This document shows, piece by piece, positions 1 through 64,000 of a DNA stretch of 64,000 nucleotides. This DNA is from Dehalococcoidia bacterium UBA7891 (lineage in GTDB: Bacteria > Chloroflexota > Dehalococcoidia > Lucifugimonadales > UBA826). Both the position numbers and the translations under genes were made by a program. Numbering within the stretch: position 1 is the stretch's first letter; the number at the start of each line of letters is the position of its first letter. Under the pieces are notes generated by a model. It did not search any database and had not been told where the DNA came from. It worked only from the letters and a program-made list of their open reading frames with translations. The DNA is taken from assembly GCA_002500485.1 (NCBI GenBank), contig DLRJ01000062.1, forward strand, positions 577 to 64,576, in the 5' to 3' direction.

Positions 1-930
1 GTTTTAAACGACGGTTCTGAAGACGATACTGCTGAAATAGTTAGTCAATTCCTTGCATCGGATCTTGAAATTCAATTGATTGATGGAGAACCAATCCCAA
101 AGGGTTGGTTAGGGAAGAACTGGGCTTGTCATCAATTGATGTTGAAAGCCGACGGCAACTATATTTTGTTTATCGATGCGGATACCGTTTTGCACGAAGA
201 CACCATCAAAGCAGCCCTTAATGAAGCGATACTTGAAAAATCGGATTTATTGACAATGATCCCCGCCAGATGTGCAAACAATTTTATTGAAAGAAACCTC
301 TACGGGTTTATAGATTGGGCCATTTATGCCTGGTTGCCATTACAGTTGGCACACTTGTCGAAAAACTCATATCTTTCAGCTAGCTACGGGCAGTTTATGT
401 TATTCAAGCGAGAATCTTATATTTTGAGTGGAGGACATAGGAAAATTAAAGACATCGCCGTTGATGATTTCGGGCTTGGGCGTTTAATTAAAAGTTCTGG
501 TCTGAAGTGGGCATTGAAAGACGGGACCAATATGGTCACTTCGCTACCTTACGATGACATATTGGAGACTGTGAATGGTGTTTCTCGAAGCTTGGCTCCT
601 GCGCTGAATTATCGTATCAGTTTGATTTTATTGATATCAATTTTCTTAATGGGATTATTTTTCGCACCAGTTCTTAATCTATATTTCTACGTTGCCAATG
701 GTGGTCAGTTCGAATTTTTCGAGCTCTTGTCTTTGGTAACAATATTTCTGTTACTTGGATCATATCTCTTATCTTGCAAGAGATTTTCTCATAGTCTTTT
801 TATTGTTGTTTTCATTCATATCACAGTCATATTTATGATACTTATTGCATATCATTCATTGTTATCAAATTTATTACGAGTTGCTACTTGGAAAGATAGA
901 AATATGGTGATTAAAAAGTTAAAAATTTAA
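1..930 (+). CDS. Glycosyltransferase family 2 with hydrophobic C-terminal membrane region (5' end cut by window edge)
   Basis: Frame 1 is open from nt 1 (VLNDGSEDDTAEIV...), so the tracked ORF 76..930 only begins at the first in-frame TTG. GT2-like motifs are LNDGSED, GKNWA and FIDADT. The last ~100 aa are hydrophobic. Confidence 0.75.
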   Translation, partial: VLNDGSEDDTAEIVSQFLASDLEIQLIDGEPIPKGWLGKNWACHQLMLKADGNYILFIDADTVLHEDTIKAALNEAILEKSDLLTMIPARCANNFIERNLYGFIDWAIYAWLPLQLAHLSKNSYLSASYGQFMLFKRESYILSGGHRKIKDIAVDDFGLGRLIKSSGLKWALKDGTNMVTSLPYDDILETVNGVSRSLAPALNYRISLILLISIFLMGLFFAPVLNLYFYVANGGQFEFFELLSLVTIFLLLGSYLLSCKRFSHSLFIVVFIHITVIFMILIAYHSLLSNLLRVATWKDRNMVIKKLKI

Positions 931-1135
931 CAAAATATTCACAAAATATGAGCTCAATAACACATAAATCCCCAGGTATTTATGTATAGTGGTACCTAGT
1001 ATGTTTAATAATGGAAAATATCACCACGCGATAGATAGATATCGAACAGTGACTCAAGTTTATTTTACTGTTAATAACTGTTCTTGTATGAAGTAACAAG
1101 GGGTATTTGCCTAGTCGCTTTTTGGCGAAATTTAA

Positions 1136-1168
1136 CCCCCGCCCTGATCCATAGGACGGGGGTTTTTT
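1136..1168 (+). terminator. Rho-independent terminator-like hairpin plus T6
   Basis: CCCCCG(1136-1141) pairs with CGGGGG(1157-1162), with an inner CCT/AGG pairing. It is followed directly by TTTTTT (1163-1168). Confidence 0.6.
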
Positions 1169-1192
1169 ATTGAATGCAAAGGAGAATTGGAT

Positions 1193-2053
1193 ATGGCTAT
1201 CAATGGGCTGGCTCATGCCCCAGATGTGCTCAAGAGAGTGAGAAAAGAAAAGGGACTTACCCAAAAAGCTGTGGCTGCTCTTGTGGGAGTTAATCAAAGC
1301 GTAATATCAAGGATTGAGGCCGGTGAAATAGGCGCAAGCAATCGAATAGCTGAAGGGTTAGAAGAAGCATATGGTATGCCTATTATAGATGCCCTTTTAT
1401 ATAGAAAAAGCTGGACGGGTGAACCAGAAGACGTAACAGAAATTAAACAGCTTATTGATCGATACCAAACTGTCTTAAGTGATTCTGGTATAAAAGCTAT
1501 AAAAGCTTATGTGGAGCATATGATAGGTTTGTCTAATGGCCCTGATTTTTTGCCAGGAGGGTCAGCTATACCAATAAAAAGTCTGTGGGGTGGCGACTGG
1601 ACCTGGGGTCCGCGGGAGTTGGAAAGACATATCACTGTTGAATGTGCACCTGTAATGACATGGAACAGAATATCGATTCATCGTTCCCACCCTATTAAAG
1701 TAAAGGGGGAACTAGTTTTTAAAGGAGAGATTTATGTCGAAGGGCATGGAGCTTCTGGCACCCCGTTATTTTCCTTCTTCCTAGACCAAATGAAAGAGGG
1801 TGGAGTATTTACAGGAGAAGATTTCGAATCAGTCGATGTCTTTACTTCTTACTTCCAGAATGTCATTGCTGTTCGAGTTGCTCTGCCAGGCATTGTGGAG
1901 AGAAGTGTTTCGGTTTTAATGAGCGGTGATCTTAAGTACGATGAGTACGGTTTGAAGGATTATTATTATTTAGATGCAGTGGTAAGAAGCTATCTTCAGA
2001 CGAAAGGAGAGCTCGACCACTCAAGCTTTCACCCCGACGGGTTAGGACAGTAA
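1193..2053 (+). CDS. XRE-family helix-turn-helix protein with uncharacterised ~220-aa C-terminal domain
   Basis: N-terminus LKRVRKEKGLTQKAVAALVGVNQSVISRIEAGE is a classic Cro/C1 HTH. ATG 1193 is preferred over TTG 1187 because GGAGA lies at 1181-1185. I do not recognise the C-terminal part. Confidence 0.7.
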   Translation: MAINGLAHAPDVLKRVRKEKGLTQKAVAALVGVNQSVISRIEAGEIGASNRIAEGLEEAYGMPIIDALLYRKSWTGEPEDVTEIKQLIDRYQTVLSDSGIKAIKAYVEHMIGLSNGPDFLPGGSAIPIKSLWGGDWTWGPRELERHITVECAPVMTWNRISIHRSHPIKVKGELVFKGEIYVEGHGASGTPLFSFFLDQMKEGGVFTGEDFESVDVFTSYFQNVIAVRVALPGIVERSVSVLMSGDLKYDEYGLKDYYYLDAVVRSYLQTKGELDHSSFHPDGLGQ

Positions 2054-2054
2054 T

Positions 2055-2888
2055 CTAATCCAACTCACCCCGGTATGCTTTGTATGCCATTTCCACTACT
2101 TGAGGTATTCTGTCTTGGTTGGCAAAAACTGAGAATTTTCCGACATTTACATCTTTGGATGCCTGTTCTTCATTTTTCCCATCATCAAAGGCTTTTTTTA
2201 TTTCATTATGCAACAATTTCAAAAGGTCACGGGCTTCTCCAAACTCCTCTTTTCCTCCTACTGGTCCATGTCCGGGAATGAAAGTGGTAGCATCAACAGT
2301 TTCCACCTTGTTTAATACATCCACCCATTTAGAAATATGGCCGTCTGGGAAGGCAGGAATGGTTTTATTTACAGCCAGGTCTCCCACAAACAACACTTTT
2401 TCCTCAGGTAAATATAATAAAATATCACTGTCTGAATGTGCCCGCCCGTGGTAGGACATTCTTATTTCTCGATCCCCTAACCAAATAGACATTTGATCTT
2501 TGAATGTTACATCGGGGAGTGTTTTGTTAATCCGTTCCAACTCTGGTCTTAATGCCTCTCTTGTCCAATACCTAGAAAAATTAGCATCCCATTTTGTGTC
2601 GAGCTCAATTCTGCAATTTTCATGTCCTAGGATTGGAGCGGGTAGAAAATATTGGTTACCATATACGTGGTCTCCATGAAAATGTGTGTTCACAACAAAT
2701 CTAATTGGTTTAGAAGTAACATCTTTCACAACAGTTAGAAGCTTAGACGCTAGCGTGGGTGTCATTAAAGTGTCTATAAGTATTACACCGTCATCGCCAA
2801 CGATGAATCCAGCATTAGTTGCACAGTTTTCGTTTATCCATGCGTACACCCCGTCTGCTACCTCTATTACACCTGATTCGTAATCCAT
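2055..2888 (-). CDS. MBL-fold metallo-hydrolase
   Basis: HxHxDH motif (NTHFHGDHVYGN). RBS GGGAGAGAG lies upstream of the ATG. A 9-nt gap to the upstream CoA-transferase gene suggests one operon. Confidence 0.8.
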   Translation of the reverse strand: MDYESGVIEVADGVYAWINENCATNAGFIVGDDGVILIDTLMTPTLASKLLTVVKDVTSKPIRFVVNTHFHGDHVYGNQYFLPAPILGHENCRIELDTKWDANFSRYWTREALRPELERINKTLPDVTFKDQMSIWLGDREIRMSYHGRAHSDSDILLYLPEEKVLFVGDLAVNKTIPAFPDGHISKWVDVLNKVETVDATTFIPGHGPVGGKEEFGEARDLLKLLHNEIKKAFDDGKNEEQASKDVNVGKFSVFANQDRIPQVVEMAYKAYRGELD

Positions 2889-2897
2889 ACTCTCTCC

Positions 2898-4136
2898 CTA
2901 AATTATGGTTCCTTGATCTTGGAAATTTGCAATATCTTCCCATGTATACCCGAGTGTTTCAGTTAATATTTCTTCAGTATGTTGCCCCAATTCCGGGGCA
3001 GGCAATTTTGTCTCTATTGGAGTCTCGCTATACTGAAACGGAGTTTGAAGATATTTTACTGGACCTAAGGCTGGATGTTCAAAATTTATGATGTAATTAT
3101 TCTGTACGACTTGGGGATCTTCTGGAAGATCCCATATTGACTGAACTTTTTCCCATATTATTCCTTCAGTTGAATCCATCCTTTGAATCCAATATGCCCT
3201 TGGTTTGGATATGAACACATCGTCTAGCTTCGCAATTAATTCGACCCTATTTTCAGTTCTAACTCCCATATTGCGGTATCGTTCATCTTCGTTCAAATCG
3301 GGTCTTTCAATTGCTTCACAAAATGATGGCCAGTATCTATCACTTTGGTTCATAGCAAATGCGATCCAGTCATCATCGGCACATTTGTAACAGTTCCACA
3401 GAGGGTTTCTAGCACTCTTTCGTTCTTGGCCTCCTGGTTCGTTCCCAGTTAGTAAGGCCATCCCATAACGGTTGCCTCCCAACCACATCATACTTCCGAG
3501 ATGAGAAACATCAACTTTTTGCCCTTTACCTGTCTCTTTTTGATTAACTAACGCACCCAAAATCCCATTACATAACATGATCCCTGAAATTTGGTCAGCG
3601 ATACTTTGTAAATTATATGGGTTACCATCATTTGGACCGGCCCACCACAAGGAGCCCGATCTGGCCTCACCCGTATAAGCGAATGCGGGTTTATCAGAGT
3701 CAGGCCCGTTTGGACCATATCCAGTGGCTGCACCATATATTAATTTAGGGTTGATCTTAATTAGATCGTCATAACCTAACCCCAATCTTTCAGCTACTCC
3801 TTTTCTGAAATTTTGAACGAATATGTCCGATTCACCTACTAGTTTCCGCATAATCTCTTGACCAGAGGGACTTTTTAAATCTAATGAAAGACTTTTCTTT
3901 TGACGGTTGAGGGATTCGAAATATGCATTCAAGCCTCCAGGGAGTGAGGAGGAGGACCCGCTGACTGTGTGAAATTGTCGTGCATGGTCACCGTCAAGAG
4001 ATTCAACTTTAATAACCTCTGCACCTAGGTCCGCCAACATCATCGAACATACCGGCCCAAACTGCCACATTGTCCAGTCAATTACACGCGTTCCTGATAA
4101 AGGGCCGTGAGGTTTGTTTGAATTTGCCATATCCAT
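2898..4136 (-). CDS. Family III CoA-transferase (CaiB/BaiF type)
   Basis: N-terminal GPLSGTRVIDWT..GPVCSMMLADLGAEVIKVE. Catalytic-Asp context SIADQISG. C-terminal PAPELGQHTEEIL. Confidence 0.85.
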   Translation of the reverse strand: MDMANSNKPHGPLSGTRVIDWTMWQFGPVCSMMLADLGAEVIKVESLDGDHARQFHTVSGSSSSLPGGLNAYFESLNRQKKSLSLDLKSPSGQEIMRKLVGESDIFVQNFRKGVAERLGLGYDDLIKINPKLIYGAATGYGPNGPDSDKPAFAYTGEARSGSLWWAGPNDGNPYNLQSIADQISGIMLCNGILGALVNQKETGKGQKVDVSHLGSMMWLGGNRYGMALLTGNEPGGQERKSARNPLWNCYKCADDDWIAFAMNQSDRYWPSFCEAIERPDLNEDERYRNMGVRTENRVELIAKLDDVFISKPRAYWIQRMDSTEGIIWEKVQSIWDLPEDPQVVQNNYIINFEHPALGPVKYLQTPFQYSETPIETKLPAPELGQHTEEILTETLGYTWEDIANFQDQGTII

Positions 4137-4291
4137 TTGTACCTATGTTTATTCAGGGTTTGGAATATTTAAGCAGTAGTATGCCTGGCGGAGTCTATTG
4201 GGTATGTGTTTCGCAGTCAAATTGTATTTCCTGATGGAGCAGAAAAAATTATTACTTTCTATTAAAATGGTCAATATAGTTGGAGGAATTA

Positions 4292-5332
4292 ATGGTTAAA
4301 TCGGTTTTAACGGTCATTGGGGAAAATATTCATACAACCCGTGTCTTACGCACCAACGGTAAAAGGGTCATCAGAAAAGAAAATGGAGATGAATATGTCA
4401 TTTATAAGAACATAGATGGCATCACTTCCTTTATGCCGATACCTGATTCTTTCAGAGACACTCAAGTTTACAAGCAAGGAAACGTAAAGCATTTCATGAT
4501 AGCCGTAACTCTTGGTATGTCTAATTCAGATGAAGATAGGATTCATGGCGAGAGCTACATCTCAGCAGAAATAAAACGTCAAGAAGATAGAGGTAGTAAT
4601 TTTCTAGATTTAAATGTTGACGAGATCTCTTACAAAATTGATATTCAAAAAAGGGCGATGGCATGGTTAATTGGCCACTATTCGTCAGTCGCAAAATTAC
4701 CGCCATGTATAGATTCTTCTAGTGTCGAAATAATTCAGCACGGCTTAGAATGTTATCGGAGTGTTGGTTCACCGCAAGGTCCCCCTATGATAAATTCAGC
4801 TTCATTAGAAAGGATTTCAGTTTTAGATCTTGTTACTGAAAATAATGCGACAGCGATTGTAACGGCGAGTGGTATCGATTCTATGCCTAGTGAAATCTCA
4901 GACCGCATATCCAATGTGTCCCAGATGATAAAACAATGTTTGGAAAGAGAAATCCCCCTATCACGAATCTACTTGGATGCTCTGGTATTCCCTATAGCCG
5001 TAGATCAGAACTTCGGCAATCATTATCTTGGAGCAGTTGGCCAAATCCGCGAACGATTTGGAGAGAAAATTCATATAACTGGAGGATTGAGTAACGTCTC
5101 TTTTGGGCTTCCATCGAGAAAATTAATTAATGACACTTTCATTAGACTTTCGATTGAGTCGGGGGTAGATGCAGCTATATTGAATCCTGTTGAAAGTGAT
5201 GTGGAAAGAATATTCGCCCTAGATATGGAATCTGAACGGGTACAAACCACAATTAATATGCTTTTAGGCAAAGATGAATATTGCACGAATTTTCTTAGTA
5301 AGTATAGGTCGGGTAAACTCACCGAGATTTAG
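4292..5332 (+). CDS. Pterin-binding (DHPS-like) domain protein, methyl-THF:corrinoid methyltransferase-like
   Basis: Motifs GENIHTTR, LDLNVDE and ITGGLSNVSFGLP are typical of the MetH/AcsE/MtrH pterin-binding barrel. ATG 4292 follows GGAGG at 4282-4286. Confidence 0.6.
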   Translation: MVKSVLTVIGENIHTTRVLRTNGKRVIRKENGDEYVIYKNIDGITSFMPIPDSFRDTQVYKQGNVKHFMIAVTLGMSNSDEDRIHGESYISAEIKRQEDRGSNFLDLNVDEISYKIDIQKRAMAWLIGHYSSVAKLPPCIDSSSVEIIQHGLECYRSVGSPQGPPMINSASLERISVLDLVTENNATAIVTASGIDSMPSEISDRISNVSQMIKQCLEREIPLSRIYLDALVFPIAVDQNFGNHYLGAVGQIRERFGEKIHITGGLSNVSFGLPSRKLINDTFIRLSIESGVDAAILNPVESDVERIFALDMESERVQTTINMLLGKDEYCTNFLSKYRSGKLTEI

Positions 5333-5383
5333 TATTGGTTCAAGTCGTTTTTGCGTGCCTGCATATAAAAATATATATGGCTT

Positions 5384-5411
5384 TTGACATGCGCAACCCG
5401 CTTGGTATACT
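5384..5411 (+). promoter_or_regulatory. Candidate sigma70-type promoter for the DUF1800 operon
   Basis: TTGACA (5384-5389), a 16-nt spacer, then TATACT (5406-5411), about 60 nt upstream of ATG 5471. Confidence 0.35.
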
Positions 5412-5470
5412 CATGCCAATAAAAAACTCACATTTCAAGAAAACACACTGAGATCGGGGGAGGCAAAAAT

Positions 5471-6919
5471 ATGACAACAGTTCATTCTAGGCAAGAGGCA
5501 TTGTTAATGGCTCACCTTCTGAGAAGGGCTGGATTTGGAGCAACTCCATATGAAATGGATCGGGCTCTTAGCATGGGATATCAAGCTGTTCTTGATGATT
5601 TGTTGAACCCGGACCACCCCGATGTCATACCGGATGATTTGATAAGGAGATACCACGTTGACCAGTCTGACTTACGCAGTGGCGGAGGTGCGCATTGGGT
5701 ATATAGGCTAGTCATGACTGATACTCCATTGCGAGAAAAAATTTGTCTTTTTTGGCATAGGGTGTTTGCCACTGGTACAACCAAACTCATTCAAAACAGA
5801 GTCGTTACAAATCAGATAGATATGTTTAGAGAACATGGAATGGGGCGGTTCGATGATCTTCTTGTAGAACTGTCTAGAGACCCAGCAATGATTATGTGGT
5901 TGGACAATCAGGACAACCACGGGTCCAATATTAATGAAAACTACGGTAGGGAAATTTTAGAATTATTCTCAATGGGAGTTGGCAACTACTCTGAAGATGA
6001 TATAAAAGAGACTGCGAGAGCCTTCACAGGATGGAGAGTTGTTAACCCCGATTATATGTCCATCAGAATGCGAAATAATACAGCTAGACCCTACGGATAC
6101 ATGTCCTGGCAATTTGAATACGATGACGATGATCATGACGATGGAGAAAAGATAATTCTGGGTCAAAAAGGAAAATGGAACGGGGAAGATGCTGTCAGAA
6201 TAATTTGCGAACAGGATGCGACGGCTAGATTTGTAGCTCGGCATCTATATCATTTTTTCGTTGCTGACGAATTGCCTGTGCCACAGTGGCCGCATGAAGA
6301 GCCAAGAGATCCAGAAGCTATCGATGTTTTATGTAAATCTTATTTTGAAAACAACCATGATATCGGAGCAATGCTGAGAACCTTATTTGAATCTGATTTT
6401 TTCAAAGATGCTGGGTCAAGATACGCTCGAATAAAGAGCCCTTCGGAGATGGTCATAGGCACAATGCGTTTGGCTGGTCCAATTGATCTTCCTTCTGAGG
6501 AAACTTACATGGCGGATGCTGCATGCGCCAACATGGGACAGGCATTGATGCGTCCACCAAGTGTGGAGGGATGGCAAGGGGGAACTGAATGGATTAATAC
6601 CGGTGCCTATGTCGAAAGGGTCAATTTCGCTGGGCGTATTTTGAATGATTCTGACAAGCAAGGTGTTCGCGATATCATAGATCGAATAAAGGCATTGTCG
6701 GACCGACAAACCATTACATCAGATGAACTAGTTGATAATTGCCTAGAGGTTTTAGGGCCTTTGGAGGTACTTGATACAACTCGTCACGGTTTAAAAAACT
6801 ACGCTTCTAAATTTGGTGATTTGAAATGGTCAGATCAGTCTCTAAGTAGTGAATTTGATCGTGCGGCTGTTGCTATTATTCAACTCGTTGTATCAAGTCA
6901 AGAATATCAAACTATTTAA
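5471..6919 (+). CDS. DUF1800-family protein (no signal peptide)
   Basis: N-terminal HLLRRAGFGATP. Motifs NENYGREILELFSMGVG..Y.E.DI.E.ARAFTGW and PPSVEGW are typical of DUF1800. RBS GGGGGAGG. Confidence 0.75.
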   Translation: MTTVHSRQEALLMAHLLRRAGFGATPYEMDRALSMGYQAVLDDLLNPDHPDVIPDDLIRRYHVDQSDLRSGGGAHWVYRLVMTDTPLREKICLFWHRVFATGTTKLIQNRVVTNQIDMFREHGMGRFDDLLVELSRDPAMIMWLDNQDNHGSNINENYGREILELFSMGVGNYSEDDIKETARAFTGWRVVNPDYMSIRMRNNTARPYGYMSWQFEYDDDDHDDGEKIILGQKGKWNGEDAVRIICEQDATARFVARHLYHFFVADELPVPQWPHEEPRDPEAIDVLCKSYFENNHDIGAMLRTLFESDFFKDAGSRYARIKSPSEMVIGTMRLAGPIDLPSEETYMADAACANMGQALMRPPSVEGWQGGTEWINTGAYVERVNFAGRILNDSDKQGVRDIIDRIKALSDRQTITSDELVDNCLEVLGPLEVLDTTRHGLKNYASKFGDLKWSDQSLSSEFDRAAVAIIQLVVSSQEYQTI

Positions 6920-6937
6920 GGTATTGAGAGGAAAAAC

Positions 6938-7936
6938 ATGACTACAACTACCTTTGGATTGAAATATGTGACTAATGTTGGATTCGCTGCCGATTTCGGA
7001 GGCAGAGGTTTTCAACTACCTTCATCAATGGCGATAAGAGCCGATGGGGTCATATTTGTTGTCAGTCGAGGAAAATCCTCTACCAAAAACTCCAATGGTA
7101 TACAGATGGTTACTAAGAACCACGACTTCCTAGGCCAGATCGGTACTTATGGAGCTGGCCTAGGAGGAATGATGTGGCCAACTTCTGTGGTTCTCGATAG
7201 TGATGAAAATCTGTATCTTGCGGACGAATATTTTAATAAAGTGACCAAATATGATCGTGAAGGTAACCCACTCACAGAATGGGGAACTAAAGGTTCTGGT
7301 AACGGACAATTTAATCAACCGAGTGGGTTATTGATTCAGGATCAACTGATATATTTGGTTGATTCAAGAAACAACAGAATTCAAATGTACAGCTTGGATG
7401 GAGACTTCCAAGGTCAGTGGGGCTCAGAAGGTGATGGGGAAGGAGAATTCAATATACCCTGGGGTATATCTGACGACTCTGAGGGTAATATTTATGTCGC
7501 TGACTGGCGTAACGACCGAATTCAAAAATTCGATTCAAATGGGAATTACATATCTGCTATTGGGGAGGGGGATACCTCTGTTCTAGATCGACCTTCTGAT
7601 GTTGCCGTGGATCCAGATGGGAATATTTATGTCACAGATTGGGGCAGTCAGCGTCTATTGGTTTTAGACCAATCGGGCAGCATTTTGGAAACTAAAAGAG
7701 GTGAAGCTGATTTAAATCCGTGGTCAATGGAATATTTGTCCTCCCAAGACGATGAAAGGAAAGCAAGAGAATCATTTATTCCAGTCTACAAAGCTGATAC
7801 CGAGGATCCTTCTGAGGTGTCTGCCAGAATGGAACCCTATTTCTGGGATCCTGTTGCAGTAGAACTGGACCAAGATGGAACGGTGTATGTACTTGAGACC
7901 GGTAGGCACCGATTTCAAATTTTCGAAAGAATTTAA
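6938..7936 (+). CDS. NHL-repeat beta-propeller protein
   Basis: Repeated units of the type G.G.G.FN.P.G...D..G.IYV.D..N.RIQ.F occur about 5-6 times. RBS GAGAGGAAAA. Confidence 0.8.
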   Translation: MTTTTFGLKYVTNVGFAADFGGRGFQLPSSMAIRADGVIFVVSRGKSSTKNSNGIQMVTKNHDFLGQIGTYGAGLGGMMWPTSVVLDSDENLYLADEYFNKVTKYDREGNPLTEWGTKGSGNGQFNQPSGLLIQDQLIYLVDSRNNRIQMYSLDGDFQGQWGSEGDGEGEFNIPWGISDDSEGNIYVADWRNDRIQKFDSNGNYISAIGEGDTSVLDRPSDVAVDPDGNIYVTDWGSQRLLVLDQSGSILETKRGEADLNPWSMEYLSSQDDERKARESFIPVYKADTEDPSEVSARMEPYFWDPVAVELDQDGTVYVLETGRHRFQIFERI

Positions 7937-7975
7937 TAGAATGGTCAACATACATATAGGGAAGAGGAGAACAAT

Positions 7976-9097
7976 ATGGGTGAAAAAAAAATAGTCGTTG
8001 TCCAGTTATCGGGAGGTAACGATTACCTTAATTGTGTGATTCCATATGACAATCCACATTATGTGGACAATCGTCCCAATGTGCGGATAACAGAGGATAG
8101 GGTGATACCAATAGGAGATGGCTTAGGCTTTAACCCGGTTATGAGCCTTATTAAGGATTTGTATGATCAAGGTAAAGTTGCGGTGATTCACGGGGTGGGA
8201 TATCCCGAGCCAAACAGATCTCACTTTAGGTCTATGGATATTTGGCACACCGCAGAACCAACCAAAGTTGGTAATGAAGGCTGGTTAGGGAATGCTATAA
8301 ACCAAATGTATCCAAAGCATGACAATGTGGTTGCAGCCGTTAATTTCGGTGCTGGACTACCACGGGCACTGGTATCCCATGGAGCCCCTGTGGCATCGGT
8401 GACAGATTTGAACACTTATGGCCTTATGAACCATGTCAGTGAGCTAGACCAACGAAATGAGGCCCTTCAGGCATTTAAAGACATGTACTCGCAAGCAATT
8501 GGGAGTGGTCCGGTTATGGACTACCTAAGCCAGACGGGCCTTGATGCTTTGAAAGGTGCAGAGATAATAGGTGGTGTGACCGATAAGTACTCCTCAGATG
8601 TTGAATACGCTGAAAATTCGTTTGCAAAATCAATGAAAGGAGCAGCCCAAATTTTACAGGCTGATATTGGCACTAGGATTTGCTATACCCAGCATGGTAG
8701 CTTCGACGCCCACACGAATGGGATTGCCCTTCAAGAAGGTTTATTGACCGATGTGTCTGGTGGAATATACGATTTTTATGACGATATGAAGAGGGCAAAT
8801 AAAAGTGACGATGTAATTATGTTTGTTTTCACAGAATTTGGAAGAAGGGTCAAAGACAATGGCAATGGTACAGATCATGGGTCTGGAGGTGTTGCGTTTG
8901 TCATTGGGGATCAGGTAGACGGAGGTCAGTACAGTGAATACCCTTCCCTCGCCGCTGACCAACTCCTGGAAGGCGATTTGAGATTTAATTTGGACTTTCG
9001 GAGCGTATATACGGAGATTTTAGAAGATTGGTTGGAAATTGATGCTAGTTCAGTGGTTAAAGGCGAATATGAGAAGGTCGGATTTCTAAAAAACTAG
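7976..9097 (+). CDS. DUF1501-family protein (sulfatase/alkaline-phosphatase-like fold; no Tat or Sec signal)
   Basis: Motifs VVQLSGGNDYLN, GYPEPNRSHFRSMDIWHT and TEFGRRVKDNGNGTDHGSGG. The protein starts directly in the core domain. Confidence 0.8.
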   Translation: MGEKKIVVVQLSGGNDYLNCVIPYDNPHYVDNRPNVRITEDRVIPIGDGLGFNPVMSLIKDLYDQGKVAVIHGVGYPEPNRSHFRSMDIWHTAEPTKVGNEGWLGNAINQMYPKHDNVVAAVNFGAGLPRALVSHGAPVASVTDLNTYGLMNHVSELDQRNEALQAFKDMYSQAIGSGPVMDYLSQTGLDALKGAEIIGGVTDKYSSDVEYAENSFAKSMKGAAQILQADIGTRICYTQHGSFDAHTNGIALQEGLLTDVSGGIYDFYDDMKRANKSDDVIMFVFTEFGRRVKDNGNGTDHGSGGVAFVIGDQVDGGQYSEYPSLAADQLLEGDLRFNLDFRSVYTEILEDWLEIDASSVVKGEYEKVGFLKN

Positions 9098-9117
9098 ATA
9101 ATCCCACATCAGGCAAA

Positions 9118-9151
9118 AAGCCCGCAGGTTAATTTATTAACCTGCGGGCTT
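9118..9151. terminator. Bidirectional terminator hairpin between convergent genes
   Basis: Perfect 15-bp inverted repeat AAGCCCGCAGGTTAA / TTAACCTGCGGGCTT with loop TTTA. The A5 run on its 5' side reads as a T-tract on the - strand. Confidence 0.7.
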
Positions 9152-9155
9152 CTTG

Positions 9156-10337
9156 CTATAGAGCTCTCTCTTCTATCCAGGCGATATCCACTTCTATACC
9201 AAACCCAGGTGCATCAGAAGGTTTTACTCGACCATTCTTTATAACTGGTGTTCCCGGTAATGCGACCATTTCCTCTAATGGAACTCCAGGCGCTGATACT
9301 CCTTCTGACCTTTCGCCCCACGGAATCACAGGCATTGAATATGCTAAATGCTGACCATATGGATAATTCATTCCTGCGTGACCTATGACTGTTAGGCCAT
9401 GAGCTTCGGCTATATGGCATATTCGAACACTTGCTGTGATGCCTCCTACCCATTGGACATCGGGTTGCAATATATCTACTAGTCCCCGACCTGCTGCATC
9501 GGCGAATGGGTGAATTGTGTACCAATGCTCTCCCGTGGCTAAAATTTGACTAGGTACTCTTTGCCTTAATTTGGAATAACTGTCCATATCCTCTGGAAGC
9601 ATATAGTCCTCCAGCCATTTGATATTGTATGGTTTGAGTGCTTCTGACACACGCACTGCATACTCGATATTAGAAGACATCCAGGAATCGACTGCCAATT
9701 CAATATCCGGTCCAATCTGTTCTCTAGTATTTGCGATTATTTCCACATTTTTGTTTAATCCGGCTAGGCCTTCGTCAGGTCCGTGTCTCAGAAATACCTT
9801 AACGGCCTTGAAACCTAATTCCAGGAACCAATCCATATAGTCACTGGTTTTGTACCTCAACATGGTGTTGGAGGCATAGCAAAATATATCGTCTTTCACC
9901 GGTCCTCCTAGAAGTTCATAAACCGGCGTTTCTAAAAGTTTCCCTTTGAGGTCCCATATAGCATTGTCTAAAGCACTAATGGCGTAACTTACTACGCCTG
10001 CGGTCCCATATGGTGAAGATGCTCTACGCATCATGTCCCATATTTTTTCAGTGGCCATTGGATTTTGACCTACTAGGAGCTCAGAAAAATGATCATTTAT
10101 TATGGAAACCACTGGACCAGAGTGTATTGTTGTTCCCAAGCCCCATGTGCCGTCTTCGGCTGTTACCACGCATGCGACGCGATTCCAATTTGAGCCCGAC
10201 CTGTATTTCGAATCATATTTGTACCTATCCATAGGGTTTACAAAATATCCACCATTTGGATCTAACTCTACTCTCGGCTGAGTTTTGGGATTGGGGCTTA
10301 GATTTACTGCTATTGCCTTAATACTTTTGATTTTCAT
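9156..10337 (-). CDS. Enolase-superfamily enzyme (mandelate racemase/muconate lactonizing family, acid-sugar dehydratase-like)
   Basis: Length and motifs fit: AISALDNAIWDLKGKLLETPVYELLGG, and a barrel part with DSW.., LEDY and GEHW. RBS AGGAGA. Confidence 0.8.
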   Translation of the reverse strand: MKIKSIKAIAVNLSPNPKTQPRVELDPNGGYFVNPMDRYKYDSKYRSGSNWNRVACVVTAEDGTWGLGTTIHSGPVVSIINDHFSELLVGQNPMATEKIWDMMRRASSPYGTAGVVSYAISALDNAIWDLKGKLLETPVYELLGGPVKDDIFCYASNTMLRYKTSDYMDWFLELGFKAVKVFLRHGPDEGLAGLNKNVEIIANTREQIGPDIELAVDSWMSSNIEYAVRVSEALKPYNIKWLEDYMLPEDMDSYSKLRQRVPSQILATGEHWYTIHPFADAAGRGLVDILQPDVQWVGGITASVRICHIAEAHGLTVIGHAGMNYPYGQHLAYSMPVIPWGERSEGVSAPGVPLEEMVALPGTPVIKNGRVKPSDAPGFGIEVDIAWIEERAL

Positions 10338-10406
10338 GTTGACTATTCTCCTAAAGCGGAAATTTTTCTTTTCCCTTGGTTATGGCGTTACGGAATGGGG
10401 ACTTAT

Positions 10407-11603
10407 TTATTTCCCCTTTATAACCTCTGATGAAATTAATTCTTGGATTTCTTGTGCATCCATTCCCAAGACATTTTTCATCACCTCTTCCGTATGTTCT
10501 CCCAATAGAGGAGGGTGATTTGTTGGCTGGGCCGGAGTTCTGCTTAGATGTTGAAGGGCACTTCCTAACAAATCAATTGTTCCTAGAGTCGGATGATCAA
10601 TTTGCCATAGTGATTTGCGAGCTTTGGCTTGGGGGTCCTTAAAGACTTCATCCAAGGTGTTTATTGAGGAGACTGTTAATCCTGCTTCTTGGAGCGTAGG
10701 TATCCAATGAGATTTGGATTTCTGAACGAATTGGGTATTCAATAGTCTTTCAAGTTCTTTTCGATTTTTCACGCGGTCGGCGTTAGTTAAAAACCTGCTA
10801 TCTTCTGCTAAGTCGGGGGCTTCTACTGTTTCGCACATTCGCCTAAACTGGTCGTCATTATTGGCGGCAGCCATAAAGTCACCGTCAGAGGCTGTAAAAT
10901 CTTGGTAAGGAGCCACTTGAGGATGTGCGTTTCCTATTCGTCCCGGTGCTTCACCACTAGCTAAATAGCTTTGGGCTATATTGGCCATACCCGCGATTCC
11001 GACATCAAACAATGAGACGTCAACGTGCTGGCCTTTACCACTCAAAGAACGTTCATGAAGAGCTGATAAAATTCCAATAGTAGATGTGAGACCCGTCATG
11101 ATATCGATCCATGCAGCACCCACTTTAGTAGGGCCTCCTTCAGTTTCACCAGTAACACTCATTACCCCCGTCATCCCCTGCAAGGCTGCATCATATCCTG
11201 GTTCTGGAGCTCTGGGGCCGGTTTGCCCGAACCCTGTAACTGAAGCATAAATTATTTTAGGGTTTAAGGAAGAAATGGACTCGTAATCTAGGCCAAATCG
11301 AGCTAAATTGCCTACCTTAAAATTCTCTACGAAAATATCAGCCTTTTTGGCTAGTTCCTTGATTATTTTTTGACCCTTTTCATCTCTTAGGTTCACTATA
11401 ATACTTTTTTTCCCCCTGTTAGCGGAAAGGTAATATGCGCTTTGATCACCCACAAAAGGAGGGCCCCATCCACGGGTGTCGTCACCCCACGGGGATTCCA
11501 CTTTCCAGACCTCAGCTCCAAGGTCAGCCAGTATCTGGGTTCCAAGCGGCCCCGCAAGGATTCTCGACAAATCTAATACTTTTAAGTCTTTTAAGGCAGT
11601 CAT
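10407..11603 (-). CDS. Family III CoA-transferase (CaiB/BaiF type)
   Basis: LKVLDLSRILAGPLGTQILADLGAEVWKVE. Catalytic-Asp context AAWIDIMTG. C-terminal LLGEHTEEVM. Confidence 0.85.
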   Translation of the reverse strand: MTALKDLKVLDLSRILAGPLGTQILADLGAEVWKVESPWGDDTRGWGPPFVGDQSAYYLSANRGKKSIIVNLRDEKGQKIIKELAKKADIFVENFKVGNLARFGLDYESISSLNPKIIYASVTGFGQTGPRAPEPGYDAALQGMTGVMSVTGETEGGPTKVGAAWIDIMTGLTSTIGILSALHERSLSGKGQHVDVSLFDVGIAGMANIAQSYLASGEAPGRIGNAHPQVAPYQDFTASDGDFMAAANNDDQFRRMCETVEAPDLAEDSRFLTNADRVKNRKELERLLNTQFVQKSKSHWIPTLQEAGLTVSSINTLDEVFKDPQAKARKSLWQIDHPTLGTIDLLGSALQHLSRTPAQPTNHPPLLGEHTEEVMKNVLGMDAQEIQELISSEVIKGK

Positions 11604-11727
11604 AGCATCTCCATCATTCTGAAATAATAATGAATGGTATTAGAACGAATGGTAATAGTTTGTTATATCCTCTACAACTCTAGTGGAAGGTGCGTTTAGT
11701 AGGGCATCTGGTATGTTGGGGAAAATA

Positions 11728-12507
11728 TTATGTTCTTGGTTCCCAGGAAAAAAATTTTAAAGAGGCGATAACACCTACTACCAGCCAGGCGAATAATATT
11801 GCAAAATTTTCTGGGTTGCTAGTGAGGCCAGATGAAAATGGGCTGTAGGTTTCCTGCAATGATAGTGAAAATGGTCTTACAGGGAATACTTGGGCTATTC
11901 CATTTAACCAATTTGGTGCACTATCCATTGGGATGAATACATCAGATATGAACATCAGAGGTATTACAGATGCGTTTACCATTGGCGCAGCAGCATCTGA
12001 ATTGGGGATTACACTCGTAAAGGCAATTCCCAGACTAGTAAAAGTAGCTGCTCCTAGAATCATCGTCAGTAAAAATGCCACTATTGAATTGGTTGGTAGA
12101 CCAACATCGAATACTACAAAAGCTATTATCGCAATAATGACAGCTAAGGCAAAAGACACTATTGTGTTATGCGCTATTTTCCCTAGGAGGAATAGGATTA
12201 ATGGCAAAGGGGTCCCTTTGTAACGTTTAAGTACTCCTATATCCCTGTTCACAGTCAAAGTCATAGCGATTCCCGTGTATGAGGAGCCTATTACTGAAAA
12301 GGCGGTTATCATCGGTATATATTTAGTGGCTCTGGATACAATGCCACCGTCTATCTCCACTGAATCATTCCCAAAAATTCTAAGCATAAATAGAAAAAGA
12401 AGAGGAAAAACAAGAGTAAAAAAAGCAGCCGCCGGATTTCTTCGGTACGATTTACTTTCATAGATTATTTGTTTTAGGAAAAGAGGCAAATGCTTTCTAA
12501 AATTCAT
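11728..12507 (-). CDS. ABC-2 type transporter permease
   Basis: About 6 hydrophobic segments. A 4-nt start/stop overlap with the upstream ATPase gene. Confidence 0.75.
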   Translation of the reverse strand: MNFRKHLPLFLKQIIYESKSYRRNPAAAFFTLVFPLLFLFMLRIFGNDSVEIDGGIVSRATKYIPMITAFSVIGSSYTGIAMTLTVNRDIGVLKRYKGTPLPLILFLLGKIAHNTIVSFALAVIIAIIAFVVFDVGLPTNSIVAFLLTMILGAATFTSLGIAFTSVIPNSDAAAPMVNASVIPLMFISDVFIPMDSAPNWLNGIAQVFPVRPFSLSLQETYSPFSSGLTSNPENFAILFAWLVVGVIASLKFFSWEPRT

Positions 12508-13448
12508 TTGAGAATTCCTAAATAAATATCTTCAAGATTTTGTCTGGATACCTCTAGATTACTGAGTTCGATTCCTTGTGATATTGCCCATCCTGTTAAT
12601 TCTGAAAGAACGGCAGTTGGATTTTCAGTGCTTATTGAAACAGCCCCTTCAGACATGACTGCTATTTCTTTTATGTCCTTTGGTAGTTGAAGCTGTGGCT
12701 CATCTGTTTTAAAAGTGATAAATGTTTTATTGTGCGAAATTCTGAGATCGCTTAATGATCCCTGGGTAATTAATTCACCATGGTTCATAAGAGCAACGGT
12801 GTCTGCTAGATATTCAGCTTCTTCCATGTAATGAGTTGTGAGTACAACAGTAGTACCATCAGTCTTTAATTTTTTTATCATGTCCCAAAAAGTGCGCCGG
12901 GCGGAAGGGTCAAAACCTGTAGTGGGTTCGTCGAGGAACAAAAGATCAGGATTGCCACAAAGTCCGATTGCTACATCCAGGCGACGTTTTTGACCACCTG
13001 AAAGTTTCTTGACTCGCTTGTCTTTTTCTTCTGTCAGGCCAGTCATTTCTAGTAAGTCGGAGATTTTTCTAGGAGTTTTGTAAAAATTTGTGAATTGTTC
13101 CAAAATTTCGTATGCTGTTAGGTATTGTTCTATTCCAGTTTCCTGTAAGACGATCCCTACCCTTGAGCGAAATTCGGTGGAACCGTTGGAAGGATCCATG
13201 CCTAGCACTTTTACTTCTCCAGATGTTTTAGTTCTGTGACCTTCCAGTATTTCTACAGTTGTAGTTTTACCTGCCCCATTGGGCCCCAGTAATGCAAACA
13301 CTTCACCCACATTGACTGTCAAAGAAACTCCGTTTACTGCGAGAGAGTTCCCGTATTTTTTTGTCAGTTTATTGGTTTTGATTGCGATCAATTTAATTTC
13401 ACTAATGAGTACACAAATTGGATCATTACATTCAATTGTATAATCCAT
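12504..13448 (-). CDS. ABC transporter ATP-binding protein (DrrA/ABC-2 exporter type)
   Basis: Walker A GPNGAGKTT, signature LSGGQKRR, Walker B LLFLDEPT. Confidence 0.85.
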   Translation of the reverse strand: MDYTIECNDPICVLISEIKLIAIKTNKLTKKYGNSLAVNGVSLTVNVGEVFALLGPNGAGKTTTVEILEGHRTKTSGEVKVLGMDPSNGSTEFRSRVGIVLQETGIEQYLTAYEILEQFTNFYKTPRKISDLLEMTGLTEEKDKRVKKLSGGQKRRLDVAIGLCGNPDLLFLDEPTTGFDPSARRTFWDMIKKLKTDGTTVVLTTHYMEEAEYLADTVALMNHGELITQGSLSDLRISHNKTFITFKTDEPQLQLPKDIKEIAVMSEGAVSISTENPTAVLSELTGWAISQGIELSNLEVSRQNLEDIYLGILK

Positions 13449-13486
13449 CCTGTGATCGGAGAAGTATCTAGAATTGGAGTGTGATA

Positions 13487-14308
13487 ATGGCTTATACGGA
13501 TCTAGGACTAAAGCAGGACGGTGCAGTCCTTAAGATAACAGTTGATCGACCTGAAGTTTTGAATGCTCAGAGTAGGATAATGCGAGAAGAACTTGATGAT
13601 GCATTTGATAAAGCAGCAGATGATGAATCAGTTAAGGTGGTGATCATTGCAGGGGCAGGGTCTAATTTCTCTGCAGGTCATGACTTGGGTAGCCCTCAAG
13701 AAATGGCTGATCGAGAAAAACGCCCTTATCAACCGGGTACAGCAGGAGAGTACGAAAGGAGTTGGCAACAAAATGTGGCGAACACATTCAGGTGGAGAGA
13801 TTTTCCCAAACCAACAATAGCTCAGGTTCAAGGGGTATGTATTATGGGAGGAATAATTTTGGCTTCATCTTGTGATCTAATTGTTGCCTCGGAGGATGCT
13901 CGCTTTAGTGATAGAACGGTGAGGTGGGGAGGCCCGCACGTCCAATATCTAAGTCTTCCCTACGAAATTGGAGTACGAAAGGCAAAGGAATACCTTTTCA
14001 CAGGGGATTGGATGACTGCTTCTGAAGCCGAAAAAATGGGACTTGTTAATAAAGTTGTGCCTATTGAGCAACTCGAGGAAGAGACTATGAAACTGGCTCA
14101 AAGAATAGCTTTGCAAGATGCCTTTGCTTTGAGATTATCCAAAGCGTCCCTGAATCAAGTACAGGATCAGATGGGCTATCGGAATAGCATTATGTCTGGG
14201 TTTCATAATCACGCCTTAGGACTGTCATACAGGCGTGAGATTTATGATGGTGAAAGAGTCACCTCGATTGATCGCGCCAGAGAGCGTGATAAAAAGTTTG
14301 GTGATTGA
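13487..14308 (+). CDS. Enoyl-CoA hydratase/isomerase (crotonase) family protein
   Basis: LNAQS.., VVIIAGAGSNFSAGHDL, and the GVCIMGG oxyanion-hole region. ATG 13487 follows GGAG at 13476-13479. Confidence 0.85.
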   Translation: MAYTDLGLKQDGAVLKITVDRPEVLNAQSRIMREELDDAFDKAADDESVKVVIIAGAGSNFSAGHDLGSPQEMADREKRPYQPGTAGEYERSWQQNVANTFRWRDFPKPTIAQVQGVCIMGGIILASSCDLIVASEDARFSDRTVRWGGPHVQYLSLPYEIGVRKAKEYLFTGDWMTASEAEKMGLVNKVVPIEQLEEETMKLAQRIALQDAFALRLSKASLNQVQDQMGYRNSIMSGFHNHALGLSYRREIYDGERVTSIDRARERDKKFGD

Positions 14309-14313
14309 ATCAA

Positions 14314-16722
14314 ATGGCGCCATTTTCTAATTTGAAGGTCTTGGATTTGTCGGCTGATTTTGCTGGTAGTTACTGCAGCAAATTGCTTAGTGATTTTGGT
14401 GCTTCCGTCAAAAAGATCATATATGAGGGACGAGAAGATCGTTCTGCTTTATATGGACCGTTCATCAACGAAATTCGAGATCCAAAGTCAAGCGCGATGT
14501 TCCATTATATGAATTACAACAAACAGGTTATTCCAGTATCCAAAGAGACACAGACAATTGAGGAATTGGCACTTTCAGCGGATCTATTAATTGAGGATTT
14601 TTCAAGTGAGGACTTTAATTTAACTGGGTTAGATTTAGAAAATATACGTAAATTAAACCCGGATATTCTAATTTGCTCTTTGACCCCCTTTGGGAGAAAT
14701 ACTAAATGGACAGGAAAACCTTGGAGCGACCTAACTATTCAGGCTTTAACAGGTATGTGCAGTGTAAACGGAGAGCAGGGTAAAGCTCCTTTAAAGGAAC
14801 CAGGTACGGAAAGTGAGTTTATAACTGGAGCAAACGCATTCGTAGCTTCTGTAGCTTCCTTAATCAACCGAGATGTAACAGGGATTGGGCAAGAAGTGAA
14901 TGTATCTATTCTGAAATCTGTTTTACATAGTTATAGTCCATATTTGTTAGGGGCACTTCATACCAGAAACCCTCGGGGACAGCAGCCACAAGGACTCCAT
15001 TTTGGCCTGATACCTTGCAAAGATGGGTATGTATCCCTCAGTGTGCGTCATGAACCTACATGGGAACATATGTGGCTATTTTTTGGGGACCCTGAATTCT
15101 CAGAAAACCCGAAGTTCGATACAGCCGCTAAAAGACGTAATAATGAAGATGAGCTTTCGGAAATTCTTTTGCCAATACTTGCGCAATACTCTCGTAAGGA
15201 TCTCCTTCACGGTTTGAGTCCTCTTCGGATATTGGTTGGCATCGCCAATTCAGTATCAGATTTACTGGAAGATGAGCACCTTAAAACAAGGAATGCTTTT
15301 GTAAGATATGGTAGCGAAGGCAAATCATGGGAAATGCCGGGACCTCCTTTCCAGATGTCTTTAACACCATGGAAATTTGAACCCTTACCTACTTCGGAAG
15401 ATTTTCAAATTTGGGATAACCCAATGAAAGTCACACATAATACCTCTAAAAGTTTAGATACGGGCAATAAAACAAAAGGACCCCTTTCTGGGATGAGAGG
15501 GATTGTGTTAACACAGGCCTGGGCTGGAGCCTACAGCACCCAACTGCTCTCAGATCTAGGCATGGAAATTATTCAGGTTGAATCTATTACCCGGATAGAT
15601 CCTTGGAGAGGAGGGGTTCCTCCAAGGTTGGCAGGCTTGTATCCAGATACTAACCCTGGAGATAATCCTTGGGATAGAAATGCTCTTTACAATGGTGTAA
15701 ATAGAGGTAAGAAAGCTATAACTCTTGACCTAGCCCAGTCAGAAGCAAAAGACGTATTTATGGAACTTGTTTCAATAAGTGATGTCGTAGTAGAGAACTT
15801 TTCCGGTAGAGTAATAAGTAATCTGGGACTGAATTACGAATCTCTTAGGTCGGTTAATCCCTCAATTGTCATGGTTAGAATGCCAACTTATGGGACAAGC
15901 GGACCTTACTCAAATTACCCTGGTAATGGAGGAACTACAGAACCTGTCTCCGGCATGTCATTCCTCATGGGATACCATGATGGACCTCCTATAAATTCTG
16001 GCATAATGCATACTGATGCTTATAGCGGTGTATTAGCATGCGGTGCCGCAATAACTGCCTTGAGGGAAAGGTTAATGTCTGGAGTGGGTCAAGAAGTAGA
16101 TATTTCCCAACAAGAGGTGAGCATGACATTATTGGCCGAATATATTATGGAGGGGTCAATATCAGGGGAATCTCCTGGAAGACAGGGCAATACCAACAGG
16201 GACTACGCTCCTCAAGGATGTTATCTTTCAAAGGATTCTTATTGGATAGCCATTTCTGTGAAAACAGACCGTCAATGGGAATCTTTTTGTAATTCGCTAA
16301 TGCTGGATGATTTGATCACCGATGAAGATTATTCCACCAAAGATGTTAGGAAAATAAATTCGGTTCGGTTGGATCAAGAAATATCAAAGAATATGGCTAA
16401 TTTGGTAGCAAGTGAAGTCGTGGAAAATTTACAGGCTGAGTCAGTGCCATGTGAATTTATTTCCACTTTATTGGAAGCCGCTGAAAATGATGACTTTCAT
16501 CAAATGGAATTATTTGAACAGATATTTCATTTGAAGTCAGGGAATTTCTATTACCCAGTGCCTCCTTGGGATTTTGAAAATAATTCTCGAAAACCTCAAG
16601 AACCAGCCCCAACATTAGGGGAGCATTCTGACGAAATTTTCAGTAGCCTCAATGGATGGTCTGAGAGTGAAATAGCCCGATTTCAGAGCCTTGGATTAAC
16701 TGGTACAGATCCTTTGATTTAA
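14314..16722 (+). CDS. Tandem fusion of two family III CoA-transferase domains in one polypeptide
   Basis: Domain 1 has LKVLDLSADFAGSYCSKLLSDFGASV; its catalytic-position context is TESEFITG (Glu, codon 14815-14817). Domain 2 begins after ~aa 390 with GPLSGMRGIVLTQAWAGAYSTQLLSDLGMEIIQVE. It has MHTDAYSG (Asp) and C-terminal APTLGEHSDEIF. Confidence 0.8.
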   Translation: MAPFSNLKVLDLSADFAGSYCSKLLSDFGASVKKIIYEGREDRSALYGPFINEIRDPKSSAMFHYMNYNKQVIPVSKETQTIEELALSADLLIEDFSSEDFNLTGLDLENIRKLNPDILICSLTPFGRNTKWTGKPWSDLTIQALTGMCSVNGEQGKAPLKEPGTESEFITGANAFVASVASLINRDVTGIGQEVNVSILKSVLHSYSPYLLGALHTRNPRGQQPQGLHFGLIPCKDGYVSLSVRHEPTWEHMWLFFGDPEFSENPKFDTAAKRRNNEDELSEILLPILAQYSRKDLLHGLSPLRILVGIANSVSDLLEDEHLKTRNAFVRYGSEGKSWEMPGPPFQMSLTPWKFEPLPTSEDFQIWDNPMKVTHNTSKSLDTGNKTKGPLSGMRGIVLTQAWAGAYSTQLLSDLGMEIIQVESITRIDPWRGGVPPRLAGLYPDTNPGDNPWDRNALYNGVNRGKKAITLDLAQSEAKDVFMELVSISDVVVENFSGRVISNLGLNYESLRSVNPSIVMVRMPTYGTSGPYSNYPGNGGTTEPVSGMSFLMGYHDGPPINSGIMHTDAYSGVLACGAAITALRERLMSGVGQEVDISQQEVSMTLLAEYIMEGSISGESPGRQGNTNRDYAPQGCYLSKDSYWIAISVKTDRQWESFCNSLMLDDLITDEDYSTKDVRKINSVRLDQEISKNMANLVASEVVENLQAESVPCEFISTLLEAAENDDFHQMELFEQIFHLKSGNFYYPVPPWDFENNSRKPQEPAPTLGEHSDEIFSSLNGWSESEIARFQSLGLTGTDPLI

Positions 16723-16736
16723 AATACTTAAGTGAA

Positions 16737-17942
16737 ATGATGACTCAACATAAAATAAATACACATCTGACTGACGTAATTGCTAAGGCTTCAGAGATTT
16801 CTGAAATTACTGATGAAGAGGCACTTTTACTTTCTCGCTACTCAGAAGATCATCTGGGTGATTTGTGTGGTGCTGCAGCAAAGATTAGAAATCATGGAAA
16901 AGGGACAACGGTTACTTTTTCCCCAAAAGTTTTTATCCCTCTGACCAGGTTATGCCGCGATTACTGCGGATACTGCACGTTTAGAATAGACCCAGACCAA
17001 GCGCAAAGTCTTTACATGAGTGCAGTAGAGGTGCTTGATGTGGCCAAACAAGGGGAAAATCTAGGCTGTACCGAAGCATTATTTACCCTCGGAGAAAGGC
17101 CAGAACAGAAGTACCCGGAAGCGAAGGAATGGCTTTCAAATAATGGTTATGACAGTACTCTTGATTATCTGGGTGCCATGACTGAACTTGTAGTTAAAGA
17201 GACCAGGCTTTTGCCTCACGCGAATCCCGGTACCATGACTCACAGAGAGCTAAATGTTTTAAAAGACTCTAATCCCTCTACTGGCATAATGCTGGAAAGT
17301 ACCAGCGAACTTTTATATCAAAAAGGCGGACCTCATGAATTTGCCCCTAGTAAAAGACCTATTGTTAGATTGAAGACAATTTCAATAGCAGGTGAATTAA
17401 GAATTCCATTCACTACCGGCCTTCTTATTGGGATAGGTGAAACGATGTTGGACAGAATAGAATCCCTACTGGAAATCAGAAGCCTACACCGAAAATATAA
17501 TCATATACAGGAAACAATAATTCAGAACTTCAGGGCAAAACCTGAGACCCCCATGGCAGAATCTCCAGATGCTGAAACACAAGAAATGCTCTGGACGGTC
17601 GCTGCGGCTCGTATTATTTTGGGGCCTCAAGCTAATATACAAGTGCCGCCAAACCTCAGTTCCGAGAATTACGAGATGTATTTGGCTGCAGGTATAAATG
17701 ATTGGGGTGGTGTTTCTCCTTTGACAATCGATTATGTTAATCCCGAAGCACCCTGGCCTCTCATAACCAATTTGAAATCAAAAACAGAGTCAGCGGGATT
17801 TGAATTGCGACCAAGGTTAGCTGTATACCCAGAGTACTTTCTTGATACTACTGAATACTTACCGGTAGACTTGTTGACGAAGGTACGAGAATTGGCTGAT
17901 GATGAAGGATATGTAAAGGAAGGTATTAACAGATATGTCTGA
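16737..17942 (+). CDS. cofG: FO synthase subunit 1 (7,8-didemethyl-8-hydroxy-5-deazariboflavin synthase, CofG), radical SAM
   Basis: CxxxCxxC cluster motif CRDYCGYCTF. Size and pairing with a second radical-SAM paralogue fit, and there is an 8-nt overlap with the next gene. Confidence 0.8.
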   Translation: MMTQHKINTHLTDVIAKASEISEITDEEALLLSRYSEDHLGDLCGAAAKIRNHGKGTTVTFSPKVFIPLTRLCRDYCGYCTFRIDPDQAQSLYMSAVEVLDVAKQGENLGCTEALFTLGERPEQKYPEAKEWLSNNGYDSTLDYLGAMTELVVKETRLLPHANPGTMTHRELNVLKDSNPSTGIMLESTSELLYQKGGPHEFAPSKRPIVRLKTISIAGELRIPFTTGLLIGIGETMLDRIESLLEIRSLHRKYNHIQETIIQNFRAKPETPMAESPDAETQEMLWTVAAARIILGPQANIQVPPNLSSENYEMYLAAGINDWGGVSPLTIDYVNPEAPWPLITNLKSKTESAGFELRPRLAVYPEYFLDTTEYLPVDLLTKVRELADDEGYVKEGINRYV

Positions 17943-19245
17943 TATTGAGGCACATGACATGGACATGGATTTTTCGGGCCTGCTGGGGTCAATAGATCCA
18001 GATATTTCCCGCGTCTTACGTGCGGCTATTTCTGGTGAAGATATTTCAGCATCGGACGCCTGCCTGCTTCTGGATTCTAATGGGTTAGAGTACAACGCTA
18101 CCGTGTTGGTTGCCGATGTTTTGCGTAGAAGGACTGTGGGAGATGTCGTCACATATGTTGTAAATAGAAACATTAATTTTACTAATGTATGTATAAAGAG
18201 ATGTGGATTTTGCGCATTTAGCAGAGATTTCAGAGAAGAACAAGGTTATCTATTACCAGTGGAGGAAATAGTCCGTCGCTCGAAAGAAGCGTGGGATTAT
18301 GGGGCTACTGAGGTATGTGTACAGGCAGGCCTACCACCTCAAATGGAAGGCGATTTATACATTCGACTATGTGAGGCGATAAAAGCTGAACTTCCTGATA
18401 TTCACATCCATGGATTTTCCCCAGAAGAGGTTCTTTATGGATCAATCCGATCCAAGACATCTATAAGGCAACACCTTAGTGATTTGAAAGACGCAGGTGT
18501 TGGAAGTTTACCCGGCACCTCAGCAGAGATATTGGATCAGGCCTTGAGGGATAAAATATCACCGGGTCGTATAACTAAAGATCAATGGATCGAGGTCATA
18601 ACCACAGCCCATGATCTGGGCATACAAACTACATCTACTGTGATGTTTGGGCACGTCGAGACAAATCTGCAAATTGCTGAACATATCGATATTATTCGGA
18701 ACATACAGATGGAAACGGGTGGGTTCACAGAATTCGTACCATTGAGTTTTGTGAATTCTGAGGCCCCTATGTTTCTTAAAGGGCTAATCCCTAATGTTAG
18801 GACTGGACCCACCGGTATGGATGTGGTGAAGGTTCATGCTGTTGCGAGGATTATGTTGAATAATTGGATACCAAACATTCAGGCCTCTTGGGTTAAAGAG
18901 GGAGACAGAATCTCTCAATTACTTCTTACCGCAGGGGTAAATGATTTAGGTGGCACTTTGATTAACGAAAGTATTTCTACATCCGCAGGGGCGCAACATG
19001 GCCAGCTGATGAAGCCTTCACAGTTCAGAGATATGATACGGGATGCAGGAAGGTTGCCGGCAGAAAGATTCACAAATTATAGTTTGAGAAAGGTATATGA
19101 TAAATCGGATAACGAGAAAGACCCATTAGATCTATTGGAAGATAACGTAGAGGAAATATTTGGCTCGTACAATAAACTTATTGGGATGGAAAATTTCCGA
19201 TTCGAACACCCACGTAAGGCCGCAGAAAGGACTGCTAGTGTATGA
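17935..19245 (+). CDS. cofH: FO synthase subunit 2 (CofH), radical SAM
   Basis: CIKRCGFCAF motif. The start ATG overlaps the cofG stop (ATGTCTGA, 17935-17942). Confidence 0.8.
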   Translation: MSDIEAHDMDMDFSGLLGSIDPDISRVLRAAISGEDISASDACLLLDSNGLEYNATVLVADVLRRRTVGDVVTYVVNRNINFTNVCIKRCGFCAFSRDFREEQGYLLPVEEIVRRSKEAWDYGATEVCVQAGLPPQMEGDLYIRLCEAIKAELPDIHIHGFSPEEVLYGSIRSKTSIRQHLSDLKDAGVGSLPGTSAEILDQALRDKISPGRITKDQWIEVITTAHDLGIQTTSTVMFGHVETNLQIAEHIDIIRNIQMETGGFTEFVPLSFVNSEAPMFLKGLIPNVRTGPTGMDVVKVHAVARIMLNNWIPNIQASWVKEGDRISQLLLTAGVNDLGGTLINESISTSAGAQHGQLMKPSQFRDMIRDAGRLPAERFTNYSLRKVYDKSDNEKDPLDLLEDNVEEIFGSYNKLIGMENFRFEHPRKAAERTASV

Positions 19246-19262
19246 CGAAAGGCTAATTTGAA

Positions 19263-19814
19263 TTAATGTGGTTGGGCAATTTTCAATAGATGTGCGTGCT
19301 TCTCTCTTAACTTCGTTACCTTCGGTGCGATTATGAACTGGCAGTAAGGTTGGTAAGGATTGTTTTTAAAGAATGATTGATGATAGTCCTCACCTTCATA
19401 GAATTTCGAGGCATGCGTCACTTCTGTAACGATTGGATCGGGAAATACCTTCTCCTCATTTAGATATTTTATTGCCTGTTCAGCGAATTGTTTCTGGGTT
19501 TCGTTGTGAAAGAAGATGGCAGATCTGTATTGAGTCCCCACATCAGCCCCTTGCCTGTTTAGTGTCGTCGGATCATGGTAACTGAAGAATATTTCTAGGA
19601 CAGTCTGATAATCAATTAAAGTTTGATCATAATAAACTTCAATTGCCTCTGCATGGTCTGTAGTACCTGTGCAAATTTCTTCATAGGATGGGTTCTCAAC
19701 TGTTCCCCCTATGTAACCTGATACTACCTGATTTACTCCTTCAACTAACTCGAAAACAGCCTCTATACACCAAAAGCATCCTGCTGCCAGTGTAGCTTTT
19801 TCTATTTGGCTCAT
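19263..19814 (-). CDS. msrA: Peptide-methionine (S)-S-oxide reductase
   Basis: Active-site GCFWC motif (AAGCFWCIEAVF). The ATG at 19814 is preceded by AAGGTGG, so it is preferred over 19826. Confidence 0.9.
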   Translation of the reverse strand: MSQIEKATLAAGCFWCIEAVFELVEGVNQVVSGYIGGTVENPSYEEICTGTTDHAEAIEVYYDQTLIDYQTVLEIFFSYHDPTTLNRQGADVGTQYRSAIFFHNETQKQFAEQAIKYLNEEKVFPDPIVTEVTHASKFYEGEDYHQSFFKNNPYQPYCQFIIAPKVTKLREKHAHLLKIAQPH

Positions 19815-19960
19815 GCTTTTTACCACCTTACGTCTATTTCGGACTAATTCACGTTTCTTCGATTGGGATTATACCCTTATGGTAAATGATATGTATTAGG
19901 TTAGAGATTCGTGTAGGATTCTCTGATGTTCAGTAACTGTGGAGTAGGTTCAATGGTTCT

Positions 19961-21178
19961 GTGAGGAAAATTTTAGAAAGGGCTTTTGATTCTCTAAACG
20001 TTCGAGGATTTCGCTTTATGTGGCTAGGAGACTTGGCTCTCTCAACTGCAGAATTTATGGAAATCCTGATCTTGTCTTGGTATATATTAGCGCAAACTGA
20101 GTCTCCTCTTGTTCTGGGGATTTTTGCCGCGCTTAGGTTTACTGGCACAGTGGTAGCGCCTTTTTTTGGGGTCATAGTTGATCGCATAGGAAGGCGCAGG
20201 ATATACCTGTTTGCCCGAATTTCATTTGTCATATTATCTTCGTCAATATTTTTATTAACCGTGTTTAATTTTCTAAGCGTAGCAGCGGTTTTAATCATCG
20301 CAGCCCTTGTCGGGCTTTCCCGTTCCTTGGATATGATTGTCAGACAGTCTGTGCTTCCAGTTATCGTTTCTCCGCCTCAATTGCAAAACGGTGTCGCTCT
20401 CTTAAGGACCGGAAGGGATATGACACAAATCGTTGGCCCGGTTTTCGGAGGGTTTTTGTTGGAGTCTGTAGGTGTAGGTAGAAGCTATCTTTTTATTATT
20501 GTTTTGCACTTATTATCTTTGCTCTTTGTGTTCTTGATCCCTGGAGTACCCAATACTGCTATAAAAACTGCCCAATCTATGTTTGAAAACTTAAAAGGGG
20601 GATTTTCTTATGTCAAAATAAACCCGTTTTTGTTTGGTCTGCTTGCTGTTGCGTTTACTGTTAACTTAACGGCATTTCCATTAAACAACACACTCCTGGC
20701 AGTGATAGCCAGGCAGGTGATGAATATCGATGCAGCGGGCTTAGGGTGGTTGATGGGTACATACTCTGCTGGAGCCTTACTTGGTTCATTGCTTATTGGT
20801 TATTTTTCTAATATGGATAGAGCAGGATGGGCAATGATAGTCGGTTCAATATTATGGCATATAGGTATTCTAATCATGGCTTATATGCAATGGTTCTACG
20901 TATCTTTGCCAGTTTTATTTTTTGTCGGCATATCACAGTCTTTTGCAATGGTCACGATGGCTATGATGTTGTTGAAATACACTTCAGCAGAAATGCGGGG
21001 TCGGGTTCTCGGCCTTCGCCAATTAGCTGTTTACGGTTTGCCTGTAGGGGTGTTGATTTCTGGATTTATTGCGGAAAATAGCAATGCATCACTTGCCTTA
21101 ATTTTCAATGGGTTACTTGGTTTGTTTATACTGGTACTCGCCATTTTTAAATGGCCTGAGATGTTGCATAGAAGGTAG
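19961..21178 (+). CDS. MFS transporter
   Basis: About 12 hydrophobic segments. MFS loop motif GVIVDRIGRRR between TM2 and TM3. GTG start. Confidence 0.75.
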   Translation: MRKILERAFDSLNVRGFRFMWLGDLALSTAEFMEILILSWYILAQTESPLVLGIFAALRFTGTVVAPFFGVIVDRIGRRRIYLFARISFVILSSSIFLLTVFNFLSVAAVLIIAALVGLSRSLDMIVRQSVLPVIVSPPQLQNGVALLRTGRDMTQIVGPVFGGFLLESVGVGRSYLFIIVLHLLSLLFVFLIPGVPNTAIKTAQSMFENLKGGFSYVKINPFLFGLLAVAFTVNLTAFPLNNTLLAVIARQVMNIDAAGLGWLMGTYSAGALLGSLLIGYFSNMDRAGWAMIVGSILWHIGILIMAYMQWFYVSLPVLFFVGISQSFAMVTMAMMLLKYTSAEMRGRVLGLRQLAVYGLPVGVLISGFIAENSNASLALIFNGLLGLFILVLAIFKWPEMLHRR

Positions 21179-21199
21179 TCGCTTAGAGGATTAAAGATA

Positions 21200-21718
21200 A
21201 TGACCCCAGAAGAACAAAGAGTCAGAGAGTATCTAATTTCGCAAGGAGAAAAATATCCCTTTAAACAGTTATGGACCAGAGTTATAGCGGCTCGCTTGGA
21301 ATTGATAAAGGAAGTGTCAGATGTGACTCAAAGTCAGGCAGACTTTTCTTTTCATAAAGATGAATGGGCTATTTCAGAGATATTGGAACACGTAATTAAT
21401 AGTACAAGTAGAGTGACAGATCTTATTTCAGATCTCACGAGTGGAGGTATAGGGGATTCCTCGGGTATAGATCCCCCAAGAGAGCTTTCTCACTCCAACA
21501 TTGATGAATTGCGCGGACAAATTCTGGAAGGGGCATTTAAATGGACTGCTATGACAGATAATCTGCCAGATACTCCCAATATGGAAAACAATTCAGATCA
21601 CGGTTTTTTTGGCGATTTGCATGCTGGAGGTTGGTACATGTTTCAAAGAGTTCATGATTTAGATCATTTGAACCAAATAAGAAACAATAAATCTCACGCT
21701 GATTATCCAAATAATTAG
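21200..21718 (+). CDS. DinB-like (DinB_2/YfiT-type four-helix bundle) protein
   Basis: His-containing segments ILEHVINS and VHDLDHLNQI fit DinB-family metal-site spacing. Weak call made by eye. Confidence 0.55.
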   Translation: MTPEEQRVREYLISQGEKYPFKQLWTRVIAARLELIKEVSDVTQSQADFSFHKDEWAISEILEHVINSTSRVTDLISDLTSGGIGDSSGIDPPRELSHSNIDELRGQILEGAFKWTAMTDNLPDTPNMENNSDHGFFGDLHAGGWYMFQRVHDLDHLNQIRNNKSHADYPNN

Positions 21719-21743
21719 TGAATAAAGGTGATAGACAGATAAC

Positions 21744-22802
21744 ATGAAAATAGCAGTACGATCATTTAGTGGTGTTAGGTCTGACTTATCTTGGTCTGAT
21801 CCTTCGGATTGGAATCAAATAGCAGATTTTGCAAAGGAAGCTGAATCTTTAGGGGCTGATTCGATATGGACCTCCGAAGCTTGGGGGACCGACGCGATCA
21901 CCCCTCTGGCTTATTTGGCTGCTTCCACAACAAAGATACGGTTGGGTACGGGGATTGTTCAGGTCGGTAGTCGGACCCCAGGTAATTTGGTAATGACTAG
22001 CTTGACTTTGCAATCTATGTCGGGTGGTAGATTTATTCTTGGGCTGGGTACTAGTGGGCCACAAGTTATAGAAGGATTTCACGGCGTGACTTTTGGCAAT
22101 CCTGTACTAAGAACGAAGGAACTATTGGAAATTATCAAAATGGGTGTGTCCGGGGAAAAGCTCCAGTATCAAGGAAAATACTATCAATTACCCTTGGATG
22201 GCGGAGAAGGTAAGTCCATAAGAACCAGCGCTAAAACTTGGCATGTTCCAGTATATGTGGCTTCTCTTGGTCCTAGCAATTTAGAAATGACTGGTGAAAA
22301 GGCCGATGGATGGATAGGAGGTTGTTTTATCCCAGAAACAGGAAACGTTTTTCTGGATAAAATCAAAGAAGGGCTCTTTCGTTCTGGTAGAAGTATTGAA
22401 GACATAGATATATTGATACCAGTTTCCTTAGATTTCACCGATGACGTTGAAGAAACAGCAAAAAGACATGCTCGTGGATATGGATTTACCTTTGGGGCAA
22501 TGGGGTCAGTGAAGAACAATTTTTACAAGAATGCGTATGCAAGACAAGGTTATGGCGAGATTGTAGATGTTGTCCAAAAATTGTGGGTTGAAGGGAGAAG
22601 AGAAGAGGCTCGAGATATGGTACCTAATGAGCTTGCTTTGAAATCCAATTTAATTGGAACAGATAAAATGATTAAGGAAAGACTTTTACTCTATAAGAAT
22701 CTGGGTGTTAGTACTCTTAAAGTTGATTTACCTGGTGACGATATTGCTAGTAAAAGCGATGCTTTAGGAAGGCTAATGGATCTTGTTTCTGATTTGGATT
22801 AA
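21744..22802 (+). CDS. LLM-class (luciferase-like) oxidoreductase, probably F420-dependent
   Basis: SIWTSEAWGTDAITPLAYLAA..IRLGTGIVQV..RTP and LGLGTSGPQVIEGFHGV resemble the F420-dependent LLM subgroup. Confidence 0.7.
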   Translation: MKIAVRSFSGVRSDLSWSDPSDWNQIADFAKEAESLGADSIWTSEAWGTDAITPLAYLAASTTKIRLGTGIVQVGSRTPGNLVMTSLTLQSMSGGRFILGLGTSGPQVIEGFHGVTFGNPVLRTKELLEIIKMGVSGEKLQYQGKYYQLPLDGGEGKSIRTSAKTWHVPVYVASLGPSNLEMTGEKADGWIGGCFIPETGNVFLDKIKEGLFRSGRSIEDIDILIPVSLDFTDDVEETAKRHARGYGFTFGAMGSVKNNFYKNAYARQGYGEIVDVVQKLWVEGRREEARDMVPNELALKSNLIGTDKMIKERLLLYKNLGVSTLKVDLPGDDIASKSDALGRLMDLVSDLD

Positions 22803-22807
22803 CAGAT

Positions 22808-23848
22808 ATGAGGCTAGCACTTTTCACACATATGTCGTGGCCAGAGGGAGTGAATCAGACTTCGGTGTTTCATGATTCAGTTGAACAGGTTAAGTTAGCT
22901 GAATCTATGGGATACCACGGAGCATGGTTCGCAGAACATCACTTCACTAGATACAGTATGGGTTCTTCTGTGTTGCTAATGCTTGGGCATTTGGCGGCAG
23001 TGACAGAGAAAATACGTTTGGGGACCGCAGTAATTGTTCCAAACTTGCATAATCCTATCAGGATTGCTGAGGACTCAGCCCTTGTAGATCTCCTAAGCCG
23101 AGGACGTCTAGATGTTGGGTTCGGAAGAGGTACATATGGTTATGAATATGGTGGTTTTGGAGTTCCCGCGGAAGATAGCCAATCTAGGTTTAGAGAAACC
23201 GTCCTAGCAGTACGGGATTTATGGTGTGATAAAGATGTAAGTGTCGACAGCCCTTTTTTTTCTGTTCGCAATGTGGATTTGGTTCCATCTGTTGTTCAGT
23301 CACCTCATCCTCCTATATATATAGCTGCAACGAGGTCTGAAGAGACCTTGGATTTTATGATTTCAAACCAGTTTCTTTTATGTATAGCGGTTGTTCAAGA
23401 TACAGATGCTGCGCTTGCTTTGGTAGAAAAATATAGAAGATTATGTCACCTGAAGGATCAATCGGATCATATGGATGAAGTGCCGTTTTTTCGGTATGTT
23501 CATGTGGCTGATACGGAGAGAAAGGCTCTTGATAACACCAAAAAACATGTAGATTGGATACAGGATATTATGCAATGGCGTAGGAACTTAGTGGGTACTA
23601 CTGAGGTTCATTTACCCATAAAAAAATGGAGGAATGAGCGAGATGAGTTACCACCAGATAACCGCTATATCTCTGGGAAAAGAGCATTTATAGGAACACC
23701 TGAGGCTGTCGCTGAAAAAATCATTTCTCTAAAAGATCACGGAATTTCGTATTTCGGATGCAATTTTGCGATGGGAGGACTCCCTCAGGAAGAGGTAATT
23801 AAGTCAATGAAATTGTTCGAAAAGAAAGTGATACCTTTAATTTCATGA
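22808..23848 (+). CDS. LLM-class flavin-dependent monooxygenase (luciferase-like)
   Basis: AWFAEHHFTRYS, IRLGTAV and GRLDVGFGRG motifs. A 5-nt gap to the preceding LLM gene. Confidence 0.75.
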   Translation: MRLALFTHMSWPEGVNQTSVFHDSVEQVKLAESMGYHGAWFAEHHFTRYSMGSSVLLMLGHLAAVTEKIRLGTAVIVPNLHNPIRIAEDSALVDLLSRGRLDVGFGRGTYGYEYGGFGVPAEDSQSRFRETVLAVRDLWCDKDVSVDSPFFSVRNVDLVPSVVQSPHPPIYIAATRSEETLDFMISNQFLLCIAVVQDTDAALALVEKYRRLCHLKDQSDHMDEVPFFRYVHVADTERKALDNTKKHVDWIQDIMQWRRNLVGTTEVHLPIKKWRNERDELPPDNRYISGKRAFIGTPEAVAEKIISLKDHGISYFGCNFAMGGLPQEEVIKSMKLFEKKVIPLIS

Positions 23849-23855
23849 ATAATGA

Positions 23856-24716
23856 TTAGGATAGGAACTCTTTAAACCAGTCTTTAAATTGTTGGTCTTT
23901 AGTCACTTTGTCTATTAACTCACTATCTAGCGCTGTTGTGCTGACTTCTGAAGGTTGTTTGCCTTCAATAAGAGCTTTCATTGTGTCTCTAGTTGCCTTT
24001 ACAGCTGCCATAAAAGGTAGGTGTCCTTGGAGCGCTATCTTCACTCCCATTGATGAAAGATACTGGTCGTCGTTTATGTCCTTTGGTGTACCTCCCAGCA
24101 TTATAGGTATCGCAATGGAATTCTTGACGGCTTCTAGTTGAGATCTGGTAGTTAACCCGGCAAAGAAAATCGCATCAACTCCGATGCTTTCATATGCCTT
24201 GGCCCTTTCAATAGCATCTTCCGTACCTGTTACTTGGAATGCACTGGTTCTGCCAGCTATTACTAGACTTTGATCTTTTCTACCGGACAATGCCGCTTTC
24301 ATTTTACCTATACCTTCTGGTAAAGATATTAACTCTGGCTCAGATTTCCCAAACTGCTTTGGGAGGACAGTATCTTCAATCGTGAGTGCAGCCACCCCCG
24401 CGTTTTCTAGTTCTTCCACTGTTCTTTTGACGTTAAGTGCGTTTCCGTACCCGTGGTCTGCATCTACCATTATTGGAAGGTCTGAGGCACGACATATTCT
24501 TCGTGCTTGCTCTGCAAATTCAGTAAGAGTTATTAGAATGTGGTCAGGGTCACCTAACACTACAGCCGAGGCGATCGAGCCGGCGAACATACCCACCTGA
24601 TACTCTAAGTCTTCAGCAATCCGAGAAGATATGGCGTCAAACACTGATCCTGGATGCACGCATCGATTACCCGAGAGTATCTGTCTGAAGTGGTGCCGTT
24701 TTTGGCTATCAGTCAT
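23856..24716 (-). CDS. Isocitrate lyase/PEP mutase superfamily protein (not PepM; oxaloacetate-decarboxylase-like branch possible)
   Basis: VDADHGYGNALNV and AALTIEDTVLPKQFG. It lacks the PepM EDKx5NS signature and the ICL/MICL KxCGH motif. Confidence 0.75.
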   Translation of the reverse strand: MTDSQKRHHFRQILSGNRCVHPGSVFDAISSRIAEDLEYQVGMFAGSIASAVVLGDPDHILITLTEFAEQARRICRASDLPIMVDADHGYGNALNVKRTVEELENAGVAALTIEDTVLPKQFGKSEPELISLPEGIGKMKAALSGRKDQSLVIAGRTSAFQVTGTEDAIERAKAYESIGVDAIFFAGLTTRSQLEAVKNSIAIPIMLGGTPKDINDDQYLSSMGVKIALQGHLPFMAAVKATRDTMKALIEGKQPSEVSTTALDSELIDKVTKDQQFKDWFKEFLS

Positions 24717-24934
24717 TTCTTCCTCGTATGAACAGTATGAGTGCGATCGATTGTAGCAGACCTTGATTTTGATAGGTTAGTGATTGGATATGTTGACGAC
24801 AAGAGGGGTCAAGGCTGGGTATAGTGGGAATAACATAGGGAGTGACAGGCGACCGATTTTAGGAGATCATCTGATGGGCTCAAGATAATAATTTCAAGGT
24901 TTTCTGATTAGCCGGAATTTTTAGAGGGAGAAAT

Positions 24935-26374
24935 ATGACTAAGATAATATTAGCTGTCTTCGATGGTTTGCAGCCCGCTCAAATAAATAGTGTGGATACA
25001 CCTAACTTGTTCCGAGTATCCCAGAATGGTGCTTTTTTTGAAAACCATCATCCTGTTTTTCCGTCAGTTACTAGAGTAAACGCTGCATCAATGGTCACAG
25101 GCGTGAATCCTGGTAAACATTGGTTGGCTGGTAACTCTTTTGTAGCAAGAGATTATGATGATTCGAAGGTGATACTGGCCCTCAACGTTCAATTATCTGA
25201 GATTCGAAATGCTGGCTTGGAGGTGCTAGGTGTACCAACTTTGCAAGAAATCATTTCGGAAAAAAGTATGGAGTATGTCGCGATTGGTGTAGGCACCAGT
25301 GGAAATGCTTATGTGCATAACCCTCTTGCTGATGTTTATGGTGGAGCTACCATTCATCCTGAATTCACAATACCTCACAGATTGCATAAGGAACTTGAAG
25401 GCTTATTCGGTGGATGGCCAGAAGAACAATTACCTAACACTCCAAGATACAAAAAGGCAGTCGATATATTTATTGAGTATGTGTTGGGTAAAATCAATCC
25501 TGAAGTTGCCTTAATATGGTCTTCAGAGCCAGATAAATCACAGCATGCATCTGGTGTTGGAAGTGATGCTGCCCAGGCAGCACTGAGGCAGGCTGACGCA
25601 GAATTCGGCAGAATTATGGAGTACATCAGTACTTCGAGCCAACATCAGAATTCGGATTTAATGATTCTGTCCGATCATGGGTATTCAACTATTACGGAAG
25701 TGATAGATATTGAAACACTTCTGGAGTCTTCTAATTTGGCAGGTTCCGATGGTTGGCTCTTGGCACAAAATGGTGGTTGTGTGCTTTTTTATTTGAAAAA
25801 TCAAGAAGATGTTTATTTGATTCCCGAGTTGGTTGAATGGCTTTCTGGTCAGGTATGGTGTGGAACCTTATGCGCTTCGGAACGTTTAGGAGAAGTAAAA
25901 GGTACTATTCCTTTGTCTTCTATTATGAATGAAGGAAAAAGGTCTGCAGATATAATAATGTCTTTCCACTGGGACTCCTCTGATAACGTTGATGGATACG
26001 CAGGGCATGTGTTTTCAACTGGTGGTGCAAAAAATCTTGGACAGCACGGTTCCATCAGCCTACATGAGATGAACAATACTCTCATATGCAGTGGGCCTAC
26101 ATTTCTGGAAGGTGAAAAAATATTGTCACCTACTGGTAACACAGATATTCTGCCGACCATACTGTCAATATTGGGAGAAGAGCTCCCTGCTCATGTAGAA
26201 GGGAGAATATTAGAAGAAAGCTTCAAAGGATCTGATAACGAGATCATATCAGAAATGAAAATACATGAAGCTTCCTTAAGTACAGAATTCGGGACCTATT
26301 CGCAGGAAATCACAATATCAGCTGTTGGTCAGACTCAATATATCGAAGAAGGAAGATCTTGGTTAAAAAAGTGA
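24935..26374 (+). CDS. Alkaline-phosphatase superfamily, nucleotide pyrophosphatase/phosphodiesterase (NPP/PhnA-like) family hydrolase
   Basis: Metal-site VFDGL, nucleophile region FPSVTRVNAASMVTG, and ILSDHGY. RBS GAGGGAGA. Confidence 0.7.
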   Translation: MTKIILAVFDGLQPAQINSVDTPNLFRVSQNGAFFENHHPVFPSVTRVNAASMVTGVNPGKHWLAGNSFVARDYDDSKVILALNVQLSEIRNAGLEVLGVPTLQEIISEKSMEYVAIGVGTSGNAYVHNPLADVYGGATIHPEFTIPHRLHKELEGLFGGWPEEQLPNTPRYKKAVDIFIEYVLGKINPEVALIWSSEPDKSQHASGVGSDAAQAALRQADAEFGRIMEYISTSSQHQNSDLMILSDHGYSTITEVIDIETLLESSNLAGSDGWLLAQNGGCVLFYLKNQEDVYLIPELVEWLSGQVWCGTLCASERLGEVKGTIPLSSIMNEGKRSADIIMSFHWDSSDNVDGYAGHVFSTGGAKNLGQHGSISLHEMNNTLICSGPTFLEGEKILSPTGNTDILPTILSILGEELPAHVEGRILEESFKGSDNEIISEMKIHEASLSTEFGTYSQEITISAVGQTQYIEEGRSWLKK

Positions 26375-26383
26375 GAAAAAATT

Positions 26384-26755
26384 ATGCTTTTTGATGATTC
26401 GGTTATTTTGGAGCAATTCATTTGGGAATCAAATGTTTCTGATAAGGATAATAATTTCAAAAATGATGTTGCTCTATATACTCAGGAAGATCCTCTCCCA
26501 ACAGTAAGACGGTTAAGTCGAAATCTGGATATACCTATTGGATCAGTAGTTAGGTACATTCTTTGTAAATGGGCTATGTCAGGAAGTGAGTCTTTGTTGG
26601 ATTTGGGTCCTGATATGGTAAGAAAAATATCGGATATTTTTGAAGATGCCGAATCGGACGGAACTGATGAAGCTAGGTTGGAAGCTTACAACTCAGTCAA
26701 GGCCATTATGAGCTGGATGAAGGTACCGCTAGATAACCCCAATTACAGGAGTTAG
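26384..26755 (+). CDS. Hypothetical protein
   Basis: A 123-aa ORF 9 nt downstream of the NPP-like gene, with protein-like composition and no recognised motif. Confidence 0.4.
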   Translation: MLFDDSVILEQFIWESNVSDKDNNFKNDVALYTQEDPLPTVRRLSRNLDIPIGSVVRYILCKWAMSGSESLLDLGPDMVRKISDIFEDAESDGTDEARLEAYNSVKAIMSWMKVPLDNPNYRS

Positions 26756-26879
26756 ATTCTCAGCACCTTCTTTTTATAGGGTTCAATTAGTCCCAACTCA
26801 TCAGTATTTACAAGGGCAAACGCTGATGAAGCACTTAACTAATTACAGGTAAACTCAAGGGCATAGCTGCATGTTTGCT

Positions 26880-28075
26880 GCACGCTAGGCCTGGCAGGTC
26901 AAAGTACGCCTACACCTTTCTTCAACCATGGGAGAGCATTCGACCATATTTCACTGTGATCACGGGCACTAGGTCGGATGTTGTCGATCCTGATCCCTGT
27001 TTTATGGGATAGCTCTTGTCTAGGGGAGTGATAAATGGAAGGAGGCATGTACTCCAAAACATGCTCCGATTTTAACCAGATCTTCAATCACGAGGCTTGC
27101 TTCGCGGTCCGAACGGTTCCGGTAGGAATGGTTCATCCCGCGCCTTAAGGAATGCACCAAAGCTACCTTCTGCCTGCGCGCGATCAAGGTGTTCAACATC
27201 CGGACCGTCGTTCGCAGCCTCAACAATTGTGGAGAGCGCACCATTCATATTTAGAGCAGAACGTAGACCCATTGCATCGAGTCCGTATGTGGTGATCGCC
27301 TTGTTGAATCGGATCGATTCAGACGGCACTTTTGCAAGTCGCAATGCTAGTGCTCGAGCTTTTTCTAACAGTTGGTCATGCGGTACCACTTCGTTGATCG
27401 CTCCAATGCGCAGTGCCTCTTGCGCGTCGAAATGATCTCCTGTTAGCGCGTATCGATGCGCATTTTTCCATCCACAGAGCAGTGCAAACAAAACAGTTGT
27501 ATTTGACGTCATTCGAATCTCCGGCTGACCGAAAGTCGCCTGATCCGAAGCAATCGTGATGTCGCAAGCAAGTGAGTACCAGAAGCCTCCTCCAATACAC
27601 CAGCCGTTAACTGCAGCGATGATGGGCTTTGGATGCTCCATTAGATGCATGATGTGCGTAGGTCCGCCCGTGCTGAGCATCGATGAACCCCATTGCCGCT
27701 TTAAATGAGTGCTTGTTGGAAGACGAGGTCGTTTGCTTCTGTCACCCGAGATGTCGTAGCCAGCTGAGAAAGCACGTCCACTGCCGGTAACGATAATGGA
27801 TCGGATTGCTTCGTTTTCTGCAGCAATATCAAGCGCATGATGAAATTCGCGCTCGAGATTCTGAGAAATAGCATTGAGTGCGTCTGGTCGGTTCCAAGTA
27901 ATAGTTAAGACTGGTCCGTCTATTTCATAAAGTATGTTCTTGAATTCGGGCATTGGTACCTCGTTACATCGCGTACGATTCAAATTTTTTGTTTTCAGGC
28001 GGCCATTGTACTGTGCGATTGCTGCCTCTGGGCGAAGAATAAATCGTCCAAACCCCCTAATAAATAGGTACATAA
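26880..28075. other. Compositionally atypical (high-GC) segment, candidate horizontally acquired island
   Basis: Hand-counted 60-nt blocks are 53% (26881-26940), 52% (26941-27000) and 57% (27121-27180) GC. This compares with 38% (26761-26820) and 28% (26401-26460) just outside. Confidence 0.6.
27084..27953 (-). CDS. Enoyl-CoA hydratase/isomerase (crotonase) family protein, high-GC
   Basis: LTITWNRPDALNA, IIVTGSGRAFSAGYDI and AAVNGWCIGGG. The ATG at 27953 (MPEFKNILYEIDGP) follows GAGG. The tracked 40-aa N-terminal extension looks non-coding. Confidence 0.8.
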   Translation of the reverse strand: MPEFKNILYEIDGPVLTITWNRPDALNAISQNLEREFHHALDIAAENEAIRSIIVTGSGRAFSAGYDISGDRSKRPRLPTSTHLKRQWGSSMLSTGGPTHIMHLMEHPKPIIAAVNGWCIGGGFWYSLACDITIASDQATFGQPEIRMTSNTTVLFALLCGWKNAHRYALTGDHFDAQEALRIGAINEVVPHDQLLEKARALALRLAKVPSESIRFNKAITTYGLDAMGLRSALNMNGALSTIVEAANDGPDVEHLDRAQAEGSFGAFLKARDEPFLPEPFGPRSKPRD

Positions 28076-28200
28076 TTAGGGAATTGGCAGAGTTATAGCC
28101 TATTTAGCCAATGTTCCAAATGCTACGCTATTACTGGGGTTTAGAGGAATGGGAACCTTCTTTAAACTTTGTACCCACCCTCACCATTATTAGGGCCTGT

Positions 28201-28785
28201 TTAACTTATTCCTAGTTCCGATCTCAAATCAGATATCGTTTGCCCTCTGTTCCTTGATACCCTTCTTTCTCGCATTCCTATAGGAAGATTTTCAACTTCA
28301 GCCGGAACTTTAATGGCTACAAAGACCGGGCCATCTTGGTTCATAATTTCGTCTAGGCTGGTGGAGAGTTCCTCTAGGTCGTCGAAATTATATGTGGCAG
28401 CGTAGCCTGATCCAGCAGCTATTACTGAATAGTCGATATCTTCGGAGTTAGGCACCGGTTGACCACCAGTAGTGGCGTAACATCCATTGTCCAAAAGGAA
28501 ATGAACAAAATTCGCAGGTTTTTTACCGGCTATTGAGGCTAAAACACCGAGGTTCATTAGCAATGCTCCTTCGGTATCAAAATGAACCACCTTTTCGTTT
28601 GGAAGGCCCAAGGCCAAACCAAATATCGCTGCGGTGGACTGGCCCATGGCCCCACCCAGAGAGATGTCCCTATTTTGGTTGGTCGTTACATCGGCCCAAT
28701 GTTTTCCAGACGTACCCTGGACCGACACAATTGCATTGCCCCTGTGTTCTTGAAATGCTTCAAATACTTCTTTTGATTCGATCAT
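28201..28785 (-). CDS. ThDP-binding beta subunit, sulfopyruvate/phosphonopyruvate decarboxylase-like (ComE-like)
   Basis: Size (~194 aa) and the pyrophosphate-binding module FDTEGALLMNLG...LLDNGCYATTGGQ fit. The ATG at 28785 follows AGGAG. Confidence 0.7.
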   Translation of the reverse strand: MIESKEVFEAFQEHRGNAIVSVQGTSGKHWADVTTNQNRDISLGGAMGQSTAAIFGLALGLPNEKVVHFDTEGALLMNLGVLASIAGKKPANFVHFLLDNGCYATTGGQPVPNSEDIDYSVIAAGSGYAATYNFDDLEELSTSLDEIMNQDGPVFVAIKVPAEVENLPIGMRERRVSRNRGQTISDLRSELGIS

Positions 28786-28813
28786 TTTATACTCCTGACG
28801 ATTTAAAACCCGA

Positions 28814-29332
28814 TTATCTATTAAACCCGTGATATTCATCTCCAATTAGTACGACCACTGGTCTTTTTGTCTTAACAGCTTCGTTATAGGCATCAGTTAT
28901 TCGAGCTCCATCGTCGTCAGTTTCAACCAAATAATAATTTAGGTGGAAAGCGTTGAGAAATGGTTCTGTATAAACGGCAGCTGAGTCTGGCGTGTGTCCT
29001 TTCCGAGTCCACCCACGATACCCAACAACCATTAGAAGAGGAAAACCGGCATCCAACGCCATTCCCCTGATCGAATCTCCAGATTCCATCATGCCTGTAT
29101 TTTGGATAAGAACCACCGGTACCTTGCCTGCAACATTGAGTCCCAAGGCGACAGCCATTGATTCTCCTTCTCTGGATACAGGTACTACATCCAACCAATC
29201 TTCTTTTTCCATTAATTCATATAAATAATTTGTTTCACTATCAGGGATCGTAATGATATGCGTAACACCGATACTCTTGAACTCCGCTACGAGAGTCTCA
29301 GGTCGTAGTATCTGTAACTGTTGTTCCACCAT
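28814..29332 (-). CDS. ThDP-enzyme N-terminal (pyrimidine-binding) alpha subunit, sulfopyruvate/phosphonopyruvate decarboxylase-like (ComD-like)
   Basis: A 172-aa protein with GVTHIITIPDS, VSREGESMAVALG and LIQNTGMMESGD. It sits directly upstream of the beta subunit. Confidence 0.7.
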   Translation of the reverse strand: MVEQQLQILRPETLVAEFKSIGVTHIITIPDSETNYLYELMEKEDWLDVVPVSREGESMAVALGLNVAGKVPVVLIQNTGMMESGDSIRGMALDAGFPLLMVVGYRGWTRKGHTPDSAAVYTEPFLNAFHLNYYLVETDDDGARITDAYNEAVKTKRPVVVLIGDEYHGFNR

Positions 29333-29478
29333 GGCCTCTATACCTCCATTTTGTGTTATTAGCCTCTTTTATCGAGCGATAGTATAACTGACTAAAACTA
29401 ACATGTCTTCTCACAATGTATATTTATTTGAGTTATTATTTACGCGGTTTTTTTTATTAATTCAATTAAGAGGTACAT

Positions 29479-30333
29479 ATGTTTTACGATACTCATTCAT
29501 ATAGAGAACCCTTGGAGCCAATGAGGGATGACAGGACACACGCTTTGGTAAATATTCTTCCCAGAGAATCTAAGCGCCTTATTGCTAAAGGGGTCTTGGC
29601 AATGCCCGAAGTGGAGAGAGTTCTAAAACAAGGATGGTTTGTAATCTCCAGGGGTATAACACCTTCATATATATTGGAGGAGTTGACAGGTCAGGAATTT
29701 GATACCGCCAATTGTACCGCTGGGATTATTACTGAAGGCCGAATGGCGAGTGTTTTGGAAGAAGACCGGCTCGGACCGTGGGTTTTCAAAGATGGCCAAC
29801 TAGATGAAACACCCGCTCCTCAAGCATTAAGCGAATTTACTGCATATGACGTGTCAATAAAAGGTGCCAATGCCGTTGATTCCGAGGGGAATATAGGCGT
29901 TTTTGCTGCCGACAAGGCCGGTGGTACTGTGGGGGGTATTTGGCCAACTCTCACCGCCAGGGGTGCCCATTGGGTGGCGCCTGTTAGTTTGGAAAGGTTG
30001 ATACCATCGGTGATCGAGGCTGCCAAACACTGTGGAAATCATTTATGGGATTATACGATGGGGCAATCGGCTGGGTTTATGCCTGTTGTGAACGCTCAGG
30101 TGATCACGGAAATACAAGCTTTGGAGTTATTGACCGGAGTGACTGCTACTCATGTTGGTTCTGGTGGCGTTGCAGGTTCTGAAGGTGCAGTCATGTTGGC
30201 TCTAGAAGGTGACCACGATACCGTTTTAAAGGCTTTTGAATTAGTGGAATCTATAAAAGGCGAACCCCAATTTGATTCTCCTCGGTTGGTACCATATGTT
30301 CGTGAGCCAGAGGCAACCCCGCCTGCAAGGTAG
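29479..30333 (+). CDS. Conserved-looking hypothetical protein
   Basis: A 284-aa ORF with RBS AAGAGG and globular composition. A faint resemblance to LUD/DUF162-type folds (SIKGANAVDSEGNIGVF) is not enough for a call. Confidence 0.5.
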   Translation: MFYDTHSYREPLEPMRDDRTHALVNILPRESKRLIAKGVLAMPEVERVLKQGWFVISRGITPSYILEELTGQEFDTANCTAGIITEGRMASVLEEDRLGPWVFKDGQLDETPAPQALSEFTAYDVSIKGANAVDSEGNIGVFAADKAGGTVGGIWPTLTARGAHWVAPVSLERLIPSVIEAAKHCGNHLWDYTMGQSAGFMPVVNAQVITEIQALELLTGVTATHVGSGGVAGSEGAVMLALEGDHDTVLKAFELVESIKGEPQFDSPRLVPYVREPEATPPAR

Positions 30334-30463
30334 TTTAAATATACTTGACCCAATCGGCGCTTTATTACATTATTTAAATTCATGAATTCCGATTAACTTA
30401 CCACCAATATTTCTGAGTTTGGATATATTGGGTTTGTAATTGTCGGGATCTGAATTGGAGTCT

Positions 30464-31747
30464 ATGAAATTAACTGAATCGCCTACCTTATTTTCACCGT
30501 TTAAATGGCGCCACGCTGTCTTTTATGGGTGGTGGTTGGTTGTTATAACCATTTTTTTGAATGCTGCGACAGGGTCCCCTGTTTTTGGTGGAGTGGGTGT
30601 ATGGATCGATGCTTTGGAACAGCATTTCGGCTGGAGTAGGGCGGAGCTTTCTTTGGCATTTTCCTTTGGTCAGCTAGAAAGTGGCCTGGCTGGCCCAGTG
30701 GTAGGAATTCTAGTTGACCGCTATGGTCCTAAAAAGATTGTGTTCTCTGGTGTGACAATTATTGGTTTGGGATTCCTCATATTCAGTCAAACCAATAACC
30801 TTTGGACGTTTTATTGTGCATATATTGTCATCATGTTAGGAGCCTCAGCTGGAGGCTGGCTACCGATGATGTCTGTTATCAACAACTGGTTTGATAAGAA
30901 AAGAACAATGGCAATGGGACTAGGCGGTATTGGTTTTTCAGTGGGCAGCTTTTTTTTGGTACCACTATTGGCTTGGCTGGTTCAGCCAGAGGGTGTTGGC
31001 TGGAGAACTACTTCATTGTCTTTGGGGATATTTTTCATTCTCATAGCCTTTCCCATTAGTAGGCTTATACGAAATTCTCCTGAGGAATTAGGCGAAATTC
31101 CAGACGGAAGGGTTTTTGAGGTAAAAGATTCAGATAGAAGTGTAACTACAAGAATCGACAATGACTTTCCTATGATGACGATTATAAAGATGCCGGTGTT
31201 TTGGGTTTTGGCAATTTGTAATGGCACATCTGCGATGCTTATTGGAACGATGACTGTACATCTGATTTTGGCATTAAAGGATCAGGGAATATCAGTTCAA
31301 ACCGGAGCCTGGATATGGGGAGCCACTATGCTTTTTTCTGGAGCGGCCCAAGTTCTCGGAGGCTATCTAGGGGATAGAGTTCCTAAGAACTTATCTCTTT
31401 GTGTTTTTGGGATAATACAGGCGCTTGGTGTCATATATGCAACATTTATTACTAGTGTATACATGGCTTCTATATTTGTTTTTATATATGGATTAGGTTT
31501 TGGAGCCAGAATTCCACTTGGAACAGCGATAAGGGGAGAATATTTCGGACGAAAAGCATTTGGGAGAGTTTTAGGCGTGTCCATGCTACCGATGATGACA
31601 TTGATGATGATAGGGCCATGGGTGGCAGGATTTATGTTTGATCACTACGGCAGCTACGATCGGGCTTTTTATATTCTAGCCTCGGTAGCGTTAGTTGGTA
31701 GTGTGGGCTTCCTTTTTTGCAAAAATCCCAATCAAAGTAGATCCTGA
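30464..31747 (+). CDS. MFS transporter (oxalate/formate antiporter-like subfamily)
   Basis: About 12 TM segments. GILVDRYGPKK loop motif. The start is ambiguous between TTG 30440 and ATG 30464. Confidence 0.7.
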   Translation: MKLTESPTLFSPFKWRHAVFYGWWLVVITIFLNAATGSPVFGGVGVWIDALEQHFGWSRAELSLAFSFGQLESGLAGPVVGILVDRYGPKKIVFSGVTIIGLGFLIFSQTNNLWTFYCAYIVIMLGASAGGWLPMMSVINNWFDKKRTMAMGLGGIGFSVGSFFLVPLLAWLVQPEGVGWRTTSLSLGIFFILIAFPISRLIRNSPEELGEIPDGRVFEVKDSDRSVTTRIDNDFPMMTIIKMPVFWVLAICNGTSAMLIGTMTVHLILALKDQGISVQTGAWIWGATMLFSGAAQVLGGYLGDRVPKNLSLCVFGIIQALGVIYATFITSVYMASIFVFIYGLGFGARIPLGTAIRGEYFGRKAFGRVLGVSMLPMMTLMMIGPWVAGFMFDHYGSYDRAFYILASVALVGSVGFLFCKNPNQSRS

Positions 31748-31757
31748 TGTCCTGTAT

Positions 31758-33440
31758 CTAATTACTTGACTGGGTTTTGGCCCAACTATCCCTAAGGGAA
31801 ACTGTTCTGTTGAACACAAGGTTGCCTTCGTTTTTGGAATCCTCAGAATCCAAGCAAAAATAACCCAGTCTTTCGAATTGCATTGGGTTTCCCGGGGTTG
31901 ATTCTTTAAGGCTTGGCTCCACTTTCGCAGACCGAATAATTTCGAGAGAATTTGGATTCAGAACCGTTTCCAAATTTTCCCCATCCGATATATCTGGCTC
32001 CGAGTCTAGGCAAAGTCTTTCGTAAAGTCGCACCTCAGCGTTAATCGAATGATTTGCACTAACCCAGTGTATGGTTGATTTAACTTTTCTTCCATCTGGT
32101 GCATTTCCACCCCGTGTTTCTGGGTCATAAGTGCATCTTAGTTCTAAAACCTCGTCGGTTATAGGATCTTTAATAATTTCAGTACAGGTGATTAAGTAAC
32201 CGTATCGAAGCCTAACTTCTCTTCCTAAAGTTAATCGAAAGAATTTTTTAGGAGGGTTTTCCATAAAATCGTCTTGCTCGATGAACAGTTCTTTTGAAAA
32301 TGGTATTTTTCTTGTCCCACTGTCACGATCTTGAGGATTATTGGCAGCTTCAAGGTACTCGACCTGATCTTCAGGGTAGTTTTCTATTACTAATTTGATA
32401 GGCCGTAAAACCGCGAGTGCTCTATTTGATTTTTTATTTAAGTCTTCTCTTAAACAATGTTCTAAGAGTTCTATTTCTGCCGTATTCCATCTTCTAGTTA
32501 TACTCACCCTACGGCAAAATTCCCTTATGGAATCTGCTGTGTAGCCGAGTCGTCTCATACCAGATATTGTGGGCATTCGGGGGTCATTCCACCCGCTAAC
32601 CAATTTGTTTTCCACCAGTTTAGTTAAATTCCGCTTACTTAGTATGGTGTGGCTCAGGAAAATTTTTCCAAACTCAATTTGTCTAGATTTGAATACTTTA
32701 AGCTCATCTATGAACCATTCGTACAGAGGCCTGTGATCTTCATACTCCATGGTACATAAGGAATGAGTAACCTCTTCAATTGAGTCTGACAGACCGTGTG
32801 CAAAATCGTACATAGGATATATGGGCCATTCATTACCAGTTCTATGGTGAGGTGTATCTAAGATTCGATACATTACCGGGTCTCGCATATTTAGATTGGG
32901 GGAGGCCATGTCTATTTTTGCTCTCAAGACATGTGAACCAGGCCGGTGAATCCCGTTACGCATTTCCTCTAACAACTTTGTATTCTCTTGAGGGTTTCTG
33001 TCCCGGTATGGGCTATCTGCCCCGGGCTCAGTGAGTGTTCCTCTATTTGCTCTAATTTCATCTTGGGTTTGGCTATCAACATAGGCTTTACCCTGATTTA
33101 TGAGAGTCATTGCAAATCCATAAAGTTTTTGAAAATAATCTGAAGCAAAATATTCACGCTCGTCCCAATCAAACCCTAACCACTGAATATCCTTTTTGAT
33201 AGCTTCGACAAATTCGGTATTTTCTTTTGATGGGTTAGTGTCATCAAATCTGAGATTGCACTTTGCGGATTCATTTTCTTTTGCTATTCCAAAATTAAGG
33301 CAAATGGATGCGGCATGCCCTATGTGTAGGTACCCGTTTGGTTCAGGAGGAAATCGGGTTGTGATAAATTGGTGTTTGCCTGAGGCCAAATCTTCTTTGA
33401 CAATGTCTCTAATGAAATCTTGATTTGTATTTTCATCCAC
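31758..33440 (-). CDS. glnS: Glutamine--tRNA ligase
   Basis: [17 protein letters not shown] (HIGH motif), ILSKRNL (KMSKS-type), and a GlnRS-type C-terminal anticodon-binding region. GTG start. Confidence 0.9.
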
Positions 33441-33492
33441 TATATTAGATGTCCTGTCTTCCTAATTTTTTAATTTATTAGCAGCATGTATA

Positions 33493-34440
33493 TTATGCGT
33501 ATTGGATGATGTGGCTTAAAGTGGTTTTAAGTCGATCCGTGTGATGTTGCGGTAAATATGGTTGTTCAAGACATTCTACATTTGCCATTAAATGTTCAAT
33601 TGAGGCTGTCCCTGTCAATACCGTTGAAACTGTTGTTGGTTCGGCAGCAAATTTGTAACCGGCCTCTATCACGGATTTCACATTTCCCTCAACCAACCAT
33701 CCAAACGGATCATGGGCAGGAAGAGAGTCCTTATCTATTAACCCCGAATATTTCCACTCAGCGATCAATTGCTCTAAAAGAATAGGATCAGGCAGTTTTA
33801 TTCTGACCGCAGCCATGTTAATTACTCCAATATTGTGAGTTCGGGCCAAAGGCAATATGTTTTCACCTGCAGATTGGTTCAAGATCCCATATTTAAGCAT
33901 AACGATATCCCACAATTCCGGATGTTTCGATAAACCTAATTTGATACCCTCTTGTGCGGGATCTTCAGAAAAGCGGCTACTAAAACCGATACTTCTAATT
34001 TTTCCTTCAGATTTTAATCTTTCCATGGTTGGATAAAGTGTTTCAATGATTAGGTCATATTCTTGAGGCATAATACCGTGGAAAAGCATTATATCTATAT
34101 AGTCCGTTTGAAGCCTATCTAGGCTTTTTTCTACGGATTTGATTAATTTGGTAGGGTCATCAATGGTGTTGTTCAGTTCATCTCTGGCTGGCCATTTGGT
34201 ACACAAAATAAATGAATCACGAGGTTTGTCTGACAAACATTTTCCTAATATAGATTCTGAATTACCATAATGGGTAGCAGTGTCGAAAATATTGATGCCG
34301 GTATCAAGCGCTGCTTCCACCAGTTTTTTTTGATCATATATCGAATGCCCGATTGTTTGACCGAGTTGTCTCGCACCACCTGTACCCAGGCTCAATAATG
34401 AAACTTCCAATCCGGTTTTTCCAAGTATTCTTTTTATCAA
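33493..34440 (-). CDS. Aldo/keto reductase
   Basis: ILGKTGLEVSLLSLGTGG and FDTATHYGNSE. The TTG at 34440 sits 9 nt after a perfect AAGGAG and gives a canonical AKR N-terminus. The tracked start 34464 is probably too long. Confidence 0.8.
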   Translation of the reverse strand: MIKRILGKTGLEVSLLSLGTGGARQLGQTIGHSIYDQKKLVEAALDTGINIFDTATHYGNSESILGKCLSDKPRDSFILCTKWPARDELNNTIDDPTKLIKSVEKSLDRLQTDYIDIMLFHGIMPQEYDLIIETLYPTMERLKSEGKIRSIGFSSRFSEDPAQEGIKLGLSKHPELWDIVMLKYGILNQSAGENILPLARTHNIGVINMAAVRIKLPDPILLEQLIAEWKYSGLIDKDSLPAHDPFGWLVEGNVKSVIEAGYKFAAEPTTVSTVLTGTASIEHLMANVECLEQPYLPQHHTDRLKTTLSHIIQYA

Positions 34441-34460
34441 ATTTTTGAATCTCCTTAGAC

Positions 34461-35015
34461 TCAAATCTCAATATTGAAAAACGTCTTTCTGTACCATCTC
34501 AATTCTTCAATGCTTTCTCGAATATCCTCTAATGCAAGATGTTTGCCTTCTTTTTCAGGCAGATTCGTCTTTGGATACCACCTTCTTGCTAGTTCTTTTA
34601 TGGTTGATACGTCAACCATCCTGTAATGCAAAAAAATGTCGAGCTGTGGCATTTCCCTTCTTATAAATCTCCGATCTGTACCGATAGAATTGCCGCAAAT
34701 CGGAGACATACCAACGGACACCCATTCCTTTAAAAATGCGAGAGTTTGATTTTCCGCCTCAGATACCGTCACTGTTGATTCCCTAACCCGTTTAAGTAGT
34801 CCTGATTTTTGGTGCTGCTCTTTTGACCAATCATTGATGTTCTGCATCTCGGATATAGTTCGATTTATAGCTAAAGATGGGCCTTCTGCTAGCTCTTTCA
34901 GATTCCCATCAGTCACGATAGATGCAATTTCTATAATTAAGTGGTCATCCTCCAGACCAGTCATTTCAAGATCTATCCAGACTAAATTATTGTCCTTGTC
35001 CAATTTTGATACCAT
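34461..35015 (-). CDS. orn: Oligoribonuclease
   Basis: DEDDh exonuclease motifs LVWIDLEMTGL, GNSIGTDRRFI and HLALEDIRESIEELRWYR. The ATG at 35015 follows AAGGTG. Confidence 0.85.
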   Translation of the reverse strand: MVSKLDKDNNLVWIDLEMTGLEDDHLIIEIASIVTDGNLKELAEGPSLAINRTISEMQNINDWSKEQHQKSGLLKRVRESTVTVSEAENQTLAFLKEWVSVGMSPICGNSIGTDRRFIRREMPQLDIFLHYRMVDVSTIKELARRWYPKTNLPEKEGKHLALEDIRESIEELRWYRKTFFNIEI

Positions 35016-35081
35016 TAATGCACCTTCGGCGTACAAATTTTGTTCTTTAATATATAGGTTGTACGGAGTAATTTTATACTC

Positions 35082-35681
35082 ATGTTTGATAATCCTAACA
35101 ATGATTTGAATGTTTTTGCTTACTGGGTTAGCCAGGGTAAATTGGCGGCTGGGGAATATCCCGGTAATCAGTGGTCATTCAGACCGTCCACCACTATAGC
35201 AACTATTGTGAATTCTGTTTCCGGTATGTTTAAAGCCAAGTTTAGGGATAAGAACACCCCATCATACAAAATTGGGAATCTTATGGAATGTGGTATAGGT
35301 TGCTTCATTGATTTGACAGAGCCTGGTGAAAGACCAGACTACCGTAGATACCTACATTCAGAACGGCGTCGCCGATCACTCAAATCAGAATATTTTCGAT
35401 TTGCTATAACTGACCGAGGAATACCTGATATCACTTATATGAAAGACCTATTGGATCTAATCGATTCTCAAATAGAATCTAATATACCTGTCTATATACA
35501 CTGTTTTAGGGGTTTAGGTAGGACTGGCACAGTCGTTGGATGTTATCTGGTTAGACACGGTTTCACTGGTGAGGAAGCTTTAGATGAAATAATGAATTTG
35601 AGGTCAGGAGTCGCAGGTTCTTTTCGGGCATCACCAGAAACTCAAATACAACGAGATTTCGTAATGGATTGGCAAGAGTAG
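35082..35681 (+). CDS. Dual-specificity/tyrosine protein phosphatase
   Basis: CX5R(S/T) P-loop HCFRGLGRTG. Confidence 0.75.
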   Translation: MFDNPNNDLNVFAYWVSQGKLAAGEYPGNQWSFRPSTTIATIVNSVSGMFKAKFRDKNTPSYKIGNLMECGIGCFIDLTEPGERPDYRRYLHSERRRRSLKSEYFRFAITDRGIPDITYMKDLLDLIDSQIESNIPVYIHCFRGLGRTGTVVGCYLVRHGFTGEEALDEIMNLRSGVAGSFRASPETQIQRDFVMDWQE

Positions 35682-36176
35682 TTAAGATTTAGACAACCCT
35701 GGAACAACTTTGGAGTTGGGTAATTTGAGTAGTTCTTGCGGGCTTACCTGTATTTTACCTGATCTACTTCCTCCGCCTATTATGACGTAATCACTTGCCA
35801 TCACATCACTGTCTATGAAAAGTGATAGTGTGTCAGGTAGACCAATAGGAGTCACACCGCCTATCATCATACCAGTTAGGTCGGTTGTCTCTTCAGTATT
35901 GGCAAAAGAGAGTCTGGAGACTCCCATCAATTCTTTAACTTTTTTATTTACATCAAGTTTGGCGGTGGCTAAAACGAGACAAGCGCAATATTTTTTCTCA
36001 CCTCTCTTAGAGGCTACCAAAATGGTATTTCCTGATTTTTCCATAGGGTAGTCGTACTTTCTACAGAAATTCTCAGTGTCCGCAAAATCCGGATCTACAA
36101 CAATCCAGCTGTAGGTTATGCCTAATATTTCCAAGGTCTGTTTAATTTCCGATTCAATGTTTCCTGCACTTGTCAT
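35682..36176 (-). CDS. YbaK/ProX-type aminoacyl-tRNA deacylase (editing domain) protein
   Basis: A 164-aa protein with TGMMIGGVTPIGLP and a C-terminal GGGSRSGKIQV pattern typical of the YbaK/EbsC family. Confidence 0.65.
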   Translation of the reverse strand: MTSAGNIESEIKQTLEILGITYSWIVVDPDFADTENFCRKYDYPMEKSGNTILVASKRGEKKYCACLVLATAKLDVNKKVKELMGVSRLSFANTEETTDLTGMMIGGVTPIGLPDTLSLFIDSDVMASDYVIIGGGSRSGKIQVSPQELLKLPNSKVVPGLSKS

Positions 36177-36207
36177 TTAGGTATGTCCTAGTTATAAGAG
36201 TGAAGTA

Positions 36208-37236
36208 TTAAGTTACTTCTAAAGTAGGGTTTCGCAAAGGTCCTGCGTACTGAGTTTGGTCTAGTTCTATGAAGTCTTTTTGATAAACTTGGATTCTGTA
36301 AGATTCAAAATCAGGTATATACAATCTGAAGTCATCGTCAATTCTCACTGATCGGGGTCTTCTCAAAAATTTTTCAGACTCGAGCTTTCCCATTTCCCTT
36401 AACCGGTTTGGAACAGCGTTGGTCAACATATAATTCCGGGCTACCTTCGATAAAGTGGCGTCACCATAAAAACTCCATATGTACTGACCCTTTGAATTGT
36501 ACATAAGAACTCTGTTATTACCCCAGTCTGCCACATAAAAATCCCCGTGGTTGTCTACAGTAATGCCGGTTGGTCTATTGAATTGTCCATTACCACTTCC
36601 AAATTCACCCACAACGTTTTTGAGATCACCATCTGGCGAAAAAATTTGTACTCTGTGATTACCCCAATCAGAAATATATATATCTCCACTCTCATCACAA
36701 TCCACACCCCATGGAAGATTAAATTGACCAGGTTCCGAGCCATAGGAACCAAAGGAATTTATATATTCACCATCTTTTGTGTATCTCTGTATCCGACTAT
36801 TTTTCGAATCACATATTATGAAATGTTCGTTAATGTCCAATGCAAAACCTGATGGGCCATCGAATTCTCCTTCACCTTGACCATGCCTGCCGAATTTGCT
36901 TATGAACCCACCGTCTGGATCAAATTTGCTTATCCTGTGATTGGCTTCATCACTGATGAATATGTTTCCTGAATCGTCCGTAATTATGTTGACAGGCCAT
37001 CTCAGTTGCCCATCTTCACATCCGAAATTACCAAATCCTTTTAGCTCATCTGTGAGTTCTTCCATATCGTCTCGAGACCAGATTCGGATGGTGGCGACAC
37101 CTTCTGATCTAAGCAACACATATAAAATATTTTCCTCGCCAAATGCGATATCTGTAGGAAAATTGGTTACTCGTCTCATTCCTAAAGTTGTGGAATACGG
37201 ATAACCTGCTCTCAATAGGCCATGTGGTCGAGTCAT
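36208..37236 (-). CDS. NHL-repeat beta-propeller protein (paralogue of 6938..7936)
   Basis: Repeated G.G.GQF..P.G...D..G..Y..D..N.R.Q units. Clear similarity to the first NHL protein. Confidence 0.8.
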   Translation of the reverse strand: MTRPHGLLRAGYPYSTTLGMRRVTNFPTDIAFGEENILYVLLRSEGVATIRIWSRDDMEELTDELKGFGNFGCEDGQLRWPVNIITDDSGNIFISDEANHRISKFDPDGGFISKFGRHGQGEGEFDGPSGFALDINEHFIICDSKNSRIQRYTKDGEYINSFGSYGSEPGQFNLPWGVDCDESGDIYISDWGNHRVQIFSPDGDLKNVVGEFGSGNGQFNRPTGITVDNHGDFYVADWGNNRVLMYNSKGQYIWSFYGDATLSKVARNYMLTNAVPNRLREMGKLESEKFLRRPRSVRIDDDFRLYIPDFESYRIQVYQKDFIELDQTQYAGPLRNPTLEVT

Positions 37237-37254
37237 CGTAGGTCTCCTAATGTG

Positions 37255-38391
37255 TTAGATATAGAAAGGTTTTATCTGCTCGAATTCGCCTTTTACAATT
37301 GGCTTCGCATCGAGCCCTAACCACTGCTCTAATACGGTGCCATATATTCCACGGAAATCTATAGTGTGCTTTAAATCCTCTCCATGCTCCCAGTCGTTAG
37401 GATTTAAGGAGGGATATTCGGAATAAAGTCCTCCTTTCACATTATTACCAATTAGAAAAGCTCCCCCACCTGATCCATGATCTGTACCACTACCGTTGTC
37501 TCGCATTCGTCTACCAAATTCTGTGAAGACCAGAATGGCAACATCGTCGGCCGCATCATGTTCTTTAAGATCATCCATAAAGTCAGAAATGGCTCCACTC
37601 AGATCACTCAATAACTTGGGATGTGTAGGCATTTCATTGGCATGGGTATCGTATCCACCATGGTTGGTATAAAAGACCCTGGTTCCTAAATTAGCAAAAT
37701 GTACCCGAGCCACGTCTCTCAAACTTTTAGCTATAGAGTTGTCGGCATATTCCACAGAGGATTTGTACTGAGTGGCCACATTTGCCAGTAAGTCGGCCCC
37801 TTTTAAGACATCTAATCCGGTTTTCCCGATATATTCGGCTACCTGCCCACTTCCGATAGCTTGCCCGTAAATATCTTTGAAGGCTTGCAAGGATCTTTCC
37901 TTTAAGCGCTCTTGTTCTATTTTGTTCATCACCCCATAGCCTTCCAAATCTCCTACTGAAGTTATAGGTACTCCTGCAACAGACATAGCCCTGGGTAGCC
38001 CTTGGCCTATATTAACTCCGGTGAGGACATTTTCACTTTTAGGGTCTAGGTCCCTGATGGCCAACCCCAACCATCCTTCACTACCAACTCTGTCAGGTTC
38101 GCACGTATGCCATATATCCATTCCACGAAAATGAGATCTGTTTGAGTTTGGATATCCAATTCCTTGAACTATAGCCACCTTTCCTTCATCAAATAGTCTT
38201 TTCAAAGGCCTGGCATTATTGTTGATAGCTAATTCTTCGTTAATGGGTAGTACATCAGTTTGAGTTATTACAATTTTCTTTCGAGCATCGTAATAATGTT
38301 CGTTGTTATAAGGGACTATGGTATTTATAAAATCGTTACCGCCAGTCAATTGGATTACGACAAGCGTTTTTTCTTTAGCTTCAGTGACCAT
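37255..38391 (-). CDS. DUF1501-family protein (paralogue of 7976..9097; no signal peptide)
   Basis: VVIQLTGGNDFIN, GYPNSNRSHFRGMDIWHT and TEFGRRMRDNGSGTDHGSGG. Confidence 0.8.
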   Translation of the reverse strand: MVTEAKEKTLVVIQLTGGNDFINTIVPYNNEHYYDARKKIVITQTDVLPINEELAINNNARPLKRLFDEGKVAIVQGIGYPNSNRSHFRGMDIWHTCEPDRVGSEGWLGLAIRDLDPKSENVLTGVNIGQGLPRAMSVAGVPITSVGDLEGYGVMNKIEQERLKERSLQAFKDIYGQAIGSGQVAEYIGKTGLDVLKGADLLANVATQYKSSVEYADNSIAKSLRDVARVHFANLGTRVFYTNHGGYDTHANEMPTHPKLLSDLSGAISDFMDDLKEHDAADDVAILVFTEFGRRMRDNGSGTDHGSGGGAFLIGNNVKGGLYSEYPSLNPNDWEHGEDLKHTIDFRGIYGTVLEQWLGLDAKPIVKGEFEQIKPFYI

Positions 38392-38413
38392 ATTAGTTCC
38401 CTCTCCTTATGCT

Positions 38414-39832
38414 CTATGCAAATTGGTAATCTACGGTAGATGCTGTCATCTGGATGAGATTATGAACTCCAGCAGAATCCTCTAATCCTTTCAGCTCTCG
38501 AGCATAATCTGTTAGGGATTGGTAGGTTTCATGCCGTACATTTACCGCCCCGAGCAAATCTAGGCACCTGTCTACTAATTCAGACGGATTGTCGTCTAAA
38601 TTTCCAGCTCGGCTCACCATCTCGGAGACTCCGGGTTTCGTAGGATCTGCAAACTGTTTTTCTACAAATCCTATCCTCTCACTCAACGTGCCCGAGTCGA
38701 TCCATTCGGATCCAGTATGCCAGCCTTCCACAGTGGGCGGATTCATAAGTCTTTGGCCCATGATAGCAAGCGGCCCCTCAATTGCAGATCCGTTAAGGGT
38801 GGTAACTGCAAACTCGTGAATTCCCGGGGTCGGAGTGTTGAATTCACCTGTTTGTTTAATAACCCCAACTATAAGTTCTGTGGGACTTTTCACTTTGGAC
38901 AAGGTCAAAGAATTTTTAAAAAAGTCAGAATTAAACAAGGTCTTTAATATGTGTCTCATATCCCCTTTGGATTCCATGTATGCTTTGGATAGTTCTTCGA
39001 TGGCCTGAGGGTTTTTAGGGTCTATTGTTTCCCATGAAGGTACCTGAACTTCATCTTCCACAAAAAAATTGTATAGATGCCGTGACAGGAATTTAGCTGC
39101 GGCATTTTGTTCGACAATGATATCTATTATGTCCTCGCCATCAAAATTACCAACATGGCCCAGGAATACTTTTTCATCATAGTCATGATCTTCAGGAAGG
39201 AATTCGAAATCAGCATGATGATGTCCATATGGGTAAAGCGATAATGGTTGCCTGAAAGTCCATCCTGTAAATGCTCTAGAAGCATTTTTTATGTCATTTT
39301 CGGTGTAATTACCAACGCCCATGGAGAACAACTCTAAAAGTTCTCTTCCATAATTTTCATTTATTTCATCTTTGTGGTTTTCATGATTGTCGAGCCAAAA
39401 AAGCATAGCTGGATCTTGAGACAGTTGGAGTAGGATATGTTTAAAATTTGTCAATCCAGTACTACGAAACATTTCTATTTCTCTGTATAAAGATGGACCA
39501 TGCTCACTCTTACCCCATGCGACAGGGAATATGTGATGTAAAAACAGGGACATTTTTTCTTCCAACGGTCTCTTAGTGTTGGCCATTCTGTAAAGCCATT
39601 TCCCGACATGAACAGCTACAGGTTCACCTGTATAGTATCGCTCAACATAAGACATATCGATTGGTTCAAACCTTTCTGGGGTCACCAAATCATCTATGAT
39701 TTCTTCATAAGATTTGTCAGATGTCAGGCTATCTAAATCTTGGGGGGTGGCCCCGAAACCTGCTCTCCTCATCAAGTGTGCTACAAGTTGTCTGTCTGAT
39801 TTCATAGCATTTCCCTTATAAATTTTCACCAT
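38414..39832 (-). CDS. DUF1800-family protein (paralogue of 5471..6919; no signal peptide)
   Basis: HLMRRAGFGATP, NENYGRELLELFSMGVGNYTENDIKNASRAFTGW and PPTVEGW. The start could also be the ATG at 39805. Confidence 0.75.
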   Translation of the reverse strand: MVKIYKGNAMKSDRQLVAHLMRRAGFGATPQDLDSLTSDKSYEEIIDDLVTPERFEPIDMSYVERYYTGEPVAVHVGKWLYRMANTKRPLEEKMSLFLHHIFPVAWGKSEHGPSLYREIEMFRSTGLTNFKHILLQLSQDPAMLFWLDNHENHKDEINENYGRELLELFSMGVGNYTENDIKNASRAFTGWTFRQPLSLYPYGHHHADFEFLPEDHDYDEKVFLGHVGNFDGEDIIDIIVEQNAAAKFLSRHLYNFFVEDEVQVPSWETIDPKNPQAIEELSKAYMESKGDMRHILKTLFNSDFFKNSLTLSKVKSPTELIVGVIKQTGEFNTPTPGIHEFAVTTLNGSAIEGPLAIMGQRLMNPPTVEGWHTGSEWIDSGTLSERIGFVEKQFADPTKPGVSEMVSRAGNLDDNPSELVDRCLDLLGAVNVRHETYQSLTDYARELKGLEDSAGVHNLIQMTASTVDYQFA

Positions 39833-39949
39833 TATAACGAAAGTGAAGATACTTTCTAATTCTAGAATGTGAGGCGTACGTTTCCGGTCTGTTTGATTAT
39901 CAACCCGCGCGGTACAATTATTTAGTTATTTGTAGAAATGAGGTAATCC

Positions 39950-41170
39950 ATGATAGATACTAACTTTGATGTTATAAAGATTCTTTCGGCGGGAGCTAAA
40001 GCTTTAGGCGCCGGCGCCATAGAAGAAAGTAGGTGGGAAATCCCAACTGATCATCCTGATCCTATTGATCTTGCAGTTGGAATGCCTGTACCTGAAGGGA
40101 TACCTATAGCATCTTTGGCGAAGCATTTCTCTAAAGTTTTATCTTCGGGTAACTATATAGAGATGGAGTATGAGTATGGTAGAGGGAAGATCGATTTAAG
40201 AGAACTGTTAAATGATCCAAGTAACGGATTCACCTCTCTGGCTCAAACTCCAGACAATTTCATACTTTTCAACGGTGGATCTGGGTGCATGGAAAGTTTT
40301 TGCGCAACTTTTTTAAATCCCGGAGATATCGTTTTGGTTGAAGGCCCAAGTTTCTCTGGCACAGTTGAGACTATCCTTAAGTATCAAGGTAAAATCATAG
40401 AAGTGGCAATGAACCCGGAAGGGATGTCCTATCAGGCTATTGAGGAAATAGTAGCGAGGTGCAAGCGAAGTGGGGAGATAATAAAGGGAATATACACCAT
40501 AGACGATTTTCACAACCCTACGGGTGTAACGATGTCTGAAAATAATCGTCGTATGATCAGCCGATTAGCCTTAGAAAATGGAATTATGATTTTAGAGGAC
40601 TCTACATATAGTGGGTTGTTTTTTGAAAATGCACCTCCCCTTGATATGTATTCTATGAACAGTGGGGAAGGGGTATTACGTATGGGCACTTTCAGCAAAA
40701 CTATTGCTACCGGGCTTAGATTAGGTTGGCTACAAGGTTCAACTGAGGCTATCGATGCCATTGGAAAAACCAGGTCTGATATGGGAAATGCTCCTTTCAT
40801 ACAGACGGCAGTAAGTAGGTTTATAGACTCATCTGAATATTCAAACCACGTGCAAAGGATGAGAGGGCTGTACAAGTCCCAGTGCAAAGCACTTGTTACC
40901 TCTCTGACCCAGCATTGCTCAAAGTATTTGGAATTTATTGAGCCTAAAGGGGGTTTTTTCCTCTGGCCAAAGTGTATAGGGGTTGATTCAGCGGCATTAA
41001 CAAAAGCTGCCGCTGAAGAAGGGGTAATATTCCCTGATGGGTCTTTGTTTTACCAAGATTCGGCTCTCCACGATAATCACATAAGGCTTGCTTTTAGTGG
41101 TAACTCTCCAGAAAAGCTGGGCGAAGTAGGGTTACGTTTGAGGAAAGCTTTTGAAAAATTATTGGATTAA
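39950..41170 (+). CDS. PLP-dependent aminotransferase, class I/II fold
   Basis: NPTG motif (DFHNPTGV). PLP-lysine context GTFSKTIATGLRLGW. C-terminal IRLAFS. Confidence 0.75.
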   Translation: MIDTNFDVIKILSAGAKALGAGAIEESRWEIPTDHPDPIDLAVGMPVPEGIPIASLAKHFSKVLSSGNYIEMEYEYGRGKIDLRELLNDPSNGFTSLAQTPDNFILFNGGSGCMESFCATFLNPGDIVLVEGPSFSGTVETILKYQGKIIEVAMNPEGMSYQAIEEIVARCKRSGEIIKGIYTIDDFHNPTGVTMSENNRRMISRLALENGIMILEDSTYSGLFFENAPPLDMYSMNSGEGVLRMGTFSKTIATGLRLGWLQGSTEAIDAIGKTRSDMGNAPFIQTAVSRFIDSSEYSNHVQRMRGLYKSQCKALVTSLTQHCSKYLEFIEPKGGFFLWPKCIGVDSAALTKAAAEEGVIFPDGSLFYQDSALHDNHIRLAFSGNSPEKLGEVGLRLRKAFEKLLD

Positions 41171-41289
41171 TATATTTCTTTGCTTATAAATACATATACC
41201 TGATGACCGATGATTTATTGTCTAGGTGACCTTCCCATTAATATCCGTTAAAATCCGTTCCCTAATCACTTAATAAGGAGTTCTATATC

Positions 41290-42048
41290 ATGGCATCTAA
41301 TGGAAAGGTGGCGCTAGTTACAGGCGCAGGTACAGGCATCGGTAAAAGTTCAGTGTTGCAGCTGTTGGGGGATGGCTACTCCGTTGTGTTGGCTGGCCGC
41401 CGAATAGAACCTTTAGAAGAAACTATTTCTGAAGCTGGCGTGGACGATTCAAGGGCTATCGCTATTCCTACTGATGTTGGTAACCCAGACTCCGTCGCTG
41501 CTCTTTTTGAAAAGGCTGAAGCTACCTTCGGCAGATTGGATGTTCTTTTCAATAATGCTGGTATTGGATCTCCAAGAATGAATATGGAAGATCTTCCAGT
41601 AGAAGACTGGCAACGGGTTGTCGATACTAATCTCACTGGTAGTTTTGTTTGTGCACAGCACGCCATAAGAATAATGAAAAATCAAACCCCCCAGGGTGGA
41701 AGAATCATAAATAATGGTTCGATTTCTGCTTATACCCCTAGGCCTGATGCCGTTGCTTACACTACGACCAAGCATGCTATTACAGGCCTTACAAAGCAGA
41801 TATCTTTAGACGGTAGGAAATACAACATTGCGTGTAGTCAAGTTGATGTTGGCAATGCGGCTACCCCTATGACAGCTAGGATGCAAGGCGGGGTATTGCA
41901 AGCAAACGGTGAAACGATCGCTGAACCGACTTTTAATGTGGATCATGTGGGTGAAACTGTATTGTACATCTCAAACTTGCCTCTAGATGCAAATATTCAG
42001 TTCGTTACGATAATGGCGACCCAGATGCCTTACGTCGGAAGAGGTTAG
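41290..42048 (+). CDS. SDR-family oxidoreductase
   Basis: [13 protein letters not shown] and YTTTKHA (YxxxK). Confidence 0.85.
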
Positions 42049-42079
42049 AAAACTAACGTATCAACAGTCTTTTTGTGTT

Positions 42080-44125
42080 TTAGGCTTGAATTATTTCTAA
42101 ATCTTTCACAGGGATGTGACAGTTTATTACATGGTTTTCATTAGCAGATGCTTTCTGTACTGGTGGCGCTTCTGTGTCACAGACAGATCCTAATTTGCGA
42201 GGGCATCGACTAGCAAAGAAACAGCCAGGGAACTCCTCACGCATAGTTGGGACGGCACCTTCTAATCTGAGTGGATTAGGTTTCGCAGAAGGATCTGGAA
42301 TGGGAGCTGCCGATAAAAGGGCTTCAGTATAGGGGTGAGATGGACTGCTTAGGACAGCCTCTGAAGGTCCGTATTCTGCTATGTGACCCGCATAGACCAC
42401 CATTATGTCATCGGAGACGTATCTCACGACCCCAAGGTCATGAGTTATGAAGAGATATGAATTGCCTAATTCCTGCTGCCGATCTTCAAGTAGGCTTAAG
42501 ACTTGAGCTTGTACTGAAACGTCCAATGCTGACACAGCTTCATCAGCTACTACTATTTCAGGGTTCGTAGCAAAAGCCCCAGCTATAGCAACTCTTTGTT
42601 GTTCTCCTCCACTAAGTTCGGATGGGAGTCTTTCCAAATAACTTGGGTCTAACCCTACTTCTTCCATTAAAGCTGCAGCTCTTTCTTCACTTCCCTGTTT
42701 AGTCAACTTTGAAAAACGCATAAGTGATCGGATTAGAGTCTTTTTTATTTTGAGTTTAGGGTTTAGGGAGGCAGTCGGGTTTTGGAAAACCATTTGTATT
42801 GCTGATTTGTCTTCGTTCGAGCGGTTTTCCACCGTTTTATCTAATTCATTGCCATGCAACTGGAGCAATCCATCTTGGGCCTTTATCAGGCCCACTACGG
42901 CCCTGGCGAGGGTAGATTTTCCAGAACCGCTTTCCCCTACGATCCCCAAGGTTTTACCTTGCGGTATTTCAAAATCTATCTTGTTGAGGGCTCTGACTGG
43001 TAAATCTATGTCAGGTCCAAAAGCCATATATTTCTTTCGTCGCTTTCCATATTGGTGTGTTATTTCATTTCCAGTTAACACAATTGGGCTGGCTACATCT
43101 TTGCGGCTTATTCTTTCTTCTACTCCTCCCCATGTATCAGGTTCGACTTTGTCGCTATGAAAACATCTCACTTGAGAGTCTTGACCGATAAATTCCAGAG
43201 CCGGAACAGATGTCGTGCATTCTGAATCTGCAATTGGGCAACGTTCCGCAAACAAACAAGAACTAACGTTGGCTTCCTGCGATGAATAAACAAATCCGGG
43301 GATTCTTTTTAATCTTGAGGAAACTTCTCCAGTTCCTGGAGGTTTAGGAACACACGAAAGAAGACCAGAGGTATATGGGTGCCTAGGAGAGGCAAATAAA
43401 TCATTTACATTGGATTGCTCAACCGTTTGGCCGGCATACATAACTGCGACTCGGTCTGCTACTCTGGCGATTACTCCAAGGTTGTGGGTAACATAAAGTA
43501 TCCCTGCGTTTACACGCTCTTTTAGGCTTGCCACGAGGTCTAGTATGGTTGCTTCAGTAGTCACGTCTAGCCCGGTTGTGGGCTCGTCCATTATTAACAG
43601 GTCAGGGTCACAGGCTAGAGCCATGGCGATCATCACTCGTTGTTGCATCCCTCCACTTAATTCGTGTGGATATCTGTCTCCCATTTGGTCTGCATCCGCT
43701 AACCCCACACTTTCAAATAACTCCACCACTTTTTCGTCTATAGCTGTCTGGTCTAGGTTTAAATGTTCCGAGATTACTTCCTGGACCTGAATTCCGACTT
43801 TCATAGAAGGATTTAACGATGTAGTAGGGTCCTGATATACCATGGCGATTCGGTTGCCTCTCAACTCCCTCAAATCTTCTTTGGATAGGGATGATATGTC
43901 CTTTCCCTCAAATGATATTGAGCCACCTGTCTCCGCCGTCGTTGGTAAATATCCCATTACGGCAAATGCCGTAGTTGATTTACCGCATCCTGACTCTCCT
44001 ACAATTCCTAATACCTCGCCTCTTGAAATCTCAAAAGAAGCCTCTCTTACGGCAGTAACCGTACCTCTAGGGGTGAAGAATGTCACTGATAAATTTTCTA
44101 CTTTAAGCAATGGTTCTTTATTCAT
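42080..44125 (-). CDS. Fused double-ATPase ABC protein of a peptide/glutathione-type (Opp/Dpp/Gsi) importer
   Basis: Two Walker A motifs (GESGCGKST, GESGSGKST). Two signatures (LSGGMQQR, LSGGEQQR). Two Cys-containing oligo_HPY-like tails. Confidence 0.85.
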   Translation of the reverse strand: MNKEPLLKVENLSVTFFTPRGTVTAVREASFEISRGEVLGIVGESGCGKSTTAFAVMGYLPTTAETGGSISFEGKDISSLSKEDLRELRGNRIAMVYQDPTTSLNPSMKVGIQVQEVISEHLNLDQTAIDEKVVELFESVGLADADQMGDRYPHELSGGMQQRVMIAMALACDPDLLIMDEPTTGLDVTTEATILDLVASLKERVNAGILYVTHNLGVIARVADRVAVMYAGQTVEQSNVNDLFASPRHPYTSGLLSCVPKPPGTGEVSSRLKRIPGFVYSSQEANVSSCLFAERCPIADSECTTSVPALEFIGQDSQVRCFHSDKVEPDTWGGVEERISRKDVASPIVLTGNEITHQYGKRRKKYMAFGPDIDLPVRALNKIDFEIPQGKTLGIVGESGSGKSTLARAVVGLIKAQDGLLQLHGNELDKTVENRSNEDKSAIQMVFQNPTASLNPKLKIKKTLIRSLMRFSKLTKQGSEERAAALMEEVGLDPSYLERLPSELSGGEQQRVAIAGAFATNPEIVVADEAVSALDVSVQAQVLSLLEDRQQELGNSYLFITHDLGVVRYVSDDIMVVYAGHIAEYGPSEAVLSSPSHPYTEALLSAAPIPDPSAKPNPLRLEGAVPTMREEFPGCFFASRCPRKLGSVCDTEAPPVQKASANENHVINCHIPVKDLEIIQA

Positions 44126-45045
44126 TACTTCTGACCTCGATCCTCAGGGAGCTGAAGGGATTGTCTGATACCGTCGGCGAATAAATTAACCCCTATGACA
44201 AGCGTGCCCATCGCGAAGGCGGGAGCCAAAGAGGCCCAAGGTGCTAGAGCTAAATGAGTTCGGCTTTCATTGACCATAAGCCCCCAATCTGGTGTTGGTG
44301 GCTGCACTCCGAGTCCTAGAAATCCTAGAGATGCGGTCAACAATAAAGCGAAACTGAGCCTCAGGCTAGCCTCGACTCCAATTACAGGGACTATGTTTGG
44401 CAAAATTTCCCTAAGCACGATGTGATATAACGGTTCGCCTCGGAGTCGTGCATTTTGAACGAATTCTAGTGGTTTTATTGTGAGAGCAGCACTTCTAATA
44501 ACACGGCTGTTATTAGGGGTAAATGCTATCCCTATCACAGCTATTATCAGCCACGACTCGTCTAGTGACGTTCTTTGCAGGCCGATCGTTATTAACAATA
44601 AAGCTAACAGCAAAGATGGGAAGGACAATAGAAAATCCATAGCCCTCATAGCTATTTGGTCAAACCATCCTCCTAGGTATCCGCTCGTGATGCCGATAAT
44701 AGTTCCAAGGAAAATTCCCAAAGCTGTACCTATTACAGAAATAAAAACTATAGATCTGGCGCCGGCTATGACCCTACTTAAAACATCTCGACCATTATGG
44801 TCAGTACCAAAAAAGTGATTTAGGGACGGAGATTCAAATCGATGGTCCAAATCGTATTCTGTCGGAATATAAGGCGTAAGCCATGGGCCAAAAATCACTA
44901 CGATGGAATAAACGGTTAAAATCGCCAACCCTATTCGGCCGCTGTTTGTACGAAGTGGTATTTTCAGAAGGTCAGTGATTTTCGCAAGAGTATCTACCAA
45001 CATTTGAACGGCCGTTGCCTTTCCTCTCAAAGTACTAGCATTCAT
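44125..45045 (-). CDS. ABC importer permease (OppC/DppC-like)
   Basis: Multi-TM protein with the family-5 importer permease layout. A 1-nt TAATG overlap with the ATPase gene. Confidence 0.8.
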   Translation of the reverse strand: MNASTLRGKATAVQMLVDTLAKITDLLKIPLRTNSGRIGLAILTVYSIVVIFGPWLTPYIPTEYDLDHRFESPSLNHFFGTDHNGRDVLSRVIAGARSIVFISVIGTALGIFLGTIIGITSGYLGGWFDQIAMRAMDFLLSFPSLLLALLLITIGLQRTSLDESWLIIAVIGIAFTPNNSRVIRSAALTIKPLEFVQNARLRGEPLYHIVLREILPNIVPVIGVEASLRLSFALLLTASLGFLGLGVQPPTPDWGLMVNESRTHLALAPWASLAPAFAMGTLVIGVNLFADGIRQSLQLPEDRGQK

Positions 45046-45046
45046 T

Positions 45047-45994
45047 TTATTGTCCTACTCTAACTCTAGGATTCAAGAGGCCGTAAAGTAGGTCCGCCGC
45101 GAGGTTCGCGAATGCATAAATAGCGGCTATGACTAGAGCTGTAGATTGAAGCAATCGCATATCTCGGGTATCGATGGCCATAATCAGTAGGCTTCCAATA
45201 CCTGGGTATGCAAAAACGAATTCAACAACAATGATTCCCCCAAACATCCATCCGACATTGTTTGCTATTACTGTAATAGTGGGGATCATGGCATTCGGTA
45301 AGACGTGCTTAAACACAACCTTTCTCATACTGAGGCCTTTTAATATGGCAGTCCTGACGTAATTGCTTTCCATAACCTCTATCACGTTGGCTCGAGCCAT
45401 GCGCAATATATAAGCAAATAAAGCCCCAGTGATAGTAAGGGTTGGAAGCACTAATATTTTGGGGGTACCCAGAATAGTTTCTCCAGGAAGCAAAATACTG
45501 GAGGACGGAAACCAACCAAGTTTGGTTGCAAAAACCATCATTAAAATGACACCAATAATAAATTCTGGTATCGAAATTGCAAGGAGACTCCCTATGCTGA
45601 GTATCCTGTCGAGTTTTGTGTCTGGTCTAATGCCCGCCAAGACTCCTGCAAGCAATGAGGTTGGAACCGCTATAAGGAATGCTACCGCTGCGAGTAGAGC
45701 AGAGTTCGGAAGTCTACTTTTAACCATGCTGTTAATGGTAGCACCGCCTCGAGCCGCCATTCCCAAATCGCCTCGTACAGCATTTTTGATCCACACGGCA
45801 TACCTTTCTACTGGATGCCGGTCAAGTCCCATGTTATGGCGCAGGTTTTTCAGGTTGCTCTCTGTGGCTTGTTGGCCTAAAAGGAGAGAAGCGGCGTCTC
45901 CCGGGAGAAACTCGGTAGCTGTAAAGATAGCAACAGAAACAAAGAAAAGAGTAACAGCGATAAAAGCTAGCCTTATGACGAGGAATCTTAGGAT
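45047..45994 (-). CDS. ABC importer permease (OppB/DppB-like), apparent non-canonical ATC start
   Basis: The tracked ORF begins at ATG 45832. The frame stays open upstream to a TAA and encodes ILRFLVIRLAFIAVTLFFVSVAIFTATEFLPGDAASLLLGQ, the canonical OppB/DppB TM1. AAGGAG (46008-46003) lies 9 nt before ATC (45994-45992). There is no in-frame ATG/GTG/TTG upstream of 45832. Confidence 0.6.
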   Translation of the reverse strand: MLRFLVIRLAFIAVTLFFVSVAIFTATEFLPGDAASLLLGQQATESNLKNLRHNMGLDRHPVERYAVWIKNAVRGDLGMAARGGATINSMVKSRLPNSALLAAVAFLIAVPTSLLAGVLAGIRPDTKLDRILSIGSLLAISIPEFIIGVILMMVFATKLGWFPSSSILLPGETILGTPKILVLPTLTITGALFAYILRMARANVIEVMESNYVRTAILKGLSMRKVVFKHVLPNAMIPTITVIANNVGWMFGGIIVVEFVFAYPGIGSLLIMAIDTRDMRLLQSTALVIAAIYAFANLAADLLYGLLNPRVRVGQ

Positions 45995-46044
45995 ATTATG
46001 AAACTCCTTGGCCTGAGGTTAAATGGGGCGGGTCACGTCAGCAC

Positions 46045-46075
46045 GTGATCTAGGATTGTTTCATACCTAGATCAC
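46045..46075 (-). promoter_or_regulatory. Intercistronic stem-loop between the binding-protein and permease genes
   Basis: Perfect 10-bp inverted repeat GTGATCTAGG (46045-46054) / CCTAGATCAC (46066-46075) with an 11-nt loop. It is flanked by an outer CGTCAG (46035-46040) / CTGACG (46079-46084) pairing. No T-tract follows. Confidence 0.45.
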
Positions 46076-46118
46076 CCACTGACGCATTCAACGTGTTACG
46101 TTTTGGATATTGGTGTAC

Positions 46119-47834
46119 CTATTCGGAACTCCACCAATCTTCCATAAAGGTCCAGGCATTAGGATGAGCTTGCACTCCTTGTACGTGGGTTCGATGTGCG
46201 ACTAGAACTGGGACATAAAGAAGGTAAACACTAGGAACCTCTTCTATAAGGATTTCCTGTATTTCTTTCCAGTAAGCTTTTCTTTTGTCAAAATCAATTT
46301 CAGTAGAGGACAGCTCCAATAATTCGTCCATCCTAGGATTATCGAAATACGACTCGTTCCAACTTCCACCACCCTTTAGGGCCACGCTAACCGCCTGGGC
46401 TGCTGGACGTCCGTTCCATGCGGAAGTAACAGCGGGTGTTCCTCCGGGCTGCATCCATATAGCTTCCCAGAATGTGGATTCTTCATGCTTTGTAACTTCT
46501 ATCTCAATGGGTAGATCGGTGGCTTCAACAGACTGTTCTACCGCGAGTGCCATCTCTAACATTTGGTTGAAGTCTGATGCATCAAGCTCAAAGCTTAATG
46601 GGTTAGAGTCGTTGTATCCAGCAGCTGTAAGATAGCTGCGGGAGAGTTCAATGTCTTGATTGCTGAGAGGTTGTTCATCCCAGTACATTTGGTCTGCAGT
46701 ACCTATTGGATGGTCGTTAGCATTAGCACCAAATCCATACGTTACTGCTTTTCTTACAAAATCTCGATCAATAGCGTATTGCAGAGCCTTTCTAGCATTT
46801 TTATCGCTGAAAATACTCTCTTCACGAGTATCCAAGACCAAGTTTCTGATTGTGGCAGAGTCGGTTCCGGTGACTGTGATTGAATCTCGCTCATTGAGAC
46901 CTTCCACCTGTGCCAAAGAGAAACTGCCGATTACATCGACGGCGCCAGATTTTATAGCCTCTATTCTCGTTGCTTCTTCAGGCATGTAGTACATGATAAT
47001 CCGGTCGTAGAAAGGTTTCCCTTCGACCCAATAACTATCATATTTATTCATTACGGTTCTTTCTGCTGGGTTATGATCACCAAGTGTATAGGGACCTGTT
47101 CCAAAGTCAGTGCTTGACTCCTGGAGTGTCTCCTGGGTTATGCCGTCAGGAACAATACGTGCATGATAGTCAGATATATCTTGAGGTAGATTGGTGTTGG
47201 AGCCTTTAAGCGTGAATATCGCTGTAGCAGCATCAGGAGTTGTTATCTCACTGATGTAGTCTATTTCCCCTAGTAAAGGGGACGCGGTTGTTTCATCCAT
47301 AATCCGGTCAAAGGTCCACTTTACATCAGCCGATGTTAGAGCGGATCCGTCGTGGAATGTGACTCCTTGTCTAACATTGATAGTGTAAACAGACAGATCG
47401 TCGTTAGCTGACCATGTTTCGGCTAGTCTGTTTACTATCCCACCGTCGTACCATGGTTCGGTGAGGTTGTCATATGTATGGTTACTGTATATGGCACTAC
47501 CTTCCGATAGTCCCATAATAGATGGGTCCATAGCACCGAAGTCTATAATTCCTAACTTCAAGGTACCACCATATTGCTGGCCGCCTGCCCCTGTTATAAC
47601 GGGCATTGGAGTAGCCACTACTATTACTTCTTTCTCAACTTCAACCTTAACTTCCTTGATGACCTCTTTTATTATTTCTTTTTCAACTTCAACTTCAACT
47701 TCAACCTCTTTTATGACCTCCACCTCTTTGATAATAGTCTCGCCTTGGCAGGCTGTCATAAATATAGAAAAAGCTGCGATTGATAGAATCATGAACGAGT
47801 TCGCGGTTCTATTGCCTAAAATACTTCTCAACAT
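46119..47834 (-). CDS. ABC importer substrate-binding lipoprotein, family 5 (peptide/nickel/glutathione type)
   Basis: A signal peptide ends in the lipobox-like FMTAC (Cys29). An E/K/V/I repeat linker follows, then a ~490-aa SBP_bac_5-like body. Confidence 0.85.
   Translation of the reverse strand: MLRSILGNRTANSFMILSIAAFSIFMTACQGETIIKEVEVIKEVEVEVEVEKEIIKEVIKEVKVEVEKEVIVVATPMPVITGAGGQQYGGTLKLGIIDFGAMDPSIMGLSEGSAIYSNHTYDNLTEPWYDGGIVNRLAETWSANDDLSVYTINVRQGVTFHDGSALTSADVKWTFDRIMDETTASPLLGEIDYISEITTPDAATAIFTLKGSNTNLPQDISDYHARIVPDGITQETLQESSTDFGTGPYTLGDHNPAERTVMNKYDSYWVEGKPFYDRIIMYYMPEEATRIEAIKSGAVDVIGSFSLAQVEGLNERDSITVTGTDSATIRNLVLDTREESIFSDKNARKALQYAIDRDFVRKAVTYGFGANANDHPIGTADQMYWDEQPLSNQDIELSRSYLTAAGYNDSNPLSFELDASDFNQMLEMALAVEQSVEATDLPIEIEVTKHEESTFWEAIWMQPGGTPAVTSAWNGRPAAQAVSVALKGGGSWNESYFDNPRMDELLELSSTEIDFDKRKAYWKEIQEILIEEVPSVYLLYVPVLVAHRTHVQGVQAHPNAWTFMEDWWSSE
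47619..47735 (-). repeat. Coding low-complexity repeat (E/K/V/I linker) in the SBP gene
   Basis: It encodes IIKEVEVIKEVEVEVEVEKEIIKEVIKEVKVEVEKEVIV. The DNA shows reiterated GAAGTTGAA-type units (seen on + as ttcaacttcaacttcaacttcaacc). Confidence 0.7.
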
Positions 47835-48204
47835 ATAGCTCTCCTTAGTTTTGTGGAAAATCGCGAATTCTTAAGTTTATAAATATTTCTACACCCTGTC
47901 TCAAGACCCAATTAGGTAAAGTTTTATACCACGACATAGAAGGTTGAAGCACCGGGTTGTTGATTGTTCAGCTCATGATCGATGAACTTGGTGCTACACC
48001 ATTGCGGTGTTAAGAATTAATGCCATTCAAGGTCCGCCTTGAATGCTTAGCAGTAAGGTATAAACCTCACGAATATGCGGTTGTTTGAAGTTATCTCCCT
48101 ACTCCGGGTTTGTGGATGATCCTTCCGAAGAGGTATCAAATATATCCAAATACTCGGCAATGGTCAAGTTATTGAAGCCAAATTTAAGGTAAATCGCAAA
48201 GCAA

Positions 48205-49869
48205 TTAGACTCTAAACATTGGGTTGCTTCCCTTTATAGTTGCTGGACCTCCTCCAACTGCTATCGGTGACCCATCAGCCCTCCAGCAAGCAGCACCGTG
48301 GATAGTTCCGGTGTCGTCGAATAAAACCCCATTCATCCCACCTGCAACTCTTTCCACCCCTTCAATAACATGCCCTTTTTGGGTTAATGGCTCTATCACA
48401 TCAGGGGAAATGTCTGGTTCCAGTTCAAGATTTTGACCCTGTGTCCAAACTCTGGGGGCTTCTACGGCTTCTTGTAGCGACATACCATGATCAATAACGT
48501 TTATTATCCCTTGTAGTACCGATGGGAATATGCGTCTTGCCCCCGGTGTTCCTAAGGACATGAAAGGTTTACCTGACTTAAATACAGTGATTGGTGCCAT
48601 GCTGCTCAAGACACGTTTCCCAGGTGCTATTGAATTGGCCGTTCCGGGGTGAGGATCGAAGTTATACATAGTATTGTTTAACAAAACCCCTGTCCCCGGC
48701 ACCGTAACACGTGAACCGAAGGCGTCATTAAGGGTTTGGGTCATGGACACCACACTGCCGGTTTCATCTGCCACCGTAATGTGGGTGGTGTTTTTTGATT
48801 CAGTGGCGAAAGCCGCTGGGTTATCGTGTTCAAAACTAGATGATTTAGACAAATCTATTTTTTGCCTACAGTGTTGCCCATATTCTTTTGAGATAAGACC
48901 TTCTACAGGCACTTTGACAAAATCAGGGTCTCCCATGTATTTAAACCTATCAGCGAAAACCAATTTGAGGGTTTCCGCGATTAGGTGTATGTATTCCACA
49001 CTACCGAATTGCATCTCCTTTACATCGAAACCCTCTATTATATTTAGAGCTTGAATTATATGGGTAGCACCAGAACTTACCGGGCCCACCCCGACAATTT
49101 CATATCCTCGGTAAGTACCTCGCACGGGTTCTCTGTATTTGATTTTGTATTGATCTAGGTCATCCAGTGATACGATTCCTTTGTTGGACTTCATGTCTCG
49201 TTCAATTGAATTACCTAATTTGCCTTCTGTCAGAGTGGAAACGCCATTTTTGGCAATCTCTTCCAGTGTCTTAGCATAGTCAGGATTAGCAAGAGTGTCT
49301 CCTGTTTTAAGAGCAACGCCATTTCCTAAGAAAATTGATTTGCTGCTAGGATATGAAGACAATATGTCCTTGTTGTTTTCTACTATCCCAGAAAGATAAT
49401 CACTTACCCTAAATCCTTCCTTTGAGAATCTAATTGCTGGGCTTATAACTTTTTCAATACCCAGGAGTCCATATTTCTCTTCTATATGAGCCCAAGCTTG
49501 AAGGGCCGCAGGAACTCCCACTGATAGATATCCATACCTGTTTTGATGGTTTTTGGTTTCCATATAATCAGGCCACTTATCAGAAATTGGTGTGAACATA
49601 TCTTCAGTAGCTTTTATAGGGGCAGTGCAGTAATTGTCGATAGTAATGGAAGATTTATCTCTTGAGTTGTAGTAATTGATAAATCCTGCTCCAGTTATAC
49701 CGACCATCATAGGCTCGACGACAGAAAGTGCGAAAATGGTGGCTATTGCTGCGTCCACTGCATTTCCACCTGAGGTGAGCATTTCAACCCCGGCAAGGGA
49801 TGCTAAAGGGTGGTTAGACGCAACAACTCCCTTTGAACCGACTACTTCTTGCTTATATGTAGAAAACAT
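48205..49869 (-). CDS. Gamma-glutamyltransferase family protein (no signal peptide)
   Basis: Ntn-hydrolase nucleophile context KNTTHITVADETGSVVSMTQTLN, and GGGP near the C-terminus. The N-terminus MFSTYKQEVVGSKGVVASNHPLAS lacks a signal sequence. Confidence 0.85.
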   Translation of the reverse strand: MFSTYKQEVVGSKGVVASNHPLASLAGVEMLTSGGNAVDAAIATIFALSVVEPMMVGITGAGFINYYNSRDKSSITIDNYCTAPIKATEDMFTPISDKWPDYMETKNHQNRYGYLSVGVPAALQAWAHIEEKYGLLGIEKVISPAIRFSKEGFRVSDYLSGIVENNKDILSSYPSSKSIFLGNGVALKTGDTLANPDYAKTLEEIAKNGVSTLTEGKLGNSIERDMKSNKGIVSLDDLDQYKIKYREPVRGTYRGYEIVGVGPVSSGATHIIQALNIIEGFDVKEMQFGSVEYIHLIAETLKLVFADRFKYMGDPDFVKVPVEGLISKEYGQHCRQKIDLSKSSSFEHDNPAAFATESKNTTHITVADETGSVVSMTQTLNDAFGSRVTVPGTGVLLNNTMYNFDPHPGTANSIAPGKRVLSSMAPITVFKSGKPFMSLGTPGARRIFPSVLQGIINVIDHGMSLQEAVEAPRVWTQGQNLELEPDISPDVIEPLTQKGHVIEGVERVAGGMNGVLFDDTGTIHGAACWRADGSPIAVGGGPATIKGSNPMFRV

Positions 49870-49875
49870 CTGTGA

Positions 49876-51537
49876 CTAAATTTTCCCATCTATGACAATA
49901 TCTAGTAATGCGGGAGCTCCTGAGGCTAAGGCTCTGTCAACAGCGCCGGCGATCTCGTTCGGATCGGTGACACGCTCACTGTGTAGGCCCATTCCTTCAG
50001 CAATAGTACAAATATTGAATGGAGTGATGAAATCAGAATAAAGGAGATTGTCTCCGGCTGGTTCAGGCTCGTTAAGAATTTCCTTTTGGTAAACATTAAA
50101 GTTCGTCTTGAGGACCCTGTACATTCCGTTATTGCAGATTACAAATATGCAAGGAATTTTGTCGTTCGCAGCCGTCCATAGGCCCTGTACAGTCATCATC
50201 GCGCTGCCATCACCAATAATTCCGAACACAGGCCTGTCAGGGAAAGCACACTTTGTCCCCATAGTGGCTCCAATGCCGCCACCAATCGACTGACCACGGA
50301 CCCCTCTAATATCATTTCTTTCGACGGCTGGAAAATAATGTCTCATAGCGGGTCTGTTACTTATTGAATCGTCTACTATTATCGAATTCTTGGGGACAGC
50401 ATTTGATAGTTCATACATCATTCTTGCAGGGGACATTGGAGTGCTGTTCCATTTTTCCTTGACTGATTCTTCGTAGTCACCCTTTTGAGATGAAGCGTCT
50501 GATATTACCTGAGATTTTCGAGTCGAAACTATATTTTGGTCTACTGTCTTGGAAACTTCGGCTATTAGATTGGTAAGACCAGTTTTACAGTTTGAAATTA
50601 TTCCTACATCTGTCGGTTCAGATCTACCCACCCGACCAGGAATCGGATCAATGTGAATTAGTTTCTGGGATTCATCCAAGATGACATCACCCCAGTAAAA
50701 TAATTCATCTAATGTGTCCATTCCTACGGTGAGGATTACGTCGAATTCCTTTAAAGATTCTCTTGATGCTTGTGATCTTAGAGAGTGCATTCCTTGGTAT
50801 TGCGGGTGTGTGGTAGGAAAAGATACTTCTGCCCCTCGTGACTGAAACACCGCCATTCCTAGGAGTTCCGCAATGCTTATTGATTCATTTATGGCATCAT
50901 CGTCTGAGACCCTGTCACCCACGATAAGTGCGGGATTTTTTGCATGAGTTAGTAATTTTGCGGCTTCCAAAATGCCTGAGGGGCTTGGAATTACATCGTC
51001 ATGAACTTTGCCTGAAGGGACAATGTTCATATCTGCTATGCCTTCCAAAGCGTTCGCTGTGAAACCAACATAAACTGGCCCTTTTGGATGGCTGTTTGCT
51101 TCGTTGAACGCTCGTCTTAAAACGCTTGGTATTTGATCAGGTAAGTCTAATTCCACTGCCCATTTAGTGACAGGTCGAACAAGTTCAGCGAGATCAGTCT
51201 TGGTCTCATTTATCTTTCTCGAGTCATAGTTAGCTGAAGTCACAACCATTGGAGTGCCAGTGTTGAGGGCATCAAGCATCAGAGCGATTCCGTTAGCAAG
51301 CCCGCTGTCCACATGGAGGCTGACGAATGAGGTCTTTTCTGTCGAACGAGCGAATGATTCTCCCATACCCATGGCTACACTTTCCTGTAATGCCATGATG
51401 TATTTGAATTCTGGGTAGTCTCCCAGCATATCGATCAGCGGACCTTCACTAGTTCCTGGATTACCAAAAATATACTCAATGCCTTCAGCTTTGAGCATTT
51501 CAAGTACAGCTTGTTTTCCAGACATGGTTTGCGACAT
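49876..51537 (-). CDS. ThDP-dependent enzyme, benzoylformate-decarboxylase-like
   Basis: N-terminal GIEYIFGNPGTSEGPL. ThDP motif IIGDGSAMMT...VICNNGMY. A 6-nt gap to the downstream GGT gene. Confidence 0.8.
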   Translation of the reverse strand: MSQTMSGKQAVLEMLKAEGIEYIFGNPGTSEGPLIDMLGDYPEFKYIMALQESVAMGMGESFARSTEKTSFVSLHVDSGLANGIALMLDALNTGTPMVVTSANYDSRKINETKTDLAELVRPVTKWAVELDLPDQIPSVLRRAFNEANSHPKGPVYVGFTANALEGIADMNIVPSGKVHDDVIPSPSGILEAAKLLTHAKNPALIVGDRVSDDDAINESISIAELLGMAVFQSRGAEVSFPTTHPQYQGMHSLRSQASRESLKEFDVILTVGMDTLDELFYWGDVILDESQKLIHIDPIPGRVGRSEPTDVGIISNCKTGLTNLIAEVSKTVDQNIVSTRKSQVISDASSQKGDYEESVKEKWNSTPMSPARMMYELSNAVPKNSIIVDDSISNRPAMRHYFPAVERNDIRGVRGQSIGGGIGATMGTKCAFPDRPVFGIIGDGSAMMTVQGLWTAANDKIPCIFVICNNGMYRVLKTNFNVYQKEILNEPEPAGDNLLYSDFITPFNICTIAEGMGLHSERVTDPNEIAGAVDRALASGAPALLDIVIDGKI

Positions 51538-51670
51538 CTTTGCCCCCTAGAATTTCTTTTTCTTGAGGGAAATATGGTACAGATTGACGCCGATAACGGC
51601 AATTGCTCTAACTCATGCTAATATGCCGGTGTTGATGTTTATCAAGGAAAAATTTACAGGATTGAGAAAA

Positions 51671-53344
51671 ATGGCAGAAATCGCAGCAGGCCAGGCAGTC
51701 ATAGAATTACTTAGAGCTGAAGGGGTCGAGTATGTATTTGGAGTTACCGGTTTAACCACTAATAGTATGGTCACCCAAATGTATGGTCGTGAGGATATTA
51801 AATTTATAGATACCAGACATGAGGAAGGTGCCATATTGATGGCATATGGATATTCCAAATCCACCGGAAAACCATCGGTGTGTATGACTACTTCTGGCCC
51901 CGGGACTATAAATCTGGCTGGTGGGATGTCTCTTGCATTGAAGGGGAGGGCACCTGTTATTGCAATCGCTGGTGACACAGCGATGGAATACATTGGCAGA
52001 GACGGTGCTCAAGCATTCGATTTAGTAAACGTTTTTAAGCCGTTGACCAAAATGGCTGTTCAGGCAAATAAAACAGAAAGAGTTCCAGGTTTGCTTCGAG
52101 AAGCGTTTAGATCAGCTATGTGGGGTAAACAAGGACCGGTGCTACTAGATATTCCAAGAGATTTGCTAGATAAAGAGACGTTATCTGATGAAATGTTGAA
52201 TCCTGATCAATACAGAACAGTTAACCCACGGGTGTCCGGTGATTTAGATGCTGTGCAACAGGCCGTCGGGCTACTGCTCTCAGCAAAAAGACCGTTATTA
52301 CTTGCTGGTGGAGGTGTAGTAGATTCTGAAGCCTCTAACCAAGCGGTACAGTTGGCTGATTTACTAGACATGGCGATGGTTCCATCTTACGGTCATCATG
52401 ATGCAATACCAAACAGCCATCCCAATTATATTGGCCCACCCGGTGGCAGAGGGTCCGGAGAAGCTCATGAGGCGATGGATAGGGCCGATGTGATATTGGC
52501 TTTAGGAACCAAAATTAATCAGGCGTCTAGTTCATGGGACTACAGTGTTATAAATCAAGAGACAAAAATCATTCAGGTAGATATTGACCCCTTAGAAATC
52601 GGAAGAAATTATCCGGTCTCAGTGGGGATTGTAGGTGATGCACAGAGGGTGGCCCAACAGCTAATCGCATCTATATCTGTAATAGCTGCGGATGGTAAAA
52701 CTAATGATAGTTGGAAGTCGGAATTTCAAAGTATTGCTAATAAAAGACTTCAGAGATTGGAATCAGAAAAATCGTTGAATGCAAATCCAATGATGCCTCA
52801 ACAGGTATACCCGGAATTAGCGAAAGCATTACCAAAGGGTGCGATGGTTACAATCGACGCCGGTGTTGCTCCCGGACTTGCATATGACAGAGTTTTTTTT
52901 GAGGAGCCTAGAACAATGTTCAATTACGCCGGCCAGGGTGCGTTGGGTATGGGATTCAGTGTGGGCTTAGGGACAAAACTGGGAAGACCAGATAGGACGG
53001 CAGTAAGTCTTCATGGTGATGGAGGTTTTCTTTATACCTGTGGGGAGTTAAACACAGCTGTTAGACACAATATTCCTTCCGTCAGTATTGTTTTGAACAA
53101 CAGTTGCATGGGTGCTGAGAAATCTCAACAAAAGGCCTTGCATAACGAGAAATATGTGGGGGTTGATTTGGAAAATCCAAGATTCGACAAATTAGCTGAA
53201 GTGTTTGGGGCAAAGGGTTACTATGCTGAACATCCATCAGAGATAGCGGATACAGTTGCTGAAGCCGTGAAAAGTAACGCTCCTGCAGTAATTGAAATTC
53301 CAGTTCAGGAATATTTTCCTCCTTCCGCACCTACCCCCCGCTAG
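51671..53344 (+). CDS. ThDP-dependent enzyme, acetolactate-synthase-large-subunit-like (Xsc-like not excluded)
   Basis: GVEYVFGVTG. ThDP motif LHGDGGFLYT...IVLNNSCMG. ATG 51671 (MAEIAAGQAVIELL) is preferred; the tracked 36-aa extension is not protein-like. Confidence 0.8.
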   Translation: MAEIAAGQAVIELLRAEGVEYVFGVTGLTTNSMVTQMYGREDIKFIDTRHEEGAILMAYGYSKSTGKPSVCMTTSGPGTINLAGGMSLALKGRAPVIAIAGDTAMEYIGRDGAQAFDLVNVFKPLTKMAVQANKTERVPGLLREAFRSAMWGKQGPVLLDIPRDLLDKETLSDEMLNPDQYRTVNPRVSGDLDAVQQAVGLLLSAKRPLLLAGGGVVDSEASNQAVQLADLLDMAMVPSYGHHDAIPNSHPNYIGPPGGRGSGEAHEAMDRADVILALGTKINQASSSWDYSVINQETKIIQVDIDPLEIGRNYPVSVGIVGDAQRVAQQLIASISVIAADGKTNDSWKSEFQSIANKRLQRLESEKSLNANPMMPQQVYPELAKALPKGAMVTIDAGVAPGLAYDRVFFEEPRTMFNYAGQGALGMGFSVGLGTKLGRPDRTAVSLHGDGGFLYTCGELNTAVRHNIPSVSIVLNNSCMGAEKSQQKALHNEKYVGVDLENPRFDKLAEVFGAKGYYAEHPSEIADTVAEAVKSNAPAVIEIPVQEYFPPSAPTPR

Positions 53345-53376
53345 AAATCGTCGTTGATTGTAAAAAGGAGAGAAGC

Positions 53377-54519
53377 GTGCCAAAACCTACAAAAATCGAA
53401 AAACTGGAAACATTTCTTTGGGATAGATGGTTGTTGTTGAAGATACATTGTGAGGACGGTACTGTTGGCATCGGCGAGGGAGGAGTGCATGGGTGGCAGC
53501 GACCCACGAAAACAATGATAGAAACTATGGAACCCTATCTGCTAGGCCAGGACCCACACAAAATTGAACATCATTATCAGTGGCTATATCGATCTTCCCA
53601 TTTCATGGGGTCGGTGGTTCAAGGAGCCTTGTCAGCCATAGACATAGCGCTATGGGACATAAAAGGAAAGAGATTAGGCGTGCCAATTTATGATCTTATG
53701 GGGGGTAAAACGAGGGATAGTGTTCGTTGCTATATGCATGTTGGATCAGGAGAGGGTGGTAGTGCGGAAGATTTGGCAAATGATGCTTTAAGTGCCGTTA
53801 AGAAAGGATATACAGCTGTAAGATTTTCGCCTTTCTCAACTGATTATTATCTACACAAATCATATAGTGAATGGGCAGATGAAGCAGTTAATAGGGTAGG
53901 GGCGGTGCGTGAAATGGTCGGACCTGATGTTGACGTATGTGTTGAAATACATCGCCAAATGAATCCTGCGGAAAGCATTTCCTTAGGTAGGAGATTGGAG
54001 CAATTCAACCCATTTTTTTATGAAGATCCGATGCTTCCTGATAGCCCAAAGATAATGGGTGAAATAGCTGCCAAATGTAATATTCCTATTGCAACTGGAG
54101 AAAGATTCACAACAATTTTTGAGTATCAGCAGCTTTTGGAATCCAACGCTGTTTCGTACGTTCGCCCAGATCTGTGCCTGTGTGGCGGACTCAGCGGATC
54201 GAAAAAAGTCGCTGCCATGGCCGAAGCTAACCACGTAAAAGTTATTCCCCACAATCCATTGTCTCCAGTAAGTACTGCGGCCTGTGTTCAGTTGGATGCC
54301 TGCATTCCAAATTTCGCCCTGCAAGAATACACAGGTGAAGATCAGCCGCCCAAGAGCGAACTTTTTGTGGAATCACTGGAGATGATAGACGGGTACCTGA
54401 AAGTACCTGAAGGTCCAGGTCTAGGAATTGAAATAAATGAAGAAGCCTTGTCGATGCCTGAAAATCCCAAGGTGCTGGACACTCCTATTGGCTTTGATGG
54501 TTCGGTACAAGATAGATAG
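53377..54519 (+). CDS. Enolase-superfamily dehydratase (D-galactonate/D-mannonate dehydratase-like)
   Basis: DGTVGIGEGG, GALSAIDIALWDIKGKRLGVPIYDLMGG, FFYEDP and ATGERF. GTG start after AAAGGAGAGAA. Confidence 0.8.
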   Translation: MPKPTKIEKLETFLWDRWLLLKIHCEDGTVGIGEGGVHGWQRPTKTMIETMEPYLLGQDPHKIEHHYQWLYRSSHFMGSVVQGALSAIDIALWDIKGKRLGVPIYDLMGGKTRDSVRCYMHVGSGEGGSAEDLANDALSAVKKGYTAVRFSPFSTDYYLHKSYSEWADEAVNRVGAVREMVGPDVDVCVEIHRQMNPAESISLGRRLEQFNPFFYEDPMLPDSPKIMGEIAAKCNIPIATGERFTTIFEYQQLLESNAVSYVRPDLCLCGGLSGSKKVAAMAEANHVKVIPHNPLSPVSTAACVQLDACIPNFALQEYTGEDQPPKSELFVESLEMIDGYLKVPEGPGLGIEINEEALSMPENPKVLDTPIGFDGSVQDR

Positions 54520-54537
54520 GGTTATTGGTACGTTATA

Positions 54538-55992
54538 TTAACTTTGATTGAAATAAACGACGTCATCAGCGAAAGGTTTGTCGCTGTCTTTTATCATGCC
54601 AATTTGACCTCTACCCATAATTGAGTTTTTCCTACCGTCTACACTAGGATCAGTATATTTGTCATACCAACTCTCGAGTTGTTCTAATAATTTTTCCTTA
54701 ATCTCTTGATGAGCGTCTGATCCAAATAAATTGATTTCTTCATCGGGATCATTCTCTAAATCATATAACTCATTGTCCCCAAATTGGTACCTGTGAACGT
54801 ATTTCCATTTATGTGTACGAATCATTCTAGTTGGTCCGTATTCGTCAAGAACATAGACGGGTTTATCTGACCCGAAATCTCTTCCTTCCAGCAGATTAAC
54901 AAAACTTCTCCCTGGAAGATTATGGGTATTTTTTTGCTCTAGGCCTACATAGTCCAATAGGGTAGGACTGAAATCGTATTGGCTTAATAGTTCGGTGCAG
55001 TCTACATTTTGGGGAACATGACCAGGTCTTGAAACAAGGGTCGGAATTTTAACAGCGGTATCATACATATTAGGTGGATATGTTCCGTTACCTTTTCCCC
55101 AAATGCCGTGATGTCCCATATTCATTCCGTTATCAGCAGTGAATATGACAAGAGTGTTGTCTCTGAGATCGTTTTCTTCAAGCCAGTCTATTATTCGCCC
55201 TATATTTCTATCCATTTCTTCTATGGCAGTGAAATATCCGCTTAAGGCAGTCTTCCTACCTTCCTGGTCGCTTCCAATAGTGGCAGCTCCCGCCTCTTTG
55301 TCTAGTTGGTGCGGGTGTATTGGAAGATCAGGTGTAGATTCCAATCGGCTTTCGTTGTAAAAGGCGTCAAATTTTTCTTGTGGATGGTTTTCACGAGTCC
55401 AAGGTGCGTGAGGGGCCGTGTAATGTACGTTAAGAGAGAAAGGAGAATCAGAATCTATTTGTTTTTCAAGAAACGAAAGGGCATTATCAGTAATTATGTC
55501 TGTTACATATTCGGCTGGTCGATAAAGTTCGCCGTTTTCAATCATAGGTGGCTTGTAATAAGGGCCTCCACCAGAAGCATGAACGTTCCAGTACTCAAAA
55601 CCAAACTGCGGTAATCGAGCGTTTCCGAGGTGCCATTTCCCGCTTAACCCGCAGTTGTAACCGTTTTCTGACAATTGTTCTATATATGAGGTTCGACCTT
55701 CCATATACGTTATTTCGGTTCCGTCTGTGTTAATAAATTTGGAGTTTCCTTTTCTTAAAAAGTCTTGAACTCCATGTTGGGAAGGAATCTCACCCGTTAA
55801 TATTGAAGCGCGCGCTGGGGAACAGACAGGAGAAGCGCAGAAAAAATTTTGAAAATTTATTCCCGTCTCAGCTAGGCGATCCAGATTTGGTGTGGACAGT
55901 TCACCGTTACCTGCACACCCCATCGCCCAGGCCCCCTGGTCGTCGCTCAATATGAATAATATGTTTGGCTTATCAGTGTTCTGGCTTGCCAT
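54538..55992 (-). CDS. Cys-type sulfatase (arylsulfatase family), no signal peptide
   Basis: ILFILSDDQG and the formylglycine signature CSPARASILTG. The start ATG directly abuts the stop of the upstream gene (TAAATG). Confidence 0.85.
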   Translation of the reverse strand: MASQNTDKPNILFILSDDQGAWAMGCAGNGELSTPNLDRLAETGINFQNFFCASPVCSPARASILTGEIPSQHGVQDFLRKGNSKFINTDGTEITYMEGRTSYIEQLSENGYNCGLSGKWHLGNARLPQFGFEYWNVHASGGGPYYKPPMIENGELYRPAEYVTDIITDNALSFLEKQIDSDSPFSLNVHYTAPHAPWTRENHPQEKFDAFYNESRLESTPDLPIHPHQLDKEAGAATIGSDQEGRKTALSGYFTAIEEMDRNIGRIIDWLEENDLRDNTLVIFTADNGMNMGHHGIWGKGNGTYPPNMYDTAVKIPTLVSRPGHVPQNVDCTELLSQYDFSPTLLDYVGLEQKNTHNLPGRSFVNLLEGRDFGSDKPVYVLDEYGPTRMIRTHKWKYVHRYQFGDNELYDLENDPDEEINLFGSDAHQEIKEKLLEQLESWYDKYTDPSVDGRKNSIMGRGQIGMIKDSDKPFADDVVYFNQS

Positions 55993-57063
55993 TTAATAAC
56001 TCTCTTTTATGTATACAGTGGCTTCCTTGTCAGATGACTCATACATTGCCAGGGCGACCTCCAACACTTGAGATGAAAAATCTATATCCATGTCTAATGA
56101 TTCGTTTTCTGTGATCGCATCTATGAATGCCTTTGCCGCTCCCTTAAATCCCTCAATCCAATCAGCAGGGACGCTGTATGAGATGGTCTCGTTACCTTTA
56201 ACCAATATAACCGGAGGCATGTCTAGTAGTTCGCCCGTACATCTCGTGACCCAGATTGTGCCTTTCGGACCTATAATCTCGAAAAATTCGTCAGCACTGT
56301 AATATTTCCCCTTAATGGGCATTTCATTTGCAGAAGAATAATCAATGGTTATTAAACAATCTTTGTCTTTTACTTTCATAACAGCGGCACTTGGAGTATC
56401 AGCAAGAAAATCATCGGTTCTTGTTACCATGCTTGTTACTTTTTCAACGCCTCCAACCCAAGATATAGCCGTAGCATATTTGTGCCAACCATCGTCATAG
56501 AGCATTCCGCCTGGATTTTTTGAAGGATCCCTTCTCCATACGTACGCATCTTTTTCAGGCCTAATCATGGTTTCCATACCCAGTCCCCTGATAGTTCTGA
56601 TTCTAACCAGAGAAGGAGTTCCAATGGCACCATTCTCTATAAGTTCCTTCGCCTTTGTTATAGGAGGATAATAAAGAAAGTTTTCAGTCACTCTAAAGAT
56701 TTTTTCATTATTTTCAACAGCTTTGCGAATCTGTTTTGCCTCATCCATAGAGGTTGCTATAGGCTTTTGACATGACACATGTTTTCCTGCATTGAGACCA
56801 GAAATAATCTGCGATGCATGAAGATGGGTTGGCGATAAAAGTTCAACAGCATCTACGGCCTCATCGGCCAAAACACTGTCGTAGTCAGTATAAATACGAG
56901 GGTTTATTTTCCACTCTTTTGCCTTTGCAATTGCTCTATCTTCATTAACGTCACATAAGGCGACTATCTCGCAATTTGGATGTTCCAAATACCCGGGCAC
57001 ATTGAGTTGAGAAATTGTTCCGCAACCGACTATAGCTAATCCGACTTTAGACATAACACCCAC
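55993..57063 (-). CDS. Gfo/Idh/MocA-family NAD(P)-dependent oxidoreductase
   Basis: Rossmann N-terminus VGLAIVGCGTISQ, the EKP-like segment CQKPIA, and a typical C-terminal alpha/beta domain. Confidence 0.8.
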   Translation of the reverse strand: MGVMSKVGLAIVGCGTISQLNVPGYLEHPNCEIVALCDVNEDRAIAKAKEWKINPRIYTDYDSVLADEAVDAVELLSPTHLHASQIISGLNAGKHVSCQKPIATSMDEAKQIRKAVENNEKIFRVTENFLYYPPITKAKELIENGAIGTPSLVRIRTIRGLGMETMIRPEKDAYVWRRDPSKNPGGMLYDDGWHKYATAISWVGGVEKVTSMVTRTDDFLADTPSAAVMKVKDKDCLITIDYSSANEMPIKGKYYSADEFFEIIGPKGTIWVTRCTGELLDMPPVILVKGNETISYSVPADWIEGFKGAAKAFIDAITENESLDMDIDFSSQVLEVALAMYESSDKEATVYIKESY

Positions 57064-57150
57064 CTTTCATTTAGTTGGATTATTTTTTACTCTTTGTGTC
57101 ATATTACTATTTATGGCAACAGCATTTAAATTTAACTAAGGTGGCGAATT

Positions 57151-57558
57151 ATGGTTTTCATAAGCGAAGAGGCTGACGTATTTCTAAATCAAACCCAAAT
57201 AGCCGTTATTAGTACCGTAGGGGCCGATTATCGTCCGCATTCGGTTCCGATATGGTATGGATGGGATGGTCATTGTGCCTCTATGTTTACGGGCACTAAT
57301 ACATTGAAATGGAAAAATTTATCTCATAATCCATACGCTACTTTATGTGTAGATTTCAGGGAACCTCCATACAAATCGGTGGTTATACATGGAAAAGTTG
57401 AAGAAATAAAAATACCGCTTCAGGATTTTGTAAAAAAATTGGCTATACGATATTACGGAGAAGAGGAGGGTAGGGAATTTGCTGATCTATACCCTGATGA
57501 TAAAAAAGACGTCGTGATATTTAAACTAATACCAGACAAAATTGTTGAGGAGTTATAA
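57151..57558 (+). CDS. Pyridoxamine 5'-phosphate oxidase-fold protein (PPOX class, possibly F420-dependent)
   Basis: A 135-aa protein. AVISTVGADYRPHSVPIWYGWDG is typical of the split-barrel FMN/F420-binding family. Confidence 0.65.
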   Translation: MVFISEEADVFLNQTQIAVISTVGADYRPHSVPIWYGWDGHCASMFTGTNTLKWKNLSHNPYATLCVDFREPPYKSVVIHGKVEEIKIPLQDFVKKLAIRYYGEEEGREFADLYPDDKKDVVIFKLIPDKIVEEL

Positions 57559-57879
57559 GGGTTGCCCTAAAAGCTGCTCGGCATCTCTCCTAGAACCGCG
57601 ACAAGTTTCATATATGTGCTTTTTCTTCCCTTGTAAATCTGGAGGGCCTAGGTATCTCACTTCCCAGGCGTTGTTTCATCTAAATGTGATGTGGATAGTT
57701 TCCACTGTTGGTGTTTGCCGGACCACCCGGTACACTCTATCTCTCTAGCGCGTCTGCAAAATGTCGAAAATGCTCTTTACTGGAGCGGTAGGATGAGCCA
57801 TTACCCCTGGTTCTGTGCGGAACAGTGGTGGCCACTTATAGGGACCTTATTCCCTGACCTTTCAGCCGAGTGATCAGTG
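57559..57879. other. Unusually long, GC-enriched non-coding spacer between convergent genes (candidate ncRNA or decayed gene)
   Basis: Five consecutive hand-counted 60-nt blocks are 50, 47, 48, 48 and 53% GC in a ~40% GC window. Only Cys/Trp-rich, non-protein-like ORFs are present. Confidence 0.3.
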
Positions 57880-59073
57880 CTAGGTGAATACTACTTCAGA
57901 GTCGACCATTTTTTTGATTTCATCGGCAGAGTAGCCAATTTCTCTTAGGATATTTTCAGAGTGTGCCCCTGGAATTGTCCCAAGGTTTCGGACCGCCCCT
58001 GGAGTATCTGTAAGCTTTGAACCAAACCCTACTTGAGTTATGACTGCTCCATCCACGCTACCTGCCTCAATGAACATGTTTCTAGCTTTCATGTGTGGAT
58101 CATCTAGAACCTCATTGAACTCATAGACAGGTGCTGCCGCCACATCTTCGGCTTCCCTGAATATATCCCACCATTCATCTCTCTTTTTGGTTTTAAACGT
58201 GGCTTCTAACTCACGCATTATCAATTGGTATTCATGCTCATTGTGCTGGCTGCTGGCAAATTGTTCCAAATTTAGTGTGGAGCAAAGATTTTTCCAGAAA
58301 TTAGGTTCGATACAGCCAAGGCTAATGTATTTACCATCCTGACATTCAAAAACATTGTAATAAGGGACACCACCATTTAATGTCATCTGACCAGGCTTTG
58401 GGATTAGCCCAGAATTAAAATATTCTCCTGATATGGCTGATAACAGGTAGGTGACGCCGTCTGACATTGAGGTGTCTATTTTTTGTCCTCTGCCGGTGTT
58501 TGTTCTGGAAAAAAGAGCACAAACGATTGAATAAGCCGCATTCATACCTCCGGCTGCGAAATCTGCAATAAGGTTATATGGGATTGAAGGCGTACCATTT
58601 TTGCTGCCAATTAATCCTAAAGCCCCACCCACGGAGATATAGTTCACATCATGTCCCACTAAATCCTTGTATGGTCCAGTCTGCCCATAGCCGGATATAG
58701 AACAATAAATTATTGAAGGATTAATCTCTTTAATGGTTTCATAATTACAACCCAGTCTGGTTACTACCTCAGGTCTGAATCCTTCAATAAAAACATCGGC
58801 TTTTTGGCAAAGTTGATGCAATATTTTTATTCCATCTTTTTCCTTTAAATCTAATACTATGCTTCTTTTATTTCGGTTTAATGGGTTGCTTGCCGCTTTT
58901 TTGCGGGTTTCTGCGTCATTAATGATTTTGGAAGCTATTATTCTGGATGTAGGAGGTGCTTCAACTTTTATAACGTCGGCCCCCATATCACCAAGCATCA
59001 TCGAACAAAATGGTCCTGGGGCCATTCTGCTTAAATCAACGATTTTTACTCCATCTAATGCGCCTTTCGTCAT
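57880..59073 (-). CDS. Family III CoA-transferase superfamily, alpha-methylacyl-CoA-racemase-like
   Basis: VKIVDLSRMAPGPFCSMMLGDMGADVIKVE. GHDVNYISVGGAL plus NLIADFAAGG match the MCR His/Asp pair context. The ATG overlaps the upstream stop by 1 nt (TGATG). Confidence 0.8.
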   Translation of the reverse strand: MTKGALDGVKIVDLSRMAPGPFCSMMLGDMGADVIKVEAPPTSRIIASKIINDAETRKKAASNPLNRNKRSIVLDLKEKDGIKILHQLCQKADVFIEGFRPEVVTRLGCNYETIKEINPSIIYCSISGYGQTGPYKDLVGHDVNYISVGGALGLIGSKNGTPSIPYNLIADFAAGGMNAAYSIVCALFSRTNTGRGQKIDTSMSDGVTYLLSAISGEYFNSGLIPKPGQMTLNGGVPYYNVFECQDGKYISLGCIEPNFWKNLCSTLNLEQFASSQHNEHEYQLIMRELEATFKTKKRDEWWDIFREAEDVAAAPVYEFNEVLDDPHMKARNMFIEAGSVDGAVITQVGFGSKLTDTPGAVRNLGTIPGAHSENILREIGYSADEIKKMVDSEVVFT

Positions 59074-60329
59074 CAAAATGATTGCTCCAATATACCTTCA
59101 TTTAATAAATTCGCAGCTTCTGAGGGACCCATAGAAAGAATTTCATCAAGGATTTCCAAATTGTGTTCACCAACCATGGCCTGGGCTCGAGTTAGACTCC
59201 CTGGCGTTTTTGACAGTGTGAACTGCAGTCCGTCGTATGGCATCGGACCAACCTCTGAGTGTTCAAGCCATTGAAAAAAGTCCGTGTGCTTGAGTTGAGG
59301 ATCCTCCCACATATCAGACTGACTTTGTACCATTCCACATGGGATTTCGTGGCTTTGTAGCAAATTCATAATTTGTCTAGCATCCTTCTGTAAAGTCCAG
59401 TTCGAGATTAAATTGTCTATTTGATCTTTGTTCAATTTCCGCTCTGCCAAATTTTGATTAGATATCGCCTCTGGTAAATCCAAAACTTTTGAAAATTCAG
59501 TCCATTGGGATTCAGATTCTATGGCTATTGCAACCCATGATTCCTCTGTGTCGGTGAGACCCCTTTCCTTATCTAGACACTGAAATATCCCATGCGGCGA
59601 CATCTCTTCGTCCTCGTTTCCCATCCTACCTAGAATGAAGCCATCCTCGTTGTATTTCATGATATGTGGAGCTAGAAAGTGCATCGCCCCCTCATACTGT
59701 GAAAGGTCAATATGTTGTCCTTTTCCGTAACGATCCCGGTAATCAAGTGCTGCCACTATTGACCCAAAAGCTACAGGAGGGTTGAGGAAGTCAGAATATG
59801 CCCCATAAGGTCCAGCGGGGCCCCTATCAGGCCACCCTGTGATTTCGTAAAACCCAGCCATTGCTCCCGCCAGTTGCCCAAATCCTGCGTAATTGTTATG
59901 TGGCCCATATTGGCCCATTAGGCAGGTACTAAAATAAATCACATCTGGGGCTATTCTTTTAACAGAAAGGTAGTCAAGACCCCACGATTTCATAACGCGT
60001 GGTGTGAAACTTTCTGCTATCACGTCAGGTTGCCACTGAACTATGATATCTTTTATTAGGTCTACGGATTTCGGGATTGATAAATTGACTCCCAGATTCC
60101 TTTTGCTTGAGTTGTAATTTCCACTAAATTGACTTCTATTTATGCCTGGTATTGCGTCCTTAAAAGGCGGTGCCCCTCTTAGTACGTCAGGTCTACTTAC
60201 AGACTCTATTTTTATTACATCTGCCCCGTGGTCGGCAAAGTATTTTGTTGTGATGGGGCCGACACCAACCCATGTAAAATCTAAAACTTTTAGACCGTCA
60301 AAAAGAAGTTCTGATGTGTTGTTTTGCAC
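59073..60329 (-). CDS. Family III CoA-transferase (Asp-type)
   Basis: LKVLDFTWVGVGPITTKYFADHGADVIKIE. Catalytic context AYSDFLNP. The GTG start overlaps the upstream TAG by 1 nt. Confidence 0.8.
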   Translation of the reverse strand: MQNNTSELLFDGLKVLDFTWVGVGPITTKYFADHGADVIKIESVSRPDVLRGAPPFKDAIPGINRSQFSGNYNSSKRNLGVNLSIPKSVDLIKDIIVQWQPDVIAESFTPRVMKSWGLDYLSVKRIAPDVIYFSTCLMGQYGPHNNYAGFGQLAGAMAGFYEITGWPDRGPAGPYGAYSDFLNPPVAFGSIVAALDYRDRYGKGQHIDLSQYEGAMHFLAPHIMKYNEDGFILGRMGNEDEEMSPHGIFQCLDKERGLTDTEESWVAIAIESESQWTEFSKVLDLPEAISNQNLAERKLNKDQIDNLISNWTLQKDARQIMNLLQSHEIPCGMVQSQSDMWEDPQLKHTDFFQWLEHSEVGPMPYDGLQFTLSKTPGSLTRAQAMVGEHNLEILDEILSMGPSEAANLLNEGILEQSF

Positions 60330-61606
60330 TATATAATCCCCCTCTTCCTTAACGCTTCGATTTCGGATTTGCCTATGCCAAGACTTTTGAATATTTCTTC
60401 ATTATGAGATCCAACACTGGGGGAGGGAGAGTAAACTTTTAGAGGAGTTTCAGACATCTTCATATAGGGTCCTAGATGAGTTATATCCTTACCAAATTCC
60501 GGATGATAAACATCAATCCAAAATGATCTTGCCTCTAATTGGGGGCTTTTTCTAATATCTTCAACGGTATTGCAAGGTGCCACCAAAAGCCCAGCAGATA
60601 GAGCCCTTTCAAAAATTTCCATTTTTGTTTTTATTGAAAGGAAACTCTCTATAGCTTTTTCAACTTTTTTGAACTCAGAGGCTTCTTTACCATTCGGGTC
60701 ACTATCAGGTTTAAGGTTCCATTTATCAATATTAAAACCTAGGATCTCTTTTTCGATCTCAATTTCTTCTGACATCCACCTAATAAACCCATCAAGTGTT
60801 TTGGCCTGCGCATTCATACTTACATATCCATCAGCACATCTAAATACATGTCTTGCATCTATAGGACCTCTTTTTCTGAATGCCCCCGCCCTGGTTACAT
60901 CAGTGCCGTGTAATTGAGGAAATGGCGTGGCGTTCATTAAAGTCCACATCACCGCTATTTGTTCCGATACATCTACATGTTGTCCAGTTTTACTGTTTCT
61001 ACTGTGCCTTAAGGCAGCTACTGTTGCTCCAAAAGCCTGGGATCCAGCAACTAATTCGGCCTGTGGAAAGCTTATTCTTACGGGTGGACGATCCTCGTCA
61101 CCACTTACAAAAGGCATTCCGCCCATTGAACTGGTTATTAGATCCGTGGATATGAAACCAGCATATGGTCCGGTTGAGCCGAAAGGCGTCATAGAGGTAT
61201 GCACTAATTGGGGATTTATTTTTGCAAGGGTTTCAAATCCTATATTTAATGAATCAAGATATCCAGGCTGAAACGATTCTAATATTGCATCACTTTTGTT
61301 CACCAACTTAAGAAATATTTGCCTTCCTTCATCGGTATCAAGTAAAAGGGAAATACCTTTTTTGTTGGAGTTATATGATGCCCAATATAGGCTTCTGGGC
61401 TTACCATCTGAATTTTTTGTAAAGGGTCCTCTGAGACGGGTTTGACTGCCACCAGGGGGCTCTATTTTGATGACTTCCGCTCCCATATCTCCCAAGAGCC
61501 GACCGCAAATATTATGGCCTCCTTCGGCCAGATCTAAAATGGTATAAGGCAGAAGCCTTTCTTGAGTTGGAGGACATAAAGATTCCATTTCGTCGGAGAC
61601 CACCAT
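60329..61606 (-). CDS. Family III CoA-transferase paralogue with Glu at the catalytic-Asp position
   Basis: YTILDLAEGGHNICGRLLGDMGAEVIKIE. The catalytic-position context is FPQAELVAGS (Glu codon GAA = + strand 61055-61057). C-terminal VGSHNEEIF. Confidence 0.8.
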   Translation of the reverse strand: MVVSDEMESLCPPTQERLLPYTILDLAEGGHNICGRLLGDMGAEVIKIEPPGGSQTRLRGPFTKNSDGKPRSLYWASYNSNKKGISLLLDTDEGRQIFLKLVNKSDAILESFQPGYLDSLNIGFETLAKINPQLVHTSMTPFGSTGPYAGFISTDLITSSMGGMPFVSGDEDRPPVRISFPQAELVAGSQAFGATVAALRHSRNSKTGQHVDVSEQIAVMWTLMNATPFPQLHGTDVTRAGAFRKRGPIDARHVFRCADGYVSMNAQAKTLDGFIRWMSEEIEIEKEILGFNIDKWNLKPDSDPNGKEASEFKKVEKAIESFLSIKTKMEIFERALSAGLLVAPCNTVEDIRKSPQLEARSFWIDVYHPEFGKDITHLGPYMKMSETPLKVYSPSPSVGSHNEEIFKSLGIGKSEIEALRKRGII

Positions 61607-61625
61607 ATGTGATTTAGATATCTAA

Positions 61626-62813
61626 CTAAGCCCTCGGTAAACCTAAACCTCGATCTGCAATGATGTTTCTTTGGATTTCTGAAGTACCGGCAGCTATTGT
61701 GGATGAAAAAGAGCTCAAATACATTTTCTGGACGGCCCCTTCCAAGGGTGATAGATCTGATTCATGTGATAACAGGCCTTTCATATCTATTATGTTCATT
61801 GCCGTATTTGCTACTCTTTGTACCAACTCAGTTCCAAATAGTTTAGACATGGAAGCCTCAGCATTTGGGACCATACCGTTGCTCTGCATCCAAGCGACCT
61901 TATATGACATAGACCTTGAAACTTCTGTTTCAATATGTCTTTCAGCAAGTCTATTTCGAACTAATTGGTTTTCAGAAAGCAGGTTGCCATTTTTATGTGC
62001 TGACTTTACATAGACTGTCAGAGATTCAAGTATTCTTCTTGCATTGGCTGAATAGCCAACTCCCGACCTTTCGAAGTCTAAAGCCACCGCAAGGGTATAC
62101 CAACCGCGATTTTCTTCTCCCACTAGGTTTTTGGAAGGTATTCTGACATCTTCAAAGAAAACCTCATTGAATTCATGAGAGCCGGCCATGTTGTATATTG
62201 GCCTTACCGTAACTCCAGGTGATTTCATATCCACCATGAATAAACTAATACCCCTGTGTTTTGGGGCTTCAGGATTAGTTCTTGCCGCTAGCCACCCAAA
62301 GTCTGCGATATGAGCGGAGCTGGTCCATATTTTTGAGCCATTGATTACGTAGTCGTCACCATCTTTTTGTGCTTGTGTTTGGAGTGAGGCTAAATCTGAT
62401 CCTGACCCAGGTTCACTATAAAGAGTGCACCAATAGGCATCGCCATTTCCAATAGGAGGTAGATGTTCCTTTCTTTGTTCATGGGTACCGGCAATCATCA
62501 AGGTAGGCCCGACCCAGCTAATAGCACCTGTTCCTAGATCTGTTCCCGGAACATCCTGATAAGTCATCTCTTCTCGGTATATCAATTGCTCCATTATTGA
62601 GCGACCCTGACCCCCATATTCTTCAGGCCATGCCATGGTCAACCAACCCTTTTCTGCCAGCTTTTTGGCCATGGATTTGGTAAACGGTAAATTCTCCTTA
62701 GAAAAATGACTTTCTGGTGATAAAGAATTCCAGTCTTCAGGCAATTCTTTATCTAAAAACTCCAGTAATTCACTTCTGAAATCTTCTTCTTTTTCTGTAA
62801 ATGTATACTGCAT
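61626..62813 (-). CDS. Acyl-CoA dehydrogenase
   Basis: ACAD N/M/C domain layout and YWCTLYSEPGSGSD. The C-terminus reads AAGTSEIQRNII, lacking the MCAD-type YEGT glutamate, as in IVD/LCAD-type enzymes. Confidence 0.85.
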   Translation of the reverse strand: MQYTFTEKEEDFRSELLEFLDKELPEDWNSLSPESHFSKENLPFTKSMAKKLAEKGWLTMAWPEEYGGQGRSIMEQLIYREEMTYQDVPGTDLGTGAISWVGPTLMIAGTHEQRKEHLPPIGNGDAYWCTLYSEPGSGSDLASLQTQAQKDGDDYVINGSKIWTSSAHIADFGWLAARTNPEAPKHRGISLFMVDMKSPGVTVRPIYNMAGSHEFNEVFFEDVRIPSKNLVGEENRGWYTLAVALDFERSGVGYSANARRILESLTVYVKSAHKNGNLLSENQLVRNRLAERHIETEVSRSMSYKVAWMQSNGMVPNAEASMSKLFGTELVQRVANTAMNIIDMKGLLSHESDLSPLEGAVQKMYLSSFSSTIAAGTSEIQRNIIADRGLGLPRA

Positions 62814-62904
62814 ATACCACTATTTTTGGTAAGTTCTAAATGCTCTTATTCTCGCATCCTACTACACATAGATGGTTCATAGAAACAATGCTCGTTTGAC
62901 GAAA

Positions 62905-63693
62905 TTAAAGTTTTCCAGGCATACCTCCATCAACATTTATTATCTCTCCTGTGATAAATCTGGAATCGTTTGATACTAGGAATAAAACGGTATTGGCTAC
63001 GTCATCGGGGTAACCTGCACCTTCTAATATTTGGATAAAATCGAAGGCCCCTTTGAGGGAATGATTTCCACCGCCGACATCGGTCAAAGGAGTTATGATT
63101 TGACCAGGTCTTACGCCGTTTACTCTAATGTTGTGTTGGCCACCCATACCAGCTGCATATCTGGTAAATGCATCAACACCTGCTTTTGCTGCGTAATAGG
63201 AGGACGAAGGCCCGCGGCCTACCAGATCGTACATGTTTTTACTAAACCCTCTTTGAGCTGCTAGTGACGACATGTTTACGATTCGCCCGTTTCCTGATTC
63301 GATCAAATGGGACCATGCAGCACGACATACGTAGAATGTCCCATTCAAATTTACCGCAATGACCCTGTCCCAACCTTCATCTGTTTCGTCGGGGAAGTTA
63401 CCTTTATCACCACCTCCTGCATTGTTAAAGAGAACACTTATTTTTCCGTATGTTGAGACAACATTTTCGACTACTTCATCTACTTGGCCTCTTTCCGCTA
63501 CATCACATTGAAAAAATGTGGCTTCTCCACCGGAAGCTTTTATAGCAGATTCGACTTCTTTTCCTTCTTTCTCTCTTCTAGCTAAGATCGCAACCTTCGC
63601 CCCTTCTTTTGCAAACAGGTGGGCAGTTGCTTCGCCTATCCCGCTGTTTCCCCCTGTCACTATAGCTACATCGCCGTCCAGTTTGTTTGCCAT
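62905..63693 (-). CDS. SDR-family oxidoreductase
   Basis: TGGNSGIGEA, NNAG and YYAAKAG (YxxxK). The ATG at 63693 is 6 nt after AAGGAG. The alternative ATG 63711 would overlap the upstream stop. Confidence 0.85.
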   Translation of the reverse strand: MANKLDGDVAIVTGGNSGIGEATAHLFAKEGAKVAILARREKEGKEVESAIKASGGEATFFQCDVAERGQVDEVVENVVSTYGKISVLFNNAGGGDKGNFPDETDEGWDRVIAVNLNGTFYVCRAAWSHLIESGNGRIVNMSSLAAQRGFSKNMYDLVGRGPSSSYYAAKAGVDAFTRYAAGMGGQHNIRVNGVRPGQIITPLTDVGGGNHSLKGAFDFIQILEGAGYPDDVANTVLFLVSNDSRFITGEIINVDGGMPGKL

Positions 63694-63707
63694 CACTATC
63701 TCCTTAT

Positions 63708-64000
63708 TCATTTAAGTACTCCCGAAACATATAAGTCATCTATTTTTGATTCAGCTACTCCTAAAAGGTCCCCTAAAATGTATTCAGTGTGCTCTCCTAG
63801 TAGCGGGGCCCTATCAACTTTGGGTGTGACACCAGACATTGAAATCGTCTCACCGTGAACCTTCATTGAGTCGATTTCTGGGTGTGGCATATCGATAACG
63901 TGAGTGTCAGTGAAACTTTTATCCCGTTTAAGTAAGTCTTCAGTATCTTGAACCACGCCAGCGGGTACACCGTGGGATTGTAGTAGGTTCATTACCTCGT
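63708..64000 (-). CDS. Family III CoA-transferase, C-terminal part only (5' end beyond window edge)
   Basis: The frame is open to nt 64000. The C-terminal hallmark APLLGEHTEYILGDLLG is present. Confidence 0.7.
   Translation of the reverse strand, partial: EVMNLLQSHGVPAGVVQDTEDLLKRDKSFTDTHVIDMPHPEIDSMKVHGETISMSGVTPKVDRAPLLGEHTEYILGDLLGVAESKIDDLYVSGVLK

Follow-up and report, generated by a model that had tools for sequence, protein, structure and literature searches.

A crotonase-linked gene with two CaiB-type halves

The window, by which we mean the whole 64,000-nucleotide stretch of DNA analysed here, carries an uninterrupted ORF that translates from its ATG into a protein of 802 aa, and the features of this ORF and its flanks are collected in Table 1. 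The Pfam profile CoA_transf_3 (PF02515) matched the protein in two stretches with 496.7 bits (cut-off 23.3), which places it among the family III CoA-transferases, and whole chains of solved members of this family matched the first half (aa 3 to about 350) and the second half (aa about 390 to 795) separately. Both the profile count and the structural matches thus bear out the original prediction that two CaiB-type domains lie in one chain. The protein scored 153.5 bits with the CaiB equivalog model (NCBIfam NF002914), below the cut-off of 413.

Table 1. Features of the transferase gene and its flanks, in window coordinates
Feature	Position	Strand	Basis or remarks
Crotonase-fold (ECH_1) gene, NCBIfam NF006140/PRK08290 subfamily	13481..14308	+	Pfam ECH_1 2.5e-44; NF006140 293.6 bits vs cut-off 280
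Two-domain (fused) family III CoA-transferase	14314..16722	+	802 aa plus stop
N half, aa 1-350, complete CaiB-type unit (large and small domain) lacking the catalytic Asp; putative non-catalytic, BbsEF chain-A-like partner	14314..15363	+	4ed9_A 2e-33, 9fn0_A 6e-22; degenerate Asp column
Glu168 codon GAG, catalytic-Asp column of N half	14815..14817	+	HMMER alignments
Linker, aa 351-389, in place of the canonical C-terminal tail of N half	15364..15480	+	Poor conservation, predicted disorder
C half, aa 390-802, complete CaiB-type domain with canonical tail (APTLGEHSDEIF...); predicted catalytic half	15481..16719	+	9fn0_B 5.9e-43; Foldseek
Asp568 codon GAT, predicted catalytic nucleophile	16015..16017	+	Aligned with Asp178 of 9fn0_B
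cofG/cofH	16737-19245	+ (plus-strand gene string of the original prediction)	Downstream of transferase

The annotation of both flanks agrees with the predicted position of the gene between a crotonase gene and cofG/cofH. The stop codon of the crotonase gene and the ATG of the transferase gene are 5 nt apart. Of 58 ORFs scored as fused, among them some N-like genes from split pairs, 43 had a same-strand ECH gene at most 300 bp away. The adjacency was also found at four further loci (L001–L004) and in Variovorax (Proteobacteria), and it is kept down to about 30% identity; the crotonase is a conserved operon partner of the transferase. ECH and CaiB genes are numerous in SAR202 genomes, and some adjacency could arise by chance; the tight same-strand pairing at 30% identity argues against this. 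The partner crotonase carries Ile, Met or Leu at the column of the textbook hydratase Glu. The other neighbours of the transferase gene are ABC-2 transporter genes, a CaiB paralogue and an enolase-superfamily gene. Downstream cofG/cofH was found in relatives with at least 77% identity and in one with 52% (L012), and it was absent beside the 54%, 42% and 31–33% homologues examined. A functional unit of cofG/cofH or F420 with the transferase was accordingly rejected, and this arrangement is local synteny only.

Fused and split relatives of the transferase gene

The same full-length 802-aa ORF was found in more than 100 proteins, on independent contigs from different projects, at 88–94% identity, and 39 fused genes were counted among species-representative genomes. 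Two separate adjacent genes do occur in related genomes, as an assembly or frameshift artefact joining neighbouring genes would require; however, the uninterrupted ORF on more than 100 independent contigs speaks against such an error, and the linker lacks both the tail and the start signals found in the split forms. We therefore rejected this explanation, whose probability we regard as negligible. Among the best 150 representatives, most were 760–880 aa long and most aligned over about residues 1–800 of the query, and the window protein aligned collinearly over its full length with well over 100 clusters of two-domain proteins of ~800 aa. A second profile search started from an alignment (A1) of 20 fused homologues that are 33–94% identical to the window protein; it recovered, in essence, the same set of close relatives, with P0121 as the sole addition. 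Plasmid-borne fused homologues were found in Variovorax, Bosea and Rhodococcus.

An unfused version was present in 31 related genomes, where a crotonase gene is followed by an N-like gene and then by a C-like gene. Such trios occur in Dehalococcoidia and Anaerolineae (e.g. L029, L041, L047 and L079) at 35–48% identity to the window protein, and the ends of the N-like and C-like genes overlap by a few bases. At least six transitions between the fused and the split state were counted on a tree, a number that is indicative because the tree was made by neighbour-joining without support values.

The claim that the first domain lacks the C-terminal tail and has a linker in its place also held. Half 1 ends with ...PGPPFQMSLTPWKFEPLP, without the LGEH tail, while its unfused relatives keep the full tail 'AP..GQHN.EVF..LG....L.R....G.V', which is partly kept in P0115–P0117 as well. 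The linker, about 38 aa long, has the lowest conservation of any region (1.79 bits), and it is disordered in an AlphaFold2 model of the fused protein (pLDDT 84.6, pTM 0.92), in which pLDDT falls below 50 at residues 352–363 and 370–385. The best Foldseek matches of this model were whole subunits of solved interlocked dimers in the dimer conformation, with TM scores of up to 0.90 normalised to the target (9fn0_D/B).

The catalytic-Asp column in the two halves

HMMER alignments to 4ed9_A, 10uh_A and 9br7_A (afaDiftG, vamtDivaG and vamtDlatG, respectively) placed the second Glu of TESEF, Glu168, on the catalytic Asp column, as had been proposed by eye, and no Asp of domain 1 fell on this column. 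In domain 2, where an Asp had been predicted, Asp568 aligned by hand count with Asp178 of 9fn0_B, the BbsEF chain B residue named in the title of PDB entry 9fol ('D178-CoA adduct'). In the AlphaFold2 model, Glu168 and Asp568 occupy the third position of two equivalent long helices (H166–189 and H566–589, respectively). In family III enzymes generally, CoA transfer runs through aspartyl anhydride and thioester intermediates. The catalytic Asp of family III is thus present in the C half, and Glu168 takes its place in the N half.

The two columns differ in their conservation. Of 140 clusters of fused homologues (at most 50% identity), 139 had the C-half Asp, as did all 38 distinct fused genes in the loci and all 32 split C subunits. 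At the N-half column, the same 140 clusters carried E (34), Q (27), S (18), A (14), D (13), Y (8), G (8), H (5), L (5) and others; the crotonase-linked fused genes of species genomes carried E (12), S (7), Q (5) and A (2) there, with Asp at the C column in 26/26. Among the crotonase-adjacent fused homologues, Gln was found in P0105 (L001) and Ser in P0120 (L003) and P0121 (L004). Split N-like subunits, which keep the canonical tail, had S, Y, A, E, C, H, L or Q and never D, while the C-like subunits always had D. The question whether Glu is conserved in the N-domain clade has a divided answer, since Glu168 is fixed in the close clade of the window protein (at least 76% identity) and the column is degenerate across the wider family. 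Asp in both halves was found in 13 of the 140 clusters, and on this sequence evidence two-site enzymes do exist in the wider two-domain family. Another paralogue in the window (60329–61606) also has Glu at the Asp column.

As no other residue is as frequent as Glu at the N column (34/140 clusters and 12/26 crotonase-linked genes), an acid or amide side chain may have some role there. The original prediction was an obligate pseudo-heterodimer with two non-equivalent sites, either one catalytic and one regulatory or binding, or a two-substrate relay. On one alternative reading, both sites would be catalytic, with Glu168 as a second nucleophile like the Glu that family I CoA-transferases use (PMC9813914), and the single chain would be bifunctional or a two-site relay. 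The plurality of Glu at the column, its fixation in the close clade, the Glu of the 60329–61606 paralogue and the high conservation of family motifs in the N-half large domain (G29, A30, V32, K70 and G172) speak for such an enzyme, which we nevertheless judge improbable. In PtmU4, the substitutions D430A, D430E and D430N each lower activity 125–400-fold (PMC6006322), and a crystal structure exists of the D169E variant of Frc, an Asp169 mutant (PDB 1vgr). Furthermore, crotonase-adjacent fused homologues have Gln, Ser or Ala instead of Glu168, split N subunits lack Asp throughout, and chain A of BbsEF has Tyr at the same column. The Frc variant is reportedly inactive. Because the column is E, Q, S or A among crotonase-linked relatives, Glu168 is unlikely to be a nucleophile. 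What stands of the claim is a fused pseudo-heterodimer with two non-equivalent sites and with Asp only in its C half; a catalytic or relay role of the domain-1 Glu is not supported.

Conservation by region was compared in alignment A1. The C-half large domain (aa 390–598; 3.52 bits) and the N-half small domain (3.35 bits) were the most conserved, and the N-half large domain (2.76 bits) and the C-half small domain (2.54 bits) were lower. This pattern was absent from a broad paralogue set, in which the C-half small domain (2.06 bits) exceeded the N-half small domain (1.46 bits). Since the active sites of family III lie at the subunit interface beside the Rossmann fold (PMC9813914), the A1 pattern would fit one working site where the large domain of the C half meets the small domain of the N half, and we take it as suggestive only.

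A single-site reading and its relation to known enzymes

We consider it likely that the window gene encodes a fused family III CoA-transferase of the heterodimeric BbsEF kind, with a single active site, that works together with the crotonase. Within one chain, the two halves most likely form the pair of interlocked rings that is typical of the family. A single canonical active site would centre on Asp568, where the last Rossmann helix of the C half begins, with the N-half small domain probably supplying the remainder. The pseudo-site around Glu168, which is related to it by symmetry, appears to be degenerate with a dispensable carboxylate, and its part is probably structural, or at most one in ligand binding. 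The transferase would probably move CoA from a donor thioester to a carboxylic acid, and we infer that the resulting acyl-CoA is then transformed by the crotonase encoded just upstream. By analogy with CaiB/CaiD, the two proteins would form a module that needs no ATP, in a SAR202 (Dehalococcoidia) genome with many such paralogues.

SAR202 genomes hold many CaiB paralogues, to which a part in oxidising recalcitrant marine organic matter has been ascribed. A wider reading, which we put forward tentatively and regard as possible though on balance doubtful, is that the pair is a self-contained module that recycles CoA without ATP, as CaiB/CaiD does, for an acid from marine dissolved organic matter, that the N-half pseudo-site (often Glu or Gln) is kept for specificity or ligand binding, and that the heterodimer was repeatedly fused or split during the evolution of Dehalococcoidia, with the changes counted on the neighbour-joining tree. 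If this is true, the family would be a natural series for the passage from an interlocked heterodimer to a single chain. In any case, the locus offers a concrete and testable case in which family III CoA-transferases have pseudo-enzyme halves and occur naturally in both fused and split form, and it defines a crotonase–transferase operon that is conserved in SAR202. The pairing in a cultured bacterium, Variovorax sp. SRS16 (WP_162571376.1 and WP_162571375.1), provides an experimental entry point.

The arrangement had been thought undescribed, which did not hold: two-domain enzymes with a conserved Asp in the C-terminal domain are a recognised class, with 2,401 homologues counted in 2017 (PMC6006322; PMC7174347), and the BbsEF heterodimer has been solved. 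A new enzyme architecture is therefore not at hand, since the fused two-domain form is already on record in large numbers, and two of its members, DddD and PtmU4, have been characterised (Dong et al. 2018). Compared with these by description, the window protein shares the tandem CaiB-type domains, the poorly conserved linker, the length of ~800 aa with full-length collinearity, and the Asp of the C-terminal domain (Asp568). It differs in its lineage (SAR202/Dehalococcoidia) and in its genomic partner, a crotonase in place of the ddd genes or the acyl-CoA synthetase. It is an ordinary member of a very large recognised class, notable only for its conserved crotonase partner.

Either characterised member could suggest a function. 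A DddD-type DMSP CoA-transferase/lyase that releases dimethyl sulfide would have the same two-CaiB-domain architecture (PMC7174347) and suit a marine organism, and a subset of SAR202 CaiB-type proteins has DddD as the top Swiss-Prot match (Landry et al.); this match says little, as DddD is probably the sole two-domain entry in Swiss-Prot. We hold this function to be very improbable, because the conserved partner is a crotonase, because a ddd-type neighbourhood (BCCT transporter, alcohol/aldehyde dehydrogenase pair, LysR regulator) is absent beside the transferase in the window, because DddD is an outgroup to the other two-domain enzymes (Dong et al., PMC6006322) and because DMSP is unlikely in the deep ocean according to Landry et al. 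NCBIfam gave no DddD model, and the cluster names were only generic ('CoA transferase' or 'CaiB-like'). A sulfur transferase of the PtmU4 type, which forms thiocarboxylic acids within a thioacid cassette, would likewise have two domains with Asp in the C-terminal one (PMC6006322), and we give it slightly less credence still. More than 90% of the members of the thioacid group, which are mostly from Actinobacteria and Proteobacteria, have an acyl-CoA synthetase (a PtmA3 homologue) at most two genes away (PMC6006322), whereas the genes flanking the window transferase include no AMP-binding enzyme and no sulfur-carrier protein.

The single-site reading is modelled on BbsEF, the succinyl-CoA:(R)-benzylsuccinate CoA-transferase (PDB 9fn0, 9fol and 9fun), and this comparison is based on PDB titles and on alignments made here, as no publication for 9fn0 was found. 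BbsEF likewise consists of two non-identical family III units, one with Asp (D178) and the other (9fn0_A) with Tyr171, which corresponds to Glu168 of the window protein. The N half of the window protein is chain-A-like and its C half chain-B-like, chain B being the best match of the C half in both structure and sequence (TM 0.90 normalised to the target; E 5.9e-43). In contrast, the best PDB match of the N half is 4ed9_A (2e-33) and not 9fn0_A (6e-22). BbsEF is made of two polypeptides encoded in the bbs operon for anaerobic toluene degradation, whereas the window protein is fused and only about 26% identical, and no bbs genes lie near its gene.

In E. coli, CaiB is a carnitine CoA-transferase and CaiD a crotonase-type carnitinyl-CoA dehydratase, and together they activate an acid, transform it and recycle CoA without ATP. 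As in this pair, the family III CoA-transferase gene of the window adjoins a crotonase-fold gene; however, CaiB forms a homodimer of single-domain subunits that both carry Asp, and the window crotonase belongs to the PRK08290 subfamily and not to CaiD. The split trios of Dehalococcoidia and Anaerolineae share with the window locus the gene order, the crotonase and an Asp restricted to the C-like subunit, and they differ in that the two subunits are encoded by separate genes and the N-like one keeps its tail where the window protein has a linker.

Architecture and distribution of the fused transferase

The transferase gene encodes an 802-aa protein, and an alternative TTG start at 14305 would lengthen its reading frame by three codons. 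Pfam CoA_transf_3 matched the protein in two stretches (496.7 bits), confirming the two domains that had been expected in a single chain. The C half (residues ~390–795) aligned over its entire length to complete family III subunits of solved structure, the best match being 9fn0_B (E 5.9e-43), a benzylsuccinate CoA-transferase subunit, and the N half (residues 3 to ~350) aligned separately with the whole subunits 4ed9_A (2e-33), 10uh_A, SUGCT and 9fn0_A (6e-22). The N half ends in ...PGPPFQMSLTPWKFEPLP and has no AP.LGEH... tail. In an AlphaFold2 model (pLDDT 84.6, pTM 0.92), residues 352–385, in the linker that takes the place of this tail, were predicted to be disordered, and the linker region was the least conserved of the whole protein. 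The best Foldseek matches of the model to full subunits reached TM 0.90, normalised to the target. Thus, the observations behind the original prediction, namely two CaiB-type halves, a Glu at the Asp column of the first half and a missing tail, were all correct.

Features of the window discussed in the text
Feature	Position	Strand	Remarks
DUF1800 / NHL beta-propeller / DUF1501 trio	5471-9097	+	
Crotonase (ECH_1)	13481-14308	+	NCBIfam NF006140, 293.6 bits vs cut-off 280
Two-domain CoA-transferase ORF	14314-16722	+	802 codons from ATG, no interruption
Glu168 codon GAG	14815-14817	+	catalytic Asp column, N half
Asp568 codon GAT	16015-16017	+	aligned to Asp178 of 9fn0_B
cofG + cofH	16737-19245		3' of transferase gene; TIGR03550 454.9 bits, TIGR03551 462.6 bits
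Two luciferase-like oxidoreductase genes	21744-23848	+	side by side, few kb 3' of cofG/cofH
DUF1800 / NHL beta-propeller / DUF1501 trio	36208-39832	-	member 38414-39832 assumed by position
Three tandem single-domain CaiB genes	57880-61606	-	60329-61606, 59073-60329, 57880-59076

More than 100 full-length proteins of 802 aa (88–94% identity) were found on independent marine metagenome contigs and in MAGs labelled SAR202, Chloroflexota or Dehalococcoidia. This rules out the assembly error or frameshift that could have joined two genes, and we regard an artefactual fusion as highly improbable. A scan of species-representative genomes returned 79 loci, mostly in Dehalococcoidia, with a fused gene in 39. 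Furthermore, the best 150 matches of an exhaustive HMMER search over 1.84 billion cluster representatives were almost exclusively 760–880 aa long, most of them collinear over ~1–800 of the query, and in a tblastn search, plasmids of Variovorax, Bosea, Rhodococcus and Neorhizobium carried fused copies annotated as 'CoA transferase'. The arrangement had been thought undescribed; however, the two-domain class was explicitly named by Dong et al., whose count of such homologues stood at 2,401 in 2017 and who added PtmU4 as the second characterised member after DddD (PMC6006322). DddD has two CaiB domains, at 1–416 and 439–821 (PMC7174347), and needs a catalytic aspartate (PMC4437653). The two-domain architecture is therefore common and was known before, and the window protein adds another member. 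Characterised fused homologues thus exist, an outcome that the original prediction had itself listed as counting against it. DddD was the best match for some SAR202 CaiB-type proteins (Landry et al., 2017; PMC5395668); we give a DddD-type DMSP lyase very little probability for the window gene, and a PtmU4-type thioacid cassette is similarly doubtful.

Glu168 and Asp568 at the catalytic column

The second Glu of T-E-S-E-F is residue 168 and shares its column with the catalytic Asp of other family III proteins (afaDiftG, vamtDivaG, vamtDlatG). Its counterpart Asp568 aligned to the residue named in the title of PDB entry 9fol, 'D178-CoA adduct'. In the AlphaFold2 model, Glu168 and Asp568 each occupy position three of a long helix, and the two helices (166–189 and 566–589) are equivalent; this placement matches the published place of the catalytic Asp in the last Rossmann-fold helix (PMC9813914). 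All retrieved fused proteins were aligned to a 20-homologue profile, and the two columns were read in 140 clusters that are mutually ≤50% identical. The C-half column was Asp in 139 of them, and the N-half column was E34, Q27, S18, A14, D13, Y8, G8, H5, L5 and others, with Glu and Gln together making up 44%. In the lineage of the window protein, Glu was fixed only to ~76% identity; relatives at 51–55% and at 41–42% carried Glu or Gln, and those at 31–33% Ser. Among 26 distinct crotonase-linked fused genes from species genomes, the N-half residue was E12, S7, Q5 and A2, and the C-half Asp was present in all 26. Since proteins with a common operon partner carry E, S, Q or A at this column, a carboxylate is not needed there in such proteins. 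Taken with the outcome of the Asp-to-Glu change in PtmU4, this variation speaks against a nucleophilic role of Glu168. The functional Glu of the original prediction was thus not borne out, and a second catalytic site at Glu168 seems most unlikely. Glu and Gln may be favoured at this column for structural reasons or for hydrogen bonding, and the N-half pseudo-site may bind a ligand. The one exception in the C-half column, P0265 (a two-domain homologue of 803 aa), is seemingly order-swapped, with the Asp motif 'VSYPDPLSG' in its N half and a degenerate 'ADQGAHLAG' in its C half.

Split relatives and fusion history

In 31 species-level genomes, two separate transferase genes come after the orthologous crotonase gene, first an N-like gene of ~400 aa and then a C-like gene of ~425 aa, and their ends abut or overlap. 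These split loci include L029–L062 (43–48% identity to the window protein) and L077–L083 (35–39%), a group to which Thermoflexus and Anaerolineaceae belong. The Asp column of the N-like subunits held S10, Y9, A6, E2, C2, H, L or Q and never Asp, and that of the C-like subunits held Asp in 32/32. Most N-like subunits retain the full canonical tail (e.g. 'PAPTIGQHNDEVF..LG..EELARLREEGVV'), and the fused proteins P0115–P0117 (~41% identity) keep a remnant, 'AP.LGEHN.EVF', ahead of the linker. The window protein is therefore a two-subunit enzyme joined into one chain; as Asp occurs only in the second subunit of the split relatives, that subunit alone would be catalytic. In a neighbour-joining tree of the C halves, built without support values, fused and split forms interleave, requiring at least six state changes by parsimony, which we read as no more than a hint of repeated fusion or fission.

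A small clade of C-like genes that bear the Asp but stand alone (L033, L034, L039, L043, L055, L059 and L061, at ~5000–6250 in each) shares 45–47% identity with the window's C half; neither an N-like gene nor a crotonase lies within 5 kb, and these genes may encode homodimeric relatives or have a partner encoded elsewhere. In addition, the related loci L002 (16164–18433, +) and L048 (8559–11060, -) carry second, divergent two-domain paralogues at a distance of a few kb from the window gene's orthologue, so two-domain forms are multi-copy in those genomes.

Crotonase partner, neighbouring genes and proposed mechanism

The crotonase gene stops 5 nt short of the transferase ATG, and GGTGA lies 9 nt upstream of that ATG. 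A same-strand crotonase orthologue was found <300 bp from 43 of the 58 ORFs counted as fused in the loci studied, a count that takes in some N-like genes of split pairs (upstream in 35, downstream in 8). This adjacency reaches relatives at 54%, 42%, 33% and 31% identity and the Variovorax plasmid copy. The window crotonase has Ile126 at the position of the textbook hydratase Glu in 'GGG-x-E-L', the reference motif of rat enoyl-CoA hydratase. Across 61 orthologues this column was I, M or L and never Glu, and 'FSAGHDLG' (63–70) was nearly invariant. The chemistry of this crotonase may be other than simple hydration.

cofG and cofH follow the transferase gene only in relatives at ≥77% identity and in one at 52%, and were set aside as neighbours rather than functional partners. 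The wider window also holds five further single-domain CaiB genes, luciferase-like F420-type oxidoreductases, an enolase-superfamily dehydratase and MFS transporters, a gene content typical of SAR202. The first gene of the luciferase-like pair resembles F420-dependent LLM families (TIGR03559, 297.6 bits, under the cut-off of 335). The three tandem CaiB genes overlap at their ends by 1–4 nt; the first transcribed carries Glu ('QAELVAG') at the catalytic Asp column, where the other two carry Asp, so that the trio looks like a second family III set of the UBA7891 genome, heteromeric but unfused. The DUF1800/NHL/DUF1501 trio also occurs in L002 (2785–6545), just 5' of the paired crotonase and fused-transferase genes of this 42%-identical relative.

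In the mechanism proposed here, the single chain would fold, in keeping with the AlphaFold2 model and its Foldseek matches, into an intramolecular interlocked pair with one active site, at Asp568, and a degenerate second site. Family III enzymes have their active sites at the subunit interface, beside the Rossmann fold (PMC9813914), so the N half would complete the Asp568 site. Consistent with this, conservation in the alignment of 20 fused homologues was highest, at 3.52 bits, in the C-half large domain, followed by 3.35 in the N-half small domain, and lower in the N-half large domain (2.76) and the C-half small domain (2.54). The pseudo-heterodimer with non-equivalent sites survives from the original prediction; its novelty does not. 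CoA would be moved from a donor thioester to an acid, and the resulting CoA ester would then be converted by the crotonase-fold enzyme. What remains of value is the crotonase–transferase operon, conserved in SAR202, and a series of fused and split forms that nature provides. The window protein resembles BbsEF, which also consists of two non-identical units with the catalytic Asp in the second-type unit only (in 9fn0, Asp178 of chain B corresponds to Tyr171 of chain A). The window protein is probably a single-site pseudo-heterodimeric CoA-transferase that feeds the crotonase, in analogy to the CaiB/CaiD pair.

Follow-up and report, generated by a model that had tools for sequence, protein, structure and literature searches.

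A predicted BbsE/BbsF-type pair of family III CoA-transferase subunits, one without the catalytic aspartate, in an eight-gene operon of a SAR202 bacterium

Results

Organization of the locus

The window, i.e., the whole stretch of 64,000 nucleotides analyzed here, contains eight family III CoA-transferase domains, which are encoded by genes at 2898..4136 and 10407..11603, by both halves of a fused gene on the plus strand, by three complete genes on the minus strand, and by a fragment at the window edge (Table 1). All three complete minus-strand genes matched PF02515, with E values of 1e-75 to 1e-98. The BbsE-like and BbsF-like genes overlap by 1 nt (TAG/GTG at 60331-60327), and so do the BbsF-like and racemase-like genes (TGA/ATG at 59075-59071). 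A first-pass annotation of this DNA, made from the sequence alone, had described these minus-strand open reading frames (ORFs), the two overlaps (TAGTG and TGATG), a glutamate codon (GAA, 61055-61057), and eight domains of this family, and we found all of them. The racemase-like ORF is also there, but the ATG that had been taken as its start is the second codon of a frame with a TTG immediately upstream.

Table 1. Genes of the minus-strand string and of the plus-strand fusion locus
Feature	Coordinates	Strand	Properties
α-Methylacyl-CoA racemase-like family III member	57880..59076	-	398 aa from TTG 59076, or 397 aa from ATG 59073
BbsF-like ("Asp-type") family III CoA-transferase subunit	59073..60329	-	418 aa, GTG start; PF02515 3e-82
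BbsE-like ("Glu-type") family III CoA-transferase subunit	60329..61606	-	425 aa; PF02515 3e-75
Acyl-CoA dehydrogenase (ACAD), ChsE4/FadE26-like	61626..62813	-	395 aa; three ACAD Pfam domains
Short-chain dehydrogenase/reductase (SDR)	62905..63711	-	268 aa; adh_short_C2 4e-61, adh_short 5e-52
Second BbsF-like (Asp-type) subunit, C-terminal 97 codons	63708..64000	-	Frame open to window edge
Enoyl-CoA hydratase/isomerase family gene	13481..14308	+	ECH_1 2.5e-44
Natural E-like/F-like fusion	14305..16722	+	805 aa; two PF02515 domains

The gene order proposed from the edge fragment downward was correct, but the string does not begin at the window edge, since the operon continues on contig L087, which shares 99.97% identity with the window across 9 kb. 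The translation of the edge fragment is identical to the C terminus of a 406-aa gene of that contig (L087:8784-10004), and beyond the edge L087 carries the BbsE-like partner of this gene, with Tyr at the catalytic column described below, so that the two form a second, Tyr-type/Asp-type pair, as well as a single-chain acyl-CoA carboxylase. The operon has eight genes, encoding the LCC-like carboxylase, the Tyr-type/Asp-type pair, the SDR, the ChsE4-like ACAD, the Glu-type/Asp-type pair, and the MCR-like epimerase. It contains neither a hydratase nor a thiolase gene, so its earlier description as a beta-oxidation-like set was only partly accurate. The string of ACAD, BbsE-like, BbsF-like, and MCR-like genes is kept in other SAR202 contigs at 58 to 83% identity, and the MCR-like gene again stands third after an E/F pair in L081-L089 and L007.

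Neighbors of the pair in the operon

Judging from its sequence, the third of the overlapping genes is a genuine α-methylacyl-CoA racemase homologue, as its motifs had led the first-pass annotation to suppose. The best PDB matches of its product were Mycobacterium tuberculosis MCR (1x74 and 8rmw, about 5e-67 to 7e-67), compared with a best transferase match of 6e-49. Each of the four catalytic residues of MCR (His126, Asp127, Asp156, and Glu241) has an equivalent (His142, Asp143, Asp172, and Glu257), and the motifs GHDVNY, ADFAAGG, and CIEPNF align with GHDINY, GDFGGG, and AIEPQF of 1x74. The ACAD matched 4x28_A best (1e-74). As had been noticed, it has AAGT in place of YEGT and no Glu there; its predicted catalytic base is Glu248 in LDFER, which aligns with NHER (E247) of 4x28_A, the position used in IVD and ChsE4. 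The best NCBIfam match of the ACAD was to the pimC large subunit, below cut-off. None of the ChsE4-like ACAD, the MCR-like protein, and the LCC-like carboxylase reached an NCBIfam equivalog cut-off, and the SDR reached the cut-off of no NCBIfam model.

One member of the pair lacks the catalytic aspartate

The catalytic residue of family III CoA-transferases is an Asp (Asp169 in Frc and in CaiB), which forms an acyl anhydride and a CoA thioester. This Asp is absent from the BbsE-like protein and from the N half of the fusion and present in the BbsF-like protein, the C half of the fusion, and the other window copies. In the BbsE-like protein, the position of this Asp in 4ed9 and in YfdE corresponds to Glu184, encoded by the GAA codon mentioned above and lying within FPQAELVAGS. 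Asp occupies the column in five other window domains whose region falls inside the window, among them the BbsF-like protein (Asp180, 59790-59792) and the C half of the fusion (Asp571 in MHTDAYS, codon 16015-16017), and Glu171 occupies it in the N half (TESEFIT, codon 14815-14817). Within the window, the edge fragment ends before the column; its full-length form on L087 has Asp. The alignment thus bears out the proposal that both the split and the fused genes have Glu at the catalytic column, and at both places the Glu unit stands immediately 5' of an Asp unit.

The two proteins of the pair differ in their nearest solved relatives, which are the two chains of the benzylsuccinate CoA-transferase BbsEF. 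The BbsE-like protein matched chain A best (9fn0_A, 7e-50, versus 5e-28 for 9fn0_B), and the BbsF-like protein matched chain B best (9fn0_B, 3e-64, versus 5e-17 for 9fn0_A). The two halves of the fusion follow the same pattern, with 9fn0_A as the best solved relative of the N half and 9fn0_B as that of the C half. The residue of 9fn0_A opposite Glu184 is Tyr, and Asp180 aligns with D178 of 9fn0_B, the residue named in the title of PDB entry 9fol ("BbsEF, D178-CoA adduct"). Some homologues of the Glu-type protein carry the JGI name "BbsE subunit."

The catalytic column is degenerate in BbsE-like units

In the first-pass annotation, a heterodimer of a Glu-type and an Asp-type protein was predicted to recur as a functional unit. 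We surveyed loci from representative genomes, comprising 60 E-class, 59 F-class, and 42 canonical units, and found Asp at the column in 4/60, 58/59, and 40/42 of them, respectively. At this place the 60 E-class units have Y, W, F, E, S, H, A, Q, or another residue. Homologues of the window BbsE-like protein have Y, E, A, S, F, Q, or W, with Glu kept, in the motif PQAEL, in 20 of 28 homologues at 42 to 62% identity; 36% of the columns are conserved at least as well as that of Glu184. In orthologues of the N half of the fusion, the residue is Y, S, H, C, A, N, D, or E; fused relatives always have Asp at the C column, against E, Q, A, or D at the N column. A neighbor-joining tree separated deep E-like and F-like clades with low bootstrap values (8 to 20 of 100); the pattern of best matches and the state of the column are a firmer basis for the two classes than this tree.

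The first-pass annotation had made the Glu-specific part of its claim depend on the Glu-type sequences being monophyletic. In the tree, the Glu unit of the split pair and that of the fusion do not group as sisters, which by this criterion refutes that part of the claim. Among the orthologues of these two units, Tyr, Gln, Ala, and other residues are found at the column. With a degenerate column across the BbsE-like group, Glu in 20 of 28 homologues at 42 to 62% identity, and a Tyr-type/Asp-type pair in the same operon, "Glu-type" is, from these sequence comparisons, most likely not a class, and Glu would be one of many residues tolerated at that column.

These data also bear on whether Glu could be the working nucleophile of a distinct class, giving a heterodimer with one Glu-based and one Asp-based active site. 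Glu does lie exactly in the catalytic column and is retained in the closest clade and in the majority of fused relatives sharing at least 51% identity, and family I CoA-transferases use a glutamate nucleophile. However, orthologues that are only modestly distant have Y, S, Q, W, or A instead, the column is no better conserved than more than a third of the others, the two window units are not sisters, and Tyr is found both in the sister pair of the operon and in BbsE itself. In addition, an Asp169Glu mutant of formyl-CoA transferase, which we take to be PDB entry 1vgr, was reportedly made and crystallized as an inactive variant. We therefore regard a class of Glu nucleophiles as very unlikely. 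That Glu acts as nucleophile or general base in the SAR202 clade that keeps PQAEL is unlikely. If it did, the heterodimer would have two chemically distinct active sites, one Asp based and one Glu based, and a single interlocked enzyme could couple two acyl transfers that differ from each other, or a transfer and a second reaction.

E-like units are mostly adjacent or fused to F-like units

In the representative genomes, 55 of 60 E-class units had an F-class unit adjacent or fused to them (27 in the order E-then-F, 6 F-then-E, and 22 fused), and canonical Asp-bearing relatives stood as single genes. Among the best 120 homologues of the BbsE-like protein, 17 were longer than 470 aa, and in 16 of these 17 an N-terminal orthologue of this protein was followed by a C-terminal orthologue of its BbsF-like neighbor, the C halves scoring up to 568 bits. 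The Rosetta-stone argument for a heteromer, advanced from the two window loci, is thus supported by natural fusions of the direct orthologues, by the conservation of adjacency or fusion in the survey, and by the best matches to different BbsEF chains.

The fusion in the window has a variable linker of about 45 aa between its E-like N half and its F-like C half. Its AF2 model (pLDDT, 86; pTM, 0.92) places both halves in one confident body in which only linker residues 372-388 are disordered, and the top Foldseek matches of this model were the D and B chains of 9fn0. The upstream enoyl-CoA hydratase/isomerase family gene shares 4 nt with the beginning of the fused gene, and its score of 293.6 bits exceeds the cut-off of 280 for NCBIfam subfamily PRK08290.

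The adjacency could alternatively reflect paralogue expansion in SAR202, the three overlapping genes encoding independent homodimers with different substrates and the Glu-type protein being an inactive or diverged homodimer. Consistent with such an expansion, there are eight family III domains in this window alone, SAR202 genomes hold dozens of CaiB/BaiF paralogues (PMC5395668), and most characterized family III enzymes are homodimers. We consider this reading highly improbable, as the orthologous pair is fused in other genomes, E-class units almost never occur without an F-class neighbor whereas canonical members stand alone, translational coupling through 1-nt overlaps is conserved, and the nearest relative of known structure is heteromeric.

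E-like units show no decay: conservation is equal in the N and C halves of the fusion, and E-like units retain most scaffold residues of the family. This purifying selection on E-like units overall would also agree with a subunit that had gained another chemistry within the heterodimer, by analogy with DddD or MCR, for instance as a lyase, isomerase, or epimerase with Glu as general base. DddD, a tandem family III protein, does have lyase activity (PMC7174347; PMC5395668), and in MCR the same column, within the same fold, serves acid/base catalysis. Nevertheless, the column varies among the chemically unrelated residues Y, W, F, A, and S even between close relatives, which is at odds with a general base, the E-like motif does not include a counterpart of the MCR His, and the operon already has a dedicated MCR-like gene. 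Accordingly, we give very little credence to a new chemistry of the E-like subunit.

Discussion

Proposed function of the pair

From the homologies, the degenerate column, and the conserved adjacency and fusion, we infer, with a probability of roughly three in four, that the BbsE-like and BbsF-like genes encode the partner chains of a single heteromeric family III CoA-transferase resembling BbsEF, that the 805-aa protein is the same arrangement in fused form, and that the Asp of the F-like unit is the sole nucleophile. The two chains would form an interlocked family III heterodimer in which the F-chain Asp (Asp180, or Asp571 in the fusion) would first be acylated to a mixed anhydride and then carry CoA in an aspartyl thioester. 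Its obligatory partner, the E-like chain, would contribute structure and shape the substrate site, and selection would maintain it although it supplies no nucleophile; Glu would be just one among the many residues that its former catalytic position tolerates. The operon would most likely serve to activate, and begin to oxidize, 2-methyl-branched or otherwise substituted carboxylic acids without ATP in SAR202 (Chloroflexota); we guess this class of substrates from the presence of a ChsE4-like ACAD, an MCR-like gene, and an LCC-like carboxylase.

Comparison with known systems

The closest parallel is the succinyl-CoA:(R)-benzylsuccinate CoA-transferase BbsEF (9fn0, 9fol, and 9fun), an α2β2 heteromer of two paralogous family III subunits, one with and one without the catalytic Asp, as predicted for the window pair; D178 of chain B forms a CoA adduct. 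A nucleophilic Asp in one subunit only is common to the window pair (Glu/Asp), to 9fn0 (Tyr/D178), and to the second pair of L087 (Tyr/Asp), and the bbs operon, like that of the window, encodes an ACAD and an SDR alongside the pair. Several features set the two systems apart. The window proteins share only about 30 to 35% identity with BbsE and BbsF, the E-like protein has Glu rather than Tyr at the column, genes for an MCR-like epimerase and an LCC-like carboxylase accompany the pair, and the host is an oxic-ocean SAR202 bacterium. The operon encodes no benzylsuccinate synthase (glycyl-radical enzyme), BbsH hydratase, or BbsAB thiolase, and given this lack of a bss/bbs context, the substrate must differ from benzylsuccinate.

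The homodimeric family III enzymes (formyl-CoA transferase Frc/YfdW, CaiB, YfdE, and SUGCT) share fold and Pfam family with the window proteins, and their catalytic Asp and scaffold residues are kept in the Asp-type subunit. They differ in having two identical chains with two identical active sites, whereas one chain of the window pair has lost the nucleophile. Among the operon neighbors, the racemase-like protein departs from MCR by a 14-residue insertion near residue 45, a C terminus about 40 residues longer, and the translational coupling of its gene to a CoA-transferase pair. The ACAD resembles ChsE4 (FadE26) of the α2β2 ChsE4-ChsE5 complex (4x28) in its catalytic Glu at the E247 position and its lack of a YEGT Glu; unlike ChsE4-ChsE5, it is the only ACAD of its operon, with no adjacent gene for a ChsE5-like β subunit.

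With respect to domain layout, the 805-aa fusion can be likened to DddD, a DMSP CoA-transferase/lyase with tandem CaiB-like domains (1-416 and 439-821) in one chain (PMC7174347). Landry et al. (2017) reported DddD as the best match of some SAR202 transferases (PMC5395668); none of the NCBIfam matches of the window proteins is named DddD. Unlike DddD, the fused gene adjoins the enoyl-CoA hydratase gene and F420 biosynthesis genes and lies in no DMSP operon. The pair described here is thus not new in kind, BbsEF being already known as a heteromer and DddD as a tandem fusion.

Gene string and catalytic column

Rereading of ORFs, junctions and codons bore out the minus-strand gene string described in the first-pass annotation (see table), including the 1-nt overlaps between the three complete transferase-family genes, whose junctions read TAG/GTG and TGA/ATG. 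Pfam assigned CoA_transf_3 (family III, CaiB/BaiF) to these three genes and to both halves of the 805-aa fused gene (E ≤ 1e-75), and phmmer recovered the same eight family III domains in the window that had been counted by eye. The codon GAA at 61055-61057 encodes Glu184 within the motif FPQAELVAGS of the Glu-type protein, and, as had been proposed, this residue aligns with the catalytic Asp of the solved homodimers 4ed9 and YfdE. In multiple alignments, this column holds Asp in each of the five further domains whose column region falls inside the window, and it is also Asp in the edge fragment, read from its full-length form on the public contig L087. The fused gene indeed carries the same substitution, with Glu171 in its N half and Asp571 in its C half.

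Features of the window and of the upstream part of the operon on L087
Feature	Position	Strand	Remark
Canonical Asp-bearing family III gene	10407..11603	-	adjoins an enolase-superfamily (MR_MLE) gene, 9156..10337 (-)
Fused family III gene, 805 aa	14305..16722	+	N half BbsE-like, C half BbsF-like
Two radical-SAM-like ORFs, 401 and 436 aa	16737..19245	+	directly 3' of the fused gene; by eye, look like CofG/CofH (FO synthase, F420 biosynthesis)
Second MR_MLE gene	53377..54519	+	beside two TPP-enzyme genes
Sulfatase	54538..55992		
MCR-like gene, 398 aa	57880..59076	-	starts TTG; the ATG at 59073, first taken as the start, is the next codon
Asp-type gene, 418 aa	59073..60329	-	ORF
Glu-type gene, 425 aa	60329..61606	-	ORF
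Acyl-CoA dehydrogenase (ACAD)	61626..62813	-	ORF
Short-chain dehydrogenase/reductase (SDR)	62905..63711	-	ORF
C-terminal fragment of another family III gene	in frame to window edge	-	translation
BbsF-like gene, 406 aa	L087, upstream		Asp in column; C-terminus is the window's edge fragment
BbsE-like gene, 419 aa	L087, upstream		Tyr in column (GEQAYHM)
Single-chain biotin carboxylase-BCCP-carboxyltransferase, 1131 aa	L087, upstream		best PDB match LCC 4rcn (long-chain acyl-CoA carboxylase), 1030 bits

The Glu-type and Asp-type proteins probably form a heterodimer

When compared with all PDB sequences, the Glu-type protein matched best chain A of 9fn0, the succinyl-CoA:(R)-benzylsuccinate CoA-transferase BbsEF (7e-50, against 6e-37 for the runner-up and 5e-28 for chain B), while the Asp-type protein matched chain B of 9fn0 best (3e-64; chain A, 5e-17). 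The two halves of the fused protein divided likewise, the N half matching chain A and the C half chain B. In 9fn0, the residue aligned with the window Glu is Tyr in chain A and D178 in chain B, and the related entry 9fol is entitled "BbsEF, D178-CoA adduct." Thus, the nearest solved relative is a heteromer with the nucleophile on one of two paralogous subunits. The BbsEF structures were released in December 2025 (PDB); our literature search found no paper on them, and the details used here are those of the PDB entry titles. Several Glu-type homologues are named "BbsE subunit" by the JGI pipeline.

The first-pass annotation had predicted a Glu-type/Asp-type heterodimer, and fusions of the orthologues, an adjacency survey and a structural model all support it. 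Among the best 120 database homologues of the Glu-type protein, 17 were longer than 470 aa, and in 16 of these the N end was a Glu-type orthologue and the C end an Asp-type orthologue, the C halves scoring up to 568 bits against the Asp-type protein. This amounts to a Rosetta-stone fusion of exactly this pair, beyond the family level. Every such database fusion (within P0016-P0056) was cut short at one end, including those on long contigs, likely because of long-read assembly frameshifts or wrong gene calls. Complete fusions of 800 to 900 aa were present in four genome loci (L012, L014, L018, and L029).

The adjacency survey covered a single genome for each species. ORFs were called in the 80 loci listed, and family III units were classed by their best match in a reference panel as E-class (resembling BbsE), F-class (resembling BbsF) or canonical. 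The loci held mostly distant relatives (≤38% identity), and about 25 were canonical single-gene members, which served as a contrast set. Among the loci listed, 55 of 60 BbsE-like units had a BbsF-like partner on the same strand, as E-then-F within 300 nt (27), F-then-E (6), or a fusion (22); adjacency or fusion is therefore conserved. In contrast, the canonical Asp-bearing relatives were solitary genes, often next to an enoyl-CoA hydratase gene. Three loci from Dehalococcoidia (L011, L019, and L054) contained multiple E/F pairs or fusions within single 21-kb loci, such as two ∼890-aa fusions plus one split pair in L019 and two neighboring ∼800-aa fusions in L054, suggesting that the E/F pair was repeatedly duplicated as a unit.

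AlphaFold2 folded the 805-aa fusion into one confident body (mean pLDDT, 86; pTM, 0.92) with disorder only in the linker (residues 372 to 388), and this model most resembled chains D and B of 9fn0. Altogether, we put the probability that the Glu-type and Asp-type proteins form a heterodimer at roughly three in four.

Glu does not define a class of subunits

The proposal that "Glu-type" units are a distinct class was not borne out, since the column is variable across E-like units. In 100 single-domain homologues of the Glu-type protein it holds Y (48), E (32), A (5), S (4), F (3), Q (2), W (2), D (1), G (1), or L (1). Tyr predominates in orthologues of the fused N half, alongside S, H, C, A, N, D, and E; members of the fused family at 41 to 94% identity have E, Q, A, or D in the N column and Asp throughout in the C column, in the motif MHTDA. 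Across the representative-genome loci listed, Asp occupies the column in 4/60 E-class, 58/59 F-class, and 40/42 canonical units. In L031, L037, and L050, a few E-class units retain Asp although their F-class partner has Asp too; they may represent intermediates with both sites still active.

The first-pass annotation had also asked whether the Glu-type gene and the fused N half are sister sequences; they are not. A neighbor-joining tree placed them apart: the nearest relatives of the Glu-type gene were its own SAR202 orthologues, and the fused N half formed a long branch whose closest neighbor has Leu in the column. The tree recovered E-like and F-like clades with a bootstrap of only 8 to 20/100 and is used here only for this non-sister statement.

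Decay of the E-like unit into a pseudogene was also considered and rejected, as its conservation equals that of its partner. In the fusion, the two halves show the same level of conservation at every distance, unlike the linker, and most family scaffold residues are retained in E-class units. Alternatively, the Glu conserved in the nearest clade could take part in catalysis, so that one dimer would hold two different active sites. Among homologues at 42 to 62% identity, Glu is found in 20/28, a degree of conservation that 36% of columns equal or exceed, and we regard this alternative as improbable. An Asp169Glu mutant of formyl-CoA transferase was reportedly made and crystallized as an inactive variant; our literature search found nothing on its activity. 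A Glu-specific reading is not supported. The picture suggested by these sequences is rather that of a partner subunit kept under selection without the nucleophile, in which Glu would be one tolerated replacement, gained more than once.

The operon continues beyond the window edge

Public contigs encode an identical SDR protein. One of these, L087 (GCA_001757045.1, contig MDTC01155563.1, 108 kb), matches the window at 99.97% identity over 9 kb, extends beyond the window edge and adds three upstream genes to the operon (L087:4129-10004). With this continuation, the operon comprises eight genes and contains both a Tyr-type and a Glu-type E/F pair. A scan of 57000..64000 for promoters and terminators gave counts at or below chance and was uninformative on the operon limits. 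In two relatives at 83% identity (L084:6140-8581 and L086:1721-4162), the first E/F pair and the carboxyltransferase half are absent, and what is left of the carboxylase is a biotin-carboxylase gene of 483 aa and an ORF of 50 aa; it looks like a deletion took out the carboxyltransferase half together with the two transferase genes.

A SAR202 relative at 58% identity (L081) retains the order ACAD, E, F, MCR-like. About 2 kb upstream of this string lie a DUF35 (zf-ChsH2/OB) gene and a thiolase-like gene (L081:4907-6679), resembling BbsAB or the steroid side-chain Ltp2/ChsH2 pair, and two further ACAD genes and an AcetylCoA_hyd_C gene follow it.

The third transferase-family gene had been called racemase-like, and this held: its best match was Mycobacterium tuberculosis MCR (∼5e-67, versus 6e-49 for the best transferase), and equivalents of His126, Asp127, Asp156, and Glu241 are all present. 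Judged by sequence, it is a true MCR homologue. The ACAD had been likened to IVD; it does carry AAGT in place of YEGT and a Glu at the E247 position (LDFER), but ChsE4 and PimC are closer than IVD, the best solved match being ChsE4 of ChsE4-ChsE5 (4x28_A; 1e-74). The description "beta-oxidation-like set" is apt only in part, as the operon contains neither hydratase nor thiolase. Substituted or 2-methyl-branched acids would be the substrates activated by the CoA-transferases; the MCR-like enzyme would set their C2 configuration for the ACAD, and a blocked position might be handled by the carboxylase. No CoA-transferase, nor the ACAD or the SDR, received an equivalog-level name from NCBIfam, and no equivalog threshold was reached.

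Significance and comparison with known systems

The deep ocean harbors abundant SAR202 bacteria. The expansion of their CaiB/BaiF paralogues has been described, with DddD-like best hits noted, and the paralogues were proposed to channel unusual carboxylic acids into CoA-dependent oxidation (Landry et al. 2017, PMC5395668). Our results indicate that many of these "paralogues" are pairs of a catalytic subunit and a nucleophile-free partner, split or fused, so paralogue counts overstate the independent enzymes and the inferred number is roughly halved. The pairing also tells which genes need coexpression for biochemistry and provides an annotation rule, namely, a degenerate catalytic column next to an Asp-bearing neighbor.

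Such pairs are widespread, in Chloroflexota, Binatia, Acidobacteriota, Desulfobacterota, Actinomycetota, and others, which makes BbsEF the characterized tip of a large, mostly unstudied group; the spread of these pairs, adjacent or fused, across many phyla may be underappreciated. Heteromeric family III CoA-transferases are already an established kind: BbsEF has reportedly been known as one since 2001, and the succinyl-CoA:malate CoA-transferase SmtAB of Chloroflexus is another. The window genes have the architecture of the BbsEF type but are not BbsEF proper, as they lie outside any bbs/bss context and share ∼30 to 35% identity with it. The two-domain protein of the fused gene compares with DddD, in which a tandem fusion of two CaiB domains is known (PMC7174347).
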